From assembly GCA_045602085.1 (NCBI GenBank), contig JAZSAV010000039.1, positions 36,118 to 100,117 of the forward strand: a stretch of 64,000 nucleotides of DNA, in the 5' to 3' direction. Shown piece by piece: positions 1 through 64,000 of this stretch; position 1 is the stretch's first letter, and each line of letters begins with the position of its first letter. The position numbers were made by a program, and so were the translations under genes. Source of the DNA: Prevotella sp. (GTDB lineage: Bacteria > Bacteroidota > Bacteroidia > Bacteroidales > Bacteroidaceae). The notes beneath the pieces are model-generated. The model worked only from the letters and a program-made list of their open reading frames with translations. It made no database searches and was not told where the DNA came from.

Positions 1-1580
1 TCCTGCTCTGCATTATTTAGCATTTGAATGTTTGGAAAAGAGTTAGCTAATGCAAAACGTATCTGTGCATATTGTTTTTTTGATATATTATGACTTAATA
101 CGAAATTCAGTCGTGGTGAAATCTGTGTTATCCTGTTTTCACCATGAAGCTTGTATTGTAATGATGAAACACCGGGTCTGAATGTTAAGGTTGTACTATT
201 CCCTATTTGTTGTTTGTATAATGCTAGCAATATACTTTCTCCTGTCCAAAGATGTTGCCAAAGTCTTTTTTCTCCAGCATATGTGACGGAACTGACTTTA
301 TGAAAATGATGTAATTGGAATGCAATAGAACTCCTTTTCTTTAATTGTATTATGTAATTGATATTTGCAGATAGTTCATATAGGTTTTCTTTAGTATCCA
401 TCAATGTCGTATTGCTGTTTTCTTCATAAGTGCGTAAATATTCGTTAGTCGTATAGCTATTATTTAATGTCATCTTGATATTTTGCTTAGAGCTTATTTT
501 GAATTCACTATTTAAGTTAAGGGAAATTTTTGAAGCATCCTTCTCTATTATAGTTTGAGATGAATCCAATATGTTGTAAAGTTCACTATAGTTAAGTAAA
601 CTATTTGTTTTATTATTAAGTGCGCTATGTTCTAATATCAATTTTGCTTTTAAAATTCTTCTTTTATTATTGCTTGAGGCTGCAAACTGAAAATATTGGT
701 CGTTTTTCCTTGTCTCTTCATTTTTTGATTCTTTCTGTCGATGTAAATTGTAATCTGGGAAATAGAAAATTTCATTGCTATAATTGTTGTTTTTGTCGTG
801 TTCTTGAGTACTAAGTCCTGCGAATACATTGTAGTTTGTGCCTTCTTTGGCCAATTTCGTTGCAAAATTGTAGTCATAGTTAAGATAGCCCATTTTGTTA
901 GCTCCATCGAAAGATAAGTATCCACCTGATTTAAAAGTAACAAAATTAATAACAATCTCTTCTCCTATATATTTACCGTTTGGTACATCAATATACTCTA
1001 CCTTTTTAATTTCATGTGGTGACAAGTTTCTTACTTCGCGAAAATCTGCTTCTATCCCGTCAATAAATAGTGTGACATTGCACCCATAGTTTGAAATCTT
1101 TCCCGTAGATTTGTCAATATTCAATCCAGGAATCATCATATTGTACAGCAAATCATACCCATTTTGAGAATGTTTCTTATGTTCAGAGAGAGGGTGAATA
1201 ATAGTTCTGTCTGCCAAGCGGACGGTATTGCTTCCTACTACATATATTTCGTTTATGTTATTTATGTTTGATTTTAACGTAGCTGTAGGTAATACAGTAT
1301 TATTTTGTTTTACTGTAATTATTGTATCTTTGTTGATATATCCAATACAACTAAACTTGATAAGATAGTCCCCATTCTTGATATTCGCGAATTGGTAATT
1401 ACCAACACTATCAGTTTTTATACCTTGAATAAAGGTAGAGTCATTGAGGAATAATTTGACTGTTGCTAAAGGTATGGTTTGGCCATTTGAGTCCACCACT
1501 TTACCCTTTAAAATATTGTTTTTAGCGTAAATGTCAGAAATAAAAAGAATACATGTAAATATTAGAAAAATATGTTTCAT
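1..1580 (-). CDS. Outer-membrane beta-barrel/TonB-dependent-receptor-like protein with N-terminal carboxypeptidase-regulatory-like domain (runs off the left edge)
   Basis: Not in the ORF track. Manual translation from ATG 1580 gives MKHIFLIFTCILFISDIYAKNNILKGKVVDSNGQTIPLATVKLF...GIKTDSVGNYQF...YLIKFSCIGY, then a plug-like segment (NGYDLLYNMMIPGL...VEYIDVPNGKY). Frame was open in the segments checked. Confidence 0.75.
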   Translation of the reverse strand, partial: MKHIFLIFTCILFISDIYAKNNILKGKVVDSNGQTIPLATVKLFLNDSTFIQGIKTDSVGNYQFANIKNGDYLIKFSCIGYINKDTIITVKQNNTVLPTATLKSNINNINEIYVVGSNTVRLADRTIIHPLSEHKKHSQNGYDLLYNMMIPGLNIDKSTGKISNYGCNVTLFIDGIEADFREVRNLSPHEIKKVEYIDVPNGKYIGEEIVINFVTFKSGGYLSFDGANKMGYLNYDYNFATKLAKEGTNYNVFAGLSTQEHDKNNNYSNEIFYFPDYNLHRQKESKNEETRKNDQYFQFAASSNNKRRILKAKLILEHSALNNKTNSLLNYSELYNILDSSQTIIEKDASKISLNLNSEFKISSKQNIKMTLNNSYTTNEYLRTYEENSNTTLMDTKENLYELSANINYIIQLKKRSSIAFQLHHFHKVSSVTYAGEKRLWQHLWTGESILLALYKQQIGNSTTLTFRPGVSSLQYKLHGENRITQISPRLNFVLSHNISKKQYAQIRFALANSFPNIQMLNNAEQ

Positions 1581-1649
1581 ACCGAGTAAGTTTGTATTGT
1601 TTTAAAAGTGAGTAAATTTTATGTTTACTCACCTTTAAGGAATTGACTG

Positions 1650-1844
1650 TTAGACGGAGAACTCTGTACAAGTGAAGCATATGGTTAGGGTACATGCTAA
1701 ACTATCTAAATTGGATTGACTGAATAAATCAGCCATTTCACCCCCTAATAACGGATCCGTTTCTAATCTTTCTTCTAACTGCTGAATTGTAAACTCTGTT
1801 GTTAAATCCTCGTTTAGAGGAATCATACTCTTCTTTTTAGTCAT
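1650..1844 (-). CDS. Putative RiPP precursor peptide (64 aa)
   Basis: Starts 12 bp after the radical SAM stop; acidic leader (QQLEERLETDPLLGG) and C-terminal CTLTICFTC. Confidence 0.75.
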   Translation of the reverse strand: MTKKKSMIPLNEDLTTEFTIQQLEERLETDPLLGGEMADLFSQSNLDSLACTLTICFTCTEFSV

Positions 1845-1856
1845 CTCTTTAAAATT

Positions 1857-3242
1857 TTAATTAATACTATTTGAAACTAACTCGGAATAAATTTTCTGAC
1901 AGATATACTTTAAACGTAAACCATAATCATCACATATTGATTCTTGATTTCTTGACATTGCTTTAGCGTAACAACCTCCTCCACACAAAAATGCATATTT
2001 GCATTTAATGCATTTTTGTATATCCGTTATGTTTTTATTGAACCACTCATCTTTTTTCTTTGTCCAATTTAGTTTTGGTGAGTAAGTTCCAATGGCATTA
2101 TTTTGTTTTCCTACCATTTCAAGACAAGAAAAGATTCTACCATAAGGATCAAAAACGTAGGAATTACCATGCGCTACACAATGTATAGGAGAAAGTAACA
2201 ATCCTTTTTTATTTGTTAATGCAAATGAAATCTTTGAATACAAATTTGCTTCGAACTTAATTTTATTATTTGTGAGTTTCATTGCATCTAAAAAGTGTTT
2301 CCGAGACATATGTTTGCTTTTCAATGAATAATTATATTCAATCGGGTTAAAATTGCAATTACCAGAAATGTATTCTGCATAAACAGAGAAATTTTTCATA
2401 GAATAAAAGCCGTTATCTGTAAAATAATCATTCAATTCATGTAATGCCTCAATATTTTGAGAATCAACATTTATTCTTACTTGAATAGCGACATTTTTAT
2501 ATAGGGCTAATTTGATATTGTTGACTATCTTTTCAAAAGATTTGCCGTAAACAGCATGAATTCTTCTTGTATCATGTATGTGTTTGGGACCATCTATTGT
2601 TATTTGTATTCCTTTTAACTTATCTGGTGATAATAAATCTTCATAAGTGTCAATATCGTAACCATTACTTGTTGCAATGAATGTGAAACCATATTCTCTG
2701 CCTTTATTGATTATATATGTAACTATTTCTTTATTATCTTTGAGTAAAGGTTCACCTCCGAATAGTTGAATGCAATGATTGTGTAATTGGCTATTAGGTT
2801 CCAGTACTTTTATTGTTTCAAAAATTAAATCAACATATTCTTTTGTTATAGCTCTATTATTCTGTAATGATATGGTATCAATATTATCTTTTTCGAAGCA
2901 ATATGGGCATTTAAAATTACAATTATAGGTAACTAATATTGTAAATGATTTTTGCCACATATATTTATTCCTTTTTTGAAGGACTCGTACTATTCTTTTT
3001 GCATATTCCACCTCATCTTCTTCGCTCCACTTCGTAATGTAGCCTCTTTTTTCCAATGCCTCCATTGTTGTTTTAGAACATGGAATCTCTTCTTTGGAGA
3101 AATGTTTATGGTTTTGCAGGTACTCCGCAATATCTTTGCTGAGCACATCTATAGCCCCGGTATAGCCATGCATCATAAATACATTGTCAGGCTCGCTTTC
3201 GAGTGGCACAACGATTGAATATGATGAAAAACGATAATCCAT
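1857..3242 (-). CDS. Radical SAM/SPASM peptide maturase
   Basis: CNFKCPYC (CxxxCxxC), FGGEPLL, SPASM-type cysteines (C...C...CIKCKYAFLCGGGC...C); RRE-like N-terminal ~90 aa. Likely start is ATG 3242 (MDYRFSSY). Confidence 0.9.
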   Translation of the reverse strand: MDYRFSSYSIVVPLESEPDNVFMMHGYTGAIDVLSKDIAEYLQNHKHFSKEEIPCSKTTMEALEKRGYITKWSEEDEVEYAKRIVRVLQKRNKYMWQKSFTILVTYNCNFKCPYCFEKDNIDTISLQNNRAITKEYVDLIFETIKVLEPNSQLHNHCIQLFGGEPLLKDNKEIVTYIINKGREYGFTFIATSNGYDIDTYEDLLSPDKLKGIQITIDGPKHIHDTRRIHAVYGKSFEKIVNNIKLALYKNVAIQVRINVDSQNIEALHELNDYFTDNGFYSMKNFSVYAEYISGNCNFNPIEYNYSLKSKHMSRKHFLDAMKLTNNKIKFEANLYSKISFALTNKKGLLLSPIHCVAHGNSYVFDPYGRIFSCLEMVGKQNNAIGTYSPKLNWTKKKDEWFNKNITDIQKCIKCKYAFLCGGGCYAKAMSRNQESICDDYGLRLKYICQKIYSELVSNSIN

Positions 3243-3268
3243 AATCAGAATATATTGATGTCGTTCAT

Positions 3269-3646
3269 TTATATGATTGTCACAACCCCATAATAGCAAG
3301 TATTACCATTGATAATTCTCAGTTCATATTCGCCTGAAAGATTGTTTGGTAATACCAGCTCGTTTGTTCCCATAGGAATAACCACTTCATAACAGATATT
3401 TTCTGCTGCATCTACAATCTGCAATGTGTATCCATCACATGGAGTGGCAAAGTAAAGTATGTTGCCATTTAAATAGATGGTTGGGATGATTTCTGGAGTA
3501 CGAGGCTGTGGGTCTAAAATATCTTTTAAAGGTACATCACCAACATGAAGTTTTATCTGCTCGCCAACAAAATCCTGTTCTCCATTTGCAAATGACATCA
3601 TCGACATCATTAGCATGATTGCTGTAATAAATGTTTTCATCTTCAT
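3269..3646 (-). CDS. Small secreted DUF3244-like Ig-fold protein
   Basis: Signal peptide, PRTP motif, C-terminal GEYELRI...YYG typical of the Bacteroidota family. Confidence 0.65.
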   Translation of the reverse strand: MKMKTFITAIMLMMSMMSFANGEQDFVGEQIKLHVGDVPLKDILDPQPRTPEIIPTIYLNGNILYFATPCDGYTLQIVDAAENICYEVVIPMGTNELVLPNNLSGEYELRIINGNTCYYGVVTII

Positions 3647-3670
3647 AATTTATAGTTTTATTTACGTTGG

Positions 3671-3795
3671 CAAAATTATGAAAAGGAAATATAATAACAA
3701 AAAAAAGTGCGTACACTTTGTACACACCTAATTGGGGGTAAAAATAAGCTACTGTATTACAGGAGGATACGCTGGTAGTACATTTTGTACACACC
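3671..3795 (-). promoter_or_regulatory. TAnnTTTG promoter element plus two TTTGTACACACC direct repeats
   Basis: TAATTTTG on the minus strand near 3671-3678; 12-bp repeat at 3717-3728 and 3784-3795. Confidence 0.5.
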
Positions 3796-3803
3796 CAAAA
3801 GTT

Positions 3804-5423
3804 TTAAAGATTCTGCATGTTCTTGTTTAGTGAACCAGCTCCTTTCTCACCGAAAAGTTTCTGATTTGCGGTGCTTCTAATGTTTGTTACTCTCTGTTTC
3901 GTTAGAGAAAGCAGAACACCAATCATGGATGAGGAATAGCCCATTTTTGATAATAGGCAAACATGTATTTCTCTTTGTGTCAATTCTGGATTATTGTTCA
4001 TTAAGCGTTCACAGAAAGAAGGCATATACTTTTCCATCGCTTCGATGAAATCGTTTAATTCTTCATCTGATATTCTTTTGCCTGTTGTTGCAAGGACATC
4101 AAGATGCTGCATAATAGGACTTTCATATAATGCTCGTGAACAGTCCCATTTCTCTGTAGAGGTATTGTCGCCAAGAATAGATAATGATAATTTGAGTTCA
4201 GCCAATTCGGCTTCTTTAGTTTCTATATATTTATTATGGTCTCTCCTAAGTAACTTTAGGTCGAATGCCGTTTCTTTGTATTTGTTTAAAGTGTCCTTGT
4301 ATATGGCTTCTGCTTTGTTTATTCTTTTCTTTTGCCTAATAATATATAATGTAATGATAAAGGCAAGTGAGCAACCCAAAAGACAGAACAAGAGCATGGA
4401 GTTTCTATATCGTTCTGCTTCTTGCTCTTTTATTTTTGCCTGTCGTCTGCTCGCATTATAGTTGTAAAGCGCGTTGGCTCTATTTATCTCTTCTGCTGAA
4501 CTGATTAGGCAAGCAGAGTCGTTGGCATTGGCAAAGAGCAGAGAGTATTTCATAACGGAGTCTGGTTTGCCGAGTTTGTGGTAAACTTCCATCAGACCCT
4601 TATAGGCATTTTCATAATATACAGATTTATTGCTATTATTGAGAAATTTTTTATAGAAATAAAGTGCAGAATCTACCTTATTGATGCCATTGTAATATTT
4701 TGCCTTATAATAATAGAATAATATTCTTTTTTTAGAGGTGTTTACAGAATCGTCAAACAAATTCATTTTAGTTTCAAACAAATCTATCAAAGGCTTGGCT
4801 CTGTCATATTGTCCATTGTTTAAATATGTTGCAAAAAGGGAAGGCAAAACGGCATACGCCTGTTTTTCATGACCTAATTTCATATGAATATTATATGATT
4901 CTTGTCCTATATGCAATACGGAATCATAACGACCTGTTAAATCGTATATAGATGCTAAATGTGAATAGAAGTTAAGTATGGCAAGTGTGTCATTGCATTT
5001 CATTGCTATATGAAGAGCATTTAAATTTGCTTCTTTTGCAAACTTTGGTGATCGCTGATAGTAAAACAAATCTGCCATCTGTCCATAAATCCTACTCAGT
5101 CGTTGGAAGTCGCAATCGGCATCGGTGGTGTCTGCCTTGCTTACGGCATCGTGGTAGCACTCAAGGGCACGAGGGGCATCGCCAAGGTCGCGATAGACGC
5201 AGCCGAGGAGATAGTGGGCGAGCATCTGCTCGTTGGCAGTGCCGTGGCTGTCGTAGTAATCGACAACGCGCAGCATGGTGCTGTCGGTGGTGAACGGTTC
5301 GAAGTTCTCGTTCTGTGCTTTTGCCTGCATCAGGGCTTCGTGCATCTGCCTGCTGTCTTCGCCTGTGCAAGCGAAGAATGTGAGCAAGGCAAAAAGTATA
5401 ACCAATATATTTCTCGTAAACAT
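3804..5423 (-). CDS. TPR-repeat lipoprotein-like sensor with transmembrane helix and C-terminal LuxR-type HTH
   Basis: Lipobox-like FFAC, TPR-like helices, TM segment MLLFCLLGCSLAFIITLYII, LTQREIHVCLL...RVTNIR HTH. Likely start 5423. Confidence 0.75.
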   Translation of the reverse strand: MFTRNILVILFALLTFFACTGEDSRQMHEALMQAKAQNENFEPFTTDSTMLRVVDYYDSHGTANEQMLAHYLLGCVYRDLGDAPRALECYHDAVSKADTTDADCDFQRLSRIYGQMADLFYYQRSPKFAKEANLNALHIAMKCNDTLAILNFYSHLASIYDLTGRYDSVLHIGQESYNIHMKLGHEKQAYAVLPSLFATYLNNGQYDRAKPLIDLFETKMNLFDDSVNTSKKRILFYYYKAKYYNGINKVDSALYFYKKFLNNSNKSVYYENAYKGLMEVYHKLGKPDSVMKYSLLFANANDSACLISSAEEINRANALYNYNASRRQAKIKEQEAERYRNSMLLFCLLGCSLAFIITLYIIRQKKRINKAEAIYKDTLNKYKETAFDLKLLRRDHNKYIETKEAELAELKLSLSILGDNTSTEKWDCSRALYESPIMQHLDVLATTGKRISDEELNDFIEAMEKYMPSFCERLMNNNPELTQREIHVCLLSKMGYSSSMIGVLLSLTKQRVTNIRSTANQKLFGEKGAGSLNKNMQNL

Positions 5424-5602
5424 CTTTATATGATAACTGGTCTTTAGTCTATGCAAAGGTACAATATAATTTTGATTATGCGAAAAATAGTCTTGTTAAA
5501 CTTGTCTGGTTGTTAACTAGCGTTAAATGCAAGGCGCTTTGGACGTTAATAGTTTGATTTGTTTTTGTCAAATATAAAACCTGTTTGCCATAGCCGAAAA
5601 GA

Positions 5603-5699
5603 GAGAAATGCCAGATCTCGGGGCGAGAAGTGCCAGATCTCTCATCGAGAAGTGCCAGTTCTCTGAACGAGAAGTGCCAGTTCGTTAAATTGGCACTTC
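5603..5699 (+). repeat. Four 22-bp tandem repeats plus an inverted half-copy
   Basis: GAGAAGTGCCAG(A/T)TC core at 5603, 5625, 5647, 5669; TGGCACTTC at 5691-5699. Confidence 0.9.
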
Positions 5700-5994
5700 C
5701 TGACAATATGCGCAAGAATACAGATTCTTTTAGCAGTTTTTAAGTTTATTGTGTGAAAATTTGTATATCTAAATTTTAAATGTTACTTTTGCAATGAGAC
5801 AATTAATCCAGATCATTACGCGTTCTGAACTTCAAAGAGAATATATTCTCACCGCCTCGCCTCTAACACCATTCGCATTACACCAAGGACCATTTTTCGG
5901 GTGAGTGTGGGTAAGTCTCGGACAGACAAGATGTCTAAGGAAGTTCGTTGCATAGGATATTAGCAAACGTATAAACTTATAATATCTTGATGTT

Positions 5995-7464
5995 ATGAAC
6001 AGTAATGGATTTTTTAGTTTTGTGCCTAAGGAACCGCTTGGTAGGAGCGAGTTCGGCAAGATGTGTAATAGTCTTTCTGAGTTTGTCAAAATCATTTTCG
6101 AACTTTTTGAATGGTTTGGGGCAAACGAGGAAGACGAGCGTGTTTGTACATTGCAGTATCTGGGCTATAAACTTTACCGTGCCTTGGATATGGCAAAGAA
6201 ACTCTATGATGAGCGAGGCATGCTGCTTCGTGATGAGCATTGTACTGATTTTGAGTCTTACCTGAAAGAGCTTGACGGGAAGGTGAGGAAAATAAACAGG
6301 TTTATTGGTGAAGCCGATGAACTGCTTGCCCATGCCTTTAAGGACAACTCGCCGCTTCTGGACTTTGGCAAGAGGCGGCTTATCTCAAAATTCAAAGTGC
6401 ATACGGCGTGGACAAAAGAACTTTTTGCTTCTGAACAGCTGCAGGCTTTGGCATCAGAAAAGTGCGAGTGTCTGAATCTGCGCTACGACATTAATGGGCT
6501 GAGAGACATAAATGATGATTTCAGACGCCAGACATATTCGTTGCTTGATGTAATGATTCTTTTTTCTATACCGTCGCATGTTTTTGCAGCAAGACAGGAT
6601 TTTGCTGCTTTGATGCAGAACACTATTGCTGCTTTTAAGAATAGCGAAAAGTGGAAAGAATACCGTATGTGCTTTTCTGTTCAGCTTGACGAAGAGTTCA
6701 GGGCAAGTGATTTGGCAGACGAAAAAGAGTGGGAGTTTCTTAAAAACAAGTATAACGAACTGTCGGCAAAGCGTAAGGATTTTCTTTCGGTGTATGGCAT
6801 TATGCCAATAAGTCTGTCAACAGAAATGGGCATGGCCACAATGGGCATGCACCTTTACGAACGCCTCAATGGCATTTGCCTGTCGGGCGAGGATGAAAAG
6901 CCTCACAAGAAAATGAGCGATGCAGCCCTCTGTAATTATCTGATGATGGAGGCCTCCTTGCAGCTGCTTTCAGGCAAGATAGAAATACTACGGCCAAAGA
7001 AATGCGACCAATGTAATGAAGCCAAGCGTTTCGGAGCATTTGCAAATGGTGTGGACGAGGGGCAGTTGGCTGTGGCCATAAATGATGTTTATCAGTGTTT
7101 CTTCGGTAATAACAAAACAGCAAGCTTTACAACAAAATACGCCAAAGAAATAGATTTGATGGCATATCTGTTTATAACGCTGGACAAGCTGAATATCGGG
7201 AACCATAATTTTGCAGAAAGAGGCAGGAAGACATTCTATGATTTCTGCATAAAAAAGGCTGGCATAAAAACAGACAGCACTGACAGGACATTCTATAATA
7301 GGCTGACCCGAAATTTTAATATGGTGCATAAGAACATAAAAAACAAGTGTCTGGTAATGTCTGACCGTAATAATCCTGTCTTTAGAGATTTCCAAACCGT
7401 CAGCAGAAAGTTTCAAGAAACAAAATTTTATAAGGAATTTTCTTCAAGCCAAAGACAGGGGTAA
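5995..7464 (+). CDS. Hypothetical protein (489 aa)
   Basis: Long ORF; no motif recognised. Confidence 0.7.
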   Translation: MNSNGFFSFVPKEPLGRSEFGKMCNSLSEFVKIIFELFEWFGANEEDERVCTLQYLGYKLYRALDMAKKLYDERGMLLRDEHCTDFESYLKELDGKVRKINRFIGEADELLAHAFKDNSPLLDFGKRRLISKFKVHTAWTKELFASEQLQALASEKCECLNLRYDINGLRDINDDFRRQTYSLLDVMILFSIPSHVFAARQDFAALMQNTIAAFKNSEKWKEYRMCFSVQLDEEFRASDLADEKEWEFLKNKYNELSAKRKDFLSVYGIMPISLSTEMGMATMGMHLYERLNGICLSGEDEKPHKKMSDAALCNYLMMEASLQLLSGKIEILRPKKCDQCNEAKRFGAFANGVDEGQLAVAINDVYQCFFGNNKTASFTTKYAKEIDLMAYLFITLDKLNIGNHNFAERGRKTFYDFCIKKAGIKTDSTDRTFYNRLTRNFNMVHKNIKNKCLVMSDRNNPVFRDFQTVSRKFQETKFYKEFSSSQRQG

Positions 7465-7510
7465 TGGTGAATGTCAGAGGTGCTGTAATAATGGAAATGT
7501 TAGCCTATTC

Positions 7511-7553
7511 ACAGGGGAGAACCGAACGCATGAGTACGGTTCTCCCTTGTTTT
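7511..7553 (+). terminator. Intrinsic terminator
   Basis: ACAGGGGAGAACCG...CGGTTCTCCCTTGT hairpin followed by T-run. Confidence 0.75.
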
Positions 7554-7716
7554 TCCACGCAGAAATGATAAATTTCCACTCACTTGATTTCCTTTCTCTT
7601 TGTTGCTAACTTTGCCTCAGTCAATCACGAAAAGTGTTGGCGGCTTGCAAGCAAACGCTGCGACGGCAGCAATGTGAGAACAAAAAACATTGTTAAATTA
7701 AAAAAATCAATTTATT

Positions 7717-8160
7717 ATGGCAAAGTTACTAACAAGAAAGTATCAAAGCACAAATCAGAAGTCAACAACATTCGGTAAGTGGTATGGTCGTATTGTACAC
7801 ACGGAAACACTTTCAACCGAGCAGTTCGTTAACCACATCTGCAGTCATGGTTCGCCATTTGACCGTGCTACAATAACGGGAGTGCTTGTAGCAGCATGCG
7901 ACTGCCTGGTAGAACTGGTGCTCGACTCAAAGAAGGTGCGTCTGGGAGATTTGGGAACATTCTACCTCAGTGCCGAAACAGAACCAGGCGACAGTGCGGA
8001 GGAGTTTACCGACGACAACGTGAAGAAGGTACACTTGCGTTTTCTGCCTAATTTGAAGCAGAGCTATCCGCTTGATTCTGTGTCTATGAGAGGCAAGGCT
8101 TCGTTTGCTGACCTGAATTCACTTGCTGGAAAAACAGAGAGTTCTGCATCGGGAGAATAG
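7717..8160 (+). CDS. HU-related DNA-binding protein (Bacteroidota type)
   Basis: LVLDSKKVRLGDLGTFYLS...VHLRFLP; TAACTTTG promoter motif upstream. Confidence 0.85.
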   Translation: MAKLLTRKYQSTNQKSTTFGKWYGRIVHTETLSTEQFVNHICSHGSPFDRATITGVLVAACDCLVELVLDSKKVRLGDLGTFYLSAETEPGDSAEEFTDDNVKKVHLRFLPNLKQSYPLDSVSMRGKASFADLNSLAGKTESSASGE

Positions 8161-8170
8161 TCAATTTATT

Positions 8171-8203
8171 ATCGGTTGCTGGCATCGGAGTGCCGGCAAC
8201 CGT
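8171..8203 (+). terminator. Hairpin after HU-like gene
   Basis: CGGTTGCTGGCA-TCGGAG-TGCCGGCAACCG. Confidence 0.6.
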
Positions 8204-8215
8204 TATTGCTAAATT

Positions 8216-8470
8216 ATGTTTGCGATGAAATCAAAGACCAAAGAAATGATACAATATTCCACGGCAACACTGATGGTTGTCTCAGGAGTGATTCTTACAT
8301 TCCTCTGCTTCTTCATGAAGGGCGATGTGACTAACGGCGTGTTGTGGTATGTGGCGCAGTCGCTAAGTTTTGCCGGAGGTGTGTTTGGCATAAGCATATA
8401 CTTCAGGGCGAAACTCGGTGAGTCTGAGGATAGGATAAGACAGTTTATTAACACAAAAATGGAAAAGTAA
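8216..8470 (+). CDS. Small two-TM membrane protein, holin-like
   Basis: 84 aa, two hydrophobic segments, charged tail, stop overlaps amidase start. Confidence 0.6.
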   Translation: MFAMKSKTKEMIQYSTATLMVVSGVILTFLCFFMKGDVTNGVLWYVAQSLSFAGGVFGISIYFRAKLGESEDRIRQFINTKMEK

Positions 8471-8886
8471 TGAGAACGATAACAGAAATAATAATACATT
8501 GTTCGGCAGTGAAACCAGAGCAGCAAAGCTCGGCTGCCGATATTGATGCTTGGCACCGGCGTAAGGGCTGGAGCATGATAGGCTATCATTTTGTAGTGAG
8601 ACGCAATGGTGATATAGAGGAGGGCAGAGCGGTGGAGAGAGTCGGTGCGCATTGCCGTTTTCATAATAACCATTCAATAGGAATATGCTACGAGGGAGGA
8701 CTTGACAAAGACGGTAAATCTGCCGATACTCGTACAATGGAACAGAAAACGGCACTGCGGAAGCTGGTTGTGTCTTTGAAACAATCATATCCAAAAGCAA
8801 TTGTGCTTGGCCACCATGATTTTAATCCTCTCAAAGCTTGTCCTTGTTTTAATGTTGTTAAAGAATATTCTGATTTGCAGCCATGA
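8470..8886 (+). CDS. N-acetylmuramoyl-L-alanine amidase (T7 lysozyme-like)
   Basis: IIIHCSA, IGYHFVV, GAHC, SIGICYEGG, GHHDF...KACPCF. Confidence 0.92.
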   Translation: MRTITEIIIHCSAVKPEQQSSAADIDAWHRRKGWSMIGYHFVVRRNGDIEEGRAVERVGAHCRFHNNHSIGICYEGGLDKDGKSADTRTMEQKTALRKLVVSLKQSYPKAIVLGHHDFNPLKACPCFNVVKEYSDLQP

Positions 8887-9347
8887 GAACAGTAACTACT
8901 ATTTATATGACGTGCCTTGTATTGCTGCTCGTCTGTTGCTCTTCGGCAAATAAACTTGAAAACATGCAAATGGAGAGTAATAAGATGGAGCACAATACGA
9001 TGGTGAGCACAATAACGGTCAGTGATTCGTTGTTGGCTTTTATGGAAATAGAGATGGACTCTGTGGAACTGATTTCTGCTTATGATTCTATTGGCGACGG
9101 CAGGTTGCTTATAGTCAAGGCGAGGAAGATAAGAAGCAAAAAGGCGGCACGGGCAACTCGCAATAGTTGTGTCGTGCATGCTGTTCGTGATTCCTCTCTC
9201 GAAGAAAGAAAATTATTGTCAGAAGTAACTGAGGGCACTGGCAAAGGGCGAGATAAGGAATGTCCGTGTTGGCTTCTGCTCATTATAGTTATGGTTGTAA
9301 TTTGCCTTTTATATAGGTTTAGAGGGCGTGGCGGTAAATGTTTATGA
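8883..9347 (+). CDS. Lipoprotein with C-terminal TM helix, unimolecular-spanin-like
   Basis: LLLVC-C lipobox and C-terminal WLLLIIVMVVICLLY. Confidence 0.5.
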   Translation: MRTVTTIYMTCLVLLLVCCSSANKLENMQMESNKMEHNTMVSTITVSDSLLAFMEIEMDSVELISAYDSIGDGRLLIVKARKIRSKKAARATRNSCVVHAVRDSSLEERKLLSEVTEGTGKGRDKECPCWLLLIIVMVVICLLYRFRGRGGKCL

Positions 9348-9398
9348 AAATAATTTATTACTTTTGTAATCAGATTCTAACAATAACTCAACTTGCAT

Positions 9399-12300
9399 AT
9401 GTTAAGAGGATATATTTTGTTTGCCATGATGGTGATAGCACTGAAGGCAATGGCTGTCGATGATGCTACAAGCGGGTTGTGGAAGGGCTTTTCTAATCCA
9501 CAAGATTCGGCACGTACCAAAGTGTGGTGGTTTCACGGACAGACGGAAACAACACGCGAGGGAATAACCGCCGACCTTGAGGCGTTCAAGCGTCAGGGTG
9601 TGGGAGGCGTGGTGTTCTATAATCAGGTGCACGGCAAGCAGACGAGTGGGGCATTGAAGGTTTTTTCGCCTGAATGGTGGCAGATGTTCGTGTTTGCCGC
9701 GCAGGAGGCAAAGCGCCTGGGATTGACGTTCGAGACACACGCCTCTGACGGTTATGTGGCTGGCGGTCCTTGGATAACGCCTGATTTAGGCATGCAGAGA
9801 CTCACGAGTGAGGAATTACGAGTTACGAATTATGAATTAAACGGCCTCACCCCCAACCCCTCTTCAAAGGGCGAGGGGAGTGGTAACAATAGTATTTTAA
9901 GGAGTTCTGGAGTGCAGGAATGTAGGAGTGAAGACAATGGTTTGTCACGCAATTCTTCAATCCTTCAATCCTTTAATTCTTCCTCCTTCCTCCTCGCATA
10001 CCCCTTGAAAGGCAAGGAGTGGGAACGGAGCAAGACCATAAGCGAGGGGAAACTGATGACCATCGAGGCAGATGGCAACGAGCATTATCTGGATTTTGAC
10101 ATCAGCGACAGCTTCACCGCCCGACGAATAACATACAGGTGCGGCAAGCGAGGCAAGGCAACCACCAGTGCAACCAACGTGCCGGGACCTCCGGGCGAGA
10201 CATTCGTGGGAACTGGTTATCGTGAGATGCCCGATATAGGCGAGTTGCAGGCATCTGATGACGGAGTGAACTATTTCACCGTGTGCCGACTTAAGAATGT
10301 GTATAACGCACATGGCAGTTGGAATCAGAAAACCATAGCCTTTTCTGCGGTTAGAGCACGCCATTTCCGCTTGCGTCTGCACGACTGGAACCCGGAAGGC
10401 GAGAAGCGCAACCTGCGCATCGGCGACATCTCGCTACATTCGGCTGCCGGAGTAAACGAGTGGGAAGAGAAGGCGGCTCTTTATTCCGAGTATATAGAGC
10501 GACAGGAGATTGTTGACTATCCCGATGAGGAATGCCTACGCTCGGATGAGATGATAGACCTAAAGCAGTTTGTAGATGCCGACGGACATCTGCAATGGAA
10601 AGCACCCGAGGGCGATTTGCTGATAATGCGCTTTGCTCCAGTTCCCACGGGAGCGAAAACCAAGCATGGCACCGAGGGCATGGGCGGATTGGAATGCGAC
10701 AAGCTCTCGGCAAGGGCAGCTGAGGTGCAATGGCGCAACTACTTCAAGGTGATGAGCGACACGCTGGCACGCTACGGTTTGACGATTGACGGCTTGGCGA
10801 TGGACAGTCATGAGGCTGGTTCGCAAAACTGGACAGCAGATTTTGAAAAGCAGTTTGAGCGTCGCCGTGGCTACAGTCTTTTGCCCTATCTGCCAGTGAT
10901 GATGGGCTATGTGGTTGATTCGGCAGAGCGTTCCGAGCAGGTGCTTCAGGATGTACGCCGCACCATTGCCGACCTCATTGCCGATGAATACTATGCCACG
11001 CTCGACAGTCTTTGCCATTCGGTAGGCATCCCCTTTACCGCACAAGCCACGGGCAATGCCCTCTGCATCGTTTCCGACCCCATACAGGCAAAGGGCAGGG
11101 TGGCGAAGCCGCAAGGCGAGTTCTGGGCGATACATCCCGACGGCAATTATGACATTAAGGAATGCTCGTCGGCTGCCCACCTCTACGGCAAACCCATAGC
11201 ATCGGGCGAGGCGTTTACCGATGTGAAGTTCACCCAACCGCTGTCTTACATCAAGAGCTTGGCCGACTATGCCTATTGCTACGGTATCAACGAGTTTGTG
11301 GTGTGTGCCTCTGCCTATCAGGCGCAACAGGATAAAATGCCTTATAACACCGGAGGCGGACGCCACTATTGTCTGAACCGCAACAACACCTATTGGCCTT
11401 TCAGCCAACCCTTCTGGGATTACCAGGCGCGTTGCTCGTGGATGATGCGTCAGGGCAAGCCAGTGGTTGACCTCTGCGTATATCTCGGCGACAACGCCCC
11501 GGTGAAGATTCTCACTTACCGCTTGCCGGTAATCCCCTCAGGCTTCTACTACGATGCCTTTACAGCCGATGCCCTATACAATAGGATGAGGGCAGAAGAC
11601 GGCAGGATAGTGCTGCCCGACGGACTTTCATATAGAGCCATGATTATTCCTCGCCGCACGGTGCTCACGCCACAGGCAGCAGCCCGCATCGACTCGTTTG
11701 AGCGTGCCGGTGTGCCGATTATCAGGGAAACGACGCTGGAGTCGGTGGCTGAGGGGATAAGAAACCACAGACTTCTGCCGTCCATCCGTCTGCAACATGG
11801 CGACATGAATGATCAGCAACTGTGGTTTGCCCATCGTGCAACAGAGAACGCCGAACTGTATTTCATCAACAATCATGGCGAGGAGGTGATTGACGATGCT
11901 CTTGTCATAAGTTCGCCCTATCGGAATGCCGAGTGGTGGAATCCCGTTGACAACAAGCGCACGCGACTCACGCAGACAACCGATGGTGCATGGCGCATAC
12001 ACCTGCAACCAAAGGAGGCGGGTTTCGTTGTGCTCAGTAACCAGTCGGTGGCAGAACTTCCGCCATACGACAGAGGAAAGGAACGCTTGGTGAAGACGCT
12101 TGCAGACGACTGGAACGTCAGCTTCGACAAGAGTATGGGTGGGGTAGGTGATGTGCATTTCTCGCGACTTGCCGACTGGACAAACCATGCCGACACCGCT
12201 ATTAGGTATTATTCTGGCACTGCCATATATGAAAAGGAGTTCAAGATAAAGAAACCGAAGACTCGCACGCTGCTAAGAATACCCCAACTGCACGACATTG

Positions 12301-12572
12301 CCAAGGTTGAGGTTAACGGCATCGATGCCGGCATCATCTGGTGCTCACCGTGGCAACTCGACATCACCCGCTTTTTGCGCCAAGGCAAGAACACCCTGCG
12401 CATATCAGTAGCCAATACGTTGATGAACAGGATGATTTTAGATGCATCGTTGCCACAAGAACAGCGTGTAACCGAGGCAATACCTATGATAGCCACCCCC
12501 GACGACCAACTCACACCTTCTGGGATTGTGGGGAGTGTGGAATTGTTGGAGGTTGATGATGGAGAAAGATAG
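9399..12572 (+). CDS. GH106-family alpha-L-rhamnosidase-like glycoside hydrolase
   Basis: KVWWFHG...GITADLEAFK, AGGPWITP, GLECDKLS, DSHEAG, GEFW, AEAF-like SGEAF and C-terminal YSGTAIY...VANT motifs; contains a repeat-derived insert. Confidence 0.85.
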   Translation: MLRGYILFAMMVIALKAMAVDDATSGLWKGFSNPQDSARTKVWWFHGQTETTREGITADLEAFKRQGVGGVVFYNQVHGKQTSGALKVFSPEWWQMFVFAAQEAKRLGLTFETHASDGYVAGGPWITPDLGMQRLTSEELRVTNYELNGLTPNPSSKGEGSGNNSILRSSGVQECRSEDNGLSRNSSILQSFNSSSFLLAYPLKGKEWERSKTISEGKLMTIEADGNEHYLDFDISDSFTARRITYRCGKRGKATTSATNVPGPPGETFVGTGYREMPDIGELQASDDGVNYFTVCRLKNVYNAHGSWNQKTIAFSAVRARHFRLRLHDWNPEGEKRNLRIGDISLHSAAGVNEWEEKAALYSEYIERQEIVDYPDEECLRSDEMIDLKQFVDADGHLQWKAPEGDLLIMRFAPVPTGAKTKHGTEGMGGLECDKLSARAAEVQWRNYFKVMSDTLARYGLTIDGLAMDSHEAGSQNWTADFEKQFERRRGYSLLPYLPVMMGYVVDSAERSEQVLQDVRRTIADLIADEYYATLDSLCHSVGIPFTAQATGNALCIVSDPIQAKGRVAKPQGEFWAIHPDGNYDIKECSSAAHLYGKPIASGEAFTDVKFTQPLSYIKSLADYAYCYGINEFVVCASAYQAQQDKMPYNTGGGRHYCLNRNNTYWPFSQPFWDYQARCSWMMRQGKPVVDLCVYLGDNAPVKILTYRLPVIPSGFYYDAFTADALYNRMRAEDGRIVLPDGLSYRAMIIPRRTVLTPQAAARIDSFERAGVPIIRETTLESVAEGIRNHRLLPSIRLQHGDMNDQQLWFAHRATENAELYFINNHGEEVIDDALVISSPYRNAEWWNPVDNKRTRLTQTTDGAWRIHLQPKEAGFVVLSNQSVAELPPYDRGKERLVKTLADDWNVSFDKSMGGVGDVHFSRLADWTNHADTAIRYYSGTAIYEKEFKIKKPKTRTLLRIPQLHDIAKVEVNGIDAGIIWCSPWQLDITRFLRQGKNTLRISVANTLMNRMILDASLPQEQRVTEAIPMIATPDDQLTPSGIVGSVELLEVDDGER

Positions 12573-12614
12573 AAGACAATATAGGACAATAGCTTTGATG
12601 TAGATAAACTATTT

Positions 12615-14033
12615 ATGAAGACAAACAAACTAATAACTATATTAGCAGCTTTAGGCATAAGCCTATTTGCGGTAGCTCAAGACGGTGCTATCAAGAAGAG
12701 CGCTCTGCCGCATAATCCCTTCGGCAATCCTCTTATTCCCGATATGATTGGCGACCCGAGCATTGTGGAGATAGACGGTACGTTCTATTGCTATGTGACC
12801 ACTGACGGCTACGGACGAGGACTTGAGACATCGGGACCTCCAGTGGTGTGGAAATCGAAAGACTTTAAGAACTGGAGTTTCAACGGAACATATTTCCCGC
12901 AAGCGGAAAACGAGAAGTACTGGGCACCAAGCAAACCTGTCAGGCGCAACGGCAAGTGGTACATCTATCCAACGGTGAACGGCTATATGTATCCTGCCGT
13001 GGCAGAAAGTCCTGACGGCCCTTTCCGACTGGTAAAGGGCGATACGTTCACGCTTGAGAACCGTCTGCTGGAGAAAGACAGCGTATGCGCCATTGACACC
13101 GAGATATTCATCGACGATGACAACACGCCATACGCCATCTGGGGACTTCGGAACGTGTCGCGGCTGAAGGAAGACATGGCAACCATCGACACGCTTGTTA
13201 CGATAACCACCCGCAAGAAGTCATATACCGAAGGCCCTATATTCTTCAAGCGTAACGGCATATACTATTTTCTCTATACCAACATGGCGCTCGAGAAATA
13301 TGAGTATTTCTATCAGATGAGTCATGTGTCGCCGTTTGGCCCTTACATCACACCAAAGCAAGACCGTGTTTGTGCCACCAATGCCGAGAAGGGTGTTTTC
13401 GGCCCCGGCCACGGTTGTGTGTTCCGCCTCGAAGGTACTGACGATTACTATCTCGCATATCTTGAGTTTAGCAGGAATAGCACTAACCGACAGGTGTATG
13501 TAAACAAACTCGAGTTTAATGCCGACGGCACCATCAAGCAGGTGGATGTCTCGCTCGATGGAGTAGGGGCATTGCGCCCTCAAGCCGATGCTCCTCGCCG
13601 ACTCATGCCTATGGACGTTAAGGCTTCGTCGGTGGCAGAACCACAACGTGTTCCTTACAAACTTGATAAGCGATGCCAGAGAACGGAGTATTTCGTGCCC
13701 GAATTTGCCGCTGACGAGTCGAACGGCTCACGCTGGATGGCTGCTGACAACGACACCGCCGATTGCTGGCTGATGCTCGACCTTGGTAGTGTGCGCAATG
13801 TGGGCACAAGCAAGATAGCCTTTGTCCGACCGACACAAGGTCATGCCTACGAACTTGAGGGTTCTGCCGACGGCAAGCAATGGGCACGAATTGGCGGTCA
13901 TGCCGACATTCGAAAGATGTCGCCGCATACCGATGCCATAGATATCCCTTTGCGCTATCTGCGAGTAAGGATAACAAGTGGCATCAGAGGTGTGTGGGAG
14001 TGGATAGTGGAAGAGCCACAAGAGAAAAGGTAA
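12615..14033 (+). CDS. GH43-family glycoside hydrolase with C-terminal F5/8 type C (CBM32-like) domain
   Basis: GDPSI, WAP, IDTEIFIDDD, YTEGP, GPGHG; RWMA...WLMLDLG module. Confidence 0.85.
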   Translation: MKTNKLITILAALGISLFAVAQDGAIKKSALPHNPFGNPLIPDMIGDPSIVEIDGTFYCYVTTDGYGRGLETSGPPVVWKSKDFKNWSFNGTYFPQAENEKYWAPSKPVRRNGKWYIYPTVNGYMYPAVAESPDGPFRLVKGDTFTLENRLLEKDSVCAIDTEIFIDDDNTPYAIWGLRNVSRLKEDMATIDTLVTITTRKKSYTEGPIFFKRNGIYYFLYTNMALEKYEYFYQMSHVSPFGPYITPKQDRVCATNAEKGVFGPGHGCVFRLEGTDDYYLAYLEFSRNSTNRQVYVNKLEFNADGTIKQVDVSLDGVGALRPQADAPRRLMPMDVKASSVAEPQRVPYKLDKRCQRTEYFVPEFAADESNGSRWMAADNDTADCWLMLDLGSVRNVGTSKIAFVRPTQGHAYELEGSADGKQWARIGGHADIRKMSPHTDAIDIPLRYLRVRITSGIRGVWEWIVEEPQEKR

Positions 14034-14041
14034 TTATAAAT

Positions 14042-14070
14042 AAATGGGATGCAGAGATTGCATCCCATTT
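14042..14070. terminator. Bidirectional terminator between convergent genes
   Basis: Perfect 12-bp inverted repeat AAATGGGATGCA/TGCATCCCATTT. Confidence 0.8.
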
Positions 14071-14075
14071 GTATT

Positions 14076-15674
14076 TTATATCTCTTCAAACAGATTGCCC
14101 CATGGGTAACTACCGGGTTTTAATATGATGCGCATATTGCCATGGGAGAGGCAGACGACGCCGGGCGAGTATTCATATTCTACATCGAAGGAACTGATGC
14201 CAAGGCGCTGAAGAACGGTGTAGGCAGTGGCGCCGCCTTCAATGATTATAAGAGTTGAGTGCTTCGCAAGTTGACAAGTTGACGAGTTGACGAGTTGACA
14301 AGTTGCTTGTTTCAGTTGACGAGTTGACAAGTTGCTTGTACTTGGAGGTAATGTCTGCACTCCTTCACTCCTGCACTCCTTCACTCCTTGTTCAGGTAAT
14401 GTCTGCACTCCTACACTCCTGCACTCCTGAACTCCTTGAACAGGTGATAAGATTTGATATGCCATTTCCCCAAAGAGCTTTCTAAGTCTTACGGCATACT
14501 CCTTGCCGCCAGTGGCTTCGTGACCTATGCGGACAATCATGGCATCGTGGTTTTGCCAATGGTCTTTGAGGGTTGCAATCCATGCGTTTGTTTCTAGAAT
14601 AGAAGCGGTTCCATGGAATACGTCTTCGGGCATGGTCACCTCAATGGCGTTCCTATCGGCAAAGAAGGGTTCGCCGATGAGCGAGCGGCTCTGGGTGCTG
14701 CCGCAGAGGATGAGTTTTTTTTCAGTTGACGAGTTGCTTGTATCAGTTGACAAGTTGACGAGTTGACGAGTTGACGAGTTGCTTGCATCAGTTGACAAGT
14801 TAACAAGTTGACGAGTTGACGAGTTGCTTGTACTTGAAGGTAATGTCTGCACTCCTAATAAATAATCCACCACCGCCTCAAACATATCGGCACCGCCGGC
14901 AAACAGGGTGTCGTTGTCGGACTTTGCGACATGCTCTCTGATTTCTTCGAGGGTGGTGGCGTCGGGGAGGAGAATCCCCCTCCCGTCCTCCCCCTTGGGG
15001 GAGGAAATAGATAAGAGATGAGAGCTTGGAGATGAGGGATTGCTTGTCCAGCTATTGTCTGAACTCCTACACTCCTGCACTCCTGCACTCCTTTTTAAAA
15101 GTTTCTTCGCCTCCGCCGTCCTTGCCGGAAACTCGGGGTCGTAGGCGAAAGATGTCTGGTCGAGTGGGGTGCCGTTTATATAATAGATGCCGTCTTTCAC
15201 TATTCTTCCCTTAGATGGGTTCTGCGGTATCAGCAATGCCTTCTGCTTGCCTGTTACCCTCATGAGTGCCTGTAACTCCGCCGCTACGTGACCTCGGAGG
15301 ACGGAGTCGGTTTTTTTGAAGATGATATCAGTTGACGAGTTGACGAGTTGACAAGTTGACAAGTTAACAAGTTGACGAGTTGACGAGTTGCTTGTACTTG
15401 AAGGTAATGTCTGCACTCCTACACTCCTGCACTCCTGCACTCCTGAATATAAACAAGTTGCCAGTTCTTCAATCGTTTTCACCGCCTCTTCCTCCGTGCC
15501 TGAGCGGGTGTCGGTGGCGAGAATAAGAGCCTCACCCCCTGCCCCTCTCCATGATGAGAGGGGAGTTGTTGGCACATTAGGTTGGTAAACCATCAACCAA
15601 ACCTTCATTCCCTTGCGCCATGCAATGCCCGCTATCTCGGCAGCTCCGGTTATGTCGTCGGCAATTATTAGCAT
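14076..15674 (-). CDS. DUF1537-family four-carbon acid sugar kinase (DtnK/DenK-like) with five repeat-derived in-frame inserts
   Basis: ADDITGA, FKKTDSVLRG, PQNPSKGR, EGGATA and KPGS motifs in order. Likely start ATG 15674. Confidence 0.85.
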   Translation of the reverse strand: MLIIADDITGAAEIAGIAWRKGMKVWLMVYQPNVPTTPLSSWRGAGGEALILATDTRSGTEEEAVKTIEELATCLYSGVQECRSVGVQTLPSSTSNSSTRQLVNLSTCQLVNSSTDIIFKKTDSVLRGHVAAELQALMRVTGKQKALLIPQNPSKGRIVKDGIYYINGTPLDQTSFAYDPEFPARTAEAKKLLKRSAGVQECRSSDNSWTSNPSSPSSHLLSISSPKGEDGRGILLPDATTLEEIREHVAKSDNDTLFAGGADMFEAVVDYLLGVQTLPSSTSNSSTRQLVNLSTDASNSSTRQLVNLSTDTSNSSTEKKLILCGSTQSRSLIGEPFFADRNAIEVTMPEDVFHGTASILETNAWIATLKDHWQNHDAMIVRIGHEATGGKEYAVRLRKLFGEMAYQILSPVQGVQECRSVGVQTLPEQGVKECRSEGVQTLPPSTSNLSTRQLKQATCQLVNSSTCQLAKHSTLIIIEGGATAYTVLQRLGISSFDVEYEYSPGVVCLSHGNMRIILKPGSYPWGNLFEEI

Positions 15675-15870
15675 ATTAATTTTTAGTTGACAAGTTGACG
15701 AGTTGACAAGTTGACGAGTTGACAAGTTGTTTGTATTAGTTGCCCCCAACCCCCCTTTTCAAGAGGGAGCACAGTTTGCTTTTGTTACAAAATCCCACCC
15801 AAAAATGGGAGGTTAGGATAAGGTTTCTCATCCCTAATCTCCTCCCCAAGGGGAGGATGGGAGGGGCTTT

Positions 15871-16893
15871 CTATTTATTCTTCGCCATCCGCGTAGCATA
15901 ATCAATGGAGAGGAGCATGGCAGAAGGGCTGGCGATGCCTTTGCCAGCCACGTCGAAGGCGGTGCCGTGGTCAACGGATACGCGGATGATAGGTAAGCCG
16001 AGGGTGATGTTCACGCCCTGTGCACTGTCCATCTTTCCCGTTTCCTTGTTCCAGTTGAACCCCACCACCTTAAACGGTATGTGCCCCTGGTCGTGATACA
16101 TGGCCACGCAACCGTCGTACTTGCCGCAACGTGCCTTGGCGAAGAGGGTGTCGGGCGGTACAGGACCGTCAACGTTGAAGCCTCTGCCTCTCAGTTCCTC
16201 GACGGCAGGCAGAATCTCCTTTTCCTCCTCCCAACCGAACAACCCGCCGTCGCTGGCGTGAGGGTTAAGTCCGGCGATACCAATGCGAGGATTGTCAATG
16301 CCAAACTGCTTGCAGGCATCGCTAATCAGTTCGGTAACCTCGATGATGCGTGGCTTCTTCACTCTGTCGCAAGCCTCGCGCAGAGAGACGTGTGTAGAGA
16401 CGTGGATTACGCGCAGAAACTCATCTGCCAGCAGCATGGCATATTTCTTTGTGCCTGTGAAGTGGGCATATATCTCGGTATGTCCGTCGAAGTGATGACC
16501 GGCAAGGTTCAGCGCCTCCTTGTTTAGGGGAGCCGTCACGGTGCCGTCCACCTCGCCCGCCATAGCCAGTTCGATGGCTTTTATTATCGAAACGAAAGCA
16601 GCGTTTCCGCATTGCGGAGCCACCTTGCCCGGCTCGAACTGCTCCATGTCGATGCAGTTGAGGTCATATACATCGATGGTTCCATATTCAAACTTTGCCT
16701 CGCTGACGTTGGCAATGGCGTTTATCTTCACGTCGGCACCCAGTTGCTTGGCTGCCCATTCCATTACTTTAGCGTCGCCCGTAACTATTGGGCGGCACTT
16801 CTCATAAGTCTCTTTTATTGTTAGGGCCTTAACCACTATCTCAGGTCCGATGCCTGCTGGGTCGCCCATGGTGATTGCTAGTATTGGTTGCAT
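15871..16893 (-). CDS. pdxA: PdxA-family dehydrogenase, PdxA2-like by context (4-phospho-tetronate dehydrogenase)
   Basis: MGDPAGIGPE, GLNPHA, MYHDQG, NITLGLPIIRVSVDHGTAFD. Likely start 16893. Confidence 0.9.
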   Translation of the reverse strand: MQPILAITMGDPAGIGPEIVVKALTIKETYEKCRPIVTGDAKVMEWAAKQLGADVKINAIANVSEAKFEYGTIDVYDLNCIDMEQFEPGKVAPQCGNAAFVSIIKAIELAMAGEVDGTVTAPLNKEALNLAGHHFDGHTEIYAHFTGTKKYAMLLADEFLRVIHVSTHVSLREACDRVKKPRIIEVTELISDACKQFGIDNPRIGIAGLNPHASDGGLFGWEEEKEILPAVEELRGRGFNVDGPVPPDTLFAKARCGKYDGCVAMYHDQGHIPFKVVGFNWNKETGKMDSAQGVNITLGLPIIRVSVDHGTAFDVAGKGIASPSAMLLSIDYATRMAKNK

Positions 16894-17042
16894 GTTATTT
16901 TTTAGTTGACAAGTTAACGAGTTAACGAGTTGACGAGTTGACAAGTTGTTTGATTGAGTTGACAAGTTAACGAGTTGACAAGTTGTTTGATTATACATGA
17001 ATATTTTTCAGTTGCACATAACTCGTCAACTCGTCTACTTGT

Positions 17043-18194
17043 TTACTCGTTTACTAGTGAAAAATAAATCCCCCTCGCATCCTCCTCCGTCACCTCGCGC
17101 GGATTATTCTTGAGGAGGCGTTGAACGCCCATGGCTGCCTTTGCCATGCCGTCAACGGCCGAGGCAGGGATGCCCAGTTCGGTGATGGTGGTAGGAATGC
17201 CGCAATCCTTAGAAAGTTGGGTGATGAACTCCACACCCTTGAGAGCCGTTTCCTCGTCTGATGCTCCAGGAGCAACGCCGCAAGCCAATGCCACCTCGGC
17301 ATATTTCTTTGGATTAGCGCAGATGTTGAAGCGCATCACCGCTGGCAGAAGAATGGCATTTGAAAGACCGTGAGAGAGGTGGAACTCGCTTCCAAGAGGG
17401 TAGGAGAGAGCGTGGACAGCCGCCGTGTTCACAGGTCCGAGGCATAATCCGCCATACATGCTACCTAAAGCCAATGCCTCGCGTGCCTCCACGTCGTTGC
17501 CGTTTTTCACCGCACGGAGCAGGTTGGCGGCTATAAGACGAATACCCTGCAAGGCATATACATCTACTACGGGATGAGCAAACTTGTTGGTGTAAGCCTC
17601 AAGACAATGCGTCAGAGCGTCCATGCCCGTCTCGGCGGTTACCTTTGCCGGCACGCTCCATGTCAGTTGCGGGTCGATATAAGCAGCATCAGCCATAAGG
17701 TGAGGACTCACGATGCCCTTCTTCATGTTGTCGCGCTCGTCGAGCAGGATGGCGTTTGGCGACACTTCGCTACCCGTTCCTGCCGTTGTAGGCAGACAGG
17801 CGAACCATTTGCCGCGCTGCTTCACGAAACCGATGCCAAACAAGTCTTCCACCTGTTGCTCGCTATCCACGAGAGCAGCCACGAGCTTTGCCACGTCGAG
17901 CACGCTTCCGCCGCCCACGCCCACTACGCTATCTGCCTGGAACAGGCGTGCTGCTTCAAGCGTCTGTTTAAAGTCGTTGACACTTGGTTCTTGCATAATG
18001 TTTTCATACACCTCGATGCTGATGCCTTTGCTCTCGAGCGTTTCGATCATCTCTGCAATCATCGGTCGTATGACGGGCACGGTGAGCACGAAAAGTCTCT
18101 TGTGCCCCAATGCGATATAGTCGTCGCAGAACTGCTTCAGGCATCCTGTGCCGAATACTATCTTGCCGGGTTGTAATAGGGTTATGTTGTTCAT
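17043..18194 (-). CDS. Iron-containing alcohol dehydrogenase family protein
   Basis: GGGSVLD, PTTAGTGSE, DALTH, HALSY..HLSHG. Confidence 0.92.
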   Translation of the reverse strand: MNNITLLQPGKIVFGTGCLKQFCDDYIALGHKRLFVLTVPVIRPMIAEMIETLESKGISIEVYENIMQEPSVNDFKQTLEAARLFQADSVVGVGGGSVLDVAKLVAALVDSEQQVEDLFGIGFVKQRGKWFACLPTTAGTGSEVSPNAILLDERDNMKKGIVSPHLMADAAYIDPQLTWSVPAKVTAETGMDALTHCLEAYTNKFAHPVVDVYALQGIRLIAANLLRAVKNGNDVEAREALALGSMYGGLCLGPVNTAAVHALSYPLGSEFHLSHGLSNAILLPAVMRFNICANPKKYAEVALACGVAPGASDEETALKGVEFITQLSKDCGIPTTITELGIPASAVDGMAKAAMGVQRLLKNNPREVTEEDARGIYFSLVNE

Positions 18195-18343
18195 GTTTGT
18201 TTGTGTTGTTGTGTTGAGATGTTGTTGTGATGAATAGTTTGATGTGTTGTTGAGATGTTTAGATGCTGTTTTGATGAACAGTTTGTTGCAACTGTTTGAT
18301 GAAATAAGAAATCATTCATCATCACAACACCTCAACAGGTTAA

Positions 18344-19909
18344 TCACTTCTTCCTCCTCTCCTCCAAATATCCGTAGATGGTGAGGTTCTTGTCGGCAAG
18401 CGGAGTCTTGAAGCAACGGCTTGCGATGAAGCCTACCACCAATACTATAATGTGGCTATACACACCGAGCATCAATGTGTGGTGAGGGAAGTTGTATTCG
18501 CCCAGGTCGAGGAACAGGGTTCCGTCGTCGGCCTTTGTTGTGGTCAGCACGGCATAGGCGGTAAAGATGATGGCGCAGGCGATGCCGATATAGAGACCCT
18601 GCCAGTTGGCGCGGCGGTCGAACAAACCGAGCATGAAGATGCCCACGATGCCAGCCGAGAGAATGGCATAGAGGCCGAAGAGAGTGCCCAGCACGCCGTC
18701 GCCGCCCCAGCTCACGTAGAGCAGAGCCACACCAATACATGCAAATCCTACTACGAGCACCGACACACGGCCAGCAAACAGTTTCTCCTTGTCGCTTGCC
18801 TTAGGACGTATGCGTGAGTAATAATCCTCAACCACACAAGCCGAGATGCAGTTGATGTCAGAGTCGAGACTTGACACCGCACCAGCTATCAGAGCCGCTA
18901 TCACCAATCCTGTAAGACCCACTGGCATCTCTGTGGCAATGAAATATGGGAACACGTCGTCGTTGCGAATACCCTCAGGCAGAGCGCCGCTGTTCACCTG
19001 ATAGTAGGCGAAGAGGCAAGTGCCCACAAACATAAACAATGCCCATGCTGGCACGCTCATCAATATACCCATATACGAAGCCTTCTTAGCCGATTTGTCG
19101 CTCTTGGCGGTGAGGTAGCGCTGAACGATTGTCTGGTCGGTTCCATACTTCTGTATAGCATAGAAGATACCGTTGATTACCAGTACCCAGAACGTGCGCT
19201 GGCAGAAGTCCCAGTCGTAAGGTCCCACGTCAATCTTCTTGTGCTCAGCCGCAATGGCAAATATCTCAGATGGTCCTCCGTCGGTAAGGTAGAACAGCAA
19301 GCCGATGGCCATCAGGCCGCCTATGATGAGCAGGAATCCCTGTGCCACGTCCATCCAGATGATGGCTTCCATGCCGCCCAGATAGGTGAGCGCAATAACC
19401 ACGATGCCCACGAAGATGATAATCCACGCGATGGTTGTTGGGTCGTTATATCCAGTGAATATGGCCACGGCTGTACCCATGAGGAACATGATGGTACCCG
19501 ACTTGGCAAAGTGCTCAAGGATGAATGCCACCGAACTATAATAGCGTGCCAGCGAACCGAAACGGCGCTCGAAATACTCGTAGCAGCTCAGGCGAATCAT
19601 CTTGCGGTAGAGAGGCACGATATAGCCTATTACGAATACCAATACTACGGGCACCATCAATCCTTGCACCAATAGAATCCAGTTGCCGCCATAGGCAGCT
19701 CCAGGGTAGGCGAGGAACGTTACGCTACTGATGATTGTGGCAAACATCGACATACCGATGGCCCATGTAGGCACGGCGCCGTTAGCGGCGAAGTATGCCT
19801 GCGTTGAGTTTTGTTTCTTTGAGAAATACACGCCCACGCCTACGGCTGCGAGCACTGACACGATGATAATGGTGTAGTCGATCCAATGTAAAGATGTGTT
19901 TAGTTCCAT
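18344..19909 (-). CDS. Sodium:solute symporter (SSS)
   Basis: Multi-TM; SMFATIISSVTFLAYPG, YEYFERRF, DQTIVQRYL, SSLDSDIN. Confidence 0.92.
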   Translation of the reverse strand: MELNTSLHWIDYTIIIVSVLAAVGVGVYFSKKQNSTQAYFAANGAVPTWAIGMSMFATIISSVTFLAYPGAAYGGNWILLVQGLMVPVVLVFVIGYIVPLYRKMIRLSCYEYFERRFGSLARYYSSVAFILEHFAKSGTIMFLMGTAVAIFTGYNDPTTIAWIIIFVGIVVIALTYLGGMEAIIWMDVAQGFLLIIGGLMAIGLLFYLTDGGPSEIFAIAAEHKKIDVGPYDWDFCQRTFWVLVINGIFYAIQKYGTDQTIVQRYLTAKSDKSAKKASYMGILMSVPAWALFMFVGTCLFAYYQVNSGALPEGIRNDDVFPYFIATEMPVGLTGLVIAALIAGAVSSLDSDINCISACVVEDYYSRIRPKASDKEKLFAGRVSVLVVGFACIGVALLYVSWGGDGVLGTLFGLYAILSAGIVGIFMLGLFDRRANWQGLYIGIACAIIFTAYAVLTTTKADDGTLFLDLGEYNFPHHTLMLGVYSHIIVLVVGFIASRCFKTPLADKNLTIYGYLEERRKK

Positions 19910-20479
19910 AATAATTTATTTTTGAGCCCCCTCCTAACCTCCCCCTTGGGGGAGGAATTGGGGAGTAGGTTTTTTGAGTTTAGGAGTTTTTGAGTTTTTA
20001 GGAGTTTAGGAGTTTTTGAGTTTTTAGGAGTTTTGAGTTTTTGAGTTTTTAGGAGTTCGGGAGTTCAGGAGTTCAGGAGTTCAGACGATAGTTTGTCAAG
20101 CAATCCCTCATCTCTCATCCCTCATCCAAAATTTGGAGTGTAGGAGTAAAGGAGTGTAGGAGTGTAGACGTATGCTTGTCAAGCTAATCAAGTTCCTCCC
20201 TTTAGTAAGGGGAGGTTAGGTGGGGATTGTGAATCGTTCAATGCTCATCGCTCAACGTGCATCGTTTAGGTGTCCATCCCCCTCTGCCTCCCCCTTTCCA
20301 AAGGGGAGCACAGTATGCTTGGCAAGCAATCACTCATCCCTCATCCCAATTTAGGAGTTCAGACGATACCTTAAGCATTTGTCCTTTATCTTCCTCTATC
20401 TTCTTTGTAACTTCCTTTAACTCCTTTGTTTTTGATTATCAACTCCCCTCTCTCTGGGAGAGGGGCGGGGGTGAGGCCT
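19910..20479. repeat. Intra-operon spacer composed of modular short repeats
   Basis: GGAGTTTT/GGAGTTCA/GGAGTGTA runs, C/G-rich hairpins, CTATCTTC run. Confidence 0.85.
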
Positions 20480-21391
20480 TTAGCAATACTTCTCCACCAC
20501 CGCCTTGGCATCTCTCTTAATACGCTCCACGATGTCGTCGTTCAGAGTGGTGAGCGGAGGCAGCATGTAGTAGTCGCACAAGCCAGCCATGCTCATTATC
20601 ACCTTGAGTCCGCAGAGCGATTCGCCCAAAGTAAGACCGGCGGTGTTTATCTTGCCTATCTCTATGGTAAGCTGTTGCAGTTCCTCTGCCTTTGCCGTAT
20701 CGCCGTCGCGACCAGCCTCATAGAGTGCCTGATAGAGCTGCGGCACGTAGTTGCCCACGCTTGGCACGATGCCGTCGCCGCCCAGCGAAAGAGCCTTTGC
20801 CGAGTTGGCAGCACATCCGCAGAAGTAAGAGAAATCCTCGCGGTCGGCAAAGAGTTTCAGCGCCTCCTCTATGCGTGGCACGTTGTTCTCAGAGTCCTTC
20901 AAGCCCACGATGTTCGGGTGGTGGCTCAGGCGCTCTATGATGTCCATAGGTATGCTCATGTGCGTTGTTATGTCTATGTTGTAGAGCATCAGCGGCACGG
21001 TCAGCGCGTCTGCCATTGTCTTGTAGTAGTTGTACATCTGCTCAGGCTGTAGCTTGTAGTAGCAAGGCAGTGTGGCGGCAATCACGTCGGCTCCCGCCTC
21101 GATGAATTTCTTTGCCGTTTCCAGCTGTTCGCTCACGCAGTTGCCAGGCAATCCCACGTAGATGGTCACCCTGCCCTTTGCCGCACGCTTTGCCGCACTG
21201 ATCATCTCCACGCCTTGGCATGCAGAAACAGAGTTGCCCTCGCCCGTAGTTCCCATTATCAGAGGCGAAACGCTGTTGTTGGCAAAGTTCTCGATGATTC
21301 TCTCCACGGCGGCAACGTCTATCTTGCCCTCGCTGGTAACGGGTGTCACCATTGGCACCACCACGCCGTGGTATTTCTTTTCAGTCTTCAT
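20480..21391 (-). CDS. DHDPS/NanA-family class I aldolase
   Basis: GTTGEG, LYNI, catalytic Lys in VGLKDS. Confidence 0.9.
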   Translation of the reverse strand: MKTEKKYHGVVVPMVTPVTSEGKIDVAAVERIIENFANNSVSPLIMGTTGEGNSVSACQGVEMISAAKRAAKGRVTIYVGLPGNCVSEQLETAKKFIEAGADVIAATLPCYYKLQPEQMYNYYKTMADALTVPLMLYNIDITTHMSIPMDIIERLSHHPNIVGLKDSENNVPRIEEALKLFADREDFSYFCGCAANSAKALSLGGDGIVPSVGNYVPQLYQALYEAGRDGDTAKAEELQQLTIEIGKINTAGLTLGESLCGLKVIMSMAGLCDYYMLPPLTTLNDDIVERIKRDAKAVVEKYC

Positions 21392-21655
21392 AATTATAAT
21401 GTTTTAGTTTTGTTGTTATTTTCAGGTACAATTTTTCTTATTAAGACGTAAAAACCTTTATTTTGTAACCTTTTCGGCGAAAAATAATTGATTTTCACTT
21501 AAGATTTTTTAATTTTGCATGGTGTAATGAGTTGACAAGTAAACAAGTTGACGAGTAAACGAGTTAAATGCTGATAGGGCGAGCAAATCGTCAATATGTC
21601 AACTAACACAAGCAACTCGTCAACTTGTCAACTCGTCAACTAAAAAAATATAACC

Positions 21656-22444
21656 ATGCTCGGCACAATAGTAAACACATGTACGATAATAGTCGGTTCG
21701 GTGGTGGGCGCGCTGCTCAACCGCGGAATCAAGGAGAAATATAAGAACGTGCTCTACACCGGATTGGGACTTGCCTGTTTGGCTATTGGTCTTAACGCCA
21801 CAGTTACCAACCTGCCTAAGAGCCAGTATCCCGTACTCTTCATCGTGGCCATCTCCATTGGTGGCGTCATCGGTACAGCCCTCGATATTGACGGACGGTT
21901 TAAGAGAAGAGTTGACAAGTTGAGTCATTCAGTTGACGAGTTGACAAGAAGTTCCTTGAGTGAAACGAAAAAACAAGTTGACAAGTTGTGTGATTCAGTT
22001 GCAAATAACTCGTCAACTCGTCAACTCGTTGACTCGTCAACTAATAAAACCCTCGCCTCCGGCCTCAGCACCGCCGTACTCGTCTATTGCATAGGTCCCC
22101 TGTCTATGCTCGGTCCTGTGATAAGTGCGCTCAAGGGCGACAACACCTTTCTCTATACCAATGCCACGCTCGACCTCGTGTCGTCGGTTGTCTTTGCCTC
22201 GACCTACGGCATCGGCATGATACTTGCCGCCCCTGTGCTCTTCCTCTGGCAAGGACTGTTCTATCTTGTGGCATCACTCTCGAGTCAGGCAGTCAGCGAA
22301 GCCCTCATGGCAGAACTGCTCATCGTAGGCGGAATGATGATAACCGCCAGCGGCCTCTCGCTCCTCAACCTCAAGGATTGCAAGACGCTCAACTATCTGC
22401 CCGCTCTGCTCGTGCCAGTGGTTTGGTTCTTGGTGGTGGAGTGA
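21656..22444 (+). CDS. DUF554-family membrane protein with repeat-derived insert
   Basis: MLGTIVN..TIIVGS, YCIGPLS.LG, LD..SS.VFAS.YGIG, LP(A)L motifs. Confidence 0.85.
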   Translation: MLGTIVNTCTIIVGSVVGALLNRGIKEKYKNVLYTGLGLACLAIGLNATVTNLPKSQYPVLFIVAISIGGVIGTALDIDGRFKRRVDKLSHSVDELTRSSLSETKKQVDKLCDSVANNSSTRQLVDSSTNKTLASGLSTAVLVYCIGPLSMLGPVISALKGDNTFLYTNATLDLVSSVVFASTYGIGMILAAPVLFLWQGLFYLVASLSSQAVSEALMAELLIVGGMMITASGLSLLNLKDCKTLNYLPALLVPVVWFLVVE

Positions 22445-22751
22445 AGACCAGTGGATTGGAAGATTGAAAGATTGAAAAATTGAAGGATTGAAAAGGCATT
22501 CGTCCTCTAACTTCCTCAGCGAAGCGATAACTTCCTTTAACTCCACTGAGCATCGGCACCGAACTGGAGATAAGCAACAACCTCGTGTGGCCGTCCGACG
22601 GCATCAACAACCGCTTCTACGTCATCCCCACGCTGGCGGCAAAGTGGGAGTTCTGATATATGGAGTTAAAAGGAGATAGAAGAAGATAAAAGACGTTACC
22701 AAGAAGTATTGTCCTCTATCTCCCTCTATCTTCCTCTATCTTCCTTTAATC

Positions 22752-24937
22752 TTACCTAATAAACAACAGCTCGCGATATTTCGGCAGCGTCCAAAGGCCG
22801 TCTTCGATTATCATTTCGAGATTGTCTATTTCCAGTCGCATTGCCTGCATCTTCGTGTCCACGGTGTCGTGGTATGCGATGGCGCGCTCGCGTATGCTCT
22901 CTATTCGGTTGGCAAGTCGGCGTGCCTCGGTCAGTTCGTCGGTCAGTCGCTCAATGCTCTCCGTGCGCTCTGCTATCTCCTCAATGAGTTTCATGTTGCG
23001 TGCACTCAGTCGCTCAGCCTTGTCGGCAGGGAAGATGCTCTGCATGCTCTGTACGTTCTTGATGAGCTTGCTCTGGTAGTGTGTGGCCACTGGTATGATG
23101 TGGTTCATCGAGAGGTCGCCCATGACGCGCGCTTCTATCTGCACGGTCTTGACGTATGTTTCCCATTTCACCTCGTTGCGTGCCTCCAGTTCCTTGCGTG
23201 TCATCACCTTGGTGCTCTCGAACATGCTTACGGTTTGCTCGTCGAGGTAGTGCTCGAAGATTACGGGGCATGACTTCTCAACGTCAAGTCCTCGGCGTTC
23301 TGCCTCTACCACCCACTCGTCGCTGTAGCCGTTGCCGTCGAAGCGTATTGGCTTGCATGTCTTTACGTCCTGTCGCAGTATGTTTATGATGGCGCTAATC
23401 TTGTCTTCGCCATCGGCGATGCGTGCATCTACGCGCTGCTTGAAACTGGTCAGTGCCTCTGCCATGGCAGCATTGAGTGCTATCATGGCCGATGCGCAGT
23501 TGCCCTCGCTACCTGGTGCACGGAACTCGAATCTGTTGCCGGTGAAGGCGAACGGCGACGTGCGGTTGCGGTCGGTATTGTCGATGATGAGGTCGAGATT
23601 GCCCAGTTGCGACGTGCGCGGAGCAAGGTAAGAAAGGTCTTGGTATGAGAAATCTTCACGCTCCAGCAGTTCGAGCATGCCAGTAAGCTGCTTGCCAAGG
23701 AAGCTGGAGATGATGGCTGGCGGTGCCTCATGGCCTCCCAGTCGGTGGGCGTTGGTGGCACTCATGATGCTGGCCTTGAGAAGTCCGTTATGCTTATGGA
23801 CAGCCATCAGCGTTTCTACGATGAAGACTATGAAGCGGAGGTTCTCTTCGGGTGTCTTGCCTGGCGCGTGGAGCAAAGTGCCGTTGTTGGCAGAGAGGCT
23901 CCAGTTGTTGTGCTTGCCCGAACCGTTGATGCATCGAAGGGCTTTTCGTGGAGCAACACGCGGAAACTATGCTTGCGTGCCACTTTCTTCATCAGCGACA
24001 TGAGCAGCATGTTGTGGTCAACGGCGAGGTTGCACTCCTCGAAGATAGGTGCCAGCTCAAACTGGTTTGGCGCCACCTCGTTGTGACGTGTCTTGCAAGG
24101 TATGGCAAGTTCCAGCGCCTGCACCTCAAGGTCTTTCATGAACGCCTGCACGCGGTCGGGTATGGTGCCGAAGTAGTGGTCGTCCATCTGTTGGTTCTTG
24201 GCACTCTCATGCCCCATCAGCGTGCGACCGGTGAGCATGAGGTCGGGACGTGCAGAGTAGAGACCCTCGTCAACGAGGAAATACTCCTGTTCCCAACCGA
24301 GGTTACACTTTACGCGTGTCACGTTGTCGTAGAAATACTGGCATACTTCGGTGGCTGCCTTGTCAACGGCACGAAGGGCGCGAAGCAGAGGTGCCTTGTA
24401 GTCGAGCGACTCGCCCGTATAGCTTATGAAGATTGTTGGGATACAGAGGGTGTCGTCGATTATGAACACGGGTGAGGTGGGATCCCATGCCGAGTAACCG
24501 CGTGCTTCGAACGTGTTGCGAATGCCTCCATTTGGGAATGATGATGCGTCCGGTTCCTGCTGTACGAGCAGTTTGCCGCTGAACTTCTCCATCATTCCTC
24601 CCTTGCCGTCGTGTTCAACGAAGGCGTCGTGTTTCTCGGCGGTGCCTTCGGTCAGCGGCTGGAACCAGTGGGTGTAGTGGGTGACACCCATCTCCATTGC
24701 CCATTGTTTCATGCCTGCCGCCACAGCATCTGCTATCGAGCGGTCGAGGCGTGCGCCATTGTCTATGACGTCTATCAGTTGGTTGTAAACATCCACGGGC
24801 AGGTACTTGTACATCTTCTGTCGGTCGAAGACGTACTTTCCGAAATATTCTGATGGTCTTTCCTTTGGTGTCTCAACGTTGAGCGGGCGCTTCTTGAACG
24901 CCTCTTCTACTACTTGGAATCTTAAATTGCTTGACAT
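22752..24937 (-). pseudogene. glnA: Glutamine synthetase type III split by a 1-bp deletion near 23932 (pseudogene or sequencing error)
   Basis: THYTHWFQPLT, QQEPDASSF, EQEYFL, HNEVAP.QFE, DRNRTSPFAFTGNRFEFRA; expected HEKPFDGINGSGKHNNWS reads GAT-GC-ATC-AAC. Confidence 0.9.
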
Positions 24938-24960
24938 TGGTTTTCTTTTTCTTTTTTATA

Positions 24961-25183
24961 GGGTTTTCTAGGAACTTCTAGGATTTCCTAGGATTTTCTA
25001 GGATTTTCTAGGACTTTCTAGGACTTTCTAGGACTTTCTAGGACTTTCTAGGATTTTCTAGGATTTTCTAGGACTTTCTAGGACTTTCTAGGACTTTCTA
25101 GGATTTTCTAGGACTTTCTAGGACTCTCTAGGACTCTCTAGGACTCTCTAGGACTTTCTAGGACTCTCTAGGATTTTCTAGGG
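24961..25183. repeat. 10-bp tandem repeat, 22 copies of (T/C)TCTAGGA(C/T)T
   Basis: Exact 10-bp period; shorter copies at ~26190-26255 and ~27360-27420. Confidence 0.95.
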
Positions 25184-25220
25184 CTCCCTCTCCAAGGAGA
25201 GGGCGGGGGGAGAGGCTTTA

Positions 25221-26180
25221 TTAATCAATAAATCTCTTTGTTATCTCCTTATACTCATCTATGCGACGGTCGCGGAGGAATGGCCACCAGCGGCGTACCT
25301 GTTCGCAGCGCTCCATGTCGATGGTTACTACGGTGCGCTCTTCGGCATCATCTGGTGACTCATGGAGCAACTCTCCTTGTGGCCCTGCCACGAATGATGT
25401 GCCCCAGAAGTTTATGCGCTCTTCTTGTTGTAGGATGCTTGATTCAGAGTGTTTGATGCCTTCTTCGTTTTTGATAATTTGCCTTAGTTCATCAACTCGT
25501 CTTAAACCATTCTTTCCCTCAACGCCAACCCTGTTTACCGCAACCACGGGCAATCCGTTTGCCACGGCGTGACCGCGCTGAACCGTCTGCCATGCACGGC
25601 GTTGGCGTTGCTGTTCGTCGGGCGTGTCGTTATCGGCATAGCCGATGGCGGTAGGGTAGATGAGAATCTCCGCTCCTTGAAGAGCCATGAGGCGGGCAGC
25701 CTCGGGGTACCATTGATCCCAGCATACGAGCACTCCAAGACGACCTACTGACGTGTCGATTGGCTTGAAACTAAGATCGCCCGGTGTGAAGTAGAATTTC
25801 TCGTAGTAGGCAGGGTCATCGGGGATGTGCATCTTGCGATACTTGCCCGCTATGGTGCCGTCGCGCTCAATCACTACGGCTGTGTTATGGTAGAGGCCGG
25901 CGGCGCGGCGCTCAAAGAGAGAGGTTACGATGACCACATTCAGTTCCTTTGCCAGTTGCCCGAACAGTTCGGTGGAAGGTCCGGGAATGGGTTCGGCGAG
26001 GTCGAACGTATCGACATTCTCTTCCTGGCAGAAGTAGAGCGAGTTGTGCAGTTCTTGAAGCACTATGAGCTGTGCGCCTTTCGATGCCAGTTCTCTGCAT
26101 CCCTCTGTCAGTCGCTTTATGTTGTCGGCTATATCAGCCGTGTTGTGCTGTTGGATGAGGCCGATGTTTAGTTTTTTCAT
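25221..26180 (-). CDS. aguB: Carbon-nitrogen hydrolase, N-carbamoylputrescine amidase-like
   Basis: LQELH, YRKMHIPDDPAYYEKFYF, CWDQWYPE; adjacent to agmatine deiminase. Confidence 0.85.
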   Translation of the reverse strand: MKKLNIGLIQQHNTADIADNIKRLTEGCRELASKGAQLIVLQELHNSLYFCQEENVDTFDLAEPIPGPSTELFGQLAKELNVVIVTSLFERRAAGLYHNTAVVIERDGTIAGKYRKMHIPDDPAYYEKFYFTPGDLSFKPIDTSVGRLGVLVCWDQWYPEAARLMALQGAEILIYPTAIGYADNDTPDEQQRQRRAWQTVQRGHAVANGLPVVAVNRVGVEGKNGLRRVDELRQIIKNEEGIKHSESSILQQEERINFWGTSFVAGPQGELLHESPDDAEERTVVTIDMERCEQVRRWWPFLRDRRIDEYKEITKRFID

Positions 26181-26310
26181 TACTTCTTTTTCTAGGGGTT
26201 TTGGTGAGGCTCTAGGGCTATCTAGGATTCTCTAGGATTCTCTAGGACTTTCTATAGCTCCCTCTCCAAGGAGAGGGCGGGGGAGAGGCCTCAAGGACAT
26301 TCTATTTTTA

Positions 26311-27345
26311 CTATCTATAAAGTTGCATGGTGCAGCAGTGGAGCGAACCGTGCTGCTTGATGATGCTTCGGCAATCGATGCCAACCAACTCTAACCCTGG
26401 GAATGCCATGGCGAGGGCTTGGCGTGCCTCTTCGTCAAGGTCGGGTTGTGCGTATGTGGGGTAGAGCACGGCTCCGTTGATTACGAGGAAGTTGGCGTAT
26501 GTAGCAGGCAGGCGCTCGCCTCCGTCGTATATTGCTCTTGGCGAGGGTAGCGGTATGAGGCGGTAAGGTTTGCCCCCGTCGGTGAGCAGACATTTCAGTT
26601 GCTCCTCCATGAGGTGAAGTCCGTCATACTGCTCATCGTTACGGTCAGAGCATGCTACATATAATAAGGTGTCATTGGGTGCTACCCTTACCAGTGTGTC
26701 GATATGTCCGTCGGTGTCGTCGCCCATGAGGTTGCCATGGTCAATCCATACTATGCGTCGGGCGCAGAGCGATTGCTTGAGACGCTTCTCAATATCGGCT
26801 TGCGACAAGGGTTGGTTGCGGTTGGGCGCCATGAGACAGCCACTGGTGGTGAATACCGTTCCTTTGCCGTCGCTCTCAATGGCTCCGCCTTCGAGCACGA
26901 AATCCAACTCATCTGAATACTCTCCACCGAGCAATCCGGCATCGAACATCTGGCGGTTGATGGCATTGTCGTTTTCTGCTTTGAACTTTTCGCCCCAACC
27001 GTTGAAGCGGAAGTCGAGCAAGCGGCAACTGATGCCGTCGGAAGATACGAGCGTGATGAATCCGTGGTCGCGCGCCCAAGTGTCGTCCGTGTCGCACTTA
27101 AACAACGTTACCTTTGCCATTTGTTCATCGCTAAGCTTTTGTTTAAGCAACGCCGCAACCCTTTCAGGCTCCGGCGTTACTATGATAAGATGCTCGCGAA
27201 GGCTGATGGCGTCTGCCATATCAATGTATGTGTCATCAATCTCGCTGAGTATGTATTGCCAATCGGTGGCGGCATGTGGCCATGTCAGTTGCACAGCTGT
27301 CTGCCGCTCCCACTCGGCGGGCATTCTAAAGGTGTTGGTTGTCAT
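26311..27345 (-). CDS. aguA: Agmatine deiminase family protein
   Basis: MPAEW, WARDHG, FNGWG.K, EGGAIE.DG, DTDGHID, GSLHC.TMQ. Confidence 0.92.
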   Translation of the reverse strand: MTTNTFRMPAEWERQTAVQLTWPHAATDWQYILSEIDDTYIDMADAISLREHLIIVTPEPERVAALLKQKLSDEQMAKVTLFKCDTDDTWARDHGFITLVSSDGISCRLLDFRFNGWGEKFKAENDNAINRQMFDAGLLGGEYSDELDFVLEGGAIESDGKGTVFTTSGCLMAPNRNQPLSQADIEKRLKQSLCARRIVWIDHGNLMGDDTDGHIDTLVRVAPNDTLLYVACSDRNDEQYDGLHLMEEQLKCLLTDGGKPYRLIPLPSPRAIYDGGERLPATYANFLVINGAVLYPTYAQPDLDEEARQALAMAFPGLELVGIDCRSIIKQHGSLHCCTMQLYR

Positions 27346-27419
27346 TGTTTTTGTGAGGTTTTTTCTAGGATTTTCTAGGGGTCCTAGGATTTCCTAGGAC
27401 TTCCTAAGACTCCTAAGAA

Positions 27420-29078
27420 TTATCTTACAACTTTCTTCTTGTTGATGATATAAGTGCCTGGTTGTAGGTTCTTGATATCAGAAGCGTTTGCATTTTTCTT
27501 TATCAGCACTCCGTTTATGCCATAGACGTTGCCATTGGCATTGCCGTTGCTTGTGATGCTTTCTATGCCCGCGGTACCTGTTATGGTTGTGTAGGTGGCG
27601 GTATAGTCGGCTGAGTGGTCAACACCATCAGGAGTGACAACATCGGCCAGAGTGACAATCACATTGGTGTTGGCATCGGCTTTGAATGCAGGCACAGGGA
27701 TGGTGAGGATAGATGCGTTGGCATCATACTCGTCGGCCTCAATCTTGATGTCGCTCTTAGCCACAAAGGTGGTGTCGGCCTTACCCTCGAAGGTGGTTAT
27801 GAACCAAGCACCCGTGTAGGTCATCTTCTTGTCACCCTCTTCGCTGAGCCATAGTTCGATGCTCTTCACGCCATCGATAGATGCAGGCTTTGATGCCGTT
27901 GTTGCCGGCATGTAGTCGCTCATAACCATATAGCGTACTTCCTTGAAGTTATATACATAGGTATAAGAACCGAAGGCACTGCTGCCAGCAGAGTATGTTG
28001 CCTGTCCGTCTTTGCCGTGAAGATTGGTAATGTTAAGTGTAATGTCGGCGAATGTGTCGTCGATGGTAAGCATATCCTTATGGCGACGCAACTTATTGCG
28101 GAAGTCAACGCCGATGGTCTTGTTGTCTATAATCTTCACCTCTATGTTCTCGATGTAGAGACCGTTCTCCTTCTCAAGGTCGCCGTATGTAAGTGAAGCA
28201 TGTGGCATGTTGTCGCCCTCGGTGCTTAGTTCGCCGTCGAAGGTCAGAGTAACAAGTCCGCTCTCGTCTTCAGGCATGAACCAAGAGTAGAATGTGGTCA
28301 AGCTGTTTGGATTGCCCTCAGGCACGTTGTTGGCAGCAATCAGTTCCACCGGTTTCTCGGCCGCTATATAGTTGAGAGTAAGCGTACCGTCGGTTCCATA
28401 GATATTGCTGTTGTTGCGTGCGTCGCAAAGTCCTTCGATGACGAATGAAATGGCATCGCCCTTCTTCATAGTGCCAGCCTTGTAAAGGTTCATCAGTGTC
28501 TCCTTAATCTCAATGGTGAGGTAGCAGCCAGACACGTGGCCGTTCATCTGTATTTCCTGTGAACCCGCCTTTAATACTATTTTGCTAAAAGCCACGTTCT
28601 TGCTGAACTCAAGCGAAAGCACGTCGCTGGCGGCGCGCAATGTGCTACCCTCTGCCGGAATCTGTCTTACCATTTCGATAGGCGTTGCCTGAGTGCCGAA
28701 GCTGATAGTTATGGTACCGGTGTTCATGATGAATGTATTGGCAAGGTAGTATGTCTCGCCAGCCTTTACGTTGAGTGCATATTCCTTTGGATTATAGCTG
28801 CCGTTCCACTGAGGTTGGTTTGGCGCCTCCTCGCTATAAGTAGCATCGGCGAAAAGATAGAGTTGGTCAGCACCAACGTGGGTCATTGTCATCACACCAT
28901 CTTCGGTAGCGTTGAAGATGGCATAGAGAGGTTTGAAATCATATTTTGAGTCGATATTGTAGGTCTTGCCCACCTCGAGCACCAGTGGATTGTCCTTGGT
29001 AAGTCCTGCCTGAGCCATGGCTACCATGCTTGTTGCCATCATCAGGATAATTGTTATAAGTGATTTTGTTCTTTTCAT
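27420..29078 (-). CDS. Secreted/surface protein with Prevotella-type C-terminal sorting domain
   Basis: Signal peptide; C-terminus VYGINGV...LQPGTYIINKKKVV. Confidence 0.7.
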   Translation of the reverse strand: MKRTKSLITIILMMATSMVAMAQAGLTKDNPLVLEVGKTYNIDSKYDFKPLYAIFNATEDGVMTMTHVGADQLYLFADATYSEEAPNQPQWNGSYNPKEYALNVKAGETYYLANTFIMNTGTITISFGTQATPIEMVRQIPAEGSTLRAASDVLSLEFSKNVAFSKIVLKAGSQEIQMNGHVSGCYLTIEIKETLMNLYKAGTMKKGDAISFVIEGLCDARNNSNIYGTDGTLTLNYIAAEKPVELIAANNVPEGNPNSLTTFYSWFMPEDESGLVTLTFDGELSTEGDNMPHASLTYGDLEKENGLYIENIEVKIIDNKTIGVDFRNKLRRHKDMLTIDDTFADITLNITNLHGKDGQATYSAGSSAFGSYTYVYNFKEVRYMVMSDYMPATTASKPASIDGVKSIELWLSEEGDKKMTYTGAWFITTFEGKADTTFVAKSDIKIEADEYDANASILTIPVPAFKADANTNVIVTLADVVTPDGVDHSADYTATYTTITGTAGIESITSNGNANGNVYGINGVLIKKNANASDIKNLQPGTYIINKKKVVR

Positions 29079-29174
29079 ATATTTAAACTCTTTAATTTTT
29101 CAATTCTACAATCTTTCATTCCTTTATCCAAGCCCCCTCTCCAAGGAGAGGGCGGGGGGAGAGGCTTCTTCAAT

Positions 29175-32100
29175 TTACTTCACAACAACTTTCTTGCCGC
29201 CAATGATATATAAACCCTTCTGCAGGTTTCTGGTGTCGTTGATGCGTCTTCCGTCTATGGTGTATATGGCATTGTCGGTATTGCTGTTCTTGTCAGAAAC
29301 CACACCCTCGATGCCGGTACTGCTCAGAACCTTGGCACGTGCCACGTTGATTACCTTGCCGGTGTTGGCATCAATCATCATGCAAACCACCTTGCAGTTG
29401 TAGATGTTGTCAACGGTAGGCTTGTTGAATGTAATCGAAGCCTTGTATTCCTCGCCACCCTTGACACTTGTAGGTACGATGCCTGTCTGTCCGAAATAAG
29501 AAGATGACATGATGCCGCGGGCAACGTCGTTCTGAGTGTAGAGCACGGCTTCTGCACCATATTCGCCACCCTGCTGCCAAGGACCCAGGTCAGGGTCAAC
29601 GGTCTTGTAGAAGTTGTTGTACTGATAGCCGCTGATGCCGTCTTCGATAACTATTGGCAGCAAACCGATGTTGAGCTTGTCCTGAGTGATGGCAAACTTA
29701 TAGCTGCTGTTCATGGTTATCTTGCCTGTTGCCTCGTCGAACGATGCGGTGATGTCGATGTTGGCATCAGCATCTGTTGCCATTTCCTGTTCTACTACAT
29801 CGAGCCAGCAATCCTTGTTGGCAGAGCTGAACATGTAGTCGGTAACGCCATCCTTTGTTACGTTTGTCATAGGAGAGTAAGTTGCTGCACTACGGTTAAT
29901 CTTGGCACTTGGTGCTGCCGAAAGGCCCAAGAACTGTTGTGCGTAGTTGCTCATGCCACTCTCAAGCGGGTCGCCAGTGTAGGTATGATACTCGATAGGA
30001 ATAGCCAGTTCGCCATAGATGCTCTCAATCTTCTCAAGAGCCACCTTGCCCTGAGGACAGAACACGCAATCCTGACCGGTTACAATCTCAAGAACAACGC
30101 GCTTGGTAGGTTTGAACGAGAGGTTCTTTACCGAAGCATAGAGCGTGTCGATAGCTTCACCCAGTTTCACTCTTATGGCATACTTGTTCTCGATGCCGAT
30201 AGTCAGAGGCAGTTCCTTGGCGAAAGCAAAGTTGTATGAGTCGTCGAGCTTCATGCTTACAGATGCGTCGCTCAGTTCGTCTATCTTATTGCCGTTGGCA
30301 TCGAGCAGAGTGAGAGAGATGCCATTGTATGTCTCGTTCATGTTCTTAACGATGACCATACCCTCAACCTTCATGCTGCTCTTGGCGATGACGCTTTCTG
30401 GCGATTTCAGGGCGGTGATGAAGTCGTTGTCGTGTACAATCTTGATGTTGTCAACGAATACGGCACTCTGGTTCTCGTTCTCATTTACGAAAGCCACGTA
30501 GATGCTCTTCTCGGCATAGTTGTCAAGAGCGATGGCATAGTGCTTCCATTCGCCTGCCAGCAATCCCTCGTTGGCACCCGGTGTCAGTGTCTCGTTGAAT
30601 ATCACCGTTCCCTCGCCGTTTATCTTTGCCACCTCCTCGTCTGTCAGTATGCTCAGTTCGCGCTCTGTTGCGTAAACAATCACCTTCAGGCGGTCGTTCT
30701 TGCTCTTTAGATAACTCTGTGCGTCAAACTCCAGCACACACTTGTTGTCAGGGATATAGCACTGAGGAGTCATCATCCAGTCGGCCGACTTGCCCGCAGG
30801 AGTGTACATAGAGTGAGATGCGGCACTGAAGTCGCTGCCCTCATCGTCTCTTACCGGTACCCATGGGCGACCGTCAGCGGTGAAGTCCCATGCAAGCATC
30901 TCTTCGGTAGGATTCAGTTTGTCACCCTCGTAGAGCAGCATGTTGGCAACGCCGTTGGCAAAGTCCTCGCTGAATATCAAAGTATCGTTAGACACAATCA
31001 GTCGTTCGTAAGAACCCTCATAGGCAATCTCAATCTTCTCGTTGCCGTTGCCGTCGGTCACATCCGTAATAGAACCAGCGTTGATAACCACCTTGTAGTT
31101 GTTGTTCTTATACAGATACTGAGTTGTTGTAGGATAAACCAGTACCATGTTGCCAGAGTACTCCATTTCCAGTGCAGATAGAGCGGTCGGGTCGTCGTTG
31201 AGGTAGAGTGCCGCCGATGCGCTCTCCGCCAGTTTCACGTTGGTGTCGAAGGTAAGCAGTATAGGGTTGGTACTATAGTTCAACTGAGCCACGCTACTTC
31301 CTGATGCCGGTGAAACAGCTGTCATCTTCACCGGTGTGGCGGCACGTCCGTTGTATTCAATCTTTATGATTCCGTTGGTACGAGTGTTGTCGCCCTTGAG
31401 GCAGATTGTTCCGGCAGGAATAGTTACGAAGTATTTCTTGCCATCCTCGAGAGTTGTGGTGCGGAAACCTACGTCAACGGTCTTGTCGTTGCCGGCATTC
31501 ACGCCAAAGGCAATAGAACTTCTTACGGTGTTGCCTGCCTCGTCGGTGAGCAATACAACGTTTCTCTCGCCAATGACCTCAATCTCGCGGCTGAACCTTA
31601 TGCTGATGCTCTTGATGCTTGTAAATTCAGAACCGCTCTGTGGGGTGATGGTGTATGTGTTCAGCAGATTCACCTTTGCTGCCGCCTCGCCGAAGGTTAC
31701 AGGCAGAGAAAGAGTATAGTTGTCATCTGATGCCGATGCTATGGCACTGAGAATCTTTCCGTCGCCAGATACTGCGATTGGTGTACCTGAATATTCGAAT
31801 CCGCTTTTCTCGTAATAGTTTATTCCGTAGTTCTGACTCAGTATCTCTGTCAATGGATACCAGTAGTTGCCGTTGCGCACAAAGAGTGTGCGTACTGGCG
31901 AGTTAGGTGGGGTGGCAGCGTAGAGTGTACCGTGGTTGTCAACAACCACACAACTCATGTTCTGGCTCTCGCTGTCGTCATAGAGTTCAAATGCCTTTGT
32001 CTCGAGATTGTATCTGAACGGAGTGCGGTATTCATTTCCGAACTGGCTGCCTTCAACGGTCTTCACCATATATGCCGTACCGCCAATCCACTTGCCGTCG

Positions 32101-32867
32101 CAACTGATGTCGGCATCGTCCATGTGGGCAATGCCCTCCTTGAGCGGAGTATATCTCTTTGTTGTTGCGTCGTAGTTGAAACCCAGCGGTATCCAACTGT
32201 TGTCGTTACGGTCGTAAACGAAGTACATCACGTTGCTCACATAGCTATAAGAAACGCAACCCACTATATATCTTGCATCTGCCGATATGCTATAGAAGCG
32301 CACCATGCCGTCGTTGCTGCCCTCAACACCAATGGTTGGGAAGTTGGGTGTCGCAACAATGCTACCACTTTCCAGATTCCACATCACAGGGTACTCTCTG
32401 AAGCTGTCGCCATAGTCGTTGGCACGTCCCACGGCATACTTGCCGTCTGGAGTAACGGCATCTGCCTGACCCTCGTTCCATCCTGTTGGCAATGGCAAGG
32501 TCTTCCAACCCGCACCAGATTTCCAGTAAGCCGGTTTGCCGTTGTACTCGCCTACTATGGTCTTGCCGTCGTCGGTAACGTCGTTTCCGTAGCATGACTG
32601 CACTGTTGACATCTCCATCTCGGTGAGCAGGTTGTTAACCGCTTTGGTTGCCACGTTGATAAGTTTTGGATAATGGTATCTGCTTCCGTCAGTGGCGCTA
32701 GGGCCGTATGCAACTGCCCATGCTCCGTTGTCGGCCATGCCTCGAATGGTACTGCCATCCTGAAACACATATTTGTTCAACTGTGCGTTAGTTGTTTGTG
32801 CCTGCGCCCCTGCGCATAACTGTAATCCAATGAATAAAAGGAGTACTCTGAAAATCAGTTTTCTCAT
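29175..32867 (-). CDS. Large surface protein: propeller-like repeats, Ig-like domains, cleaved-adhesin-like module, Omp28-like domain, C-terminal sorting domain
   Basis: Signal peptide; ADWMMTPQ...HYAIALD..A.K.IYVAF; VVLEIVTGQDCVFCPQG; IYTIDGRR...GLYIIGGKKVVVK. Confidence 0.7.
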   Translation of the reverse strand: MRKLIFRVLLLFIGLQLCAGAQAQTTNAQLNKYVFQDGSTIRGMADNGAWAVAYGPSATDGSRYHYPKLINVATKAVNNLLTEMEMSTVQSCYGNDVTDDGKTIVGEYNGKPAYWKSGAGWKTLPLPTGWNEGQADAVTPDGKYAVGRANDYGDSFREYPVMWNLESGSIVATPNFPTIGVEGSNDGMVRFYSISADARYIVGCVSYSYVSNVMYFVYDRNDNSWIPLGFNYDATTKRYTPLKEGIAHMDDADISCDGKWIGGTAYMVKTVEGSQFGNEYRTPFRYNLETKAFELYDDSESQNMSCVVVDNHGTLYAATPPNSPVRTLFVRNGNYWYPLTEILSQNYGINYYEKSGFEYSGTPIAVSGDGKILSAIASASDDNYTLSLPVTFGEAAAKVNLLNTYTITPQSGSEFTSIKSISIRFSREIEVIGERNVVLLTDEAGNTVRSSIAFGVNAGNDKTVDVGFRTTTLEDGKKYFVTIPAGTICLKGDNTRTNGIIKIEYNGRAATPVKMTAVSPASGSSVAQLNYSTNPILLTFDTNVKLAESASAALYLNDDPTALSALEMEYSGNMVLVYPTTTQYLYKNNNYKVVINAGSITDVTDGNGNEKIEIAYEGSYERLIVSNDTLIFSEDFANGVANMLLYEGDKLNPTEEMLAWDFTADGRPWVPVRDDEGSDFSAASHSMYTPAGKSADWMMTPQCYIPDNKCVLEFDAQSYLKSKNDRLKVIVYATERELSILTDEEVAKINGEGTVIFNETLTPGANEGLLAGEWKHYAIALDNYAEKSIYVAFVNENENQSAVFVDNIKIVHDNDFITALKSPESVIAKSSMKVEGMVIVKNMNETYNGISLTLLDANGNKIDELSDASVSMKLDDSYNFAFAKELPLTIGIENKYAIRVKLGEAIDTLYASVKNLSFKPTKRVVLEIVTGQDCVFCPQGKVALEKIESIYGELAIPIEYHTYTGDPLESGMSNYAQQFLGLSAAPSAKINRSAATYSPMTNVTKDGVTDYMFSSANKDCWLDVVEQEMATDADANIDITASFDEATGKITMNSSYKFAITQDKLNIGLLPIVIEDGISGYQYNNFYKTVDPDLGPWQQGGEYGAEAVLYTQNDVARGIMSSSYFGQTGIVPTSVKGGEEYKASITFNKPTVDNIYNCKVVCMMIDANTGKVINVARAKVLSSTGIEGVVSDKNSNTDNAIYTIDGRRINDTRNLQKGLYIIGGKKVVVK

Positions 32868-33004
32868 TGTGTGGAATTATCTTTTATTTTAATAATGTAT
32901 ATAAATCGGTGCAAAGTTATTAAAAGTTAGTGTAATTTTGATAAAAAAGTAAATATTTTTCATTACTTTTGCATGTACAAACTATTTTTCGAACCATTAG
33001 TTTT

Positions 33005-33826
33005 ATGAGATATGCAATAATTCTTTCACTTTTGGCGGCGTTCACGTCTTGTTCTGAAAAGGCTGCAAAGGAGGTGGCCAGACAGGTGGAGGCAGCTGTA
33101 AGTGAAGTTCAAGAGAAAAGTCGCCAGCAGTCGTCTGTTGCCGACGGATGCCTGTTGCCTGCTTCAGCAGATGAGACTTTGCTGAGACGTGTGGCATATA
33201 CCGCCAACTACAACGCAGAAACCCGTCAGCCGGATTGGGTGGCATGGGAGTTGACAAAAGAAGAAACGCGTGGCGAACACAATCGTCAAGGCATTAATTT
33301 TCAGGAAGACTATGCCGTTTCCGGACGTCGTGCAACAGCATCTGACTATTCCCGCTCCGGCTACGACCGTGGTCACATGTGTCCGTCGGCAGATTGCAAG
33401 TGGAGTGCCGATGCCCAGCAGCAGTCGTTCCTGCTAACCAATATCTGTCCTCAAGACAGGGAACTGAATGCCGGTGCGTGGAATGACCTCGAACAGCTGT
33501 GTCGCAAGTGGGCGCGCCGTTACGGTTGTCTGCATATCGTTTGCGGACCTGTTTTCTACGATGATAAAGCAACAGGTCGCAAGACGATAGGTCGCAACAA
33601 GATAGCCGTTCCTGATGCCTTTTTCAAGGTTGTCTATCGTCCGGGAAATAATCCTCAGGCAATAGGATTCATTTACGCCAACCACTCTCAATATCAGTCG
33701 CTTAGTGATGCCCGTCGGACGGTCGATGAGATAGAGCGCATAACAGGTTTCGACTTCTATCACCAACTGCCCGATAATATTGAAAACAAGGTGGAAGCTG
33801 CGTTTGATGAGGGTGAGTGGCGGTGA
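33005..33826 (+). CDS. DNA/RNA non-specific endonuclease, lipoprotein
   Basis: FTSC lipobox, YDRGHMCP, TNICPQ..LN.G.W..LE. Likely start 33005. Confidence 0.9.
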   Translation: MRYAIILSLLAAFTSCSEKAAKEVARQVEAAVSEVQEKSRQQSSVADGCLLPASADETLLRRVAYTANYNAETRQPDWVAWELTKEETRGEHNRQGINFQEDYAVSGRRATASDYSRSGYDRGHMCPSADCKWSADAQQQSFLLTNICPQDRELNAGAWNDLEQLCRKWARRYGCLHIVCGPVFYDDKATGRKTIGRNKIAVPDAFFKVVYRPGNNPQAIGFIYANHSQYQSLSDARRTVDEIERITGFDFYHQLPDNIENKVEAAFDEGEWR

Positions 33827-33970
33827 GCCCCCTCCTGACCTCCCCGAGGGGAGGAATCTGAAAGGAGTATAGGAGACAGGAGTGAAGGAGTTTAGACGTA
33901 TGCTTGACACGCGCTTCTGACTATGTTTGAACAGTTTAGCCTACTATTGTCTGCACTCCTGCACTCCTGA
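33826..33970 (+). mobile_element. MITE/REP-like composite repeat, copy 1
   Basis: Near-identical inverted copy at ~39950-40093; 75-bp core 33886-33960 with 12-bp imperfect inverted ends. Confidence 0.7.
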
Positions 33971-34065
33971 ACTCCTTCACTCCTTAAAAAAGCAATCAGC
34001 TTGTCAACTCGTTTTTTCGTTTCACTCAAGGAACTTCTCGTCAACTTGTCAACTAAAAAAATATA

Positions 34066-35886
34066 ATGAAAAAGTCAATTCTATTAGTTCTAATCTGCCT
34101 GTTGTCGTTGACAACAAAGATTTATGGTATTGTACCAAGTGACTATGTCAAACCGTCTGTTGTAACGCCCGAAGGCGCATGGTGCTGGTTTGCCGACCCG
34201 CGTGCGTTGCACTATGAAAATGCCGATGGTTCCATCAATAGCACATACATCGGTTATATTGATGTGCATGGCAATGTTAAGGCAATGCAATATGATTTTA
34301 ATACCGGTGAGCAGGCAGAGGTGCTTGTCCGCTCTTATTTCCAACCCGACGACCATAACAATCCCACATTCCTGGTATTGCCCGACGAGCGTGTTATGAT
34401 ATTCTACTCTCGCCATACCGACGAGCCATGTTTCTATTATCGTCTGACGGAGAAAAAGGGTGATATAACAACGCTTGGCGAGGAAAAGCGATTGGCTACC
34501 GACCATAACACTACCTATCCGTCGCCATTCGTACTGAGCGACGACCCTAATCATATCTATCTCTGTTGGAGAGGCATCAACTGGCACCCGACCATTGCCC
34601 AGTTGTCAATGCCCGATGCTCAGGGTGAGATACACTTCACTTGGGGACCTCATCAGTTGGTCAAGTCAACAGGTGCTCGTCCGTATGCTAAGTATCAGTC
34701 GAACGGCAAAGACAAGATTCTGCTTGCCTATACAACAGGACATCCCGATAATGAAATGCCCAACCATTTGTATTTCAATTATATAAACATAAACAAGAAG
34801 ACCATTGAAGATGTGGCGGGGAATACGTTGGCTGACATCTCAGCAGGTCCTCATCGTGTTGACAAGACACCTTCTTACGGCGAGAAATATCCTAAGGCGG
34901 TGGTCGATGCTCCTACACAATGGCGCGACTGGTTGTGGCAGGTAACGGCAACGCCCGACGGCAAGCCTGCTATTGCCATGGTGCGAATAAACGATGCCAA
35001 GAACTCGCATCATTATTATCTGGCACAATGGGACGGCAACCAGTGGCAGAAGACCTATCTTGCTGATGCCGGTACTCATTTCCATCAAACTCCAAACATA
35101 GAGAAATGCTATAGTGGCGGCATGGCTATCGACCCGGCTAATCCCAAGGATATCTATTGCTCCGTTCCGGTTGAGGGTGCTAACGGCAAGCGCTATGAGA
35201 TAGTGAAATATAGCGTTCAGGCGGACGGTTCGGTGAGGAGCACTCCTGTAACTGTCAACTCAGAGAAGAACAATGCCCGTCCGTATGTAATTCCTGGGTC
35301 AGAGGTTTCTCCGTTGCGTCTTATTTGGATGCATGGCGACTACTACGATTGGATTGTAAGTCGTCAGCGTCCTGGCTATCCTACGGCAATATGGGCAGAT
35401 TATATTGCTCCGACGGTTAAGGCTGACACTCTGAAGAAGTTGCTCGACGGAAAAAAGCGACAGAGTTTCGCAGGCAAGCGCAAGCTCGGAGACTTCTCTC
35501 TTGTGGTTGACGTTAAGCAGCAGGATGGGGTGTATCCTCAAACGCTTTTGACAATAGGCAACCTTACCGTTGCATTGGAGGCAGAAACGCTTAAGCCTAT
35601 AGTCAAGGTAGGGCAACAGACGTATGAGAGCAGCAACCGCTTGGTAACGGCAGATTCTTGGTTGCAACAGAATCGCAGTACCAATGGCCGTTGGTATAAG
35701 CCTTCTCTCCACAAGAAACTCAGCTATGCCGTGGTTTATGGCGACAACGTCATAAAGACTTATGTCAATGGTCTTCTCGACCAGAAGATTGCGATTTCAG
35801 AACCGCTCTATGGAGGCAACTGCTCCGACGGCAAACTATATAAACGAGCATTGAATCAGCAAGAGATAAAGTTGCTTGTCCGCTGA
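34066..35886 (+). CDS. Secreted BNR-4-type propeller glycoside hydrolase, probably GH143 (Dha hydrolase), with LamG-like C-terminus
   Basis: GAWCWFADPRA, QPDDHNNP, TYPSPF, ARPYAKY, TTGHPDN, CYSGG, RPY motifs recalled as resembling the N-terminal module of B. thetaiotaomicron BT1020; not verified by search. Confidence 0.6.
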   Translation: MKKSILLVLICLLSLTTKIYGIVPSDYVKPSVVTPEGAWCWFADPRALHYENADGSINSTYIGYIDVHGNVKAMQYDFNTGEQAEVLVRSYFQPDDHNNPTFLVLPDERVMIFYSRHTDEPCFYYRLTEKKGDITTLGEEKRLATDHNTTYPSPFVLSDDPNHIYLCWRGINWHPTIAQLSMPDAQGEIHFTWGPHQLVKSTGARPYAKYQSNGKDKILLAYTTGHPDNEMPNHLYFNYININKKTIEDVAGNTLADISAGPHRVDKTPSYGEKYPKAVVDAPTQWRDWLWQVTATPDGKPAIAMVRINDAKNSHHYYLAQWDGNQWQKTYLADAGTHFHQTPNIEKCYSGGMAIDPANPKDIYCSVPVEGANGKRYEIVKYSVQADGSVRSTPVTVNSEKNNARPYVIPGSEVSPLRLIWMHGDYYDWIVSRQRPGYPTAIWADYIAPTVKADTLKKLLDGKKRQSFAGKRKLGDFSLVVDVKQQDGVYPQTLLTIGNLTVALEAETLKPIVKVGQQTYESSNRLVTADSWLQQNRSTNGRWYKPSLHKKLSYAVVYGDNVIKTYVNGLLDQKIAISEPLYGGNCSDGKLYKRALNQQEIKLLVR

Positions 35887-36090
35887 CAAGCGGTTTCCAA
35901 ATTTCGAGGCCCTTAATGTCATTTGTCATCAGTCATTTTGAAAATGTATTTGATGAAGGGTGTTATATTGAGGCAACAAAACAATAAGGTGAGTTTTGTT
36001 TAGTATAATAACAATTAAACTTTCTTTCTTTTGTCGTTGTTTCAATATTTTATATTATATTTGCATCGTCTATACGTTATATTAAGCGGA

Positions 36091-36297
36091 ATGAACAAAA
36101 TACGATACATCAATATGTGCATAGTCGAATTTGGTAAAAGATTCGGCATGTCACCGGCATTGTCGTTCAATTATCTTAAGACATATTTAGGATTGGCTTT
36201 TCTGGATAAGAATTATGAAATTGAACATCTTCTTCCACTTGATGATACAATCAATGATTTAGTCACCTATTGTAACCGGCACGGAGGGACATTATGA
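36091..36297 (+). CDS. DUF3791-like small protein
   Basis: CIVEFGKRFG...FNYL...G..FL..NYE.EH pattern. Confidence 0.7.
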   Translation: MNKIRYINMCIVEFGKRFGMSPALSFNYLKTYLGLAFLDKNYEIEHLLPLDDTINDLVTYCNRHGGTL

Positions 36298-36770
36298 TTG
36301 AATTGTATCATGGCACAAATATAGATTTTGCCCAAATAGATTTGGGAAAATGCAGGCCAAATAAAGATTTTGGTCAAGGTTTCTATTTGACGGATATTTA
36401 CGAACAGGCTCGCGGAATGGCTATTCGTCGTTGTGAGTTTGAAGAAAATGGGGCACCAATTGTTCAGACATATAAGTTTGATGAAAGTCTGCTAAGGAAA
36501 GATTTGCTAAAAATAAAAATATTTGAGAACGTTAGTACGGAATGGGCTGAGTTTATCTTGATTAATAGAAAGGCTCGTGGGGTAAAAATGCATGATTATG
36601 ATATCGTTGTTGGTCCTGTGGCTGATGACGGAGTTGTTTTTCAACTGAATTTGTATATGCAGCATTTGATATCTATGGAAACATTGGTAAAAGAACTGAC
36701 TTTTAAACATCTGAATAAACAATATTTTTTTGGAACGCAAAGAGCCATTGATAAACTTATTAGGATATGA
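36294..36770 (+). CDS. DUF3990-family protein
   Basis: LYHGT, DFGQGFYLT, EWAEFI..NR, YDIV.GPVADD, QYFF.T. Confidence 0.85.
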   Translation: MIELYHGTNIDFAQIDLGKCRPNKDFGQGFYLTDIYEQARGMAIRRCEFEENGAPIVQTYKFDESLLRKDLLKIKIFENVSTEWAEFILINRKARGVKMHDYDIVVGPVADDGVVFQLNLYMQHLISMETLVKELTFKHLNKQYFFGTQRAIDKLIRI

Positions 36771-36982
36771 AGTTAAATGAAAATCAGTTTCAATTCATAA
36801 TTAACAGTAATGTTGAGCAAATAGCTTTTTATTTGCAAGAAGACTATGAATTATCTGTTATAGAAGCATTAGACAAAATATATAATTCGAAAATATATGA
36901 TAAGCTCCAGAATCCCCAAACAGGTCTTTATTTGCAAAGCCCTGATTATATTTACGATTATCTGAAAGCAGAGATGGCGTAA
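36767..36982 (+). CDS. Small DUF3791-like protein
   Basis: EALD.IY.S..Y..L..PQTGLY..S pattern; ATGA overlap with upstream gene. Confidence 0.6.
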   Translation: MKLNENQFQFIINSNVEQIAFYLQEDYELSVIEALDKIYNSKIYDKLQNPQTGLYLQSPDYIYDYLKAEMA

Positions 36983-37282
36983 TGCAGGATAGCTTTGATT
37001 TATCGATTTTTAAATATTTTAATCCATTATTCCTTTAATATTTTAATTTTTATTCTTACCTTTGCACTTTGAAATAAAAGAGGAGGGATTGAAGGATTGA
37101 AGGATTGAAACCTCCCCCTGCCCCTCCGAAGGAGGGGAGAAGGGATGAAGAAGATAGAGGGAGATAGAAGAAGATAGAAGACATTTGCATGTCAAGCATA
37201 CGTCTGAACTCCTACACTCCTGAACTCCTACACTCCTTTACTCCTGAACTCCTTTTAAATAAAAAAATAAAGCTGAAGAAGC

Positions 37283-38065
37283 GTGAAAATTAAGGAAGTG
37301 TTGAGCGCCCTTGAACGATTCGCGCCTCTGCCATTGCAGGAAGGCTGGGACAATGCCGGCTTGCAAATCGGATTGACAGAGGCGGAAGTTTCAGGGGCAT
37401 TATTGTGTCTTGACGTCAACGAGGCTATTGTTGACGAGGCCATCGAAAAGGGGTGCAATCTGATTGTTTCCCACCATCCCTTGCTGTTCAAAGGACTAAA
37501 GACCATCTCCGATGGCGACTATGTGCAGCGCACGGTGATGAAAGCCATCATGAACAGCATTGCCATTGTTTCCATGCACACGAACATGGACAATGCCAAG
37601 GGTGGGGTGAACTATAAGATTGCAGAGCATCTGGGATTGCAGGAGGTGAAGTTCTTCGCCGAGAAACCGGGGGCTGTCGAGGCAGGAAGCGGGGTAGTGG
37701 GCTTATTGCCGGAACCAATGTCAGCAACCGCCTTCATACAACAGGTGAAAGAACGCTTCGGCGTGAAGTGTGCCCAGTGCAACCAGTTGCTTCAGCGTCC
37801 CGTCCGCAAGGTTGCCATCTGTGGCGGTTCGGGCGATTTCCTGCTTGGCGATGCCATAACACAAGGTGCCGATGCCTTTATCACGGGCGAGATGCACTAT
37901 CATGTTTATTTCGGTCAGGAGCAGAAGATACAGATATGTGTCATCGGCCACTACGAAAGTGAGCAGTTTACAAGTGAAATATTTAAATCAATAATCGAGG
38001 ACGAGTGCCCAGGACTGCCGGTGATGATTGCGCAGACAAGCACAAATCCTATAATCTATTTATAA
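37283..38065 (+). CDS. Nif3/YbgI-like dinuclear metal-centre protein
   Basis: WDNAGLQIG, SHHPLLF, HTNMD, CGGSG, TGE..YH, GHYESEQ. Confidence 0.92.
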   Translation: MKIKEVLSALERFAPLPLQEGWDNAGLQIGLTEAEVSGALLCLDVNEAIVDEAIEKGCNLIVSHHPLLFKGLKTISDGDYVQRTVMKAIMNSIAIVSMHTNMDNAKGGVNYKIAEHLGLQEVKFFAEKPGAVEAGSGVVGLLPEPMSATAFIQQVKERFGVKCAQCNQLLQRPVRKVAICGGSGDFLLGDAITQGADAFITGEMHYHVYFGQEQKIQICVIGHYESEQFTSEIFKSIIEDECPGLPVMIAQTSTNPIIYL

Positions 38066-38068
38066 TTT

Positions 38069-38899
38069 ATGGCAAAGAAAGATCCAACAGATTTGTCGGT
38101 AGAAGAGAGATTGAAAGCCCTCTACCAGTTGCAGACAGCCCTCTCGGCAATCGACGAGAAGAAGGCATTGAGAGGTGAGTTGCCTCTTGAAGTAAAGGAC
38201 TTGGAAGACGAGATTGAAGGTCTGTCAACACGTGTTGAGAAGATACAGACAGAAATTGACGAGTATCAGAAGGCCATCGCACTGAAGAAAGGCGAAATCA
38301 TCGAGGCTCAGACAAGTGTTGACCGCTACAAGAACCAGCTCAACGAGGTTAAGAACAACCGTGAGTATGACACGCTGAGCAAGGAAATCGAGTTCCAGTC
38401 ACTGGAAATAGAGCTCTGCAACAAGAAAATCAAGGAGGCAGTGGCTCGCGTAGCTGAGCGTACAGCAACACTCGAGGATACTCAGAAGGTAATCGAGGAG
38501 CGCAAGAGCGACCTTGACGTGAAGAAGGCTGAGCTCGACGAGATTATGGAAGAGACACGTGCCGAGGAAGAGAAGCTCAAGGCAAAGGTTAAGGAACTGG
38601 AGATAAAGATTGAGCCACGTCTGCTTGCATCGTTCAAGCGCATCCGCTCAAGTGCCCGCAACGGTCTTGGCATGGTTTACGTTCAGCGTGATGCCTGCGG
38701 TGGTTGCTTCAACAAGATTCCGCCACAGCGCCAGCTCGACATCAAGATGCACAAGAAGATTATCGTGTGCGAGTATTGCGGCCGTATCCTCATCGACCCA
38801 GAATTGGCTGGTGTTAAGACAGCTGCTCCTGTTGAGGACAAGAAACCACGCAAGCGTGCTATCCGCAAGACAAAGAAAGACGACGAGGGTGCTGAATAA
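38069..38899 (+). CDS. Coiled-coil protein with C4 zinc ribbon
   Basis: Long coiled coil, CGGC...CEYCGRIL. Confidence 0.88.
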   Translation: MAKKDPTDLSVEERLKALYQLQTALSAIDEKKALRGELPLEVKDLEDEIEGLSTRVEKIQTEIDEYQKAIALKKGEIIEAQTSVDRYKNQLNEVKNNREYDTLSKEIEFQSLEIELCNKKIKEAVARVAERTATLEDTQKVIEERKSDLDVKKAELDEIMEETRAEEEKLKAKVKELEIKIEPRLLASFKRIRSSARNGLGMVYVQRDACGGCFNKIPPQRQLDIKMHKKIIVCEYCGRILIDPELAGVKTAAPVEDKKPRKRAIRKTKKDDEGAE

Positions 38900-38937
38900 C
38901 ACAGTGATTTAGTTCTTTTTAAACAACGAATTAAACG

Positions 38938-39159
38938 AATTACACTAATTTTTCTTATTGATAATTGGTAAAATCCGTTTAATTCGTTGTTTTTTATCAA
39001 CCCCATTCACATTGTTCGTGGAATCAAACTTCGAGTTTAATTTTTAGTAAACAACGAATTTAACGACGTGTTGATGAACGAAGTGAGTAATTACACTAAT
39101 TTATTCTTATTGATAATTGGTAAAATTCGTTTAATTCGTTGTTTTTTTATCACCCCATT
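38938..39159. repeat. Duplicated ~70-bp segment between convergent genes
   Basis: AATTACACTAATTT...CCCCATT at 38938-39007 and 39089-39159. Confidence 0.85.
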
Positions 39160-39189
39160 AGCGTTAATTCGAGTAATCCGTGATTTTAC

Positions 39190-39864
39190 TTACAACACGC
39201 TGTCCTCGACGATGTGACCGTCAAGCAGATTTATTGTGCGCTCGGCAACAGCAGCGTCACGTTGTGAGTGAGTAACCATGACGATTGTAGTACCTTCGTC
39301 GTTCAGTTGCTTAAGCAGTTCCATCACCTCAAATCCGTTCTTGGAGTCGAGATTACCTGTTGGCTCGTCGGCAAGAATCAGTTTGGGCTTTGTTACCACA
39401 GCCCTTGCTATTGCCACACGCTGCTGCTGACCGCCCGACAACTGGTTAGGGTAGTGCTTTGACCTGTGACTGATGCCCATGCGGCGTAACATCTCCACAA
39501 CCCTTTCCTGTCGCTCCTTTTTAGGAACACCGAGATACTTCAGAGGCAATTCAACGTTCTGCTCAACGTTCAGTTCATCAATCAGGTTGAAACTCTGGAA
39601 CACAAATCCAATCTGTCCTTTGCGCACCATTGTTCGCTCGCTCTCCTTGAGTGAACCCACCTCCGTGCCGGCCAAATTGTATGTGCCTTCTGTAGGATTG
39701 TCAAGCAGTCCTAATATATTCAAGAGTGTTGATTTGCCACATCCAGAAGGTCCCATGATTGCCACGAACTCACCTTCTTCTACTTTCATTGTTATGCCTG
39801 CAAGGGCAACGGTTTCCACCTCTTCTGTGCGGAACACTTTCTTAATGTTTTCTAACTGTATCAT
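39190..39864 (-). CDS. ABC transporter ATP-binding protein (MacB/LolD type)
   Basis: [22 protein letters not shown]. Confidence 0.95.
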
Positions 39865-39949
39865 GATGTTTTATTTTTAACAACGAATTAAACTAATTAT
39901 ACGAATTTTACTACGAGTAGTTATTTTATTCTTTAGGAGTGAAGGAGTG

Positions 39950-40093
39950 TAAGAGGCAGGAGTGTAGACAATAGTAGGCTAAACTGTTCAAACATAGTCA
40001 GAAGCGCGTGTCAAACATACGTCTACACTCCTGTACTCCAGTCTCCTATACTCCTTTCAGAGTCCTCCCCTCGGGGAGGCCAGGTGGGGGCTT
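39950..40093 (-). mobile_element. MITE/REP-like composite repeat, copy 2
   Basis: Perfect 12-bp inverted ends AGGAGTGTAGAC (39958-39969) and GTCTACACTCCT (40021-40032). Confidence 0.7.
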
Positions 40094-40095
40094 TT

Positions 40096-42477
40096 CTACT
40101 CCGTCTTAATACTATTAATAGGATTCTCATTTGCCGTTTTCCAACTTTGGATAATCACCGTTGAGAGTGTAATGAAGGCAACGACAACAAGCGACAAGGC
40201 AAACAACCACCAACTGATTTCCGTGCGCTCGGCAAAGTTCTTCAGCCATTCGTTGCCGAAATACCAAGCAGCCGGTGCGGCAATGACGAAGGCAAAGACA
40301 ATCATCGTGGCGTATTTTCGACAGAGCAACAGGAGTATTTCGCCGACACTGCTACCCATTATCTTGCGGATGCCAATCTCTTTGCGACGATATTCTGTTT
40401 CAAACATCGTGAGGCAGAACACGCCGATGAGCGTTATCAGCAGGCAAACAACAGAGAATATCACAACCTGTGAGATAAAGCGGAATTCCTCTTTGTAAGT
40501 GTCTTCCAGTTCTTTGTCAAGGAAGCTTACATTGACATTGCCGTGACCATCCATCTTGTTGATGCAATCCTCAAGTTTCTTTCGCATCGCTACCTTGTCG
40601 GTGCCAGCAGCTACGCGGATGTTCATCACGTTACCGCCACCCCAGTTTTTATATTGTTCGCCGAAGATTACGAATGCCAACGGTTTGCTCGCATTGTCCT
40701 GACGTACAGATCCGAAACGAACATTCTCGCATACGCCAACTACTCGCAAATCGTTTCTGATAAGAGGTTTGTCAATCTCTACCCAATCCCATTGCTTGCG
40801 TGCAGCTTCATTTATTATATAAACGTCGCCGTCGTGCTCGTTGAAGTCACGTCCCTCAATAACCTTTATGCCTAATGTCCTGAGATATTGCCAGTCAACA
40901 GGCAATGCCTCAAAAAATACAGTATGGTCGTCGTCACCTCTTCCCCATTGCGTATATCCATCGTTTGAACCGAGAACATCTCTTGACCTTGCAATAGATT
41001 CAACACCCGAAATGTTTTTAAGGTTCTGCGCAAGTTCGTCGTATTTGCCAGCTCTAATATAGTCAAGTCGTGCAAAGAACACCTGTTCCTTGTCGAAGCC
41101 ATAATCTGAATTGAAGATATAGCGGCTTTGCATAAACAGAACACCTATATAACTTACCATAAAGAACGACACAACCAACTGGAATGCAACGAGTATAGTG
41201 CGCAGCTGTTTGCCTTTTGGCGACAAACCAAACGAGCCTTTCAATACCAATGCCGGAGCAAACGAGGTGGCATAGAAGGCAGGATACATGCTTGCGCCCA
41301 CAGCTGTGATGATGCTTGCTGCCAATGTCAGTAACAGAATATCCATGTTCTCTATTATAGCAATATTGCCTTGCATCAGTTCCTTTATCTCTGGCATTTC
41401 AGATAATAAATAGATAATGCCTGTGGCCACGGCAAATGCAAATAGCGAAACAACAATGCTTTCGCAAACAAGTTCCATTCTTTGTGCCCAAAGTCCTTTG
41501 CCAAGCACAAGACGTGTGTTGATGCCTTTTATGCGAATAGGACTCTCTGCAAGCGTGAAGTTCAGGAAGTTGATGGCAGCAACAAGCAGCACCAGTAGAC
41601 AAGCAATCTCAAGAATCATCATCATTCCCTTGTTGCCCTTGTCGAAATAAGTTTCTGTACCAGAAAAGTATGTTTCAGCCATTGGATTCAGACGTGCCTT
41701 GCGCTTGGCAAATACCTCTTTAAGGTATTCTCTGTTTTCCTCAGTGTCCGCTTCCTGCTTTATTAAGTTTTCAAATAATCTGTATTCAATATCTCTGATT
41801 TGCTTCTCCACCTCTGCCACATTGGCGTCCTTGCGTAGCTTAATAAAGCAGCCGTAGTTCTGGTTGTTAGGATTATCTTTGTTCTCGTCTCCCCAATGGC
41901 TGTACATGATGTTTCGCACAGATGAGTTTTCGGGGAAGTCCTCATATACGCCACGCACCAGCACACTGTCTGTGCCATCATACATATATCTGCCAGCCAC
42001 CTGCACCTCATCGAAAAACAACATCGCCATAGATGCCGGTATAAGAACGCCGGCACGGTCTTCGTCTGTCCATTCTAATTTGCCGTCAAGGCAACGGGGA
42101 GAGAAAGGAGAAAGCACCTTGTTGCCTGCTCTTGAAAACAATACCGACAAATCAACTCCATTCTTCTTTGCTTCCCAATGGGCAGGATACAACTGATAAC
42201 AGCTGACAGTTTCTACCTGGGGCAATTCGGCAATGCCTTCTGCATGAGGACGTGAACAACATATACCGAAACCGAATTGGTCTGCCGCCATAGATGTTAG
42301 TTCCAGTCGGTATATCCTTTCATAGTCTTTTATGCCCTTGTTATAACTATTGTTATAATCAACCTGTGTCATAAACACATAGAAGGCGGCAAAGGCTATG
42401 GTAAGCCCGATAAAGTTGAGTATGCTCGCCACCTTAAAGCGGCGGAACATGTACCATAAGTTTCTTAGTATTTCCAT
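40096..42477 (-). CDS. ABC transporter permease (MacB/FtsX family)
   Basis: Two periplasmic/TM halves, RRKEIGIRKIMGS, NPINSIKTE end. Confidence 0.9.
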   Translation of the reverse strand: MEILRNLWYMFRRFKVASILNFIGLTIAFAAFYVFMTQVDYNNSYNKGIKDYERIYRLELTSMAADQFGFGICCSRPHAEGIAELPQVETVSCYQLYPAHWEAKKNGVDLSVLFSRAGNKVLSPFSPRCLDGKLEWTDEDRAGVLIPASMAMLFFDEVQVAGRYMYDGTDSVLVRGVYEDFPENSSVRNIMYSHWGDENKDNPNNQNYGCFIKLRKDANVAEVEKQIRDIEYRLFENLIKQEADTEENREYLKEVFAKRKARLNPMAETYFSGTETYFDKGNKGMMMILEIACLLVLLVAAINFLNFTLAESPIRIKGINTRLVLGKGLWAQRMELVCESIVVSLFAFAVATGIIYLLSEMPEIKELMQGNIAIIENMDILLLTLAASIITAVGASMYPAFYATSFAPALVLKGSFGLSPKGKQLRTILVAFQLVVSFFMVSYIGVLFMQSRYIFNSDYGFDKEQVFFARLDYIRAGKYDELAQNLKNISGVESIARSRDVLGSNDGYTQWGRGDDDHTVFFEALPVDWQYLRTLGIKVIEGRDFNEHDGDVYIINEAARKQWDWVEIDKPLIRNDLRVVGVCENVRFGSVRQDNASKPLAFVIFGEQYKNWGGGNVMNIRVAAGTDKVAMRKKLEDCINKMDGHGNVNVSFLDKELEDTYKEEFRFISQVVIFSVVCLLITLIGVFCLTMFETEYRRKEIGIRKIMGSSVGEILLLLCRKYATMIVFAFVIAAPAAWYFGNEWLKNFAERTEISWWLFALSLVVVAFITLSTVIIQSWKTANENPINSIKTE

Positions 42478-42699
42478 GTTTATAATGCTTAATTTTTAAT
42501 GCTTAATGCTTAATTGTTTGTTGAGTAGACGAGTAAACAAGTTGACAAGTTGCTTGTTTGGTTGACGAGAAGTTCCTTGAGTGTAACGAAAAAACAAGTT
42601 GTTTGATTTAGTTGATGTGTAGATTGGTCAATGGGATTTGATAACACTGACGGTATCAACTCGTTAACTTGTCAACTTGTCAACTCGTCAACTTACTCA

Positions 42700-43953
42700 T
42701 TAATTAATCTCCAGTTTCTGATATTTCTCGTAAGCTTCATAACCGCTGGTGATAACCTTTTCGCCTGGTTCAAGGCCTGTGCTCACCTCGTAGAACATAG
42801 GGTTCTGACGGTCAATCTTGATGTTTCGTCGGTAGGCAGTCTTTCCGCTCTTGTCGAGAACGAAAATCCAGTTGCCGCCGGTGGTTTGGAAGAACGAACC
42901 TCGCGGAATGAATACCGACTGCTCTGCCTTGCCAAGTTCAAGATTCACATAGTAGGTCTGTCCGCTTCTAATCTGCTCCGGTCGTTCGCCGTCGAACTTG
43001 AAATCGGTGCGGAACTTGCCGTCACGGACTTCAGGATATACCTTTCTGACTATCAGATTATAATTCTTTTCGCCCCTTGAAAATGTCGCCTTTTGTCCAG
43101 GCACGACACGGTCGATATATTGTTCGGGTATTTCTGCCTGAATCTTGAAATCGGAAAGGTCGTTAATCTGTCCTATCTTATGTCCCGAACCGATGCTCTG
43201 GCCGAGCGACACGTCAAGCAATCCCAGTTCGCCGTCGATGCTGCTGCGCACTTCTAGATTGTCTTTTCTCTTATGCACGAGTACCACATTTCGTCGCATG
43301 TTAGCCAGATTGTCTTCCATCTGCTCCATCTGTACGCTTCTGTAAATGCTGTCCTGTTGCAACCTGCTTCCCACGAGTCGGTGTTTCTTCTGTGCCAGTT
43401 CGTAGTCTTCTTTTGCTTGCAGATAGTTTTCTCGGCTTATCAGTTTCTCTTCAAACAGACGCTTGTTCTGTTCGTAAGTTCGTTTCTTCCTTTGAATGTC
43501 CATGTCCAACTGTGCCTGCTCTGTCATATTGCTGAGCAAGTCCTGTTGCATGGCCACCTGAGTGTTGCGCAGCAGATTCTGCTTCTCTGCCAGTTCAGCT
43601 TCGGCATTGAGAATCTGAAGGTCGAGGGCAGAGTTTGAAAGGCGGACAATAACATCGCCCTTCTTAACCATGGCACCCTCTTCAACAACCTTTTCAACTA
43701 CGATGCCTCCCTCTTCGGGCGATATATATACTATCTCGATAGGCATCACCTGACCGTTGGTGCGTACATATTCCTTAAACTCTCCCTGTCTTACATCGCC
43801 TATGCTTATGTCGTCGGCGTTGATTTTCAGGGTGGCTTCGTGATTTCCGAAAATAAGCCATAATGCAATTATAAAGGCAAAAACTCCTGCAGCGATATAA
43901 CCCCAGTGCTTTTTTAGTTGGAAACCTTTCTTTTTCTCAATCTTTATGTCCAT
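42700..43953 (-). CDS. Periplasmic adaptor (HlyD/MacA family)
   Basis: N-terminal TM, lipoyl-like GGIV.EK.VEEG, coiled coil, GLEPGEKVITS. Likely start 43953. Confidence 0.9.
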   Translation of the reverse strand: MDIKIEKKKGFQLKKHWGYIAAGVFAFIIALWLIFGNHEATLKINADDISIGDVRQGEFKEYVRTNGQVMPIEIVYISPEEGGIVVEKVVEEGAMVKKGDVIVRLSNSALDLQILNAEAELAEKQNLLRNTQVAMQQDLLSNMTEQAQLDMDIQRKKRTYEQNKRLFEEKLISRENYLQAKEDYELAQKKHRLVGSRLQQDSIYRSVQMEQMEDNLANMRRNVVLVHKRKDNLEVRSSIDGELGLLDVSLGQSIGSGHKIGQINDLSDFKIQAEIPEQYIDRVVPGQKATFSRGEKNYNLIVRKVYPEVRDGKFRTDFKFDGERPEQIRSGQTYYVNLELGKAEQSVFIPRGSFFQTTGGNWIFVLDKSGKTAYRRNIKIDRQNPMFYEVSTGLEPGEKVITSGYEAYEKYQKLEIN

Positions 43954-44202
43954 AGTTATTTTTTTAGTAAACGAGTAAACAAGTTGACAAGTAAACAAGT
44001 TGTTAGTTACAGAGTCTTTGTTTATTTTTAGTAAACGAGTAAACAAGTTGACGAGTAAACGAGTTGTATGTGTTAGCAGGCTGGTTCTTGTTTTAGAACT
44101 TTTAAGTTTGTGAACTACAAGTCACATAACTTGTCAACTTGTCAACTTGTTAACTTGTCAACTCGTCAACTTATCAACTCATCAACTTATCAACTCAAAT
44201 TA

Positions 44203-45498
44203 TCAATGCGTATAATACCTTATTAGCTGATGCTTCAATGCTATTGTCAACCGGCTCTTAGCCAAATCTGCCCGTGTTTTCAGTAGGGTAGAAGCCGATG
44301 TCTGAAGGTCGATGGCGGTAGAAAGTCCTTCGTTGTATTGGTGCTTTATGAGCGAATAGGCTATGCTGTCGCTCGCTGCCTTCTTTTCAAGTTGCTTTGT
44401 TTCTTTTATGCTGCCGTAGTAGTCGAGCTCCGCCTCCTTTAGTAGCTTTTGCAGCTCTACTGTCTTCTGCTCGTAGTTCTCGCATGCTATTTTGTAGTTG
44501 TTCTTTGCTCGTCGTATGCTTGCTATTGTGTTAAGCCTGTTGAAGAGAGGAATACTCATAGAAGCACCCACATATTCGCCTCTGTTGTTCTTGAATTGCT
44601 GATTGAATGATTGCGTGTTTTCAGAATGCAGTGTCTTGTAATAGTTGGTTCCTATACCTGCATTGACAGACAACGAGGGGAAGAGGGCCGACCTTGTGCG
44701 GCGCAACTGGTGGAGTGCAGAGCGTTGTGCATAATAGCTCTGCTGTAATTCCGGGTTGTTGCTAATGCCATTTGCAGAGATTTCGGCAATGCTTATGTCT
44801 TCAGTTGTCAGCGAATGGTTCTCTGAAAGAATCAGCGTGTCGGCAAGCGGATAGTTCATTTCCTTTTTTAGAGAAAGCATTGCCAGATGCAAGTTGTTCT
44901 GCTGCTGTGTAATCAGATATTCGTCGGCAGCCAACTGCGCTTCAATCTGAGCCACGTCGGCAGGACTTTTGCGTCCAATCTCTTCCATAAGGCGCGTCTG
45001 TTTCAGTGTGAGAATGCTTTCTTGAAGTTTCTCTTCTGCCATTTTCACGGTACCTTTATAATAAAGTACGTTGATGAATGCCTGAAAAACAGCCAGTGCC
45101 GTTTGGTCTTTCTGCTGTTGCAGATTGTTCTTTCCCATCAGAACATCGGCCTTTGCTGCTCTAAGGCTATGTATTCTTGAAAAGCCATCGAATATAGGCA
45201 GACTTGTGGAAAGGCTATAGCTGTTGTTGAAAGTGCTGACGTCGGTGTAGGTGTTTGTCTCAGGGTCGATGGCACGTCCGAAATTATACTGCGCCCCTAT
45301 GTTTGCTCCTATGCTTGGCAAGAAACTGCCAATGGCACTCAGCCTTTCAGCCTTATAGTTGTCGAGCGAAAGAGTGGCTTTCCTGACGTTGTGGTTATGC
45401 TCTACCGCATAATCCATACACTGCCATACGCTCCATTGCTCTTGCGCATTGGCTTGCAAGGCTTGCATCAGTATGAGTGTAAGATATAACTTTTTCAT
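44203..45498 (-). CDS. TolC-family outer membrane channel
   Basis: Signal peptide, CMDYAVEHN, two OEP-like repeats. Likely start 45498. Confidence 0.88.
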   Translation of the reverse strand: MKKLYLTLILMQALQANAQEQWSVWQCMDYAVEHNHNVRKATLSLDNYKAERLSAIGSFLPSIGANIGAQYNFGRAIDPETNTYTDVSTFNNSYSLSTSLPIFDGFSRIHSLRAAKADVLMGKNNLQQQKDQTALAVFQAFINVLYYKGTVKMAEEKLQESILTLKQTRLMEEIGRKSPADVAQIEAQLAADEYLITQQQNNLHLAMLSLKKEMNYPLADTLILSENHSLTTEDISIAEISANGISNNPELQQSYYAQRSALHQLRRTRSALFPSLSVNAGIGTNYYKTLHSENTQSFNQQFKNNRGEYVGASMSIPLFNRLNTIASIRRAKNNYKIACENYEQKTVELQKLLKEAELDYYGSIKETKQLEKKAASDSIAYSLIKHQYNEGLSTAIDLQTSASTLLKTRADLAKSRLTIALKHQLIRYYTH

Positions 45499-45725
45499 GT
45501 TTAATTTGTTTTTCTGATGCAAAGTTATTGTTTGTGCTATGTTTGTGCAAGAAATATAACCTTAGGCAATGCCGATTGTCAAATTTTTAGACACTTTCAT
45601 GTATAAATATTTTACACATCCCATTATTCTTTTGGATTTTCGGGAAAGGTTGTTATCTTTGCAATAGAAAATCATTTTGAGAAGTGAGGAACCTCACAAC
45701 CTCATGACCTCAACACCTCAACAAT

Positions 45726-46253
45726 ATGGACAAATGTGGAACAATTCTTGTCGTTGACGACAATCCGGCGATACATACCGCACTTAAATATGCACTGGAA
45801 AATACGTTCAGTGAGATTATTTCGTTGACGCAACCTGATGCAATATTGAAAACAATGGCTCAGCAAACGGTCGATGTGGTGTTGCTCGATATGAACTTCA
45901 CGTTGGGCGTGAACACAGGGCAAGACGGATTGCTATGGTTGCGGACAATTAAAAAGCTCCATCCGCAAATGCCGGTTGTACTGTTGACGGCATACGCTGA
46001 TGTGCAATTGGCGGTAAAAGGACTCAAAAGTGGTGCCGCTGACTTCATTGTCAAACCTTGGGATAATGAAGAGTTGGTGTATAAGCTTAGAGAAGTGCTG
46101 CGGAAATCTACCGAGGTAGTAACGCTCGATGAAGTTGAAGCTGAGCATATAAGAAGGGCAGTGGATATGAGTCACGGAAATCTGTCGAAGGCAGCCGACA
46201 TGCTTGGCATATCACGCCAGACGCTATATAATAAAATGAAGAAACAATCTTAG
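45726..46253 (+). CDS. Response regulator (receiver + Fis-type HTH, no AAA+ domain)
   Basis: LVVDD, LLDMNF, TAY, KPW, GNLSKAADMLGISRQTLYNK. Confidence 0.88.
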   Translation: MDKCGTILVVDDNPAIHTALKYALENTFSEIISLTQPDAILKTMAQQTVDVVLLDMNFTLGVNTGQDGLLWLRTIKKLHPQMPVVLLTAYADVQLAVKGLKSGAADFIVKPWDNEELVYKLREVLRKSTEVVTLDEVEAEHIRRAVDMSHGNLSKAADMLGISRQTLYNKMKKQS

Positions 46254-46335
46254 TCGCATACACTCCTCACTCCTCACTCCTCACTCCTCACTCCTAACCC
46301 CTAACTCCTAACCCCTCACTCCTAACTCTTTAAAT

Positions 46336-47241
46336 ATGTACCCGATTATCATAATCATAATAGCCATATTGCTGATTGTTTTTCTGATTTGGCTTGCCTA
46401 TCATCAGAAAACACTCAAACAGCGTGCATATCTGATGAAAGAAGCCATACGCAACAAGGATTTCATGTTCAGAATATCAACCAAAGGTTTGTTGCCAGGC
46501 GAACGAGCATTGCAACAGGCACTGAACGAGATGGGGGAAACAATGGCAGACAACATCAAGAAGAACGAGGTTGAGGCATGGGAACGGCTGATGCGTGTGC
46601 TTACTCACGAGATAATGAATGCCACGGCACCTATTTCAAGCATCAGTCAGGCAATGCTTTCGCGTGATGACGTCAGGAACACTCCTCTCGAAGATGGCAT
46701 CCGGGCGATAAATGCAACAGCCAATCATCTGAATGTGTTTGTTGATAGTTATCGTAAACTCACTCAGTTGCAGAACCCGGTAATGGAAACCGTGGCAGTC
46801 AAGGACATGGTGGCGGAAATCATTGCACTTTATCCTGAAATAGCATGGGACACGAATGATGTAGTAGAGTGTGACATCTACACCGACTCTTCAATGCTTC
46901 GCCAGGTACTTATCAATCTGATAAAGAATGCAGTCGAGGCAAAGGCTGATAAGATGGCGATTGAGGCGAAAAGCATAGAGTCGGCAGACGGGAACCGGCA
47001 TCTTGCTATATGCATAAGCAATAACGGAACTCCTATTCCTCCAGAAGTGGCATCCACTATTTTTGTACCTTTCTTCACAACAAAAAGCAGTGGTACAGGC
47101 ATCGGTCTTTCTCTTAGTCGTCAGTTGATGTCAAAATTAGGCGGCTCAATAGAACTGCTCGACTACAGTCGCACGTCATACATCACCACCTTCCGCTTGC
47201 AGTTGCCAGTAGCGGTAAATAGGCCCCAAGTCGGCCATTAG
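46336..47241 (+). CDS. Sensor histidine kinase
   Basis: HEIMN H-box, NLIKNA, NNG.PI, FVPFFTTK, GTGIGL. Confidence 0.92.
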   Translation: MYPIIIIIIAILLIVFLIWLAYHQKTLKQRAYLMKEAIRNKDFMFRISTKGLLPGERALQQALNEMGETMADNIKKNEVEAWERLMRVLTHEIMNATAPISSISQAMLSRDDVRNTPLEDGIRAINATANHLNVFVDSYRKLTQLQNPVMETVAVKDMVAEIIALYPEIAWDTNDVVECDIYTDSSMLRQVLINLIKNAVEAKADKMAIEAKSIESADGNRHLAICISNNGTPIPPEVASTIFVPFFTTKSSGTGIGLSLSRQLMSKLGGSIELLDYSRTSYITTFRLQLPVAVNRPQVGH

Positions 47242-47270
47242 ATTTTTGTTCCATTAACCGCTTTTTTATT

Positions 47271-47394
47271 CTAATACGGATAATTTACAAGTTTTCTTCA
47301 TTCCTAATACGGATAATTTACAAGTTTTCATTATTTCTAATACGGATAAAATGCAGAAAATGCAGAATCCTAATACGGATAATTTATAAGTTTT
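47271..47394 (+). repeat. Four direct repeats at exact 33-bp period
   Basis: CTAATACGGATAA at 47271, 47304, 47337, 47370; three copies extend as TTTA(C/T)AAGTTTT. Confidence 0.9.
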
Positions 47395-47606
47395 TATTGG
47401 CTGCGAATTACAAAATTCTTATTTTTTTCGTTTACCTTATATATTTATAATATGCTGTATGGTTTATCATTGCCCAAGATCATTTTACTAAAAATGGTAG
47501 TCATCCTATGCATTTTAGGTATACAAAGAGTTAAAAATGAGAAAAAATCTCATAATTTTATATGTATATAATATATTTTCTGTATATTTGCACAAAATTT
47601 TGAGAT

Positions 47607-48872
47607 ATGATAGTAAATTTCACAGTCAAGAATTATCGCTCTTTCAAACAGGAACGCACGTTCAGCATGGAGGCGAGTTCCATAAAGGAACATAAAGAGT
47701 CAGTCATCAACAAGGGCAAGTACAATTTACTTCCGTTGGCAGTTTTCTATGGTGCAAACTCTGGTGGCAAGAGTAATTTCATTCAGGCTGTATCTACTAT
47801 GCGAAGCATGGTCAGACGTTCTGTGCGCCTGAATGAGGGCGATGCACTTCCATACGATCCTTTTGCATTGGATGAAAACTCTGACTTGCGACCTACTTTG
47901 TTTGAGATACAGTTTATAAAAGGTGAGGTGCTTTATCGCTACGGTTACGAATACGACAAAACCGACATCATATCTGAGTGGTTGTATGAGAAACGGTTTG
48001 GCGAGAAAGAATACGAACTATTCATGCGCTCGCGAGACATCATTGAAGTGTCAGCGAAAAGATTCCCAGAAGGTCAGGGAAAGGAGGATTTGACCAACTC
48101 GAATCGTCTCTTCCTGTCACTTGTTGCCCAACTGAAGGGTGAGAAGTCCAACTCGATAATGGGGTGGTTCGGTGAATGCAATGTGCTATCTGGAATAGAC
48201 AGCGAAGGCTACGAAGCCTTTACGCTCAGAATGTTTTTGGAACATTTGAACGGAGCAGATCAGGCTCAAGAGTTCTTCAAGACACTGCAACTGGGCTTTA
48301 CTCGTTTCTCCGTTAAGAAAGTAAATATTCCCAAGGAGGCATTGGATAGTGCCCCCAAGTCGATAAGGTCACAATTGGAAAAAGACATAGCCACAGGTAG
48401 TTTCGTCGAACCGATCACTACTCATAATGTCTATGATGAAAATGGACTTGTGATAGGTGAGCGTAATTTTCACAAGAACCAGATGGAGTCAGAGGGAACA
48501 AAGAAAGTGATAGAGATTTCTGGGCCTATTTTTGATACTTTGAACGAGGGCAAGACGCTGATTGTGGATGAACTGGATGCAAAACTGCACCCACTACTGA
48601 CGCGAAACATTGTACTCCTGTTTATGGATCCAGAGAAAAACAGGCATGGAGCACAGCTTATCTTTGCTACACATGACACAAATCTACTCGATTTGGAGAT
48701 TGTTCGTCGTGACCAAATTTGGTTTGCAGAGAAGGACAAAGTGGAGTCTACCGACATCTACTCGCTTGTGGAGTTCAAGGATGAAGACGGGAAGAAGGTT
48801 CGTAATGACCGTGATATCAAGCGTGACTATATCCGGGGCCGCTATGGTGCCATACCTTTCATTGGAAAATAA
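47607..48872 (+). CDS. AAA_21/RloA-like ATPase
   Basis: NYRSFK, YGANSGGKSN, ESEGTKK, VDELDAKLHP, FATHD. Confidence 0.9.
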   Translation: MIVNFTVKNYRSFKQERTFSMEASSIKEHKESVINKGKYNLLPLAVFYGANSGGKSNFIQAVSTMRSMVRRSVRLNEGDALPYDPFALDENSDLRPTLFEIQFIKGEVLYRYGYEYDKTDIISEWLYEKRFGEKEYELFMRSRDIIEVSAKRFPEGQGKEDLTNSNRLFLSLVAQLKGEKSNSIMGWFGECNVLSGIDSEGYEAFTLRMFLEHLNGADQAQEFFKTLQLGFTRFSVKKVNIPKEALDSAPKSIRSQLEKDIATGSFVEPITTHNVYDENGLVIGERNFHKNQMESEGTKKVIEISGPIFDTLNEGKTLIVDELDAKLHPLLTRNIVLLFMDPEKNRHGAQLIFATHDTNLLDLEIVRRDQIWFAEKDKVESTDIYSLVEFKDEDGKKVRNDRDIKRDYIRGRYGAIPFIGK

Positions 48873-48881
48873 AGTGATGCT

Positions 48882-49580
48882 ATGGGATATTCAAGAAAAG
48901 AAGAAATCGCAAAGCTGAGGCGGGAACGCAAAGAAGCCAAGGCTGCCAAGAAACGCAAGGAGAACATTCGCGAAAAACTAGTGCGTTTTCTCATAGTCTG
49001 TGAAGGTACGAAGACAGAGCCGCACTACTTCGAGGCTCTTATCAATAATTGCATCTCAGCCGTTCGCGAGGTGACGATTGAGGGCGAAGGCCGGGCAACA
49101 GTTGCTCTGGTGGATAGAACGCAGGAAATCAAAGTGGAACTGGAGCGGAAGAATGCCATGACTTTTGACCGCGTGTGGGTCGTTTTTGATAAGGATGACT
49201 TTGAAGACTTCAACGAAGCCATCAAAAAAGCCCATAAGTTGGGCTTCCGCAGTGCATGGACGAACGAAGCCTTTGAACTATGGTACTACCTGCACTTTGA
49301 ATACCTTGATACAGGCATCAGCCGCTCTGCCTATATTGAGAAACTCGAAGAAGTTTTTAGAAACAGAATGGGTGACGAAACCTTTAAGTATCGGAAAGGC
49401 AACCCTGATATATACAGCCTACTCCAGCAGTATGGCCGCGAGGATTTGGCTAAGCGCTTTGCCCTGCAGCTACGTGCATTATACACTGGCATCGACTATG
49501 CAACCCATAAGCCTTGCACGATGGTTGACAAGTTAGTGGAAGAACTGGAGCACCCGGAATTATTGTTAATAAAGAAATAA
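48882..49580 (+). CDS. RloB-family protein
   Basis: IVCEGTKTEPHYF, VWVVFDKDD, WTNEAFELWYYLHF. Confidence 0.9.
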   Translation: MGYSRKEEIAKLRRERKEAKAAKKRKENIREKLVRFLIVCEGTKTEPHYFEALINNCISAVREVTIEGEGRATVALVDRTQEIKVELERKNAMTFDRVWVVFDKDDFEDFNEAIKKAHKLGFRSAWTNEAFELWYYLHFEYLDTGISRSAYIEKLEEVFRNRMGDETFKYRKGNPDIYSLLQQYGREDLAKRFALQLRALYTGIDYATHKPCTMVDKLVEELEHPELLLIKK

Positions 49581-49595
49581 AGGAGATTAGAAGAT

Positions 49596-51416
49596 ATGTG
49601 GGCAGACAATGAGACAAAAGATGACCTGCTAGGTTATCAGGTACATGCAGATTTGCTACGTGACGTAGTTCTTGACCCTAAAATGCTTCCAATTTCTATT
49701 GGTGTGTTTGGCGATTGGGGGTCTGGAAAGAGTTCCCTTATGCTTTTAATGCAGGAATCCATTGAGAAATGGAGAACTGAAACTGAGGAGGCAAACAAGG
49801 TAGGGGGTGCAGCGAAGAAGAATGCCAGAGTGCTTCAAATCATGTTCAACAGCTGGCAGTTTGAGGATTATGAAGATACTAAACTCACGTTGATAGAAAC
49901 CATACTGAGTGACGTAATAAAAGATATTGAAGACCACAGAGATGTTTTTGAAAAAGCAGATGCATGCCTCTCAAAAATCAAATACCTCAAGTTGGGCGTA
50001 GTTGTTCTCAAAAATTTAGCTCGGAAGATTATTCCCAAAGAGATACAAGAGCTGCTGCCAAATAAAGAGGAGTGGAAAGAAATAAGCAAGGAAGACCAAG
50101 ACCTGCTACTGGATGAGGTAAAGGAGGCTAACTCATCGCTCTTCATTAAGCGATTCAGAGAAGATTTTACCCAAATTATTGCAGACGGCGACTACCGTTC
50201 AGTTGTTGTGTATGTTGACGACCTGGACAGATGTTCGCCAAAGCGTATTATTCAATGTCTTGAGGCTGTAAAATTGTTTGTGAATGTTGATAAGACGGCA
50301 TTTGTTATAGGTGCAGACCAAAGAATTATAGAACATGCTATCCACGAGCAATACAAGACACCACTACAACAAACAACAATATCAAGCCCGTATTCTGATT
50401 ATCTGGAGAAACTGATTCAACTACCCTATAAGCTTCCCAAACTGTCATATTCAGAACAGGAAACCTACGTAACGCTGCTACTTTGCAGTAAGATGGAGAA
50501 CGAAAACTTGTTCCCAACTATACACAAGAAGTACCTGAAGTTCCGAGAGAAAGACAAACACAGCAAGTATGGTTTGGACAAGATTGAAAAAGATAACCCC
50601 GAAGTTAATTTTAGTACGACCAGTGGCTATCTCTCTATTATTCCCATTATGGCCAGTTTCCTGAACGGCAATCCACGCCAACTTAAACGATTTCTCAACA
50701 CATTTGATATGAGAAGAAGAATGGCTGGTGTTGCAGGATTCAGGGAGATAGCCCCTGAAATGTTGGTCAAGCTCATGGTATTGGAGTATAATAGCCAACT
50801 AAGGCAATACATTGATGATCTGTATTCCAAGCAGAAGGACACAGGATTCATAAAGGGTATGAAGAAAGTGGAGGAACAAGCCGAGGCTGGCGAAGTGAAA
50901 GAAAGCGGATGGAAAGATTTGTGGAACACGCCGGAAGGAAAGCGATGGCTATCCACAAAACCATCATTAGCCCAGAAGAATCTCAGAAACTATTTCTGGA
51001 TTTCACGAGAAGCATTACAGGTGGCAACACCAATTGAAAGCAAAGTATCAGCTCTGGTACAGGGCGTTTATGACAGGCTCAAAATGAACCAAACCGATAA
51101 AGCATTGAGCGAGAAGATTTGGAACGAGACGAATAGGTTTACCAAAGATGAGTTTTGTATGTTGGTGATGTTGTTAAACCAAGAATTGATGGCAAACCCC
51201 GAGAGTGAAGTCGTGCGAAGGTTTGTTGATGTAGATAAAGACAATAAGATATTTCAAACAGTACTAGATGTCAAAGACCTTTTTGAGGGAGTTGATACAG
51301 GAAAACTAGGACCAGAGTACAGCGATTTCTTGAAGAGAAAGAGCAATGACGCTGCTTGTAAAGCATATATTGATGGTCTTAATTTGAGTCAGCCACTAAA
51401 AAATGCAATGAAGTAA
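49596..51416 (+). CDS. qatA: KAP-family P-loop NTPase, QatA-like
   Basis: MWADNET..DLL, GDWGSGKSS, FNSWQFEDY, VDDLDRC, YLEKLIQ, GNPRQLKRFLN. Confidence 0.85.
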   Translation: MWADNETKDDLLGYQVHADLLRDVVLDPKMLPISIGVFGDWGSGKSSLMLLMQESIEKWRTETEEANKVGGAAKKNARVLQIMFNSWQFEDYEDTKLTLIETILSDVIKDIEDHRDVFEKADACLSKIKYLKLGVVVLKNLARKIIPKEIQELLPNKEEWKEISKEDQDLLLDEVKEANSSLFIKRFREDFTQIIADGDYRSVVVYVDDLDRCSPKRIIQCLEAVKLFVNVDKTAFVIGADQRIIEHAIHEQYKTPLQQTTISSPYSDYLEKLIQLPYKLPKLSYSEQETYVTLLLCSKMENENLFPTIHKKYLKFREKDKHSKYGLDKIEKDNPEVNFSTTSGYLSIIPIMASFLNGNPRQLKRFLNTFDMRRRMAGVAGFREIAPEMLVKLMVLEYNSQLRQYIDDLYSKQKDTGFIKGMKKVEEQAEAGEVKESGWKDLWNTPEGKRWLSTKPSLAQKNLRNYFWISREALQVATPIESKVSALVQGVYDRLKMNQTDKALSEKIWNETNRFTKDEFCMLVMLLNQELMANPESEVVRRFVDVDKDNKIFQTVLDVKDLFEGVDTGKLGPEYSDFLKRKSNDAACKAYIDGLNLSQPLKNAMK

Positions 51417-52228
51417 TGGGAACATCACAGGGATTGACTTTGAAAAAAACTCCGCAGTGGTCTTCTGCTAAAAGAGCGATGACGGGGTTGTTGAATGACT
51501 TGGAGAATGATGCCAAGCTGGAGAACTTTATGCTGAAGTTCTATCAGGCACTTGGTAGTGATGGGATATACATTGGAACCACAACATCAGGCAGCAGTAG
51601 CGGAGGAACCAGTACACGAGGCAGTGGCGGAGGTGGAAGCTCATCCCGCGATAGCCGTGGGGGTGGGTCAAAAGGACGTCGTTCATTTGGAAGAGCTGGA
51701 GCTTCTGCAGCAACGAATTTGCTGGGCTTCTTTTCTGACGTTCGAGACAATGGCCTGTCGCAAGCCATAGAACTTGCCAACACGGTTGGAGTTGAGGTTC
51801 CGCAATCACCAAGAGAACTGATCAATTTTTTGTGTGGATTGTCGTCGGTTGGTACGGATGCTGACTTTGATTCTGAAGCTGCCAATGCTGCTCAACGAAA
51901 ACTGCTATCGGAGATTTTTAAGTCGTGTGAAAACTTGACAGATGCAGAGGAAATCATAAAACAAGCAAATAAGGATACCATTGATGCTTGGATTATTGAT
52001 TTTGAGGTCAATTACATTATCGAGTTTCAAGGTTCTTTGTTTCAGAGCCACATCTTTGATAAAGCCCAAGAGCCAGACAAAGTGGCCGGACAGATAAGAA
52101 GGTGGCTTCATAGTAAACTTGACAAACGATTGTCTGACGAAATGAAACACATTAACCTTTTTTCGGAAGAGGGGAAACGATATGTTGAATCACTCACTGC
52201 TAAAATATTAGATATATGGAAGCAGTAA
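51416..52228 (+). CDS. qatB: QatB-like protein with Gly/Ser-rich linker
   Basis: MGTSQG start, P.WS.AKR; position between QatA-like and QatC-like genes. Confidence 0.75.
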   Translation: MGTSQGLTLKKTPQWSSAKRAMTGLLNDLENDAKLENFMLKFYQALGSDGIYIGTTTSGSSSGGTSTRGSGGGGSSSRDSRGGGSKGRRSFGRAGASAATNLLGFFSDVRDNGLSQAIELANTVGVEVPQSPRELINFLCGLSSVGTDADFDSEAANAAQRKLLSEIFKSCENLTDAEEIIKQANKDTIDAWIIDFEVNYIIEFQGSLFQSHIFDKAQEPDKVAGQIRRWLHSKLDKRLSDEMKHINLFSEEGKRYVESLTAKILDIWKQ

Positions 52229-53625
52229 ACATCACTATTAAATACGAGCCTGCCGCAACGACAAGAGAGTTTGGACATTATATTCTTTCGTTCACAGGAC
52301 TTGAAGGAACACAATACTCTGTAAAACTGAAATTCGGTTTTGATGAGCTAAGGAGTATAGCACAGGATACGAGTTCCATTGCGTTTGATTTCCTAGTTTT
52401 CTCACTATCTGTCTATAATGCAGACCGTGTTATAAGCAGGGCGCTATATTCGGAAGAAGGATGGTGCAGAAGGATGAGATTGTCGGTGCCGGTGCTACAT
52501 CTTTCTGAAATGAATAATTCAAAAGAGACGCTGACTTCGGCTTTGAATTTCCTGACAGGAGATGATTGGGAGTTGAACTTCAAGCAGGCTGAACCCTATT
52601 TGATTGATCAAGAACTGCTTTTAGTTGACCGTTCGGTATATGGACGAGTCTCACTATTCTCAGGAGGGCTAGATTCATTGATTGGTTTTGTGGATGGCTG
52701 TGCTTTGTTAGAACCAGATAAAAAGATACTTCTGGTGTCACACAAAGAACTTGGCAAGGAGTGGTCAGACCAAGTAAGAATATTGGATGACTGCAAGAAA
52801 CACCAGATCTATACGGGTAAGTATGAGCAACTATTAGTCAATGCTGGTATTAACAACCAAGGATGGATTAGCCAAAGGGCAGTATGCGAAGGAACTTTTA
52901 GGGCACGCTCCATCTTATTCATTGGGGCTGGAATATATTGTGCTCATGCCATTAATCCGCAGATGCCGCTGATTATCCCTGAGAACGGGACAATCTCACT
53001 CAATATCCCTCTTGACCAAGGACGACGAAGTGCTTGCAGTACGAGAACAACACATCCTGTGTTTTTGAAGAGACTACAAGAGGCACTTGCTCTTATGGGT
53101 ATTAACAACAAGTTGGAGAATCCTTATCAGTTGAAGTCTAAAGCAGATATGATGATGGATTGTTGTGAAGACTCAGCAAAGAAGGCTGCTTTGGCGGTGC
53201 TGTATAAAGATTCATGTTCTTGTGCTAAAAGGTCACATAAAAAATCGTGGAAGCGAAGGAGGGATAAGAATGGTAAACCTATTCTTCATTGTGGTTTCTG
53301 CCTGCCTTGTATCTACAGACGTGTTGCTCTGGATGCTGTGGGCTGGGGAAAGAAGGAACCAGTTGGTGTAAATGTATTTAATGTTAATGAAATCGGGCTT
53401 TCAAATCCAGAAATTAGAAAAAGCAGAGACTTTAAAGCCTTGCTCTATTTCTTGAGGAAACGATATAACAGGGATACCATAGAGGGTGAACTCATTGCTA
53501 ATGGAGTGTATGAGAAACAGGAATTAGAAGAATATACCACATTCTTATTGAATTCTTACAACCAAGTAAAGGCATGGGTCGGTAAATATGGCAATGCCCA
53601 AATAAAACGTCTTGCTGGCATATGA
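52216..53625 (+). CDS. qatC: QueC-like protein, QatC
   Basis: SLFSGGLDS, RARSILF, IPENG.ISLN, RTTHP, HCGFCLPCIYRR. Confidence 0.88.
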   Translation: MEAVNITIKYEPAATTREFGHYILSFTGLEGTQYSVKLKFGFDELRSIAQDTSSIAFDFLVFSLSVYNADRVISRALYSEEGWCRRMRLSVPVLHLSEMNNSKETLTSALNFLTGDDWELNFKQAEPYLIDQELLLVDRSVYGRVSLFSGGLDSLIGFVDGCALLEPDKKILLVSHKELGKEWSDQVRILDDCKKHQIYTGKYEQLLVNAGINNQGWISQRAVCEGTFRARSILFIGAGIYCAHAINPQMPLIIPENGTISLNIPLDQGRRSACSTRTTHPVFLKRLQEALALMGINNKLENPYQLKSKADMMMDCCEDSAKKAALAVLYKDSCSCAKRSHKKSWKRRRDKNGKPILHCGFCLPCIYRRVALDAVGWGKKEPVGVNVFNVNEIGLSNPEIRKSRDFKALLYFLRKRYNRDTIEGELIANGVYEKQELEEYTTFLLNSYNQVKAWVGKYGNAQIKRLAGI

Positions 53626-54311
53626 TTATTGACACGCATTGTCATTTTGATATGATGTCTCAACCAGAAGCCTACATTAGGCAGAAGGAACAGGCAGGTG
53701 ACATCGTGATTGGTATGACCAACCTGCCATCGCATTTTGAAATGGGGCTTCCACACGTGAAAAGATATAAACATATCCGATTAGCTTTGGGATTGCACCC
53801 ATTGTTGGCATCAGAAAATAAAAATGAGTTGCCATTGTTTAATTGCCTTCTTGACCAAACATCCTATATAGGAGAAATAGGGCTGGATTTTTCAAAAGAG
53901 GGAATTACGACAAAGAATGATCAAGTTTTCATATTGAGAAAGTTACTGGAAAAGTTAAAAGGCAAGAAGAAAATAGTCAGTGTACACTCACGTAAGGCAG
54001 AGAGGGAAATGGTGGATTTACTACGCGAATATGAAATTGAAAATGTCATTTTCCATTGGTATAGCGGTCCTATTGATTTAATCACACCCATATTGGACAT
54101 GGGCTTCTATTTTTCCGTCAATGAGGCCATGTGTATATCGAAGAAAGGGAAAGCAATTATTGAGAGGATACCACTTGACCGAATACTCACAGAAACAGAT
54201 GCTCCGTATAATGAAAGGACAGATATTCAGAATGTTCTACATTATTTGAAGATGGAAAGCACTGATGTTCAACTAAATTTTATGAGATTATTAAAACGAA
54301 TTAAGGCATAG
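53622..54311 (+). CDS. qatD: TatD-family nuclease, QatD
   Basis: DTHCH, LGLHP, IGEIGLD, SVHSR, FHWYSG, LTETDAP. Confidence 0.9.
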   Translation: MIIDTHCHFDMMSQPEAYIRQKEQAGDIVIGMTNLPSHFEMGLPHVKRYKHIRLALGLHPLLASENKNELPLFNCLLDQTSYIGEIGLDFSKEGITTKNDQVFILRKLLEKLKGKKKIVSVHSRKAEREMVDLLREYEIENVIFHWYSGPIDLITPILDMGFYFSVNEAMCISKKGKAIIERIPLDRILTETDAPYNERTDIQNVLHYLKMESTDVQLNFMRLLKRIKA

Positions 54312-54374
54312 TATGAATCGAGTGAGTTTGAACAATCATATCGTTAACCCGAAGTCGGTAATAGACATAAAGAT

Positions 54375-56573
54375 ATGGGATTGATTGATCCGACATACGG
54401 CATTATTCACTATTTTGTAATGCTGGGTAGGAGAACGTATCCTAATCCCATAGCTACACTTCCGCCCTTATGTATGAGGCATCGCTTACTTCAATATTTG
54501 ACGAGCCTGCCTCATAACGTGTATCATTATCTGCAAGGTTGTGACTATTTGCAGAGGGTGATGTTATCTGGTGCAAAAAGCGGATTAGAAGTAGATTTCA
54601 TATTTAATGACTCTATAGAAGAACCATCATTGAGCATGGTGCTTTCTAATGGGTTGAATGTGTTCCTAATCTGCACCAATAACGATGACGAATTGATTGA
54701 GATGAACATCAGCCTGTCGAGGGTGTGTAATAAGAATTGTCTTTTCTGGATAGACGAAGAAAAGAAGGAGAAGTTTATCATGCCGTCGGTTGTGACAACA
54801 GCTGAGCAATTTTGGGATTTCTTATTTGAGTATTCACAACCGCTAATGAAAGATATTGAAGCCCCGCTTTGCGTGCCACTTTGTGGTGGTAGCGTTGTTT
54901 TTCCATATTTTAAGCCTGCTAATATCACTTTCTTTACTTTGACATCTGCGTTGGGCAACTGGGGTATAGGTTTTTATCTCAATAACCATAAGGAAATAGA
55001 AATCCTGAAAGAAAAGGCGCAAGAGGTTCTGGCAGACATGTATGGGTGGACAAGACAGGAAAAATCCATTGACATATTAAGCCAACTTTATGGATTATGT
55101 CAAGATGCTTTCAGGACTGCTTCTGGCAAAACTACAGGGTTCCCGGATCAGAACTATCCTCCAATTGTAATTGCAGCACCATACACTACGAAGGATGTTA
55201 GGGATTTGTTCAAAATGATGGCCAAAAGCGAGAAACCACTTCAGTTAATAGACAAAGTGGTAGAAATGGAACAGACACCCAACTACTGCTATGATGTCAA
55301 TGCAGAAAATGTAGGGAATGATTTTCGAAAGACAAACACCTTTATCAGACTCTTCCACGCTAGTAGGCTGGACTTTTTAGACATTGTGGCCAATCTGCAT
55401 TGCTCATTCCGTTTTTCCCCTTATTTACGGTTACCTCTGGTCTGTAAAAGCCTCAATACAGAATTGTCATTCGTAAGTGTAAAGAACAATGTGCAGTTGG
55501 CCTATTCTAAAGACCGTATGGCTTACGATAAAGCCATCCACAAAGTTGGAGAGACGATGGCGCAAAAACTCTTGGCACCCAAAACGGCAAAGATGCTGGA
55601 AAATATGCCTGCACAGATAGTAGCCATGACAGACCTCCCGATAGAGTGGATGGAAGTGAATGGAATACCACTTGGCTTTACGCATGATGTTTGCCGTATG
55701 CCCGAAACTCCATCTTCTGGAATGTTGACTCACTACGGCATAGCAAGGTTTTCAAGTTTTTATAAGATACCAGGAGATATTTTGACTAAAACTCTTGTGG
55801 TATATGGTTGTAGGGAAGAGGCGTTTAGGGAATGGCAAGACAAAGCGGATGTCTGCGCTCAGGCATTAGGGGCAAAGACTGTTGTTTGTCAAAGCCTAGA
55901 TGAGTTTGAAAAGGCTGTTAAACAGCATAAGCCGGACTTTTTGATTATTGATAGTCATGGCGGAACTGACCTATCAAATCATCAGAGTTATATTTACATG
56001 GGCGACGAAAAGGTATATCCTAAAGATATTTCGACACGAGGAATATCCGCCAGATTAGTGTTTATCTCCGCATGCAATACAGCCCCATGCTATAATGATG
56101 TTAATACTGTTGCCAATGCACTTCTGGAAGTGGGCGCATCTGCCGTGACATCTTCATATTTGCCATTGGATGTTGTGGAATCATCTACGCTGTATATACG
56201 TATTCTTAATCAACTGAACCAAGCTGCTCATCATGATATACATCGAAACTGGCTAGCCTTTATTTCACATATGCTAAGGACGTCGTTTATCATGACACCA
56301 CTTGTGGAAAATGCCCAAAAGGAGAATCCAGAACCAATGGATCCGATGCAGACAGGTAAGGTAAACACTTTATCGATGTATTTCGAGAAGAGGGCTGAGC
56401 TGTACAGAAAACTCAAGGCTGGTGAGCAGGTGGAAGGGTTGAAATATGATTTCTCGAAGGCTGTTCCTCATTATCTGATGTATACTACTACAGGTAGGGC
56501 TGACCTCATTATGTTTGAATCATCATTTCAGAAGAGAAAAAAAGAGTATGAAAAAATGATGCAAGGATTATGA
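54375..56573 (+). CDS. Protein with C-terminal CHAT (caspase-like) protease domain and unrecognised N-terminus
   Basis: LIIDSHGG (His) and LVFISACNT (Cys), then ALLEVGASAV. Confidence 0.7.
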   Translation: MGLIDPTYGIIHYFVMLGRRTYPNPIATLPPLCMRHRLLQYLTSLPHNVYHYLQGCDYLQRVMLSGAKSGLEVDFIFNDSIEEPSLSMVLSNGLNVFLICTNNDDELIEMNISLSRVCNKNCLFWIDEEKKEKFIMPSVVTTAEQFWDFLFEYSQPLMKDIEAPLCVPLCGGSVVFPYFKPANITFFTLTSALGNWGIGFYLNNHKEIEILKEKAQEVLADMYGWTRQEKSIDILSQLYGLCQDAFRTASGKTTGFPDQNYPPIVIAAPYTTKDVRDLFKMMAKSEKPLQLIDKVVEMEQTPNYCYDVNAENVGNDFRKTNTFIRLFHASRLDFLDIVANLHCSFRFSPYLRLPLVCKSLNTELSFVSVKNNVQLAYSKDRMAYDKAIHKVGETMAQKLLAPKTAKMLENMPAQIVAMTDLPIEWMEVNGIPLGFTHDVCRMPETPSSGMLTHYGIARFSSFYKIPGDILTKTLVVYGCREEAFREWQDKADVCAQALGAKTVVCQSLDEFEKAVKQHKPDFLIIDSHGGTDLSNHQSYIYMGDEKVYPKDISTRGISARLVFISACNTAPCYNDVNTVANALLEVGASAVTSSYLPLDVVESSTLYIRILNQLNQAAHHDIHRNWLAFISHMLRTSFIMTPLVENAQKENPEPMDPMQTGKVNTLSMYFEKRAELYRKLKAGEQVEGLKYDFSKAVPHYLMYTTTGRADLIMFESSFQKRKKEYEKMMQGL

Positions 56574-56798
56574 CGCAAGATCAAAGGTGGCAAATTAGGT
56601 TTGATGAGGTGATAAACTTCATGGAGAAAGAGCATAGAAAGCCTTCTAAGTACTATCCTAAGAGAAGTTGATGTTTCACTTCATCCATCATAATAAGAAA
56701 CTGTATAATGGCGGATTTTTGAAGGCAGAGAGAATAGAATCTTTTGAGCGGTTGCTAGCGTTGTGTGAATAATACAGGCGAAAAAACATTATGTGTAG
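56570..56798 (+). pseudogene. Eroded small helicase-associated (HA)-like gene
   Basis: MTQDQRWQIRFDEVINFMEKEHRKPSKY, shifts frame to EKLMFHF...KAERIESFERLLALCE*YRRKN. Confidence 0.5.
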
Positions 56799-56812
56799 GA
56801 AAAGATAAGGTA

Positions 56813-58099
56813 ATGGGCAATGGAGTAACTATAATAGTTGGTGCAGGTGCTGTTCTGGACTTTGACCATAAGGGTATATTTCCATCTGTGAAGAATATTA
56901 CAGATGAGGTGCTTAAACTGAACATCCAGAAAGTGGATGGAGGTGAAAGACCGCTTCTGCGTGAAATTAATGATTTTATTGTTGGGAAACTGAATCAAGT
57001 AGGCCGTCCAGAGATAAATCGCTATGTTCCGCCACAATTAAATTTTGAGAACTTGTTGCATGTCATCGAAATGTGCATTGCTTATAGCGGCGGCTGGCAT
57101 AAGGAATATGTGTCTTGGATCCCATTTCCAGAGTTCGGAACCTTGATTCAACCAGTCAAGTTCTTGAAAGATATTCATACGTATGATTATATCAGGGCTG
57201 CATATGGGCTGCAAAAGACAGTAATGGACATCGTGAATCAATACGATGCTTCTTTTTGTGAGGATAAGTCAGCGGAACAATGGTATCGAGATTTCTGGAA
57301 ATCCTTGTCTGGGAAATCGAATATCTTCAATCTGAATTATGACAATACGATAGAGAATAGCCTTGGTGAATATGAGGATGGATTTCCTCCAATCAAAGAT
57401 GGAGAGGATTATAGTCGCTTTTCAACGAGACGATATTATGAAAACTCAAGAGGTGTTTCAACTATAGCACATTTGCATGGTCAGATATTGTTCAGCGAAG
57501 CAAGGGAATATCCGTTTGATTATAGTATGCGGGACATGGTAAAGAACAGAGATTATAAAACCGCGTGTAAAAATAGGGGTGGTGGGCAGTTCCCCCCCCC
57601 ATCTAATCAGGCGAAGGAAGAGTATTTACAACCTGAAATCGTGTCTGGTTTAAGGAAGACCGAAAAGATGACGTTCGCTCCCAATAATGTCTATCTGTCG
57701 GATTTGGCGAGAAAGGTGATTGAGAACAATCGATTGATGATTATTGGGTATTCATTTGGGGACTTGTATCTGAATGAGATTCTTGGATTGGGTATAGCCG
57801 CCCATGGAGATGACTTCAAAGTGGTGATTATCGACAAGTTTCCTGCCTATATTAATACATATTCATCTTTGTTCCAGCACGTGACTCATAGATGTAATCC
57901 TCAAGAATACACTTTTGTATCAAGGCTCGCTAAGGATAGGCTGTTTGTTGAAGTAGGACAGGAGGATTTTCCGCTTATTGTTGGAAATTATGGTGTTCCA
58001 GTGGTTTCAAGGAAAGGTAATTTGATGATGTGTATAAACGGATTCAAGGATGCGGTAGAGAACGATAAAGAAACCATTCTTAAGTTTCTTGGAGTGTAA
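56813..58099 (+). CDS. SIR2-like (SIR2_2) domain protein
   Basis: IIVGAGA, NLNYDNTIE, HLHG, IIGYSFGD. Likely start 56813. Confidence 0.8.
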   Translation: MGNGVTIIVGAGAVLDFDHKGIFPSVKNITDEVLKLNIQKVDGGERPLLREINDFIVGKLNQVGRPEINRYVPPQLNFENLLHVIEMCIAYSGGWHKEYVSWIPFPEFGTLIQPVKFLKDIHTYDYIRAAYGLQKTVMDIVNQYDASFCEDKSAEQWYRDFWKSLSGKSNIFNLNYDNTIENSLGEYEDGFPPIKDGEDYSRFSTRRYYENSRGVSTIAHLHGQILFSEAREYPFDYSMRDMVKNRDYKTACKNRGGGQFPPPSNQAKEEYLQPEIVSGLRKTEKMTFAPNNVYLSDLARKVIENNRLMIIGYSFGDLYLNEILGLGIAAHGDDFKVVIIDKFPAYINTYSSLFQHVTHRCNPQEYTFVSRLAKDRLFVEVGQEDFPLIVGNYGVPVVSRKGNLMMCINGFKDAVENDKETILKFLGV

Positions 58100-58245
58100 T
58101 TTTTTTCTACGTTTTATTATTGGTATCAGCTAAAATTTTTATATTAAAAAAATCCCTATTTAATCCCTAATCCAGAAAGAATATCCCCATCCTCCTACTT
58201 TAATCGGAAGATGGGGAAGAATGTATAAAGTCGGTTTACAACTGA

Positions 58246-60420
58246 TTAGAGAGCAATCTTTATAGATTTGTTGCCAACCTTTACTATTGCAACACTACCA
58301 GTTTGTGCTTCTGTATGAATTGTTGCCTTGTTAAGAACTGTCTTTGCTTCACCAAGCTTTGTGCCTGATATGCCATAAACCTCTACCATTGTGCCATCGT
58401 CAGCACCTGATATGGTTATTGTTCCATTGCTTGCCTGAACAACCACAGGCAGAGCCTTTATATTAGCAATATCAGTATTTGTAAGACCCTCAGACTTTGG
58501 TTCTACGTCAATCCAACACAATGTTGCTTTTGCCACTTCTGAATCCTTGTAGCCTTCCTTTGTGGCATATACGCTGATGTTGTAGGTTACGTTTAACTGA
58601 ACTTCATTTGCTTCAAACGATGCTATGTCATCATCTGTTATTATAGACTTACAAACAGCACCTTCTGTCTCGCAATTAAATATCAGCTTTCCATTCTCGT
58701 ATGATATTGTTGGTGTGGCACAAACTTTTTCAGGAACAACTGGTTCTCCCTCTTCTCCCTCTGTAATGAAGAAGAACTCTTTCCATTGCTCTGCAGCTTG
58801 GTATGCAGCAGAACAACCCTTAGGAATATTCAGTGTACACTCCCATTTGTTTATATCATCGAGAGCCATGCTTCCACAAGTTGGAGGTGTTGTAGCCTTA
58901 CTTGTTATCTCCGTTACTGCTACACAATCAGAGAAAGCCTCCTTACCTATGGTTTTCAGTTGACTGCCGAAAGAGAGTTTCTTCAGACTTGAACAACCGC
59001 TGAATGCCCAATCGCCGAACTTAGTTACACCATCGCCCACTGTAAAATTCTGAAGATTAGTACATCCATAGAACTCATTAGCTGAAATTTCCGTCTCCTT
59101 ATCTGTTATCACAACCTCTCTAAGCGATGTGTTTCTGTAGAATGGTGAGTAGCCAGCGCTTGATGATGTGCTATAAGATATGTCTCCACCGATATACACA
59201 TAGTCAAGAGGACAATCGGCAAACAGAGGGGCATCGTCATTACTATAAAGTCTAATTGCCGTCTCTCTATCTACAATTACAAACTTTTTCAATCTTGTAC
59301 AGCCACAGAATGCATAATCGTAAATTCTTGTTGTTGATTTGGGAATAGAAATTTCAGTAAGATTAGAACAATTCTCAAAACAATATTCTCCAATCGTTTT
59401 TACAGCATTTGGAATAATAATCTCTTTCAGTTGCTCGCAACCGCTGAAAGCATAATAGCCAAATGATTTTATGCTGTTTCCGAAAGAAATAGTTTTAATA
59501 TACTTATTACCATAAAAAGCATAAGGCATTACCTCTTTAACATTCATGCTGATATTTTTATAAGAAACAGTCTCATTGATTTTAATATCAGTAAGAGTAC
59601 TATCATAATTACAATCTATAACATCGCATGTGCGCTCTGATGGATTTACAGGTACGTATGTTATACCATCCACTTCAAACATAGAACTAAGATATTTATA
59701 TACCTTCTTGTCGCTCAAACTTCCATATTGCTCGTTTGATACATAGTTAATCTTTCCTGCTAATTCAGAATGTCCACTTGGTGGAGTATTTGTCAGCCAT
59801 ATTGTCTTTACAGGTGTTGATTGGTCTGGACCAATTGACAAGACGCCAGTACCAATCACCATTGTTTTTAAATTGCAGCCATGAAAAGCCTCATAACCAA
59901 TACTTGTAATGCTGTTGGGGATGGTTATTGAGGTTAGGCTGCTGCAATTAAAGAAAGCATCATTGCCAATGCTTGTGACACCATTGCCGATGGTTACTGA
60001 GTTTAGGCTGAAGCAGTTATTGAAAGTCCAACTGCCAATACTTGTAACGCTGTTAGGGATAGTTATTGAGGTTAGCTCGAAGCAACCAGAAAAAGCATCA
60101 TCGCCAATGCTTGTAACACTGTTGGGGATGGTTACTAAGTTAAGGCTGCTGCAATTAAAGAAAGCATGGTCGTCAATGCTTGTAACAGTATAGGTTTTGC
60201 TATTGTAGGTTACACTATCTAGGATTACTACGCTTCCTGTATATTTATATTCATCATAATTGGAGTCATAATAACTCCCTTGATAAGTTACTTCCACCGT
60301 CAGTTTCTCACTATCAGTAATGTTGTAATAAATGCCATCTACTTCAAAGTCGTGGGCACCTACAGAAATACAACACAAAAGCATGGCTAATGTGACTAAC
60401 ATAGATTTAAGTTGTTTCAT
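58246..60420 (-). CDS. BspA-type leucine-rich-repeat surface protein
   Basis: FEVDGIYY, 23-aa (T/L)xxVTIPNSVTSIGxxAFxxC repeats, C-terminal sorting-like domain. Confidence 0.92.
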   Translation of the reverse strand: MKQLKSMLVTLAMLLCCISVGAHDFEVDGIYYNITDSEKLTVEVTYQGSYYDSNYDEYKYTGSVVILDSVTYNSKTYTVTSIDDHAFFNCSSLNLVTIPNSVTSIGDDAFSGCFELTSITIPNSVTSIGSWTFNNCFSLNSVTIGNGVTSIGNDAFFNCSSLTSITIPNSITSIGYEAFHGCNLKTMVIGTGVLSIGPDQSTPVKTIWLTNTPPSGHSELAGKINYVSNEQYGSLSDKKVYKYLSSMFEVDGITYVPVNPSERTCDVIDCNYDSTLTDIKINETVSYKNISMNVKEVMPYAFYGNKYIKTISFGNSIKSFGYYAFSGCEQLKEIIIPNAVKTIGEYCFENCSNLTEISIPKSTTRIYDYAFCGCTRLKKFVIVDRETAIRLYSNDDAPLFADCPLDYVYIGGDISYSTSSSAGYSPFYRNTSLREVVITDKETEISANEFYGCTNLQNFTVGDGVTKFGDWAFSGCSSLKKLSFGSQLKTIGKEAFSDCVAVTEITSKATTPPTCGSMALDDINKWECTLNIPKGCSAAYQAAEQWKEFFFITEGEEGEPVVPEKVCATPTISYENGKLIFNCETEGAVCKSIITDDDIASFEANEVQLNVTYNISVYATKEGYKDSEVAKATLCWIDVEPKSEGLTNTDIANIKALPVVVQASNGTITISGADDGTMVEVYGISGTKLGEAKTVLNKATIHTEAQTGSVAIVKVGNKSIKIAL

Positions 60421-60466
60421 AATTTTTTCTATATTTAAATTGTTAATGTGTTCTCAAAATACAAAT

Positions 60467-60602
60467 AAAAAACGTGGACAAATCACTTCGTCTACGTTCC
60501 CAAGGCATCGCCAAACGCCCAACAATCTACAACGAGTAAAAAGCCCACGCATAAAGCGCGAACTCATCCACTTCAGTCCTTGATTGTTTATAAATTTGGC
60601 GA
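60467..60602 (-). ncRNA. Candidate structured cis-regulatory RNA in the LRR gene leader
   Basis: Nested complementary blocks TCGCCAAA/TTTGGCGA, AACAATC/GATTGTT, GATGAGT/ACTCGTT, inner TCGCGC/GCGTGG hairpin; GTGGA/TCCAC followed by T6. Confidence 0.45.
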
Positions 60603-60842
60603 ATTTATGGGAACAAGAATCAAAAGTTGACAGTTCTGTCTATAATATGTCCTTAATTAAAAGTCTGTTTTGTTTATGCCATAGGCAATGAGTTTGGTTT
60701 ATTATACATTATATTATTATGCCCCATGTTACTGGGTTCTGCTTGCAAAGATAAAGTTTTTTGCTGAACGGACAAAGAGACGGGCTCAAAATTATTATAG
60801 TAAAAACAACTATGCTGCCATTCTTTTTCCGCCGTTCCACCA

Positions 60843-62015
60843 TTATCTAAACAGACGTGGAGTGAACTCTGTCAGATATATGCGCCAGTTTTTCCATATA
60901 TGTCCGTCTTCATTCTCAAAGTATTCATAGCGGTGGCCTTTCTGGTCGAGCAGTTTTCGGTAATCCTGGTTTGCCTTGTAGAGAAAGTCGGTCTTGCCTA
61001 TGCCTATCCAGTAGAGAGCGGGCTTTTTGGCGAACTGCGTGGCCAGTTTGCCTTCCATGTCCTGATATATTGGCGATGTAGCGTTTCTGCCAGGCTTGAT
61101 GGCTGCAGAAAACAGGCCCACATAATTAAACATATCAGGATATTGCTTTGAGATGTGCAGTGCATGGAATCCACCCATCGACAGTCCTGCAATGGCGCGG
61201 TTCTTCTTGTCGGCCTTTGTACGGTAGTGCTTGTCAATGAATCTCACCACCTCTGGGAAGTGCGACTCAAACGAACCCTCCATCGTTTTTGGCAGATTGA
61301 AAGTGGGCTGTTTCTCCCATCCTAATGACGACTCGCCAGGTGCCGCTTCCAGTGCCGCGTTGCCGTTTGTCATGACCAAAATCATTGGCTCCGCCTTGCC
61401 TTGAGCTATCAGATTGTCGAGAATCTGTGTAGCGCGTCCGAGGTCGCTCCATGCCTCTTCGTCGCCGCCCATGCCGTGAAGGAGATAGAAGACAGGGTAG
61501 CGGCGCTTGCTTGTCTCATAGCCTGCCGGAGTATAGACGGTCATGCGGCGCGACAATCCCAGCGACGGACTTTCGTACCACACCTTAGCCACGGTGCCGT
61601 GCGGCACATTGTTCACTTTATAGAGGTCGGCACGTTCTCCGCCAACAATAAAGACATTAGTAACAGATGCCACGTCGCGAATCATATATACATTGGCGGG
61701 GTCGTGAGCCTTCATGCCGTCTATGTAGAAAGAGTAACTGTATAGTTCTGGCGACAGCGGTTCAGGTGTGGTATATTCCCATACGCCATCTTTGTTCTCT
61801 TTCATGTCTGCGGTGCGATTGGCAATGCAGTCGCCTGTCACTTGCACGCGCACAGCCTTTGGCGCACGGAGGCGGAATGTAACGGTCTTGTCCTTATGTA
61901 TTTCAGGCGACACCACTTCTTTTCTTTGTTGCAGAGCCTGCTGCGCCACTGCCTCTACGGGCAGCAGCAATGCCATCACGCAGATGGCGGCGAATGATTT
62001 AATCAAATTGTTCAT
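60843..62015 (-). CDS. Secreted carbohydrate esterase (CBM48-like N-terminus + CE1-type alpha/beta hydrolase)
   Basis: VTFRLRAP.A, YTPAGY, YLLHGMGG, AGLSMGG, GHIW. Confidence 0.9.
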   Translation of the reverse strand: MNNLIKSFAAICVMALLLPVEAVAQQALQQRKEVVSPEIHKDKTVTFRLRAPKAVRVQVTGDCIANRTADMKENKDGVWEYTTPEPLSPELYSYSFYIDGMKAHDPANVYMIRDVASVTNVFIVGGERADLYKVNNVPHGTVAKVWYESPSLGLSRRMTVYTPAGYETSKRRYPVFYLLHGMGGDEEAWSDLGRATQILDNLIAQGKAEPMILVMTNGNAALEAAPGESSLGWEKQPTFNLPKTMEGSFESHFPEVVRFIDKHYRTKADKKNRAIAGLSMGGFHALHISKQYPDMFNYVGLFSAAIKPGRNATSPIYQDMEGKLATQFAKKPALYWIGIGKTDFLYKANQDYRKLLDQKGHRYEYFENEDGHIWKNWRIYLTEFTPRLFR

Positions 62016-62398
62016 GGGTTGTTATTTCTTTCTCGCAAAGATAATTGTTTTTGTCGGATAAACAGAACGTTTATAAAGTATTTTTCTCTTAGTGTCTCAT
62101 GAAGCAGGTACATGTCTAAAATATTTTTTTGAAAGTGAATTTCTCCTACATCCTACATTTTTGCATGTAATATGTTAAGCCATAGATTGTTAAGTGCAGT
62201 GTATGAGGATTTCAATCCTACATTTTTGGCCCGTTTTTGGGCGCTTTTTGGTAATTTTAACATTTCCCATGTAAAGAATATTTAGAAATTAAAGGAAGAT
62301 AAAGCAAAAGCTAATGTCTTTTATCTCCCTCTATCTTCCTTTATATCCTTCTACCAACAAGCAAGAAAAGCTTGCGAATGTGTAAGATATGCTTCTCC

Positions 62399-62486
62399 AA
62401 ACCGCCGTTTTAGACTTCTAAAAGGGCCGTTTGTGTATCGTAAATGGGCCGTTTGTGTGTCGAAAGTGGTGCATTTAGGAGTGCTA
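62399..62486 (+). repeat. 22-bp period repeats downstream of the VirE-like gene
   Basis: GCCGTTT at 62404, 62426, 62448; degenerate unit at 62470. Confidence 0.75.
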
Positions 62487-62598
62487 ACCGTACCGCTTTC
62501 GTATGAGAAGCGGCACGCTTTTTTGTTGAAAAAACGCCAAATAAATGCGCCAGATAGCAAACGTATCTGACGCAAATATTATTCAGTTAGGATATGTA

Positions 62599-64000
62599 TC
62601 AGAATTTTATAGGCATAATCTTGTAACACATGCCTTTGCTTGTTCTTTTAGACGCATAACCAAGTGCTTGGAGATGTCTGCCTGTTGTTATGCCGGCGGT
62701 TTTGTTGACGACGAATGTAGGGAATTCCTTTTTCAGGCGTTCCATTACATCATATATCGGCACATAGGCGGCATCGTCAGGTGTCTCATTAGGCGTTAGG
62801 TGGGTGAGCGTAATCATCTGATATAGGTCGTTAACTTGCTGATACTGAGAGTTGTGCTCGATGTTAAGCGCGTTTTCTTCTTCGTTGAACCAATATCGGC
62901 GCCCTTCGTCCAGTTCCTGACATAGTTGGGCATACACCATGTTGTGATATATTATGCCAGAATTGTCAATATCGCTGGCGTAGGCGCATACGAAACGTCG
63001 GCTGCCGGTTGGGTCGGTGAGAGGTCGCAGGCAGTTGGTAGTGGCTATGAACGACGCAAAGCGCTGGCGCTGCTGGATGACCTTGCCATAAGGAGGGCGC
63101 ATCTTCACGTCGTGCTTTGAGAGTAGGTATTTCAGCAGAGGCTGCTGACTCTTTTTCATTGAGTCGAACTCGTCGATATTGATGAGTGCGAACGAGGTCA
63201 TGGCGGCAAAGATATCGTTGTCGTTTTTCATGGAAATGCGGTCGTTGAAGTAGGTCTGGAGATACTCCGGCAGCAAACGGCGGCAGAAGGTCGTCTTTCC
63301 GGAACCTTGCGGACCTATGAGCAAAGGCACTATAGCGTTTCCATGCTGCAGGTTCATGCCTCGCCATTGTGCCACCATAGACAGCATCCATGTGTGGAAA
63401 AAGTCTTTCCAGCGAGGGTGGTCGGTCTTTACACGGCTAGCCAGTTCTCCCACCCAGTCGCGCCTGCCGTCCCAGCGTGGCAGATTGCGGAGATAGTCAT
63501 CCATGGGGTAGTATTTAGGTATCAAGTCGCTGTCGATATAGCGGTTGAGGTCCTTGTCCCACGAGTCAACGCCAGCCTTGAGAGCGAGTATCGACATGGT
63601 GTTGCGTGCCGCCTGGTCGAGCGGTTGGAAACCGTGTCCTACGGCGTTTTTGCGATACTCAGGTGTGCCTGTCATCACGTTCAGGCGCAGGGTGTAGTGC
63701 TCTTTCATGTAAGCCTCGGTCTTGAATGTGAGCAGCGCTGACGGACGTGTGAATTTCATCGGAAGCGTTTTCAGCAGTTTTATCTTGTAGGCGGTTCTGA
63801 ATGCCGAACGTATCATTTCCTCGTTTTTTTTGCCTCCGAGCAATGGAATAAATGTGGAGGTACGTACGGCATAGGCTTCTGGCAGCCCCATCTCGTGGCA
63901 TCCGGCTGCAAGCTGTTCTATCACGGCGCAGGTGAAATCCTCGCCCTCTTTGTCGATATGCATCTCAATGGCGTTGTCGAGACAATCGTGAAAGCGGCGC
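62599..64000 (-). CDS. VirE/VapE-family P-loop ATPase (5' end off the window)
   Basis: GPQGSGKTTF, INIDEFD, RPPYG...RFASFIATTN, DPTGSRRF; frame open to the right edge. Confidence 0.9.
   Translation of the reverse strand, partial: RRFHDCLDNAIEMHIDKEGEDFTCAVIEQLAAGCHEMGLPEAYAVRTSTFIPLLGGKKNEEMIRSAFRTAYKIKLLKTLPMKFTRPSALLTFKTEAYMKEHYTLRLNVMTGTPEYRKNAVGHGFQPLDQAARNTMSILALKAGVDSWDKDLNRYIDSDLIPKYYPMDDYLRNLPRWDGRRDWVGELASRVKTDHPRWKDFFHTWMLSMVAQWRGMNLQHGNAIVPLLIGPQGSGKTTFCRRLLPEYLQTYFNDRISMKNDNDIFAAMTSFALINIDEFDSMKKSQQPLLKYLLSKHDVKMRPPYGKVIQQRQRFASFIATTNCLRPLTDPTGSRRFVCAYASDIDNSGIIYHNMVYAQLCQELDEGRRYWFNEEENALNIEHNSQYQQVNDLYQMITLTHLTPNETPDDAAYVPIYDVMERLKKEFPTFVVNKTAGITTGRHLQALGYASKRTSKGMCYKIMPIKF

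Follow-up and report, generated by a model that had tools for sequence, protein, structure and literature searches.

A radical SAM/SPASM cassette with a hypervariable, cysteine-rich peptide precursor in Prevotella and other Bacteroidota

Gene content, origin and distribution of the locus

The left end of the window, which is the whole 64,000-nucleotide stretch of Prevotella DNA that was analysed, carries part of a cassette whose genes all lie on the minus strand. The genes for a radical SAM/SPASM peptide maturase (1857-3242) and a 64-residue peptide (1650-1844), together with the first part of an outer-membrane protein gene (1-1580), lie where a first-pass annotation had placed them. Next to the maturase gene is a gene for a small secreted DUF3244-like protein of 125 residues with a signal peptide (3269-3646, minus strand; Pfam DUF3244 E 9e-4, below the cut-off). 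A regulator-like gene follows (3804-5423, minus strand), and a terminator-like hairpin with a T-run (3705-3729, minus strand) separates it from the operon that includes the DUF3244-like and maturase genes. An Rfam scan of positions 1-8000 returned nothing relevant.

The first-pass annotation saw no peptidase or exporter, took the locus to be truncated on the left, and proposed that a C39 transporter or a protease be sought there. A gene for an HExxH/M50-type intramembrane protease does lie just left of the window, followed by genes for a polytopic Wzy_C/TPR membrane protein and a transglutaminase-like lipoprotein. The absence of an exporter still stands. No C39 or ABC gene occurs within 14 kb to the left or 6 kb to the right (G000:C39:22000-41500) or in the related loci L082-L085, and no inner-membrane exporter is recognisable in the cassette.

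The block had also been described as AT-rich, and its GC content is indeed 0.28-0.34 over positions 1-3000, compared with 0.45-0.56 past about 9.5 kb (28-34% against about 50% in core genes). An ISL3 fragment adjoins the cassette, which is carried by only 5 of the 301 genomes of the family. Because of these three features, acquisition appears to have been recent, and the locus is a horizontally acquired copy of a widespread Bacteroidota cassette. An empty-site comparison with same-genus genomes recovered the FKBP gene alone, at only about 72-74% identity; these relatives are too divergent.

A set of eight genes is found repeatedly in Prevotella, Segatella and Paraprevotella; all eight are present, in shuffled order, in seven loci (L002, L005, L006 and L082-L085). 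Maturase, precursor and protease genes form a core with a broader range, from Bacteroidales and other Bacteroidota to Ignavibacteria, Balneolales and Firmicutes. Gut metagenomes contain the cassette repeatedly, with hundreds of distinct precursors. It is a widespread, uncharacterised Bacteroidota RiPP cassette and a variant of known radical SAM/SPASM peptide systems.

The radical SAM/SPASM maturase

The earlier assignment to a radical SAM/SPASM RiPP cluster is upheld. The maturase (461 residues, ATG start) has a CxxxCxxC motif, a complete set of seven SPASM cysteines and an adjacent precursor. The motif CNFKCPYC (C108, C112 and C115) is invariant in both homologue alignments, and 831 homologues were found. 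Pfam Radical_SAM is matched at 48.4 bits (cut-off 29.5), Fer4_12 is also matched, and the NCBIfam SPASM model TIGR04085 gives 50.4 bits (cut-off 27). The SPASM cysteines C355, C373, C411, C414, C420, C424 and C437 are likewise invariant across homologues. The N-terminal region is putatively of the RRE type. Alignments to full-length maturase models begin at residue ~23 and that to TigE (8VPO) at residue 5, and a profile comparison of this region with the N-terminal domain of the cassette protease gave no signal.

The best NCBIfam family models, scoring 115-124 bits, are those of the geopeptide, TIGR04463, CefB and PapB maturases, and the enzyme lies at a similar distance from several SPASM families. 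It falls far below the curated equivalog cut-offs, namely those for the geopeptide maturase (TIGR04280, 124 versus 400 bits), TIGR04463 (119 versus 525), CefB (NF038107, 116 versus 600), PapB (NF047865, 115 versus 340) and the SCIFF maturase (TIGR03974, 74 versus 425). The closest PDB chain is CteB (5WGG; E 1.5e-13 from the single sequence and 1.6e-22 from a profile). CteB is a thioether synthase, and the geopeptide, TIGR04463, CefB and PapB enzymes are maturases of cysteine-rich peptides. The cross-link chemistry predicted from these relationships is most likely of the thioether type, as in ranthipeptides or sactipeptides. With the enzyme about equidistant from SPASM families and below every cut-off, both the type of cross-link and even the involvement of cysteine remain predictions.

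The precursor family

The peptide gene (1650-1844, minus strand; 64 codons and a stop) encodes MTKKKSMIPLNEDLTTEFTIQQLEERLETDPLLGGEMADLFSQSNLDSLACTLTICFTCTEFSV, which contains three cysteines. A leader of about 35 residues (1740-1844) is followed by a linker and a cysteine-rich core formed by residues 36-64 (1653-1739), in which the cysteines are arranged as C-TLTI-C-FT-C-TEFSV. The leader consensus is SLNxxLxxEFxIxELExRLETDPLxxGG. Conservation of the peptide beside maturase homologues had been named beforehand as a check, and a peptide bearing this leader occurs directly 3' of the maturase homologue at 87 of the 99 related loci. When 47 maturase-associated peptides were made into a leader profile and searched against 1.84 billion proteins, 344 cluster representatives were matched at E<=1e-3, of which 182 passed E<=1e-10. 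The source genome carries one copy, the open reading frame at 1650-1844. Judged from sequence, this reading frame is far beyond chance and the peptide is a genuine precursor.

Leaders in this family are conserved and cores are hypervariable. Cysteine makes up 16.5% of core residues; most cores have two to five, with a range of 1-9 and variable spacing. Among 150 family representatives, cysteine is the only residue conserved or enriched in the cores, and phenylalanine (6.5%), tyrosine (3.5%) and tryptophan (1.4%) are not positionally conserved. This pattern argues against the aromatic cyclophanes that the first-pass annotation offered as an alternative product. A glycine pair follows TDPxx in only 70 of the 150 leaders (about 47%), so this pair does not form a conserved double-glycine cleavage site.

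The precursor had been left without a named family, and we reach the same result. It matches no Pfam or NCBIfam model at E<=0.1, including SCIFF, GG-Bmod (TIGR04149), TIGR04139, PF14406 and other curated precursor families, and ten family members searched against Pfam and NCBIfam at E<=10 gave only two weak and irrelevant matches. The leader motif RLETDP was not found in the literature searched, nor was any description of the family. Two papers (PMC10288494 and PMC11953309) hold nothing specific to the cassette, and a survey of Bacteroidales RiPPs (PMC10352776) covers PCAT/GG, LanC-like and YcaO clusters and does not include its architecture.

A perfect 15-bp hairpin (1602-1638, minus strand) starts 12 nt past the precursor stop codon, with a folding energy of -15.4 kcal/mol and a z score of -4.0 relative to shuffled sequences. 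Of 68 distinct 70-nt segments that follow precursor genes, 49% have z<-2, compared with 5% of control windows, so the hairpin is a family-wide feature. It is likely to act as a partial terminator or mRNA stabiliser.

Protease, envelope proteins and putative regulator

The protease has its HEIGH motif at residues 167-171, corresponding to an HExGH motif that is invariant in the family. Residues N257, P258, D263 and G264 of an NPxxxxDG motif are invariant in 17 homologues. It matches the NCBIfam models for the daptide HExxH protease (1e-32; 114 bits, cut-off 300) and YydH/LiaK (6e-15; 55 bits, cut-off 225), below the cut-off in each case. Pfam M50 is matched below the cut-off (E 1e-4), and a profile matches the S2P protease 3B4R at 1.5e-3. 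In an AF2 model (pLDDT 87.6) a β3α3 domain at the N terminus precedes transmembrane helices. Foldseek found no significant match to this model in the PDB; the best were SpoIVFB (E 0.18) and TbiB1, an RRE protein (E 1.7). Modelling suggests that the β3α3 domain is probably an RRE resembling leader-recognition domains.

The gene for the Wzy_C/TPR protein could be read as a 736-codon frame that shares 268 nt with the protease gene. We rejected this as an over-extension, the corresponding gene calls in L084 overlapping by 14 nt; Met85 is the likely start. Relatives of the cassette outside the Bacteroidales encode a squalene-cyclase-like alpha/alpha-toroid protein. It was considered as an equivalent of the transglutaminase-like lipoprotein, but no sequence similarity between the two was found.

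The window contains 526 of the 754 codons of the outer-membrane protein gene (1-1580, minus strand), which continues left to G000:C39:35433. The protein consists of a signal peptide, a CarboxypepD_reg domain (Pfam CarbopepD_reg_2, 3e-13), a TonB-box-like segment, a plug-like region and a beta-barrel. The TonB-box-like segment, NEIYVVGS, follows the CarboxypepD_reg domain and has the family consensus LxEVxVxGS. The Pfam Plug and TonB_dep_Rec models do not match the protein itself; distant sequence relatives carry both. The TonB-receptor-like neighbour proposed by the first-pass annotation is upheld by an AF2 model (pLDDT 84.7) for which Foldseek returned 199 matches at E<=1e-3, headed in the PDB by ChuA, ShuA, BtuB, PirA and OprC (E about 1e-18, TM 0.5-0.66). 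As modelled, the protein has a divergent TonB-dependent transporter (TBDT) fold, the type defined by a 22-strand barrel with an N-terminal plug. Its gene is the first after the precursor in 63 of 83 related loci (76%). About 17% of related loci lack it, so it is inessential to the core pathway. Barrel identity is 23-38%, compared with 42-50% for maturases from the same loci, which places the barrel among the fastest-diverging cassette proteins.

At the position of the DUF3244-like gene, L084 and L085 carry a gene whose product matches PF11589 and PF18962 (pairwise E 4e-4). This homologue in L084 bears a T9SS C-terminal sorting domain. The upstream regulator-like protein combines a lipoprotein signal, TPR repeats matched by Pfam, a transmembrane helix (residues 355-373), a coiled coil and a putative C-terminal LuxR-like HTH; it also matches NCBIfam BT3442_fam (1.5e-6). 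A full-length homologue (E 5e-41) occupies the equivalent position in L005 and L084. The HTH was assigned by motif inspection, with no Pfam match and only weak PDB matches (E 0.7-0.9) to NarL-type response regulators. From these sequence features, the protein is a putative transmembrane one-component regulator.

Comparison with known systems

Ranthipeptide/SCIFF, freyrasin (CteB, Tte1186, PapB) and sactipeptide synthases are likewise RRE-bearing radical SAM/SPASM enzymes encoded beside a short cysteine-rich precursor, the RRE of the cassette enzyme being putative. Matches to PapB and the SCIFF maturase are clear but, as noted, below threshold. The cassette leader forms a family distinct from those of ranthipeptide/SCIFF systems, and the precursor fits no SCIFF model. 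The accessory genes of the cassette, for the protease with its RRE-like domain, the TBDT-like barrel, the Wzy_C/TPR protein and the transglutaminase-like lipoprotein, differ from those of the Firmicutes systems, and its hosts are Gram-negative Bacteroidota. The geopeptide maturase, from a computationally defined and unstudied family, is the best NCBIfam model (8e-36, nearly full length). However, the geopeptide precursor resembles that of the cassette in neither sequence nor length, and the two systems have different accessory genes.

Like the intramembrane HExxH leader peptidases of the daptide MpaP type and the epipeptide YydH/LiaK type, the cassette protease has HExxH and NPxxxxDG motifs and is encoded in a RiPP operon. 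It differs in having a fused β3α3 domain and in working beside a SPASM enzyme, where the known peptidases are associated with daptide enzymes or the YydG epimerase. Bacteroidetes loci that combine graspetide and SPASM enzymes (PMC8939145) similarly have hypervariable precursors and a TBDT-related protein predicted to act in export. In contrast, the cassette has no ATP-grasp ligase, its precursor falls outside PF14406, TIGR04139 and TIGR04149, and its protease and membrane partners are different.

Proposed pathway and alternative interpretations

The cassette is probably a RiPP system in which a thioether-type peptide is made, relieved of its leader by the M50-type protease and handled by envelope partners. 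In the cytoplasm, the maturase would capture the conserved acidic leader (LNxxLxxEFxIxELExRLETDP) through its N-terminal recognition domain and then, with its three Fe-S clusters, cross-link core cysteines, most probably through Cys-S-to-carbon thioethers. The HExxH/NPxxxxDG protease, with its β3α3 domain, may cut the leader off at the inner membrane. Within the envelope, the Wzy_C/TPR protein, the transglutaminase-like lipoprotein, the barrel and the DUF3244/T9SS-type protein could transport, trim or decorate the product, or take it up. The TPR-TM-HTH protein would regulate the operon, and the strong hairpin that follows the precursor gene probably favours precursor mRNA over enzyme mRNA. The analysis establishes gene content, conservation, co-localisation, folds and motifs; thioether chemistry, cleavage by the protease, the direction in which the product travels and its biological role are inferred. 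Several observations weigh against the pathway: the maturase passes no family cut-off, the protease model has no significant PDB match, no inner-membrane exporter is recognisable, some loci lack the barrel, and the window peptide has lost one of the four cysteines of a 92%-identical relative (P0123).

Prevotella, Segatella and related Bacteroidales dominate many human and animal guts, and we know of no modified peptide characterised from these gut bacteria. To our knowledge, the partners of the maturase, from the M50 protease and its probable RRE to the barrel of TonB-dependent type and the Wzy_C/TPR and transglutaminase-like proteins, are also new to RiPP biology. By the SCIFF-based 'ranthipeptide' rule, such clusters are largely absent from Bacteroidota (PMC13289728); this rule misses the cassette, common as it is in gut metagenomes. 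Its product would reveal the chemistry of this maturase clade, and how peptides are processed and moved in Gram-negative anaerobes without an ABC/C39 exporter. It would also tell whether hypervariable cores serve antagonism, signalling or strain recognition.

By analogy with other RiPPs, the product could be a secreted antagonist, a bacteriocin-like ranthipeptide or sactipeptide that leaves through the TBDT-like barrel, a possible reading that we consider doubtful. Conserved leaders with hypervariable cores are typical of antagonistic RiPPs, the distribution of the cassette is sporadic and island-like, and Makarova et al. 2022 (PMC8939145) list proteins related to TonB-dependent receptors as predicted exporters in Bacteroidetes RiPP loci. 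However, no immunity gene is recognised at the locus, the ranthipeptide class has no well-documented antimicrobial activity (PMC13289728), and TBDTs normally import. There is precedent for movement in either direction. Methanobactin (MbnA) is a RiPP with a dedicated TBDT, MbnT, for re-uptake, and the CarboxypepD_reg-TBDT Oar of Myxococcus acts in secretion. The cassette barrel shares the TBDT fold with both and has no further sequence relationship to either, so that these are functional analogies only.

The default role of TBDTs as importers fits a strain-specific signal, or pherotype, that is released and then retaken or sensed through its cognate barrel, with the periplasmic TPR region of the regulator detecting it and autoinducing the operon. 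A protein resembling this regulator is kept upstream in many loci, both cores and barrels diverge quickly, and neither an immunity gene nor an ABC exporter is evident. Signalling is nevertheless unlikely: the HTH is confirmed by no model, the regulator could respond to anything, and some loci lack the barrel.

A more far-reaching proposal, which we regard as speculative and improbable, is a new Bacteroidota envelope route for RiPPs rather than a free bacteriocin. The RRE-fused M50 protease would release the thioether peptide at the inner membrane, the ligase-like Wzy_C/TPR protein would attach it to a glycan, to a lipid or to an acceptor on the surface, and the transglutaminase-like lipoprotein would trim or transfer it. 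Display or exchange through the cognate TonB-dependent-type barrel would then make the peptide a hypervariable determinant of strain identity sensed by the TPR-TM-HTH regulator.

It is equally improbable that the maturase installs something other than a thioether, such as an aromatic C-C or C-O cyclophane, an epimerised residue or a formylglycine-type oxidation of cysteine. The enzyme is below the cut-off of every thioether family, it also gives hits to anSME and to the cyclophane/ether models DynA, YhhB and FxsB, and the window core has two phenylalanines. Yet cysteine alone is enriched in the cores, and enzymes of Cys-peptide and thioether systems account for both the highest-scoring families and the nearest structure.

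Although the window-subgroup core pattern CFTC-x2-4-CF[TS]C resembles a metal knuckle and a dedicated TBDT-fold protein so often follows the precursor, a metallophore with free or partly free CxxC-type cysteines, re-imported as a metal complex by analogy with methanobactin, is very unlikely, since cysteine number and spacing vary too much for a conserved metal site, the cassette has no metal-related genes or regulators, and radical SAM/SPASM enzymes beside cysteine peptides usually consume thiols.

Gene organization

The first 5.5 kb of the window holds five co-oriented ORFs, all on the minus strand. They encode a TPR protein that is a putative TPR-TM regulator (3804-5423), a 125-aa DUF3244-like protein (3269-3646), a 461-aa radical SAM (rSAM)/SPASM protein (1857-3242, with its start at the ATG at 3242), a 64-aa peptide (1650-1844), and an outer-membrane protein whose gene starts at 1580 and exits the window's left end (754 aa in full). 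The first-pass annotation described an rSAM/SPASM RiPP cluster in an AT-rich block. Its sequence and translations are reproduced letter for letter, and GC content is 0.28-0.34 over 1-3000 versus 0.45-0.56 past ~9.5 kb. The locus is real and the reading is supported: comparison with related loci shows a conserved operon in which a genuine family of precursors is encoded together with an rSAM/SPASM maturase, a protease of the M50 type and four envelope proteins.

The cassette has genes for HU-HIG proteins (HU fused to wHTH/Ig) on its flanks, in the window (7717-8160, plus strand) as well as in the related locus L084 (4846-5442 and 17446-17907). A 489-aa ORF with no Pfam match (5995-7464, plus strand) separates the window's HU-HIG gene from the regulator gene.

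A precursor family with a conserved leader

A word-based search with the window peptide finds three relatives only, and therefore the DNA directly 3' of rSAM homologues was examined in 80 genome and 80 metagenome loci. In 87 of the 99 loci with close rSAM proteins, a same-strand small ORF after the rSAM gene carries the leader ...SLNxxLxxEFxIxELExRLETDPLxxGGLxD.... The remaining 12 are mostly truncated, frameshifted or equipped with a variant leader. Alignment of 47 peptides reveals that L23, E24 and E28 are invariant and that conservation reaches 90% or more at L10, N11, R26, L27, T29 and P31. Residues past the leader are all hypervariable.

Collecting homologues of the leader had been proposed as a check. 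A profile of the 47 peptides, compared with 1.84 billion proteins, recovers 344 representatives at E ≤ 1e-3 (182 at E ≤ 1e-10), in which a conserved leader precedes a hypervariable, Cys-enriched core. Among the best 150 representatives, LExRLE followed by TDPL occurs in 126, and GG at the position noted in the first-pass annotation in only 70. Their cores commonly have two to five Cys residues, and consist of 16.5% Cys compared to 6.5% Phe, 3.5% Tyr and 1.4% Trp. The family has no match among Pfam or NCBIfam models, and its leader motif was not found in the literature searched.

The subgroup of the window peptide has the core CFTC-x2-4-CF[TS]C-[GT]EF. The window allele differs from P0123, a 92% identical relative, at three consecutive residues (CFT to SLA), and carries three Cys residues versus four. 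Its presence in identical form on 23 contigs shows that the allele is maintained. The source genome encodes no other peptide of this kind.

A 15-bp hairpin begins 12 nt past the precursor stop codon (dG -15.4, z -4.0). Strong hairpins at this site are a trait of the family, with z < -2 in 49% of 68 distinct post-precursor segments versus 5% of control segments. A terminator-like hairpin lies between the regulator gene and the operon. An Rfam scan of 1-8000 gave no relevant match.

The rSAM/SPASM maturase

The rSAM protein matches Pfam Radical_SAM and Fer4_12, and scores above the cut-off for an NCBIfam SPASM domain. Approximately 54 NCBIfam family models also match, all below threshold, and no equivalog cut-off is reached. 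The top four are maturases of Cys-rich peptides: the geopeptide maturase (124 bits; cut-off 400), TIGR04463 (119; 525), CefB (116; 600) and PapB (115; 340). The aligned homologues all retain the CxxxCxxC motif and the seven cysteines of the SPASM domain. The nearest solved structure is CteB, a SCIFF thioether synthase (1.5e-13 with the single sequence, 1.6e-22 with a profile), followed by anSME, ChlB and TigE. This family is large: of the candidates scored, 831 proteins reach E ≤ 1e-3, and named homologues come from Butyricimonas, Parabacteroides and Bacteroides. Ranthipeptide clusters as defined by the antiSMASH rule (TIGR03973) are largely absent from Bacteroidota (PMC13289728).

Envelope proteins and a candidate leader peptidase

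Pfam identifies a CarboxypepD_reg domain alone in the outer-membrane protein, and a PDB sequence search finds no match. An AF2 model built with 31 homologues (pLDDT 84.7, pTM 0.71) has TonB-dependent transporters (TBDTs) as its best PDB matches, namely ChuA, ShuA, BtuB, PirA, OprC and Cir (E about 1e-18, TM 0.5-0.66, over 650-720 columns). Remote sequence relatives contain Pfam Plug and TonB_dep_Rec, and a TonB-box-like LxEVxVxGS follows the N-terminal domain. The original description of this gene as TonB-receptor-like is therefore correct at the level of fold.

The window corresponds to G000:C39:36118-100117, and the region to its left was read as contig positions 22000-41500 (L001). After the outer-membrane gene come, in leftward order, genes for a 399-aa HExxH protein, a Wzy_C/TPR protein, a 607-aa lipoprotein with a transglutaminase core, an ISL3 fragment and core genes. 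The first-pass annotation suggested looking here for a C39 transporter or a protease; a protease is present, and no C39 or ABC gene occurs within 14 kb. The HExxH protein has sub-cut-off matches to the daptide intramembrane metalloprotease (1e-32), the YydH/LiaK epipeptide protease (6e-15) and Pfam M50. HEIGH and NPFFKFDG motifs are invariant among 17 homologues, and a profile matches the archaeal site-2 protease 3B4R at 1.5e-3. In an AF2 model (pLDDT 87.6), residues 8-82 form three beta-strands and three helices, the topology of a RiPP recognition element (RRE), and transmembrane helices follow. Foldseek matches to the model are weak but apt (SpoIVFB, E 0.18; the lasso-peptide RRE TbiB1, E 1.7). 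Judging from this model, the N-terminal domain probably binds the leader.

The longest Wzy_C ORF (736 aa) is over-extended. In a different frame, it shares 268 nt with the end of the HExxH protease gene (L001 12228-12495). Gene calls in L084 overlap by just 14 nt, and the start is therefore probably Met85, giving a protein of ~650 aa with C-terminal TPRs.

Conservation of the gene set

Searches of all loci by tblastn with the window proteins, together with called genes of four related loci (L082-L085), define a recurring set of TPR-TM regulator, DUF3244 protein (with T9SS tail), transglutaminase-like protein, rSAM, precursor(s), TBDT-like barrel, HExxH protease and Wzy_C-TPR protein. All eight genes are also found in a Prevotella MAG, Segatella copri, Paraprevotella clara and several metagenomes. 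Position varies for the transglutaminase gene, which may be upstream or downstream, and the first gene after the precursor encodes the barrel in 63 of 83 loci and the protease in 14. The window regulator and DUF3244-like protein are homologous to their L084 counterparts (E 5e-41 and 4e-4, respectively). In one MAG, the protease and barrel share a single 1094-aa open frame (L008 3142-6426). A true fusion is one possible explanation and read-through or misassembly are others; it would be odd for a protease of the inner membrane to be joined to a barrel of the outer membrane.

Beyond Bacteroidales, rSAM, leader-like precursor and HExxH protease are retained in another Bacteroidota MAG, Ignavibacteria, Balneola, Melioribacteraceae, Petrocella and a Clostridium. 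Their partner is a ~700-aa squalene-cyclase/prenyltransferase-like alpha/alpha-toroid protein with no sequence relationship to the transglutaminase-like protein. The Petrocella sp. locus represents this core system in a Firmicutes branch. Its three tandem precursors (L012 10337-10987), which adjoin the rSAM, squalene-cyclase-like and protease genes, have a related leader, INKxIDxxxxDERLxxELExRxxM, and Ala/Cys/Asn-rich cores (ACxxN...). In an Ignavibacteria relative, the sequence between precursor and protease (L010 3024-4181) encodes a fusion of a lipid-A-acyltransferase-like domain with a PqqD domain, which hints at peptide acylation in this branch.

Proposed pathway

Cys enrichment in the cores and the nearest relatives of the rSAM/SPASM enzyme suggest that it would install thioether cross-links in the precursor. 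By analogy with MpaP and YydH, the protease would then remove the leader, and the product would presumably be handled in the envelope. TonB-receptor-related proteins in Bacteroidetes graspetide/SPASM loci have been proposed to be exporters (PMC8939145). Antagonism and signaling are both candidate roles for the product; metal binding is less likely.

Acquisition and neighboring genes

Of 301 sampled genomes of the same family, just 5 carry a homologue of the rSAM protein at E ≤ 1e-40. This distribution, the low GC content and the ISL3 remnant together indicate that the cassette was horizontally acquired. An empty-site comparison gave no result because the same-genus genomes are too divergent. 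The remnant, a 223-aa C-terminal part of an ISL3-family transposase (L001 7815-8486, minus strand), directly adjoins the transglutaminase-like gene and forms the left boundary of the AT-rich block. Beyond it are core genes for FKBP and aspartate dehydrogenase.

Farther left, two protein-kinase-like genes in tandem (359 and 537 aa) with Pkinase/ABC1 matches, one with a weak TCAD9 match, precede a DUF4407 gene (G000:C39:22976-27123; L001 977-5124, plus strand). An MntA-like nucleotidyltransferase is encoded nearby (L001 6007-6369), and this group may be a defense or conflict module. Short dispersed repeats (~30-120 nt, 80-93% identity) occupy many sites in the source genome and one same-genus genome. 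One copy is intergenic between the aspartate dehydrogenase and FKBP genes (L001 about 7200-7350), and more than 25 others are scattered through the source genome.

Follow-up and report, generated by a model that had tools for sequence, protein, structure and literature searches.

A conserved five-gene operon in Prevotella as a candidate catabolic route for the rhamnogalacturonan-II sugar Dha

Introduction

One of the closest described counterparts of the operon analyzed here is the D-threonate catabolic pair that Zhang et al. reportedly described in 2016, in which the DUF1537 kinase DtnK acts with PdxA2, a decarboxylating 4-phospho-D-threonate dehydrogenase. Pairs of this kind are said, in the work of Zhang and of Thiaville from 2016, to serve the catabolism of C4 acid sugars or the recycling of 4-hydroxythreonine, and Thiaville et al. 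reportedly noted proteobacterial "pdxA-like clusters" in the same year. PdxA-family and DUF1537 enzymes also take part in D-apionate catabolism. In the GarL-GarR-GarK pathway of glucarate and galactarate, a keto-deoxy-aldarate is cleaved to pyruvate and an acid semialdehyde, which is reduced to a hydroxy acid and then phosphorylated. Dha (3-deoxy-D-lyxo-2-heptulosaric acid) is a rare acid sugar of side chain D of the pectin rhamnogalacturonan-II (RG-II); it is uncapped and released by GH142 and GH143, the latter being the Dha hydrolase (Pfam PF24067). The RG-II degradome of Bacteroides thetaiotaomicron is said to have been defined by Ndeh et al. in 2017.

The enzymes of that degradome are listed in PMC13501991. 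The pdxA-like clusters (Sinorhizobium meliloti; Escherichia coli B2/APEC region GR6) encode a kinase 40% identical to Salmonella DtnK and a PdxA protein 75% identical to PdxA2, and have been read as PLP-related, without an assigned substrate (PMC12928451). Our literature search found no paper that links Dha to any catabolic route, and hence no published description of a Dha pathway.

Results

Pfam and NCBIfam profile searches of positions 14076-21391 of the window (the whole 64,000-nucleotide stretch of Prevotella sp. DNA analyzed) identified five minus-strand genes in one orientation, confirming the run of aldolase, SSS symporter, Fe-ADH, PdxA and DUF1537 kinase genes described in an earlier, sequence-only reading (Table 1). 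That reading had also placed GH106 and GH43 genes beside the run. Their adjacency and family assignments hold, but both are convergent on the plus strand and their adjacency is not conserved in the loci of relatives. Because of this convergent arrangement and of the intervening hairpin, whose stems of 15 and 12 pairs are followed by T-runs on both strands, we regard the two genes as neighbors that are not co-transcribed with the operon. The nearest solved relative of the GH106 protein is 5MQM/5MWK (399 bits), which we take to be the RG-II rhamnosidase BT0986. In gut Prevotella, including the window, the operon lies outside any PUL and is flanked by housekeeping genes.

Table 1. Features in and around the operon, in positions of the window.
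Feature	Position	Strand	Details
GH106 alpha-L-rhamnosidase family protein	9393..12572	+	PF17132, E 2e-132; convergent neighbor
GH43 + F5/8-type-C protein	12615..14033	+	PF04616, E 1.5e-38; convergent neighbor
Terminator-like hairpin, bidirectional	14040..14072		separates the kinase gene from the convergent GH43 gene
Divergent DUF1537 acid-sugar kinase	14076..15674	-	532 aa, core about 382 aa; PF07005 + PF17042
Kinase repeat insertions (span)	14262..15578	-	15555-15578, 15336-15440, 15018-15077, 14793-14852 (+14757-14768), 14262-14438
PdxA2-type dehydrogenase	15871..16893	-	340 aa from ATG 16893; PF04166, E 3e-106
Iron-dependent alcohol dehydrogenase (Fe-ADH)	17043..18194	-	383 aa; PF00465 + PF25137
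SSS sodium:solute symporter	18344..19909	-	521 aa; PF00474; TIGR00813 209 bits, above cut-off
Aldolase-symporter spacer	19910..20479	-	570 bp, full of hairpin and octamer repeats
DHDPS/NanA-family class I pyruvate aldolase	20480..21391	-	303 aa; PF00701, E 1e-55

The starts of the kinase and PdxA genes were corrected to the ATG codons given by the gene limits in Table 1; the upstream parts of the ORFs as listed (14076-15749 and 15871-16998, respectively) are translated octamer repeats. Alignment of the kinase to 11 orthologues of 372-391 aa, with subsequent mapping onto the DNA, revealed five major in-frame insertions totaling about 150 aa and built from arrays of CAACTCGT- and GAGTGCAG-type octamers. 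All motifs invariant among the orthologues are retained in the repeat-bearing kinase, the function of which may be impaired by these insertions. The repeat-rich spacer between aldolase and symporter is also expanded, compared with about 20-200 bp in relatives.

Conservation of the operon was analyzed in two sets of 80 loci each, anchored on the kinase and fetched independently. All five genes occur together in 56 of the gut-type and 64 of the environmental loci; since the four other genes accompany the kinase this often, they group with it far more frequently than chance would allow. The cluster has two arrangements, ALD-SSS-FeADH-PdxA2-KIN and FeADH-ALD-PdxA2-KIN-SSS, and is spread over Bacteroidota (among them Prevotella, Bacteroides, Alistipes, Mucilaginibacter, Spirosoma, Niastella and Saccharicrinis), Ignavibacteriota (Ignavibacteriales), Balneolales (Aliifodinibius) and Planctomycetota (Anaerohalosphaeraceae, Phycisphaerae). 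The Fe-ADH gene is absent from at least seven Prevotella-type loci, and loci in Opitutales and Acidobacteria carry PdxA2 and the kinase without the other cluster genes. As an indirect indication, the homologues that carry names include no well-known RG-II model Bacteroides.

Among the 69 environmental loci with at least four of the five genes, 46 encode an RG-II-type enzyme within 10 kb of the cluster. GH143 or GH142 genes are found near the cluster in 21 (in 10 of these within 3 kb), some directly abutting it: in Pleomorphovibrio a stand-alone GH143 gene (PF24067, E 4e-117, + PF22585) immediately precedes the aldolase, two Bacteroidales MAGs have the order GH143-GH142-cluster-GH28, and Pedobacter heparinus has SusC/D-GH143-LacI-cluster. 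A reciprocal scan of 80 GH143-anchored loci recovered the whole cluster in nine, two more in which it is cut by the locus end, and six further loci with its first gene at the flank edge; where GH143 and the cluster share a contig but lie further apart, the distance is 12-33 kb. Genes for BT1013-type GH78/GH33 Kdo hydrolases neighbor the cluster as often as GH143/GH142 (22 versus 21 of the 69 loci), and Dha and Kdo cannot be separated by synteny alone. In some loci, the cluster also adjoins genes for a GH127 aceric-acid hydrolase or a GH140 apiosidase.

The genome itself has an RG-II PUL and encodes a protein orthologous to BT1020 (1771 bits to 5MQR), with orthologues of BT0996, BT0997, BT1003, BT1010, BT1012 and BT1013 in addition. 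This BT1020-type protein, on contig C7, is the true GH143/GH142 enzyme. The window also encodes a BNR_4 protein of 606 aa (34066-35886), which a companion idea took to be GH143-like; this idea did not hold up, and the protein is not GH143.

The aldolase scores below the NCBIfam cut-offs for dapA (164.7 versus 206) and nanA (90-100 bits versus 281-382) and has a threonine in place of DHDPS Arg138, while its motifs GTTGE, YY, YNI..TT and the Schiff-base lysine motif G[LI]KDSE are kept across phyla. Its only other homologue in the genome, on contig C4 and 25% identical, is presumably dapA. For the symporter, the best solved relative is 5NV9 (270 bits versus 148 for the next match), the sialic-acid symporter SiaT. 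The top NCBIfam models for the Fe-ADH are short-chain aldehyde reductases (ErcA, sulfoacetaldehyde reductase, lactaldehyde reductase and 4-hydroxybutyrate dehydrogenase), all matched below cut-off.

An orthologue of the operon PdxA has 4jqp, 2hi1 (PdxA2) and 6e85 (D-threonate 4-phosphate dehydrogenase) as its best solved relatives (286-318 bits), compared to 184 bits for the E. coli PdxA structure, and the operon protein itself remains below the NF002891 cut-off (339-342 versus 583). A second PdxA on contig C18, 36% identical to it, is closest to E. coli PdxA. By sequence, the operon PdxA is thus of the PdxA2/D-threonate-4-phosphate-dehydrogenase type and distinct from this housekeeping enzyme. 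The kinase matches the DtnK model NF047819 weakly (97-110 bits versus a cut-off of 450), and its similarly weak score to the 3-oxo-tetronate kinase model (OtnK) is almost equal, so that another acid sugar is possible as its substrate. Its matches to DUF1537 structures are weak as well.

Discussion

Comparative genomics supports, short of proof, the reading of the operon as a catabolic route from Dha to pyruvate, DHAP and CO2, which we consider moderately probable. This idea, put forward in the sequence-only reading, gains weight from the linkage to GH143/GH142 and other RG-II enzymes, the PdxA2 type of the dehydrogenase, the SiaT-like symporter, the separate Kdo-type module described below and the re-derived stereochemistry, in which pyruvate and D-threuronate are the aldol cleavage products of D-lyxo Dha and reduction of the latter gives D-threonate. 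Counting against it are the low model scores of kinase and PdxA, the equally frequent Kdo-hydrolase neighbors, the Prevotella-type loci without Fe-ADH, the position of the operon outside PULs in gut Prevotella, the repeat insertions in the kinase and the lack of RG-II model Bacteroides among the named homologues. We infer every substrate and product of the route against a background of observed gene families, unit conservation and RG-II linkage. In the periplasm, GH142 would take off the capping L-arabinofuranose and GH143 would free Dha, both activities residing in this genome in the single BT1020-type protein. Dha would then be taken up by the symporter, its proposed sodium-coupled importer, and cleaved between C3 and C4 by the proposed Dha aldolase to pyruvate and D-threuronate. 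The Fe-ADH, as proposed D-threuronate reductase, would form D-threonate with NAD(P)H, and the kinase would yield 4-phospho-D-threonate; the divergence of its DUF1537 domain makes D-threonate 4-kinase a putative assignment. Finally, the PdxA2-type enzyme, as proposed 4-phospho-D-threonate dehydrogenase (decarboxylating), would produce DHAP and CO2 and regain the reduced cofactor, so that the net conversion, Dha + ATP to pyruvate + DHAP + CO2 + ADP, would be redox-neutral.

The operon could instead primarily serve Kdo, which GH33 would release, the symporter would take up and the aldolase would split into pyruvate and D-arabinose, with a side product or some other compound left to Fe-ADH, kinase and PdxA2. 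In line with this, a BT1013-type GH78/GH33 or a stand-alone GH33 gene lies directly upstream of the cluster in many loci of Chitinophagales, Sphingobacteriales and Cytophagales (22 of the 69 loci, 16 of these within 3 kb), and four Prevotellaceae loci have genes for an FGGY kinase and a FucI-like isomerase ahead of the aldolase. D-arabinose, however, requires none of the three remaining enzymes, which nevertheless travel with aldolase and symporter across phyla, and a distinct aldolase/symporter pair (ALD-2/SSS-2, with FucI in Rufibacter) adjoins GH33 genes, is the better fit for Kdo and probably serves it. We therefore regard a primarily Kdo-degrading operon as unlikely. As Kdo and Dha have the same C4-C6 configuration, the operon aldolase and symporter may accept Kdo as well, which would matter most in genomes without the second module, including the present one.

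Still less probable is the degradation of another RG-II acid sugar, e.g., aceric acid, or of an apionate-like branched acid (cf. ApnO/OiaK). Reduced aceric acid would be a 2-C-substituted tetronate, on which the last three steps can be written: the Fe-ADH would reduce the aldehyde, the kinase would phosphorylate the new primary hydroxyl and PdxA2 would form a 5-deoxypentulose phosphate by oxidative decarboxylation. The GH127 and GH140 neighbors would suit such substrates, and PdxA-family and DUF1537 enzymes take part in the catabolism of D-apionate (PMC13753588). Yet this scheme leaves no role for the invariably present pyruvate-dependent DHDPS-type aldolase, a 2-keto-3-deoxy acid fits the SiaT-like transporter, the PdxA gene is similar to D-threonate-4-phosphate dehydrogenases, and general gene-family clustering of the flanks yielded no recurrent extra family able to supply the RuBisCO-like enzyme for apionate. 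Most improbable of all, in our view, is a DtnK/PdxA2-like module for free D-threonate or D-erythronate, or for 4-hydroxythreonine/PLP salvage, with aldolase and Fe-ADH merely co-located and devoted to an unrelated substrate. DUF1537-PdxA2 pairs can on their own catabolize C4 acid sugars and recycle 4-hydroxythreonine (PMC9997740; PMC12928451), and two-gene loci exist in Opitutales and Acidobacteria, but the five genes stay together through two orders and several phyla, inside RG-II loci, and the genome has its separate housekeeping PdxA.

The proposed Dha route shares features with several known systems. As in the B. thetaiotaomicron degradome, BT-type enzymes are encoded in this genome, and numerous other taxa have the cluster embedded in loci of that kind; the degradome study and a 2026 review cover glycosidases only and give no fate for the released Dha. 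The pdxA-like clusters likewise combine a DapA-like aldolase, Fe-ADH, DUF1537 kinase and PdxA2 with a sialidase-fold protein, but differ in a CitT-like transporter, cytoplasmic sialidase-fold and YhcH-like proteins and a GlpR regulator. The front ends are at most putative orthologues, since the S. meliloti aldolase is absent from the plasmid matches to the operon aldolase at E<=1e-30. Sialic acid (nan) catabolism also joins a sialidase-fold hydrolase, an SSS symporter and a DHDPS/NanA-family lyase on a 2-keto-3-deoxy sugar acid; the operon aldolase falls below the NanA cut-offs, and in place of ManNAc kinase and epimerase its acid-semialdehyde product would enter a branch of reductase, kinase and decarboxylating dehydrogenase. 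The Gar pathway follows the same scheme of cleavage, reduction and phosphorylation, one carbon shorter and with other families (class II HpcH aldolase, beta-hydroxyacid dehydrogenase, glycerate kinase), and its product enters glycolysis as 2-phosphoglycerate without the decarboxylation proposed here. With the DtnK/PdxA2 pair, finally, the operon has in common a DUF1537 kinase gene next to one for a PdxA2-type dehydrogenase and, in our proposal, identical last two steps; in contrast to that pair, its kinase belongs to a divergent subfamily, and it adds an upstream front end of symporter, aldolase and reductase by which D-threonate would be formed intracellularly out of a C7 diacid instead of being imported.

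The operon and its neighbours

The five co-oriented genes that the sequence-only reading had placed at 14076-21391 were borne out by Pfam and NCBIfam matches, all on the minus strand. They encode a DHDPS/NanA-family aldolase (ALD), a sodium:solute symporter (SSS), an iron-dependent alcohol dehydrogenase (Fe-ADH), a PdxA-family dehydrogenase (PdxA2) and a DUF1537 kinase (KIN). Because the 5' ends of the listed kinase and PdxA ORFs are translated octamer repeats, the starts of both were moved to internal ATG codons. GH106 and GH43 genes do adjoin the operon, as that reading had noted, but they lie on the opposite strand, converge with it and are not members; a terminator-like hairpin parts the two units. 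Pfam searches of the window revealed no SusC/D and no further glycosidases near the operon. In close Prevotella relatives the same five genes occur in the same order amid housekeeping genes (ksgA, glycogen synthase, nrdDG, RNase R), and a setting of SusC/D plus RG-II glycosidases is absent there too.

Positions of features in the window, in other contigs of the same genome (C) and in loci from other genomes (L)
Feature	Position	Strand	Remarks
DHDPS/NanA-family aldolase	20480-21391	-	303 aa; PF00701, E 1e-55
Sodium:solute symporter	18344-19909	-	SSF domain; TIGR00813, 209 bits (cut-off 184)
Fe-ADH	17043-18194	-	
PdxA-family dehydrogenase	ORF 15871-16998	-	true start ATG 16893; PF04166
DUF1537 kinase	ORF 14076-15749	-	true start ATG 15674; PF07005 and PF17042
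GH106	9393-12572	+	convergent neighbour of operon
GH43	12615-14033	+	convergent neighbour of operon
Bidirectional terminator-like hairpin	14040-14072		between GH43 and kinase genes
Kinase insertions	15555-15578; 15336-15440; 15018-15077; 14793-14852 with 14757-14768; 14262-14438	-	
Octamer arrays, window	14262-15578; 16904-16985; 22006-22042; ~9909		in kinase; before pdxA2; inside DUF554; in GH106
Octamer arrays, elsewhere (examples)	C7:1050-6647; C15:52861-56097; C20:451780-457697		
Swollen spacers	19910-20479; 15675-15870; 24965-25182		22 copies of TTTCTAGGAC in the last
Glutamine synthetase (type III)	22752-24937	-	23828-24937, GSIII_N and start of catalytic domain; 22752-23876, C-terminal domain
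BNR_4 protein	34066-35886	+	606 aa, secreted
BT1020 orthologue	C7:55200-58595		GH143 fused to GH142; 1131 aa; 1771 bits to PDB 5MQR
Aceric-acid hydrolase	C9:253595-255661		NF049879, above cut-off; surroundings C9:247305-257545
Third SSS symporter type	C9:251746-253431		23% identical to operon symporter
FGGY/FucI-like pair	C17:1310-4381		89% and 63% identity
FGGY/FucI-like genes before aldolase	L043, L049, L050, L056		e.g. L049:2212-5138
Downstream PfkB kinase	L055, L058, L060, L063, L066, L067, L070, L092, L023		e.g. L055:11167-12225
ALD-2/SSS-2 modules	L255:10190-14492; L156:651-3069; L213:3461-6903; L240:2480-6750		L255, Rufibacter tibetensis plasmid NZ_CP012644.1
GH140-GH28-GH43-like-GH143, 80 bp, aldolase; then GH138 and SusD/C	L087		Pleomorphovibrio
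GH143-GH142-cluster-GH28	L094, L156		Bacteroidales MAGs; BT1020 halves as separate genes abutting operon
SusC-SusD-GH143-LacI-cluster	L175		Pedobacter heparinus; second GH143 copy in main PUL (L131)
GH143-(SASA esterase, DUF3826)-GH33-cluster	L127, L141, L149		Spirosoma, Larkinella
GH143 <=2 kb from cluster	L085, L089		Ignavibacteriales, Aliifodinibius
GH142-cluster-GH138-GH95-GH137/GH2	L192		Mucilaginibacter

A proposed, stereochemically consistent route from Dha to D-threonate

The proposed assignment of the operon to Dha (3-deoxy-D-lyxo-2-heptulosaric acid), an acid sugar of the pectin RG-II, includes a stereochemical argument, which we re-derived with the same outcome. C4, C5 and C6 of Dha stand left, left and right in Fischer projection. 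Cleavage between C3 and C4 by the aldolase would give pyruvate and OHC-C5(left)-C6(right)-COOH, i.e., D-threuronate. Reduction of its aldehyde by the Fe-ADH would yield D-threonate, since on renumbering from the carboxylate C2 stands left and C3 right. The DUF1537 kinase would then make D-threonate 4-phosphate, on which PdxA2 would act to release DHAP and CO2. D-Threonate and its 4-phosphate are known substrates of DtnK and PdxA2, respectively. As a check on the derivation, its application to Kdo, the second ulosonic acid of RG-II, returns D-arabinose, as known. Each family would act in its typical reaction, and the scheme would deliver pyruvate, DHAP and CO2 at the cost of one ATP; it would be redox-neutral, since PdxA2 regenerates what the reductase consumes.

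Evidence from the single enzymes

An orthologue of the operon's dehydrogenase scored 286-318 bits against 4jqp, 2hi1 (PdxA2) and 6e85 (D-threonate 4-phosphate dehydrogenase) versus 184 against E. coli PdxA, whereas a second PdxA copy on contig C18, 36% identical to the operon copy, showed the opposite preference (210 versus 167 bits). By these scores the operon copy is the PdxA2 paralogue and not the housekeeping enzyme, although scores stay below the NF002891 equivalog cut-off (339-342 versus 583 bits). The best solved relative of the symporter is 5NV9 (270 bits; second-best 148 bits), which we take to be the sialic-acid symporter SiaT of Proteus mirabilis, and this relationship fits a predicted 2-keto-3-deoxy acid cargo.

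The aldolase retains the class I motifs GTTGE, YY, YNI and G[LI]KDSE, the last with the Schiff-base lysine, in 12 orthologues from several phyla. It is neither a DapA (164.7 bits, below the TIGR00674 cut-off of 206), for which a separate dapA-like gene lies on contig C4, nor a NanA (90-100 bits versus equivalog cut-offs of 281-382). Threonine occupies what we take, from motif mapping, to be the position of Arg138, the residue by which DapA binds the carboxylate of aspartate semialdehyde; the idea that this arginine clamps the threuronate carboxylate was dropped, as the residue is not conserved. The Fe-ADH resembles short-chain aldehyde reductases, several of them for anionic aldehydes (sulfoacetaldehyde, succinate semialdehyde), and is an equivalog of none of these among the NCBIfam models.

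The kinase is the weak point of the Dha reading. It has both DUF1537 domains (SBD_N and NBD_C), and its adjacency to the PdxA-family gene is retained in 73 of 80 loci. Its scores mark it as a divergent member, far below a DtnK equivalog: against the D-threonate kinase model NF047819 (cut-off 450), the window protein reached 96.6 bits and orthologues from loci L004 and L087 109.7 and 75.2 bits. Scores were 58-83 bits against the 3-oxo-tetronate kinase model and 37-47 bits against solved DUF1537 proteins.

Conservation of the five-gene unit

Two kinase-anchored scans of species-representative genomes recovered all five genes together in 56 of 80 gut-type and 64 of 80 environmental loci, and most loci lacking the full set are short contigs. 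Fe-ADH is absent from at least seven Prevotella-type loci, and in a few loci of Opitutales and Acidobacteria only PdxA2 and kinase are present. Carriers within Bacteroidota include Prevotella, Bacteroides, Phocaeicola, Duncaniella, Alistipes, Mucilaginibacter, Pedobacter, Niastella, Puia, Spirosoma, Larkinella, Saccharicrinis and Prolixibacteraceae; beyond that phylum the cluster was found in Ignavibacteriales, Aliifodinibius (Balneolales), Anaerohalosphaeraceae and Phycisphaerae. The genes are ordered either ALD-SSS-FeADH-PdxA2-KIN or FeADH-ALD-PdxA2-KIN-SSS, and that the same five families are retained across phyla although their order has changed speaks for a single pathway. A handful of contigs with Firmicutes or Staphylococcus labels carry genes at least 60% identical to those of Bacteroidales and are probably mis-binned.

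In nine Prevotella-type loci a PfkB-family sugar kinase gene lies just downstream on the opposite strand. A route inspired by it, in which direct PdxA-type decarboxylation of Dha leads to 2,5-diketo-3-deoxygluconate and on to KDG, is less likely, as it needs atypical chemistry from kinase and PdxA2.

Linkage to RG-II degradation

Outside gut Bacteroidales the cluster usually sits inside RG-II loci. Of the environmental loci, 69 retain four or more of the core genes; in 46 of these an RG-II-type enzyme is encoded within 10 kb of the cluster, and in 29 within 3 kb. GH143 (the Dha hydrolase) or GH142 (an arabinofuranosidase) occurs in 21 (10 of them within 3 kb), and a BT1013-type GH78/GH33 or stand-alone GH33 in 22. 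The reciprocal scan, anchored on GH143 (80 loci), found the whole cluster within 10 kb in nine; two more are truncated where the locus ends, and in six further loci a cluster-type Fe-ADH (68-70% identity) occupies the outermost part of the flank. At 1-2 GH143 genes per ~4000 genes, chance would bring the two within 10 kb in <1% of genomes, by our own rough estimate rather than a computed statistic. The coordinates of both fetched genes place GH143 and the cluster 12-33 kb apart on one contig in Niastella populi, Desertivirga xinjiangensis, Paraflavisolibacter caeni, Mucilaginibacter sp. OK268 and a Saccharicrinis MAG.

Homologues of the window's genes point to Prevotellaceae. The genome under study (3.39 Mb in 49 contigs, 92% complete) carries RG-II genes on contig C7: GH2, BT0996-type GH137/GH2 and BT0997-type GH138 (NF049877 and NF049878, both above cut-off), BT1013-type GH78/GH33, GH140 apiosidase and GH95. 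Together with the BT1020 orthologue on the same contig, this apparatus indicates that the genome can release Dha. By contrast, the proposal that the BNR_4 protein of the window is a GH143 failed: it matched only PF15892, and searches of the PDB (up to E<=10) and of NCBIfam gave nothing, whereas true stand-alone GH143 proteins match PF24067 at E 4e-117. It is the sole BNR_4 protein of the genome.

The aceric-acid hydrolase on contig C9 is surrounded by two beta-helix proteins resembling GH141 and by an SSS symporter of a third type, which may transport another RG-II sugar. Chitinophagaceae loci, among them those of Niastella and Puia, have this trio again, downstream of the cluster. Elsewhere in the window, the glutamine synthetase gene is split into two overlapping ORFs by a frameshift or assembly error near 23830-23876.

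Dha, Kdo and other candidate substrates

Kdo-hydrolase genes adjoin the cluster in environmental loci as often as GH143/GH142, so that synteny alone cannot tell whether the operon serves Dha or Kdo. Two points speak for Dha. The D-arabinose formed from Kdo needs none of Fe-ADH, DUF1537 kinase and PdxA2. Moreover, a distinct aldolase/symporter pair, ALD-2/SSS-2, exists beside GH33 Kdo-hydrolase genes in RG-II loci and fits Kdo. In Chitinophagaceae loci BT1013-type GH78/GH33, SSS-2, one further gene and ALD-2 precede FeADH-ALD-PdxA2-KIN-SSS; in one Bacteroidales MAG (L156) the pair lies upstream of GH143; and on the Rufibacter tibetensis plasmid, in an RG-II-type locus, L-fucose isomerase, an ALD-2 62% identical to the L156 type and its symporter stand in a row. 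E. coli FucI also isomerises D-arabinose, and ALD-2/SSS-2, with or without FucI, is a candidate Kdo module that would take Kdo to pyruvate and D-arabinose and on to D-ribulose. The ALD-2 role is filled by two unrelated DHDPS-family types: one occurs in L156 and on the Rufibacter plasmid, the other, of 327 aa, in Chitinophagaceae. The gene that separates SSS-2 from ALD-2 in L240 encodes a 536-aa protein that had no PDB match.

The genome under study lacks ALD-2/SSS-2 and may use its one aldolase and one symporter for Dha and Kdo alike. In four Prevotellaceae loci the aldolase is directly preceded by genes for a sugar kinase of the FGGY family and a FucI-like isomerase of 473 aa, and this genome holds such a pair on contig C17. 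The pair may handle D-arabinose after Kdo cleavage, and its position in these few loci would fit dual use. Of the remaining candidates, a route for aceric acid through Fe-ADH, kinase and PdxA2 can be written but gives the pyruvate aldolase nothing to do. A RuBisCO-like enzyme is required for apionate routes, and a general clustering of flank genes, not aimed at that enzyme, showed no additional family that recurs next to the cluster. If the module served free D-threonate, D-erythronate or 4-hydroxythreonine, the steady presence of aldolase, reductase and symporter with it in RG-II loci would go unexplained.

Taken together, the conserved unit, its RG-II/GH143 linkage, the PdxA2 type and the SiaT-like symporter lend the Dha interpretation new comparative support. 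The operon very probably catabolises an RG-II ulosonic acid; that it runs the full route from Dha through D-threonate to DHAP we favour with moderate confidence.

Repeat insertions in the kinase gene and across the genome

Aligned with 11 orthologues, the kinase contains five major in-frame insertions, ~150 aa in total, built of octamer arrays translated as ...GVQECRS...SSTRQLVN..., yet every residue invariant among the orthologues is still present. At 1/3 per insertion, all five would be in frame by chance in ~0.4% of cases, which argues that the gene is probably still under selection.

The genome holds 186 arrays built from two octamers, CAACTCGT and GAGTGCAG, both stop-free in all three sense frames. 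Sixty-seven (36%) lie inside long ORFs, with at least 60 aa open on each side, and are nearly always sense-oriented as the same composite element; host genes include RG-II enzymes on C7. The composite resembles the Rickettsia palindromic elements, in-frame repeats tolerated within proteins. Three spacers of the window are swollen by hairpin elements (cccctc...gagggg type) and 7-10-bp tandem arrays.

Implications and relation to known pathways

RG-II is the most complex plant glycan, and its glycosidases are known; we know of no account of the fate of its rare acid sugars. A five-gene Dha route, if true, would fill this gap and provide functions for a divergent subfamily of DUF1537 kinases, an aldolase of the DHDPS family and an Fe-ADH. 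It would also mark gut, rumen and soil bacteria that gain carbon from RG-II side chain D, and its enzymes could be used to make or assay Dha and threuronate. Our broadest proposal, which we hold to be about as likely as not, is that these genes form the first Dha pathway, in which two undescribed activities, Dha aldolase and D-threuronate reductase, feed the DtnK/PdxA2 branch; that they are a widespread accessory of RG-II (perhaps algal Kdo/Dha-glycan) loci in at least four phyla; and that in gut Prevotella without ALD-2/SSS-2 the same aldolase and symporter process Kdo too.

Among open papers, we found none that meaningfully links heptulosaric acid to threonate, D-threonate to rhamnogalacturonan, or DUF1537 to RG-II, and a report in a subscription journal is possible. 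GH143 is listed in a 2026 review on how pectin is degraded, which does not give the fate of Dha (PMC13501991). No open paper naming a Kdo aldolase (EC 4.1.2.23) gene was found; a 2025 paper refers only to presumed endogenous activity in E. coli.

The combination of families is itself already known from an E. coli island encoding a CitT-like transporter, YhcH-like, sialidase-like and DapA-like proteins, Fe-ADH, a DtnK-like kinase (40% identical to Salmonella DtnK), PdxA2 (75% identity) and GlpR (PMC12928451). Where it cites similar S. meliloti clusters from Thiaville 2016, that paper reads them as PLP-related and leaves the substrate unassigned (PMC12928451). Rhizobial megaplasmids gave no orthologue of the aldolase at E<=1e-30; the plasmid search returned the Rufibacter FucI-aldolase-symporter module instead. 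In kind, the operon would add a new front end to the DtnK/PdxA2 branch, itself already known, and the proposed scheme would parallel the GarL-GarR-GarK route for C6 aldarates, being one carbon longer.

Follow-up and report, generated by a model that had tools for sequence, protein, structure and literature searches.

The window, i.e., the whole stretch of 64,000 nucleotides of DNA that was analysed from a Prevotella sp. of gut or rumen type, belongs to a 49-contig, metagenome-assembled draft genome that is 91.6% complete. On its reverse strand lies an intact gene of 532 codons (14076..15674) for a DUF1537-family four-carbon acid-sugar kinase. Translation from the ATG (MLIIADDITGA...) gave a frame without stops over the 532 codons, as stated in the original prediction. 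Beside it, on the same strand, we found a PdxA-family dehydrogenase gene (15871..16893; Pfam PdxA, 3.1e-106), the usual partner of DUF1537 kinases, and the pair is kept in all the relatives retrieved. In the leaders of both genes, TRF identified (CAACTYGT) arrays: those of the PdxA-family gene at 16904-16985 and that of the kinase at 15685..15729 (reverse strand; period 8, 5.6 copies). The latter ends in CAAC-TAAAAATTAAT-ATG, directly before the start codon, and has a G+C-rich hairpin module ahead of it; the same arrangement of array, TRAAA, and ATG recurs at many genes.

Both DUF1537 kinase domains were detected by Pfam, in order: SBD_N (3.5e-30) and NBD_C (1.7e-6), the latter just above the cut-off because the fifth of the inserts described below splits the domain. 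In an alignment of 61 family sequences, the kinase kept 52 of the 52 invariant columns, including the motifs ADDxTGA, KKxDS.LRG, QNPS, DPEFP, GSTQ, EGGxT, and KPGSY.WG. The AlphaFold2 model has a pTM of 0.77 and a core pLDDT above 90, and it matched the DUF1537 crystal structures 1yzy, 5dmh, and 3dqq with E values of 1e-20 to 1e-22 and target-normalised TM scores of 0.60-0.71, over the two-domain fold. This suggests that the gene probably encodes a functional DUF1537 acid-sugar kinase.

The kinase is ~150 residues longer than its insert-free orthologues, and the excess consists of five blocks. We positioned them by alignment with four insert-free orthologues (375-407 aa) and 55 further members of the family (~350-415 aa), and they fall within a few bases of the five repeat blocks originally predicted between the conserved DUF1537 motifs; the insert-free orthologues are without these segments. 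The peptides STRQLVNLST, GVQECRS, and SPKGEDGRG, claimed for the blocks, agree with the translation.

All five inserts are read on the reverse strand. Insert 1 (aa 37-48, TPLSSWRGAGGE; 15531..15566) is a G+C-rich hairpin module, CCCCTCTC..GAGAGGGG..GGGGGTGAGG, whose family has 22 BLAST matches elsewhere in the genome; it folds at -23.6 kcal/mol (z -1.7), and in the AlphaFold model it has a pLDDT of 72-75. Insert 2 (aa 74-115; 15330..15455), absent from the orthologues, joins (GGAGTGYA)x4, the linker GACATTACCTTCAAGTACAAG, a (CAACTYGT) array, and TGAT. Its fold is no better than those of shuffles (z -0.12), and it is modelled with a pLDDT below 50 and without secondary structure over aa 85-112. 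Insert 3 (aa 195-233; 14976..15092), delimited by the alignments, contains (GGAGTGYA)x4, the linker GACAATAGCTGGACAAGCAA, CCCTCATC-type units, and the G+C-rich hairpin that reads SPKGEDGRG (hairpin fold z -2.46; pLDDT below 50 over aa 206-222). Insert 4 (aa 274-320; 14715..14855), also delimited by the alignments, lies in the linker joining the two kinase domains and comprises a GGAGTGCA module end, a linker private to this gene, three (CAACTYGT) arrays with TGATRCAAG between them, and a tail with an A-run that reads EKK (fold z +0.78; pLDDT below 50 over aa 280-284 and 295-314). Insert 5 (aa 411-474; 14253..14444) consists of two GGAGTKNA modules with linkers followed by (CAACTYGT) arrays; it corresponds to a clean 59-column gap in all four insert-free orthologues (fold z +0.90; pLDDT below 50 over aa 416-469). 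On the predicted structure, the four large inserts would be disordered loops between well-predicted secondary-structure elements, coherently with the surface-loop placement that had been proposed. The insert-junction peptides predicted for the kinase include QLVNLSTCQLVNSSTDIIFK and others ending in ...GVQTLPSSTSNSSTR.

An exact search for the predicted 34-bp module, which is the junction between a CAACTYGT array, the private linker, and a GGAGTGCA array, found exactly three matches in the window (14331..14364, 14823..14856, and 15387..15420, forward strand), with 0 expected from shuffles. The copies are spaced by 492 and 564 nt, both multiples of 3, and therefore all three share one frame, as had been claimed. 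The 21-nt linker of the module is private to the kinase, with no other copy in the genome; thus, inserts 2, 4, and 5 were copied from each other rather than arriving three times from intergenic DNA. Given this shared linker and the filling of all the sites in every allele of the clade, the idea of five independent insertions is not supported.

Then, we evaluated the distribution of the same repeats across the genome. The five kinase blocks gave 1124 BLAST matches, and TRF identified 987 tandem-repeat clusters in 3.39 Mb, with periods mostly of 7 or 8 bp. A total of 588 arrays have a period of 6-11 and form blocks of about four units, within and between genes; on the ORF-based gene map, 103 of the 588 are located deep within a total of 63 genes. 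The kinase is a dense example of something that occurs genome-wide, and not the one special gene it had been taken for. The full Pfam architecture was found in 18 array-bearing ORFs, among them AlaRS, MetH, Kdo transferase, Dus, GH2, and GH77. The AlaRS insert, which contains a hairpin, is absent from 19 of 22 orthologues, and its inverted-arm units are altered so that the frame used avoids TGA; no target duplication was visible at its site in comparison with the empty orthologues.

Two array modules recur in the kinase inserts. Module A is a fixed 36-nt block, (CAACTYGT)x4 plus CAAC (x4.5), preceded by ..CAAR and followed by TRAA; 36 nt is the commonest length, found exactly in 42 of 108 A arrays. 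Module B is (GGAGTKNA)x4, typically 32 nt, followed by a GAC(A/G)(A/T)T.. linker. The other parts of the kinase inserts are linkers of ~20 nt and small G+C-rich hairpins. Composites of the form B-linker-A, which have unlike ends, occur in 20 copies in ORFs vs 1 outside, a ratio that by a rough estimate is well above what random insertion followed by filtering would give. This may indicate a process beyond passive tolerance, such as remodelling in place, gene conversion, or copying between ORFs. The original attribution of the blocks to intergenic repeat families thus stands only in part: the repeats are dispersed in the genome, but the linker of the 34-bp module is unique to the kinase, and a composite nearly confined to coding sequence is not simply the intergenic repeat. 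We looked for terminal inverted repeats on the kinase composites and found none.

Array orientation in ORFs was considered as evidence of translation and rejected for module A: antisense A arrays carry TGA in all frames and are barred from ORFs, so their orientation bias is uninformative. Module B occurs in ORFs in 29 sense copies and 1 antisense copy, a bias mostly explained by its coupling to A. A search of the 43-aa peptide of insert 2 against 1.84 billion representative proteins gave 12 matches, most of them kinase relatives or small ORFs; proteins of 1927 aa and of 923 aa were also matched. The peptide is too short and too low in complexity, and therefore unfit for counting occurrences.

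The conservation of the gene was studied on 47 kinase relatives at 60-86% identity, retrieved from ENA, NCBI, and JGI assemblies with contigs of up to 574 kb; ~42 are full length (466-603 aa) and five are short and sit on 2-3 kb contigs. Proteins below 0.55 of the query length were not candidates in this search, which favours intact alleles. In every full-length allele, from independent assemblies, all five insert sites are filled and in frame. The DNA of six alleles was open throughout, with lengths divisible by 3, and indels between alleles are whole codons, often of 24 or 48 nt (3 or 6 units). On allele DNAs, the core has a dN/dS of 0.10-0.22 at a dS of 0.17-0.50; for the inserts the value is 0.55-0.92, a rough figure since it comes from alignments of low-complexity sequence. 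The gene is under purifying selection in its core and its frame is maintained, in agreement with the predicted preservation of the frame by selection. Among the alleles of the clade, no empty site was found for any of the five inserts, and the nearest insert-free orthologues are only ~50% identical.

It could be argued that the protein has co-opted the insert peptides, e.g., as flexible tethers, sites of interaction, or regulatory segments, and that they are kept for this function. The five sites are indeed filled in all the clade up to a core dS of 0.5, insert 4 lies between the two domains, and the insert dN/dS is somewhat below 1. We consider this unlikely, as the same site holds different sequences in different alleles: site 1 has a KTSKPQNLKTS octamer array in place of the hairpin in other alleles, site 2 has a short CCCCTCC..GGAGGGG hairpin module in some, and site 3 has three unrelated fillings. 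Moreover, alleles differ by tens of residues in the length of a given site, with the greatest variation at site 4, where 16-aa (48-nt) duplications occur; the same peptides recur in unrelated enzymes; and the insert-free state is the rule among the DUF1537 family orthologues.

The arrays could also be contingency switches, in which one 8-bp unit gained or lost turns the kinase off or on by phase variation. Units of 8 bp do shift the frame, array lengths are clearly unstable between alleles, and such switching is classically based on simple-sequence repeats within ORFs (Mrazek 2007 and later work, as summarised in PMC4679880). Nevertheless, the full-length alleles differ by whole codons, the same arrays are found in essential genes such as that of AlaRS, where switching off would presumably be lethal, and it is hard to see what a cytoplasmic catabolic enzyme would use five switches for, which makes this reading quite improbable.

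We then investigated the possible origin of the modules. The kinase-insert arrays match the inverted terminal arrays of small elements carrying a gene of PF05635, the Avd-like four-helix-bundle family annotated as "23S rRNA intervening sequence protein". This match, missed in the earlier reading, is new here, and "terminal arrays of PF05635-gene elements" is a grouping that we propose and not a published family. The genome has four PF05635-like genes, two detected by Pfam (1e-40 and 3e-36) and two by jackhmmer, plus three longer and more distant four-helix-bundle-like ORFs found by jackhmmer only. Tandem arrays adjoin all seven. Judging the flanks in this genome by eye, inverted arrays visibly bracket the four short PF05635-like genes and one longer ORF, and one of the brackets belongs to the A family. 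In that element (G000:C13:216514-217040), the left side has inverted AGTTGACR arrays and the right side a 36-nt A block with TAAA after it; the homologous elements L129-L134 have the same brackets. The origin of module B is less well tied to these elements: in this genome, we found B-type hairpins but no PF05635 gene with B modules as its brackets, and the linker at intergenic B modules is similar by eye to the C25 element at its inner end (about 21 of 25 nt).

The association was also found outside this genome. In a survey of many phyla, arrays lie within 220 nt of the PF05635 gene (<=220 nt) in 63 of 73 loci, vs 2 of 73 control windows; they are on both sides in 45 of the 73, in inverted orientation in 41 and direct in 4. 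A TRF score of 30 was used for these flanks, as several arrays that are short and degenerate escaped detection at a score of 40. Among 71 Prevotellaceae, the frdA-frdB junction is empty in 31 and holds a full element in ~16, and the rest include short remnants, i.e., a solo A arm or a gene-less hairpin. The control windows and this series of empty, full, and remnant states at one orthologous site are the basis on which we tie the arrays to PF05635. Our literature search found no paper tying PF05635 to tandem arrays, and nothing specific on in-frame or intergenic tandem repeats in Prevotella.

It is known that 23S rRNA intervening sequences get cut out of RNA. As they are relatives of the bracketing elements, and hairpins are present in the AlaRS insert and in inserts 1 and 3, the inserts might be removed before the mature protein by RNA processing, protein splicing, or cleavage. 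With removal, there would be no selection on frame, stops, or orientation; instead, all the alleles are in frame, and units prone to stops are altered in the frame used. Furthermore, inserts 2, 4, and 5 are without stable structure, cutting of the mRNA would not rejoin its ends, intein and intron features are absent, and an Rfam search of the window at gathering thresholds returned no match; hence, we regard removal as very improbable. A decaying pseudogene or an artefact of metagenome assembly is hardly credible: the genome is a draft, repeats break or collapse some assemblies, some short contigs stop at inserts, and allele P0044 is without the stretch between inserts 4 and 5, but the same five sites recur in dozens of independent assemblies from three archives, the core is constrained with all family-invariant residues kept, and the 532-codon frame is open across five inserts.

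Our preferred explanation, which we consider likely, is that of a functional kinase in which five loop sites are filled with the dispersed modular repeats of the lineage. The array period of 8 is no multiple of 3, and therefore an array is read in all three frames. In one orientation, A and B are both stop-free in every frame; a B-linker-A composite with a length that is a multiple of 3 would therefore add only low-complexity peptide. Insertions disruptive to the frame or the fold would be purged by selection, and those surviving would sit in loops between secondary-structure elements and be translated as disordered sequence. Their contents could then drift almost neutrally with a rapid turnover, probably by slippage in 24- and 48-nt steps, module duplication, and replacement by other modules, with the five sites fixed and the core under purifying selection. 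The modules look like end-pieces detached from small elements, which in their full form would consist of a PF05635 gene between inverted arrays, with about four units of 7 or 8 bp per array. That the inserts are transcribed and translated is suggested by the conservation of the frame. We infer that the inserts are neutral passengers and that the modules derive from PF05635 elements, as we do every aspect of module spread.

More tentatively, it is possible that these blocks of about four 7-8-bp units are the terminal inverted arrays of a widespread, undescribed small element with PF05635 as its only gene, and that this element is the source of the chimeras in coding sequence. Such blocks have long been noted, without an explanation, in Prevotella, Geobacter, cyanobacteria, and candidate phyla. 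On this PF05635-element hypothesis, an oligomer of the PF05635 protein may bind to the four to five units, and pairing of the arms may give a stem, in RNA or DNA, that is processed. Hairpins without the gene, single arms, and half-elements produced by recombination would scatter through the genome, and the stop-free chimeras would settle in coding sequence, giving new fast-changing loop peptides as in the kinase.

A quarter to a third of a working enzyme would thus be recent repeat DNA read as protein; this part differs by strain, whereas the catalytic core barely changes. The kinase offers a natural, replicated system for studying the amount of random loop sequence that a fold can accommodate and the conversion of non-coding repeats into coding sequence. 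Inserts of this kind split Pfam domains, break assemblies, and inflate the apparent protein diversity of gut and rumen metagenomes. The tie between arrays and PF05635 gives a concrete, testable origin for the unexplained hepta- and octanucleotide modules reported from several phyla. It also provides a first lead on the function of PF05635, a very common family with no assigned role.

Dispersed tandem heptanucleotide modules are represented by the STRR heptamers of cyanobacteria. TAACTGA repeats upstream of start codons have also been described, as have long simple-sequence repeats (Mrazek 2007, as summarised in PMC4679880). Like the arrays studied here, the published hepta- and octanucleotide modules have about four 7-8-bp units, a fixed block size, and many copies within and between genes, often just upstream of start codons, and their cause is left unexplained in those papers. 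Unlike the kinase case, they are listed in passing and read as regulatory sites, in reports that are without population data, structural mapping, B-linker-A composites, or a PF05635 link.

The mobile short repeat of the original prediction holds insofar as repeat-family DNA is read in frame, but the terminal repeats and target duplications of a classical mobile element were not found. In the same order, Bacteroidales, PMC4596501 describes a Porphyromonas gingivalis MITE with a minisatellite, similarly a small non-autonomous repeat with internal tandem repeats; here, no MITE ends were found, and the tandem arrays are themselves the ends. Unlike a classical MITE, the kinase composites showed no terminal inverted repeats and the AlaRS site no target duplication, and the only relatives that bear a gene have one of PF05635, which is not a known transposase. 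The intervening sequences of 23S and 16S rRNA with a PF05635 ORF (PMC10053308; bioRxiv 10.1101/2024.02.27.582315) share the protein family, the small size, the location inside or between essential genes, and the existence of ORF-containing and ORF-less forms at equivalent sites. They are described in rRNA genes, in papers that make no mention of terminal 7-8-bp tandem arrays, and the coding-sequence inserts are not yet tied to them.

Lastly, Rickettsia palindromic elements (RPEs) are conserved ~150-bp palindromes with one conserved peptide per family (PMC10969869). They have no sequence relation with the kinase inserts and occur in a different phylum. In place of a long-hairpin unit of ~100-150 bp, we found mosaics of 32-36-nt tandem-octamer modules, in which inserts 2, 4, and 5 are not palindromic and fold at the level of shuffles and small G+C hairpins occur only in inserts 1 and 3; contents vary widely by strain, and a single gene holds five inserts. 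The analogy with RPEs, proposed originally, is nonetheless fair as to the outcome: in both cases, short dispersed repeats are found between genes and in frame inside many unrelated metabolic and housekeeping genes (here 63 array-bearing genes, 18 of them Pfam-checked), and the added peptide is compatible with the fold.

The kinase ORF lies on the minus strand, with its ATG at 15674 and its stop at 14076; it spans 532 codons and comes after the gene of a PdxA-family dehydrogenase (15871-16893), the customary partner of DUF1537 kinases. Pfam matched both DUF1537 domains, SBD_N (3.5e-30) and, barely exceeding the Pfam cut-off, NBD_C (1.7e-6). Members of this family in a large protein collection usually measure about 350-415 aa, and the orthologues from four other genomes 375-407 aa. 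The alignments confined the extra length over these orthologues to five blocks: insert 1 (aa 37-48, positions 15531-15566), insert 2 (aa 74-115, 15330-15455), insert 3 (aa 195-233, 14976-15092), insert 4 (aa 274-320, 14715-14855), and insert 5 (aa 411-474, 14253-14444). The original prediction had placed five repeat blocks in this gene and proposed orthologue alignment as a check; its coordinates agree with the alignment-defined inserts, which make up the excess over the orthologues. The 34-bp module it reported was also confirmed at 14331, 14823, and 15387, with none expected by chance, and the spacings of 492 and 564 nt place the three copies in one common frame.

The inserts are modular. 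Module A is (CAACTYGT)x4 followed by CAAC and encodes STRQLVNL in all three phases; 42 of the 108 A arrays of the genome are exactly 36 nt long, and A arrays are usually flanked by ..CAAR at the 5' side and TRAA at the 3' side. Module B is (GGAGTKNA)x4, usually 32 nt, encodes GVQECRS, and runs into a ~20-nt linker starting with GAC(A/G)(A/T)T. Inserts 2, 4, and 5 are B-linker-A composites, and a G+C-rich hairpin module is additionally found in inserts 1 and 3. The RNA of inserts 2, 4, and 5 folds no better than shuffled sequences (z of −0.12, +0.78, and +0.90, respectively), and the hairpins of inserts 1 and 3 have z values of −1.7 and −2.5. The three composites share a 21-nt linker, GACATTACCTYCAAGTACAAG, for which no copy was found elsewhere in the 3.39-Mb genome. 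This indicates that inserts 2, 4, and 5 were copied from each other within the gene and are not three outside arrivals, contrary to the five independent insertions originally proposed. As a side observation, A arrays often stop 10-20 nt short of a start codon (CAAC-T(A/G)AAA..ATG), as at window positions 15685-15729 and 16904-16985 and at many other genes. A-rich leaders serve translation start in Bacteroidota, and arrays ending just before the ATG suggest that the elements supply, or prefer, such leaders.

An AlphaFold2 model of the kinase, built from a 61-sequence alignment, had a pTM of 0.77, with pLDDT of at least 90 at 260 residues. Its fold matched crystal structures of DUF1537 proteins (1yzy, 5dmh, and 3dqq) at E-values of 1e-20 to 1e-22 and a target-normalised TM of 0.60-0.71. 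Residues 85-112, 206-222, 280-284, 295-314, and 416-469, corresponding to inserts 2 to 5, have pLDDT below 50 and no secondary structure; for insert 1, pLDDT is 72-75. In the model, confidently predicted elements stand on both sides of every insert, and insert 4 falls between the two kinase domains, in their linker. The surface loops of the original prediction are thus matched for inserts 2 to 5, which fall in loops predicted to be disordered. Modular repeat DNA stands in frame at five loop sites of the kinase, and the inserts would be translated as disordered loops, as neutral passengers.

The sites are fixed and their contents turn over fast. The operon DNA of a sister genome (JAZLCN01, Prevotella sp.), located through an exact 49-mer, is about 88-94% identical to the window; all five sites are also filled there, and the kinase differs by whole-codon indels (7, 8, 14, and 16 codons). 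Among 47 kinase relatives at 60-86% identity in the protein collection, a search that favours intact alleles, about 42 are full length (466-603 aa), and the five shorter ones lie on 2-3 kb contigs terminating at repeats. The alleles are near-identical outside the inserts, and the inserts differ strongly in length and even in kind: sites 1 and 2 hold an octamer array in some alleles and a hairpin module in others, site 3 holds three unrelated fillings, and sites 4 and 5 show 16-aa (48-nt) duplications. These length changes may have arisen by slippage in 24- and 48-nt steps and by module duplication or replacement. It is unlikely that the insert peptides have been co-opted for a function, since the same site holds unrelated fillings in different alleles. 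In one allele (P0044, on a JGI contig of 2463 nt), insert 4 joins insert 5 and the intervening core segment is missing, by either a recombination deletion between repeats or an assembly collapse.

In-gene arrays are a genome-wide pattern. TRF identified 987 tandem-repeat clusters, mostly of period 7 (143) or period 8 (253). On a gene map derived from long ORFs, not a real annotation, 103 of the 588 arrays of period 6-11 lie inside genes and have no less than 150 nt of frame to either side; they occupy 63 of about 2580 genes; the in-gene share is 28% for 8-mers, 8% for 7-mers, and 2% for 10-mers. The kinase ranks second among genes in arrays per kb. The idea of one special kinase is therefore not upheld: the process is lineage-wide, and this gene is a dense instance of it, not a singular event. 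All 18 array-bearing ORFs checked have a full Pfam architecture, including alanyl-tRNA synthetase (AlaRS), methionine synthase, Kdo transferase, dihydrouridine synthase, GH2, GH43, and GH77 enzymes, alpha-2-macroglobulin, and a TonB-dependent receptor. Of 120 further genomes of the genus, 13 have the A array, at a lower copy number than here. Two more cases were noted in the window. On the plus strand, at 9804-9994 (G000:C39:45921-46099), ACGAATT-type 7-mers, CAATCCTT 8-mers, and CTTCCTC are chained in frame within a 1061-aa ORF, a putative GH106 enzyme. At 22007-22042 (and 21973-21988), an array of (CAACTCGT) stands in frame within a 266-aa ORF (about 21644-22441), presumably DUF554, and an inverted short arm upstream suggests a putative hairpin-type element.

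In AlaRS, an insert of 24-27 aa replaces a 3-residue turn, and 19 of 22 orthologues have no such insert. Three other lineages (loci L048, L056, and L066) carry unrelated low-complexity inserts at the same turn; a second AlaRS site also carries inserts in several lineages. From these alignments, the same loops appear to be reused as permissive sites across species. The insert is a hairpin element (z −3.0) in which a 17-nt loop separates an inverted A arm from a 36-nt A block; in the inverted arm, the TGA units are altered to TCA, TAA, TAG, or TTA, so that no stop occurs in the frame used. Its presence in an essential gene argues that such inserts are read through rather than disabling, and makes it quite improbable that the arrays act as phase-variation switches.

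The coding DNA of six kinase alleles, four of them further fetched ones, confirmed that selection preserves the frame, as had been claimed: all six have a length divisible by 3 and no internal stops, and differ by whole-codon indels over a constrained core. The core dN/dS is 0.10-0.22 at dS 0.17-0.50, and the kinase retains 52/52 of the invariant family columns in the 61-member alignment. The insert codons, where aligned, give 0.55-0.92, a rough value from unreliable low-complexity alignments. Frame and enzyme core are under selection, and the sequence within the inserts evolves almost freely. Removal of the inserts at the RNA or protein level is very improbable, as it is contradicted by this selection on frame and stops. 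A pseudogene or an assembly artefact has next to no likelihood, since core constraint, intact alleles, and invariant columns exclude decay and misassembly.

B-linker-A composites are nearly confined to coding sequence, with 20 copies deep in ORFs and one elsewhere in the genome. Since every phase of an antisense A array holds TGA, an ORF can accommodate A arrays in sense only; we rejected the sense bias of in-ORF A arrays as evidence, as it is a consequence of the ORF definition. Module B is open on both strands; even so, 29 of its 30 deep-ORF copies lie in the sense direction, largely owing to the 20 that have an A block coupled to them downstream. The other B modules, outside genes (n = 48), have a distinct, hairpin-like linker, GACGTATGC..GCAAATGTC, with a T-run in front and other array families after. 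By a rough estimate, random insertion followed by a filter on orientation, frame, and fold predicts a far lower coding share. The excess could have arisen by remodelling in place, gene conversion, or copying between coding copies.

The modules may derive from the ends of PF05635 elements. PF05635 is an uncharacterised relative of Avd, the accessory protein of diversity-generating retroelements, previously met as ORFs in rRNA intervening sequences (PMC10053308; bioRxiv 10.1101/2024.02.27.582315); we found no link to tandem arrays in the searchable literature. The genome has four short PF05635-like ORFs. Pfam confirmed two of them (1e-40 and 3e-36), with bAvd as a weaker match; the other pair came to light only through jackhmmer, as did three more distant ORFs of greater length. 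On visual reading, inverted arrays (the A family, CAACATAA, GAAGATAGAA, AATTATG, and CCTAGG 10-mers) bracket all four short genes and one longer ORF, and the remaining two longer ORFs have arrays at a single end. By TRF, an array adjoins 7/7 of these ORFs, against a background in which 21% of genes have an array close to one end, and another 2% close to both. The CCTAGG-based family of the 10-mer TTTCTAGGAC, which forms a 21.8-copy array at window 24965-25182, brackets a longer (~230 aa) four-helix-bundle-like gene (G000:C20:533877-534569).

One element, a PF05635 gene with inverted (CAACTYGT) arrays on its two sides, lies exactly between frdA and frdB (G000:C13:216514-217040). Its left AGTTGACR arrays start at the frdA stop codon; on the right, a 36-nt A block precedes TAAA, matching the module found in the kinase, and this array ends in the A-rich leader of frdB. 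Its closest homologues occupy the same site. In the 71 Prevotellaceae compared, 31 have just a 2-8 nt spacer at the junction (an empty site), and about 16 have 436-712 nt, 14 of these with a PF05635-like ORF; in several, the 33-61 nt present form a solo A arm or an A hairpin lacking the gene. A small insertable element, together with its decay products, would be expected to leave such a series of empty, full, and remnant sites. We surveyed 80 loci coding relatives of this protein (73 with full flanks) from Bacteroidota, Desulfobacterota, Nitrospirota, Planctomycetota, Patescibacteria, and others. In 63/73, the gene has an array of period 6-11 within 220 nt, and in 45/73 it has one on each side; control windows just outside gave 2 and 2. 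The arrays have period 7 (42) or 8 (79) and a median length of 32 nt; the two-sided loci carry inverted copies in 41/45 (at most two mismatches) and direct copies in 4/45. The arrays are thus associated with PF05635 genes. Judged from these sequence comparisons, module A appears firmly tied to PF05635 elements. The tie of module B is looser: hairpins of B type are present, and the linker of intergenic B modules is similar to the inner end of a different PF05635 element (~21/25 nt by eye), but no PF05635 gene bracketed by B modules was found in this genome.

New here are a population-level comparison (about 42 intact alleles of full length, their sites fixed and their contents changing), the mapping of the inserts onto predicted disordered loops, the B-linker-A chimera nearly confined to coding sequence, and the controlled test tying arrays to PF05635 elements. 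Overall, the inserts are real and the frame is kept, as first read, but they are neither a singular event nor a classical mobile element. The proposed analogy with Rickettsia palindromic elements, many copies of which lie in frame within R. conorii metabolic genes (PMC10969869), stands for the outcome and fails for the anatomy, as their palindromic unit of ~150 bp with a conserved peptide is not matched by the kinase inserts. The anatomy groups instead with dispersed hepta- or octanucleotide repeats in blocks of about four and, as summarised in PMC4679880, with start-codon-upstream repeats and long simple-sequence repeats.

Follow-up and report, generated by a model that had tools for sequence, protein, structure and literature searches.

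A hairpin-bearing 27-bp core nested in short tandem-repeat arrays of Prevotella appears to have been copied recently and is carried in frame by a DUF554 gene

The window analyzed here is a stretch of 64,000 nucleotides from Prevotella sp. (GenBank assembly GCA_045602085.1, contig JAZSAV010000039.1, positions 36,118 to 100,117 of the forward strand). The source genome, designated G000, comprises 3.39 Mb in 49 contigs and is 91.6% complete, and the genomes compared were all metagenome assemblies. The window contains an intact gene for a DUF554 (YqgA-like) membrane protein (Table 1), whose product matched Pfam PF04474 with an E value of 6.4e-66 (257 residues over 219 profile positions). In this gene lies a palindromic element whose left arm consists of forward GTTGACRA units and whose right arm consists of TCGTCAAC units. 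The element is predicted to form a long hairpin both as DNA (-29.2 kcal/mol, z -4.1) and as RNA (-46.5 kcal/mol, z -3.7), with a 27-bp core occupying the unpaired apical part and being read as 12 extra amino acids. An insert of about 40 residues in a loop of the DUF554 protein had been proposed in the initial annotation, and comparison with orthologs agreed with this: the loop is longer by 35 aa than in the usual ortholog and by 32 aa than in the nearest strain, and the LDIDGRF-to-LLYCIG stretch spans 37 aa in 43 of 80 related loci and 72 aa in G000. An AlphaFold2 model of the protein (mean pLDDT 46.8) was too poor for placing the loop.

Table 1. Coordinates of the features in the window and of related features elsewhere in the source genome (G000)
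Feature	Position	Strand	Remarks
Core-less array palindrome	16899..17050	-	spacer between pdxA and the Fe-ADH gene
DUF554 (YqgA-like) membrane-protein gene	21656..22444	+	intact ORF, 262 aa
Array-armed palindromic element, 132 bp	21911..22042	+	in-frame loop VDKLSHSVDELTRSSLSETKKQVDKLCDSVANNSSTRQLVDSST
Core copy 1	21948..21974	+	with flanking bases encodes LTRSSLSETKKQ
Composite intergenic element	33951..34054	-	core at 34011-34037 (-)
Intergenic array-armed palindrome	42520..42693	+	core variant, T at position 16, at 42569-42595 (+)
Core copy 4	C20:156791		exact match
Core copy 5	C39:29297		3 mismatches
Degenerate core relative	C31:148872		within GAAGTTAT-type array
PF05635 gene	C13:216668-216982		GTTGACRA arrays
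PF05635 gene	C25:53194-53511		different array unit
PF05635 gene	C13:199479-199793		different array unit
PF05635 gene	C38:47108-47404		different array unit

The core, GAAGTTCCTTGAGTGWAACGAAAAAAC, is present as an exact match at all three window sites where it had first been noticed, and GTTGACRA octamer units adjoin each of these copies, again as described. No match to the core pattern arose by chance in 100 shuffles of the window, and the window has 40 matches to two-unit GTTGACRA arrays where 0.05 would be expected. The second copy belongs to a composite element located 12 bp upstream of an ATG at 34066, in which a CACTCCTN array is followed by a linker, an A-array unit, the core and further A-array units. 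The third lies in a palindrome between two minus-strand genes. The reverse-orientation arrays at 21619-21640 and 34038-34054 terminate in an A-run immediately upstream of a start codon, that of DUF554 in the first case and that of the gene at 34066 in the second. A genome-wide search of G000 yielded two further copies outside the window; altogether G000 has five copies and one degenerate relative. This genome also has 137 GTTGACRA array clusters, and in a typical array-armed element the units of one arm are forward and those of the opposite arm are reverse. Every core copy in G000 and in the genomes designated G225 and G396 is located in GTTGAC/GTAGAC octamer arrays. The arrays are not strictly required for the core, since a few copies (L113, L119 and L130) have no adjoining array. 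A sister core variant, GAGTTTCCTTGAG-CTATG-CGAAAAAAA, was observed in GAAGTTAT-type arrays, preceded by a mini-hairpin module CGCTTCGC; it occurs at four sites in a close relative, G417 (C14:46291, C31:24841, C50:25836 and C50:36598), and at one site in G000 (C31:148872).

How an intact gene accommodates such an element can be seen from its reading frames. Three consecutive forward GTTGACRA units always give a TGA codon, and the DUF554 core (or a GTAAAC unit in the allele P0016) stands exactly where a third forward unit would make this TGA. The core itself has a single open forward frame, the one used in DUF554, and the other two forward frames run into TGA. The element thus survives in DUF554 because it is stop-free in that frame and orientation and because its length is divisible by three. 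In distant orthologs the start of the loop natively reads R-L-V-D-K (GTTGACAAG); therefore the ancestral DUF554 already had one array-like unit. It is plausible that this unit was the seed or landing pad for the element, which would have entered a naturally variable loop with the ancestral sequence GTTGACAAG (V-D-K). The extra peptide probably adds no function to the protein and is simply tolerated as a passenger. In other Prevotella species (loci L095 and L119) the same loop carries a GC-rich hairpin repeat of the CCCCTCCC...GGGAGGGG type; because this repeat is a different one, repeats have entered the loop on more than one occasion.

Arrays are also found in other genes. Long open frames of G000 contain 47 GTTGACRA clusters. 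When in-ORF arrays of at least 22 bp were considered, 29 of 32 were in the stop-free orientation, with (TCGTCAAC)n on the coding strand, two were palindromic and one was forward. As (TCGTCAAC)n is stop-free in all frames, we read this bias as in-gene arrays passing a selection filter for the stop-free orientation. A four-carbon acid sugar kinase gene (SBD_N and NBD_C domains; window 14076-15749, minus strand) remains open over 557 aa with GTTGACRA arrays, CACTCCTN arrays and GC-rich hairpins read in frame in five or more places. Very long ORFs of G000 (934-1958 aa) have two or three 30-bp arrays each, which read ..NSSTRQLVNSST(E/K).. (C7:1771, 2869, 4302 and 6555; C15:52916 and 54440; C20:451777, 453001, 505721 and 506426). 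They usually come after an array of the GGAGTK type and a CAGACAATA linker, so the whole may be a composite insert of stereotyped build.

To follow the core between genomes, we compared G000 with G417, the genome that contains locus L024 (MAG RGIG2070, goat colon) and is 94-99% identical to G000 around the studied sites, and with the sister species G225. G417 and G000 have the two intergenic window copies in common, in the same variants and orientations and with the same adjoining array units. The ortholog of the 34011 copy (G417 C48:57364) is identical in the core and A-array units and differs by an indel in the neighboring CACTCCTN array; the ortholog of the 42569 copy (G417 C48:67241) has the same core variant. 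The other three of the five G000 copies, those in DUF554, at C20:156791 and at C39:29297, are missing from G417. In DUF554 the two genomes show a clean 96-bp difference, for which the choice between a gain in G000 and a deletion in G417 is not settled. At C20:156791 the flanks are 99% identical; the inner segment of G000 has the core, and the one that G417 and G225 have in common is without it. At C39:29297 a different array element is common to G417 and G225, and G000 has a GTTGACRA-plus-core element in its place. Because the outgroup G225 agrees with G417 at both sites, the C20 and C39 copies are gains in G000. It was also observed that at the latter site (G000 C39:29200-29360, compared with L250 in G417 and L251 in G225; flanks 94-98% identical) the whole intergenic array element in the spacer between an FKBP-type gene and the next gene is swapped for another array type, with the look of a cassette-style replacement.

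G225 has five core copies of its own and none of them is at a locus that carries a copy in G000, so that the ten G000 and G225 loci are all distinct. At each of the five G225 loci the orthologous gap is present in G000 and has no core. One example is the core-less palindrome of the window at 16899-17050, whose G225 ortholog (L117) includes a core copy with two mismatches. The core is thus a discrete module with very recent gains at array sites and complete turnover between sister species.

The DUF554 gene further provides an allelic series. The proteins compared are 91-97% identical to the G000 protein, and DNA was checked in backgrounds that are 95.5-98% identical. Public alleles carry LTRSSLSETKKQ zero, one or two times. 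The allele P0034 has a minimal palindrome and G417 and P0035 a mini-palindrome, all without a core; P0016 has full arms and a GTAAAC unit at the position of the G000 core; G000 and most other alleles have one core; and P0019 and P0020 have two cores 45 bp apart. The core is likewise absent from DUF554 of G225 and from the allele P0032. Empty-site alleles, by which the proposed dispersal was to be checked, therefore do exist: P0016, which is 97% identical, has the ordinary unit GTAAAC where G000 has the core, and in this filled/empty pair the core replaces the unit with a net difference of 21 nt, so the frame is kept. Array units in the gene are gained and lost in steps of 8 aa (three octamers), and in a G225-like sister-species group the loops of 51-82 aa consist of arrays only. 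Local unequal recombination is also acting at DUF554, as it changes the number of units and doubles the core in tandem.

These data bear on one alternative, namely that nothing moves, that the copies are old, vertically inherited remnants and that strain differences reflect local slippage or deletion in arrays. Two copies are indeed stably orthologous between G000 and G417, variation in the number of array units is clearly local, the doubled core is a local event, and a deletion could have produced the DUF554 allele of G417. However, slippage of 8-bp units can account for the arrays and cannot produce a unique 27-mer, which was found at new loci; at C20:156791 and C39:29297 the agreement of G225 with G417, in flanks that are 94-99% identical, speaks against it, as do the ten non-overlapping G000 and G225 loci and the 98% identity over 55 bp between the C20 copy and the window copy at 34011. 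We consider this alternative very improbable. The gains in G000, the non-overlapping G225 loci and the filled and empty alleles instead favor, as far as sequence comparison goes, the copy-and-paste dispersal that the initial annotation had preferred to local slippage, and they support the view that copying of the core from one short tandem-repeat array to another took place recently in gut or rumen Prevotella.

In a sample of 400 species genomes of the genus, the core was found in three (G225, G302 and G396), with 4-5 copies each; with G417 included, carrier genomes have 4-6 copies. A search of 144 genomes belonging to 34 further genera of the family gave no core. The distribution is patchy, because several species without the core are closer to G000 than G396 is, going by DUF554 identity alone. 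A metagenome scan gave 110 core matches, 96 of which were a variant with a CATAG center in human-gut contigs. On one of these contigs, L158, a gene groups with proteins of Xylanibacter rarus in clustering at 90% or more, and an assignment of the human-gut contigs to Prevotella copri was rejected, as the named members of this gene's protein cluster are Xylanibacter rarus. The flanking array differs between carriers: it is GTTGACRA in G000, G225 and G417, GTAGACRA in G396 and some rumen contigs, AAAGGAGW in G302, and GGAGTTAA in the human-gut contigs.

Contig L158 also has a 1.4-kb interval (2900-4330) with two inverted core copies, 1.3 kb apart, at its ends. The idea that these are the ends of a larger element was dismissed, as the interval has no ORF of more than 112 aa and appears by eye to be mostly stacked repeat modules. 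One core copy of the human-gut type was seen in a 44-kb viral contig from IMG/VR (L232:13652-13677), about 0.9 kb from phage-like genes, one for a peptidase of the S24 repressor type and one for an AAA_24 protein that carries a LAGLIDADG/Hint insert; the copy may lie in phage DNA or in a host flank.

Although the core-bearing species compared have flanks only 67-80% identical to those of G000, the core varies little or not at all at 22 of its 27 positions among 21 distinct variants. The center of the core is a mini-hairpin with a nearly invariant G13-C19 pair, a Y14-R18 closing pair and a free triloop that occurs in eleven different forms. Positions 14 and 18 can pair in every variant: 11 have C-G there, 8 have T-A and 2 have T.G. 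The covariation score was reached by 1 of 500 shuffles and rests on few independent changes, because the variants are related to one another. The stem has two Watson-Crick pairs, or six if T-A and tandem G.A pairs are counted; T9-A23 and T10-A22 together with the tandem G.A pairs could extend it. Some variants spell GCGNAGC, a motif described as an extraordinarily stable DNA mini-hairpin (PMC13037366). In a search of Rfam, no family reached gathering thresholds; permissive searches returned only miRNA-precursor look-alikes far below threshold, as for a generic hairpin, and a known RNA family was rejected. The first 9 bases resemble the arm of the yeast FLP target site; with no inverted partner present, this likeness was treated as a coincidence.

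It could be argued that such a core is a selected host cis-element, for instance a DNA site that binds a protein or has a structural role, or a signal for RNA processing, with its scatter reflecting site turnover. The conservation of 22 of 27 positions across species would fit this, as would the low and similar copy number per carrier (4-6) and the location of many copies less than 150 bp from a start codon. However, the copies show no preferred orientation with respect to neighboring genes (19 sense, 18 antisense, 14 convergent and 5 divergent), and on this ground a promoter, a terminator or a strand-specific RNA element was rejected; moreover, an A-run follows the hairpin, so the core is not a terminator on either strand. 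G000 and G225 have no locus in common, the other 397 of the 400 sampled species of the genus showed no core, and Rfam gave only the sub-threshold generic hairpins. With no orientation preference, no positional conservation and a coding copy that is polymorphic (zero, one or two among strains), a host cis-function is less likely, and we regard it as an unlikely explanation.

Features of the copied tracts point to how the core may spread. The C20 copy and the window copy at 34011 are so similar over their 55 bp that the window element is the likely donor, and the array units beside the C20 core are not those of G417, which shows the site as it was before insertion. Two G225 loci (L109 and L112) have at least 125 bp in common. 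Copied tracts therefore range from about 55 to 125 bp or more, are often longer than the 27-bp core and end inside arrays. We looked for fixed element ends among the core copies and found none. No target-site duplication was detected at the copies either, since the RA dinucleotides on the two sides agree for 3 of 5 copies in G000 and 2 of 5 in G225, which is chance level. The copies are also clustered. Four of the five G000 copies are within 50 kb, for which P is 7e-5 under uniform placement and 2e-4 to 4e-4 when array clusters are taken as landing pads, and three G225 copies lie within 23 kb, in another part of the genome than the G000 cluster.

To explain these observations, we propose that the core is a small, non-coding and non-autonomous module nested in array-armed palindromes, copied locally by recombination and tolerated in frame in DUF554; we would give this proposal an even chance of being correct. 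Array-armed palindromes with inverted arms of 8-bp tandem units occupy spaces between genes and loops of proteins in this Prevotella. Copying may occur by ectopic gene conversion or by replication template switching, with flanking array units serving as the homology, and a very stable mini-hairpin might stall synthesis and so promote a template switch and its own copying. Recombinational copying would account for variable tracts that end in arrays, co-transferred units, the lack of target duplication and local clustering. It should be noted, however, that the 22 of 27 positions are conserved despite unrelated arrays, which is the main point against this proposal and fits sequence-specific recognition by some factor. 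Homology for recombination is also weak at C39:29297 because the replaced element had different arrays.

This leads to a second reading, that a trans-acting enzyme (for example HUH/RAYT-like or another nuclease-recombinase) uses the core as its cis site, which would make the core a nano-transposon with arrays as its preferred targets. REP/RAYT and IS200/IS605 systems act through small hairpins (PMC3116915, PMC3733652), and the core combines conservation across species despite unrelated arrays with a free triloop and a covarying closing pair. Copies without adjoining arrays and the patchy distribution (3 of 400 genomes of the genus, 0 of 144 from 34 other genera) are also consistent with an enzyme. 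On the other hand, no Y1/HUH transposase domain (Y1_Tnp, PF01797) was matched in G000, which is 91.6% complete, while controls matched in 6 of 14 genomes. The absence of target duplication and of fixed ends, the co-transfer of array units and the variable tract length do not favor an enzyme, nor do a stem far shorter than REP stems and the finding of no recurrent neighbor gene beside core copies. We retain this reading as a minority possibility, clearly behind recombinational copying, because the core is conserved across species with unrelated arrays. A related idea, which we hold with low confidence, is that the core is the recognition site of an undescribed Bacteroidota mobilization or DNA-processing activity that acts on GNA-type mini-hairpins and places them into short-period arrays. 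If so, this activity could also build and reshuffle the array-armed elements, and the low-copy, recently active family, present also in Xylanibacter rarus-like human-gut contigs, would be a tractable entry point to it.

A different potential source of the array arms is a set of four full PF05635 genes (23S rRNA IVS/Avd-like four-helix proteins) in G000, each bracketed by inverted short-period arrays (Table 1). The core as a remnant of such a cassette was rejected, as only chance 7-10-mer matches were found and the two were not adjacent in the loci fetched. The cassettes stay a lead for the array arms.

Whatever drives the copying, mobile-like repeats so small are rare. The present family offers dated gains (at sites that are 94-99% identical), alleles with zero, one and two copies in one gene, and a hairpin that can be mutated. 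It also points to a route by which repeat DNA may enter proteins, through a loop that was already repeat-like and in the sole stop-free frame and orientation. In practical terms, the repeats inflate and diversify predicted proteins of Prevotella MAGs, which matters for gene calling, pangenome clustering and gut or rumen strain typing. A literature search found no such elements described in Prevotella, and the repeat strings appeared only in two unrelated matches. What is new here is the conserved nested core, the dated gains and the allelic series.

Several known systems share part of these properties. Bacterial simple sequence repeats with units of 7-8 nt are treated in PMC4692102. GTTGACRA arrays are like such long repeats in their short period and strain-to-strain variation in unit number, but they occur as inverted pairs, and slippage cannot create or disperse a unique 27-mer. 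MITEs have inverted ends, are non-coding, have hairpin potential and can fuse in frame with host ORFs (reviewed in PMC10969869). The array-armed element likewise has inverted arms, no coding capacity, hairpin potential and possible in-frame fusion; it differs in that no target-site duplication was found. No fixed TIR and no cognate or parent insertion sequence were seen, and its arms are inverted arrays of strain-variable length. The PF05635 genes, which are bracketed by similar arms, are not known transposases and have no similarity to the core.

REP/REPIN sequences with their RAYT proteins are short, non-autonomous hairpin repeats, often near gene ends, that disseminate within a genome (PMC3116915, PMC3733652). 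The core is also a short, hairpin-bearing and non-autonomous repeat, but it has a far shorter stem, exists in a handful of copies and is nested in arrays, and no RAYT/Y1 match was found in G000. REP sequences are imperfect palindromes of 20-40 nt tagged with GTAG or CGTC; the core lacks GTAG and does not fit this description, and CGTC is present in the array unit TCGTCAAC.

For the whole array-armed elements, the closest analogues are Rickettsia palindromic elements (RPEs), dispersed palindromes of about 150 bp that occur in intergenic regions and in frame in working genes, to which they add a conserved encoded peptide (PMC10969869, PMC3733652). Similar to RPEs, the array-armed elements are dispersed and palindromic and add a peptide in frame to a tolerant part of the protein, and in DUF554 the ORF is open and conserved. 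They differ in having 8-bp array arms of variable length and a modular structure in which only the 27-bp core is conserved, and there is no sequence similarity. The peptides also vary with array type and frame, and the elements vary in length between strains.

For the nested core, the closest likeness is to the small dispersed repeats (SDRs) of cyanobacteria, for which we know of no target duplication and no enzyme. These repeats of Nostoc and other cyanobacteria (Elhai et al. 2008, Genome Res 18:1484) are reported to be 21-27 nt long, some with a short hairpin, to be nested in other repeats including short-period tandem arrays, and to be present or absent in conserved contexts. The core is likewise a dispersed 27-nt unit with a short hairpin, nested in short-period arrays, present or absent in conserved contexts and free of target duplication. 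It differs in that it belongs to Bacteroidota, has only 4-6 copies per genome, is translated in one of them, sits in octamer arrays that form inverted arms, and is copied in tracts of variable length that include array units. The two are probably unrelated in sequence, and the likeness is drawn by description; by analogy, the nested core of Prevotella and the cyanobacterial SDRs may share a mechanism.
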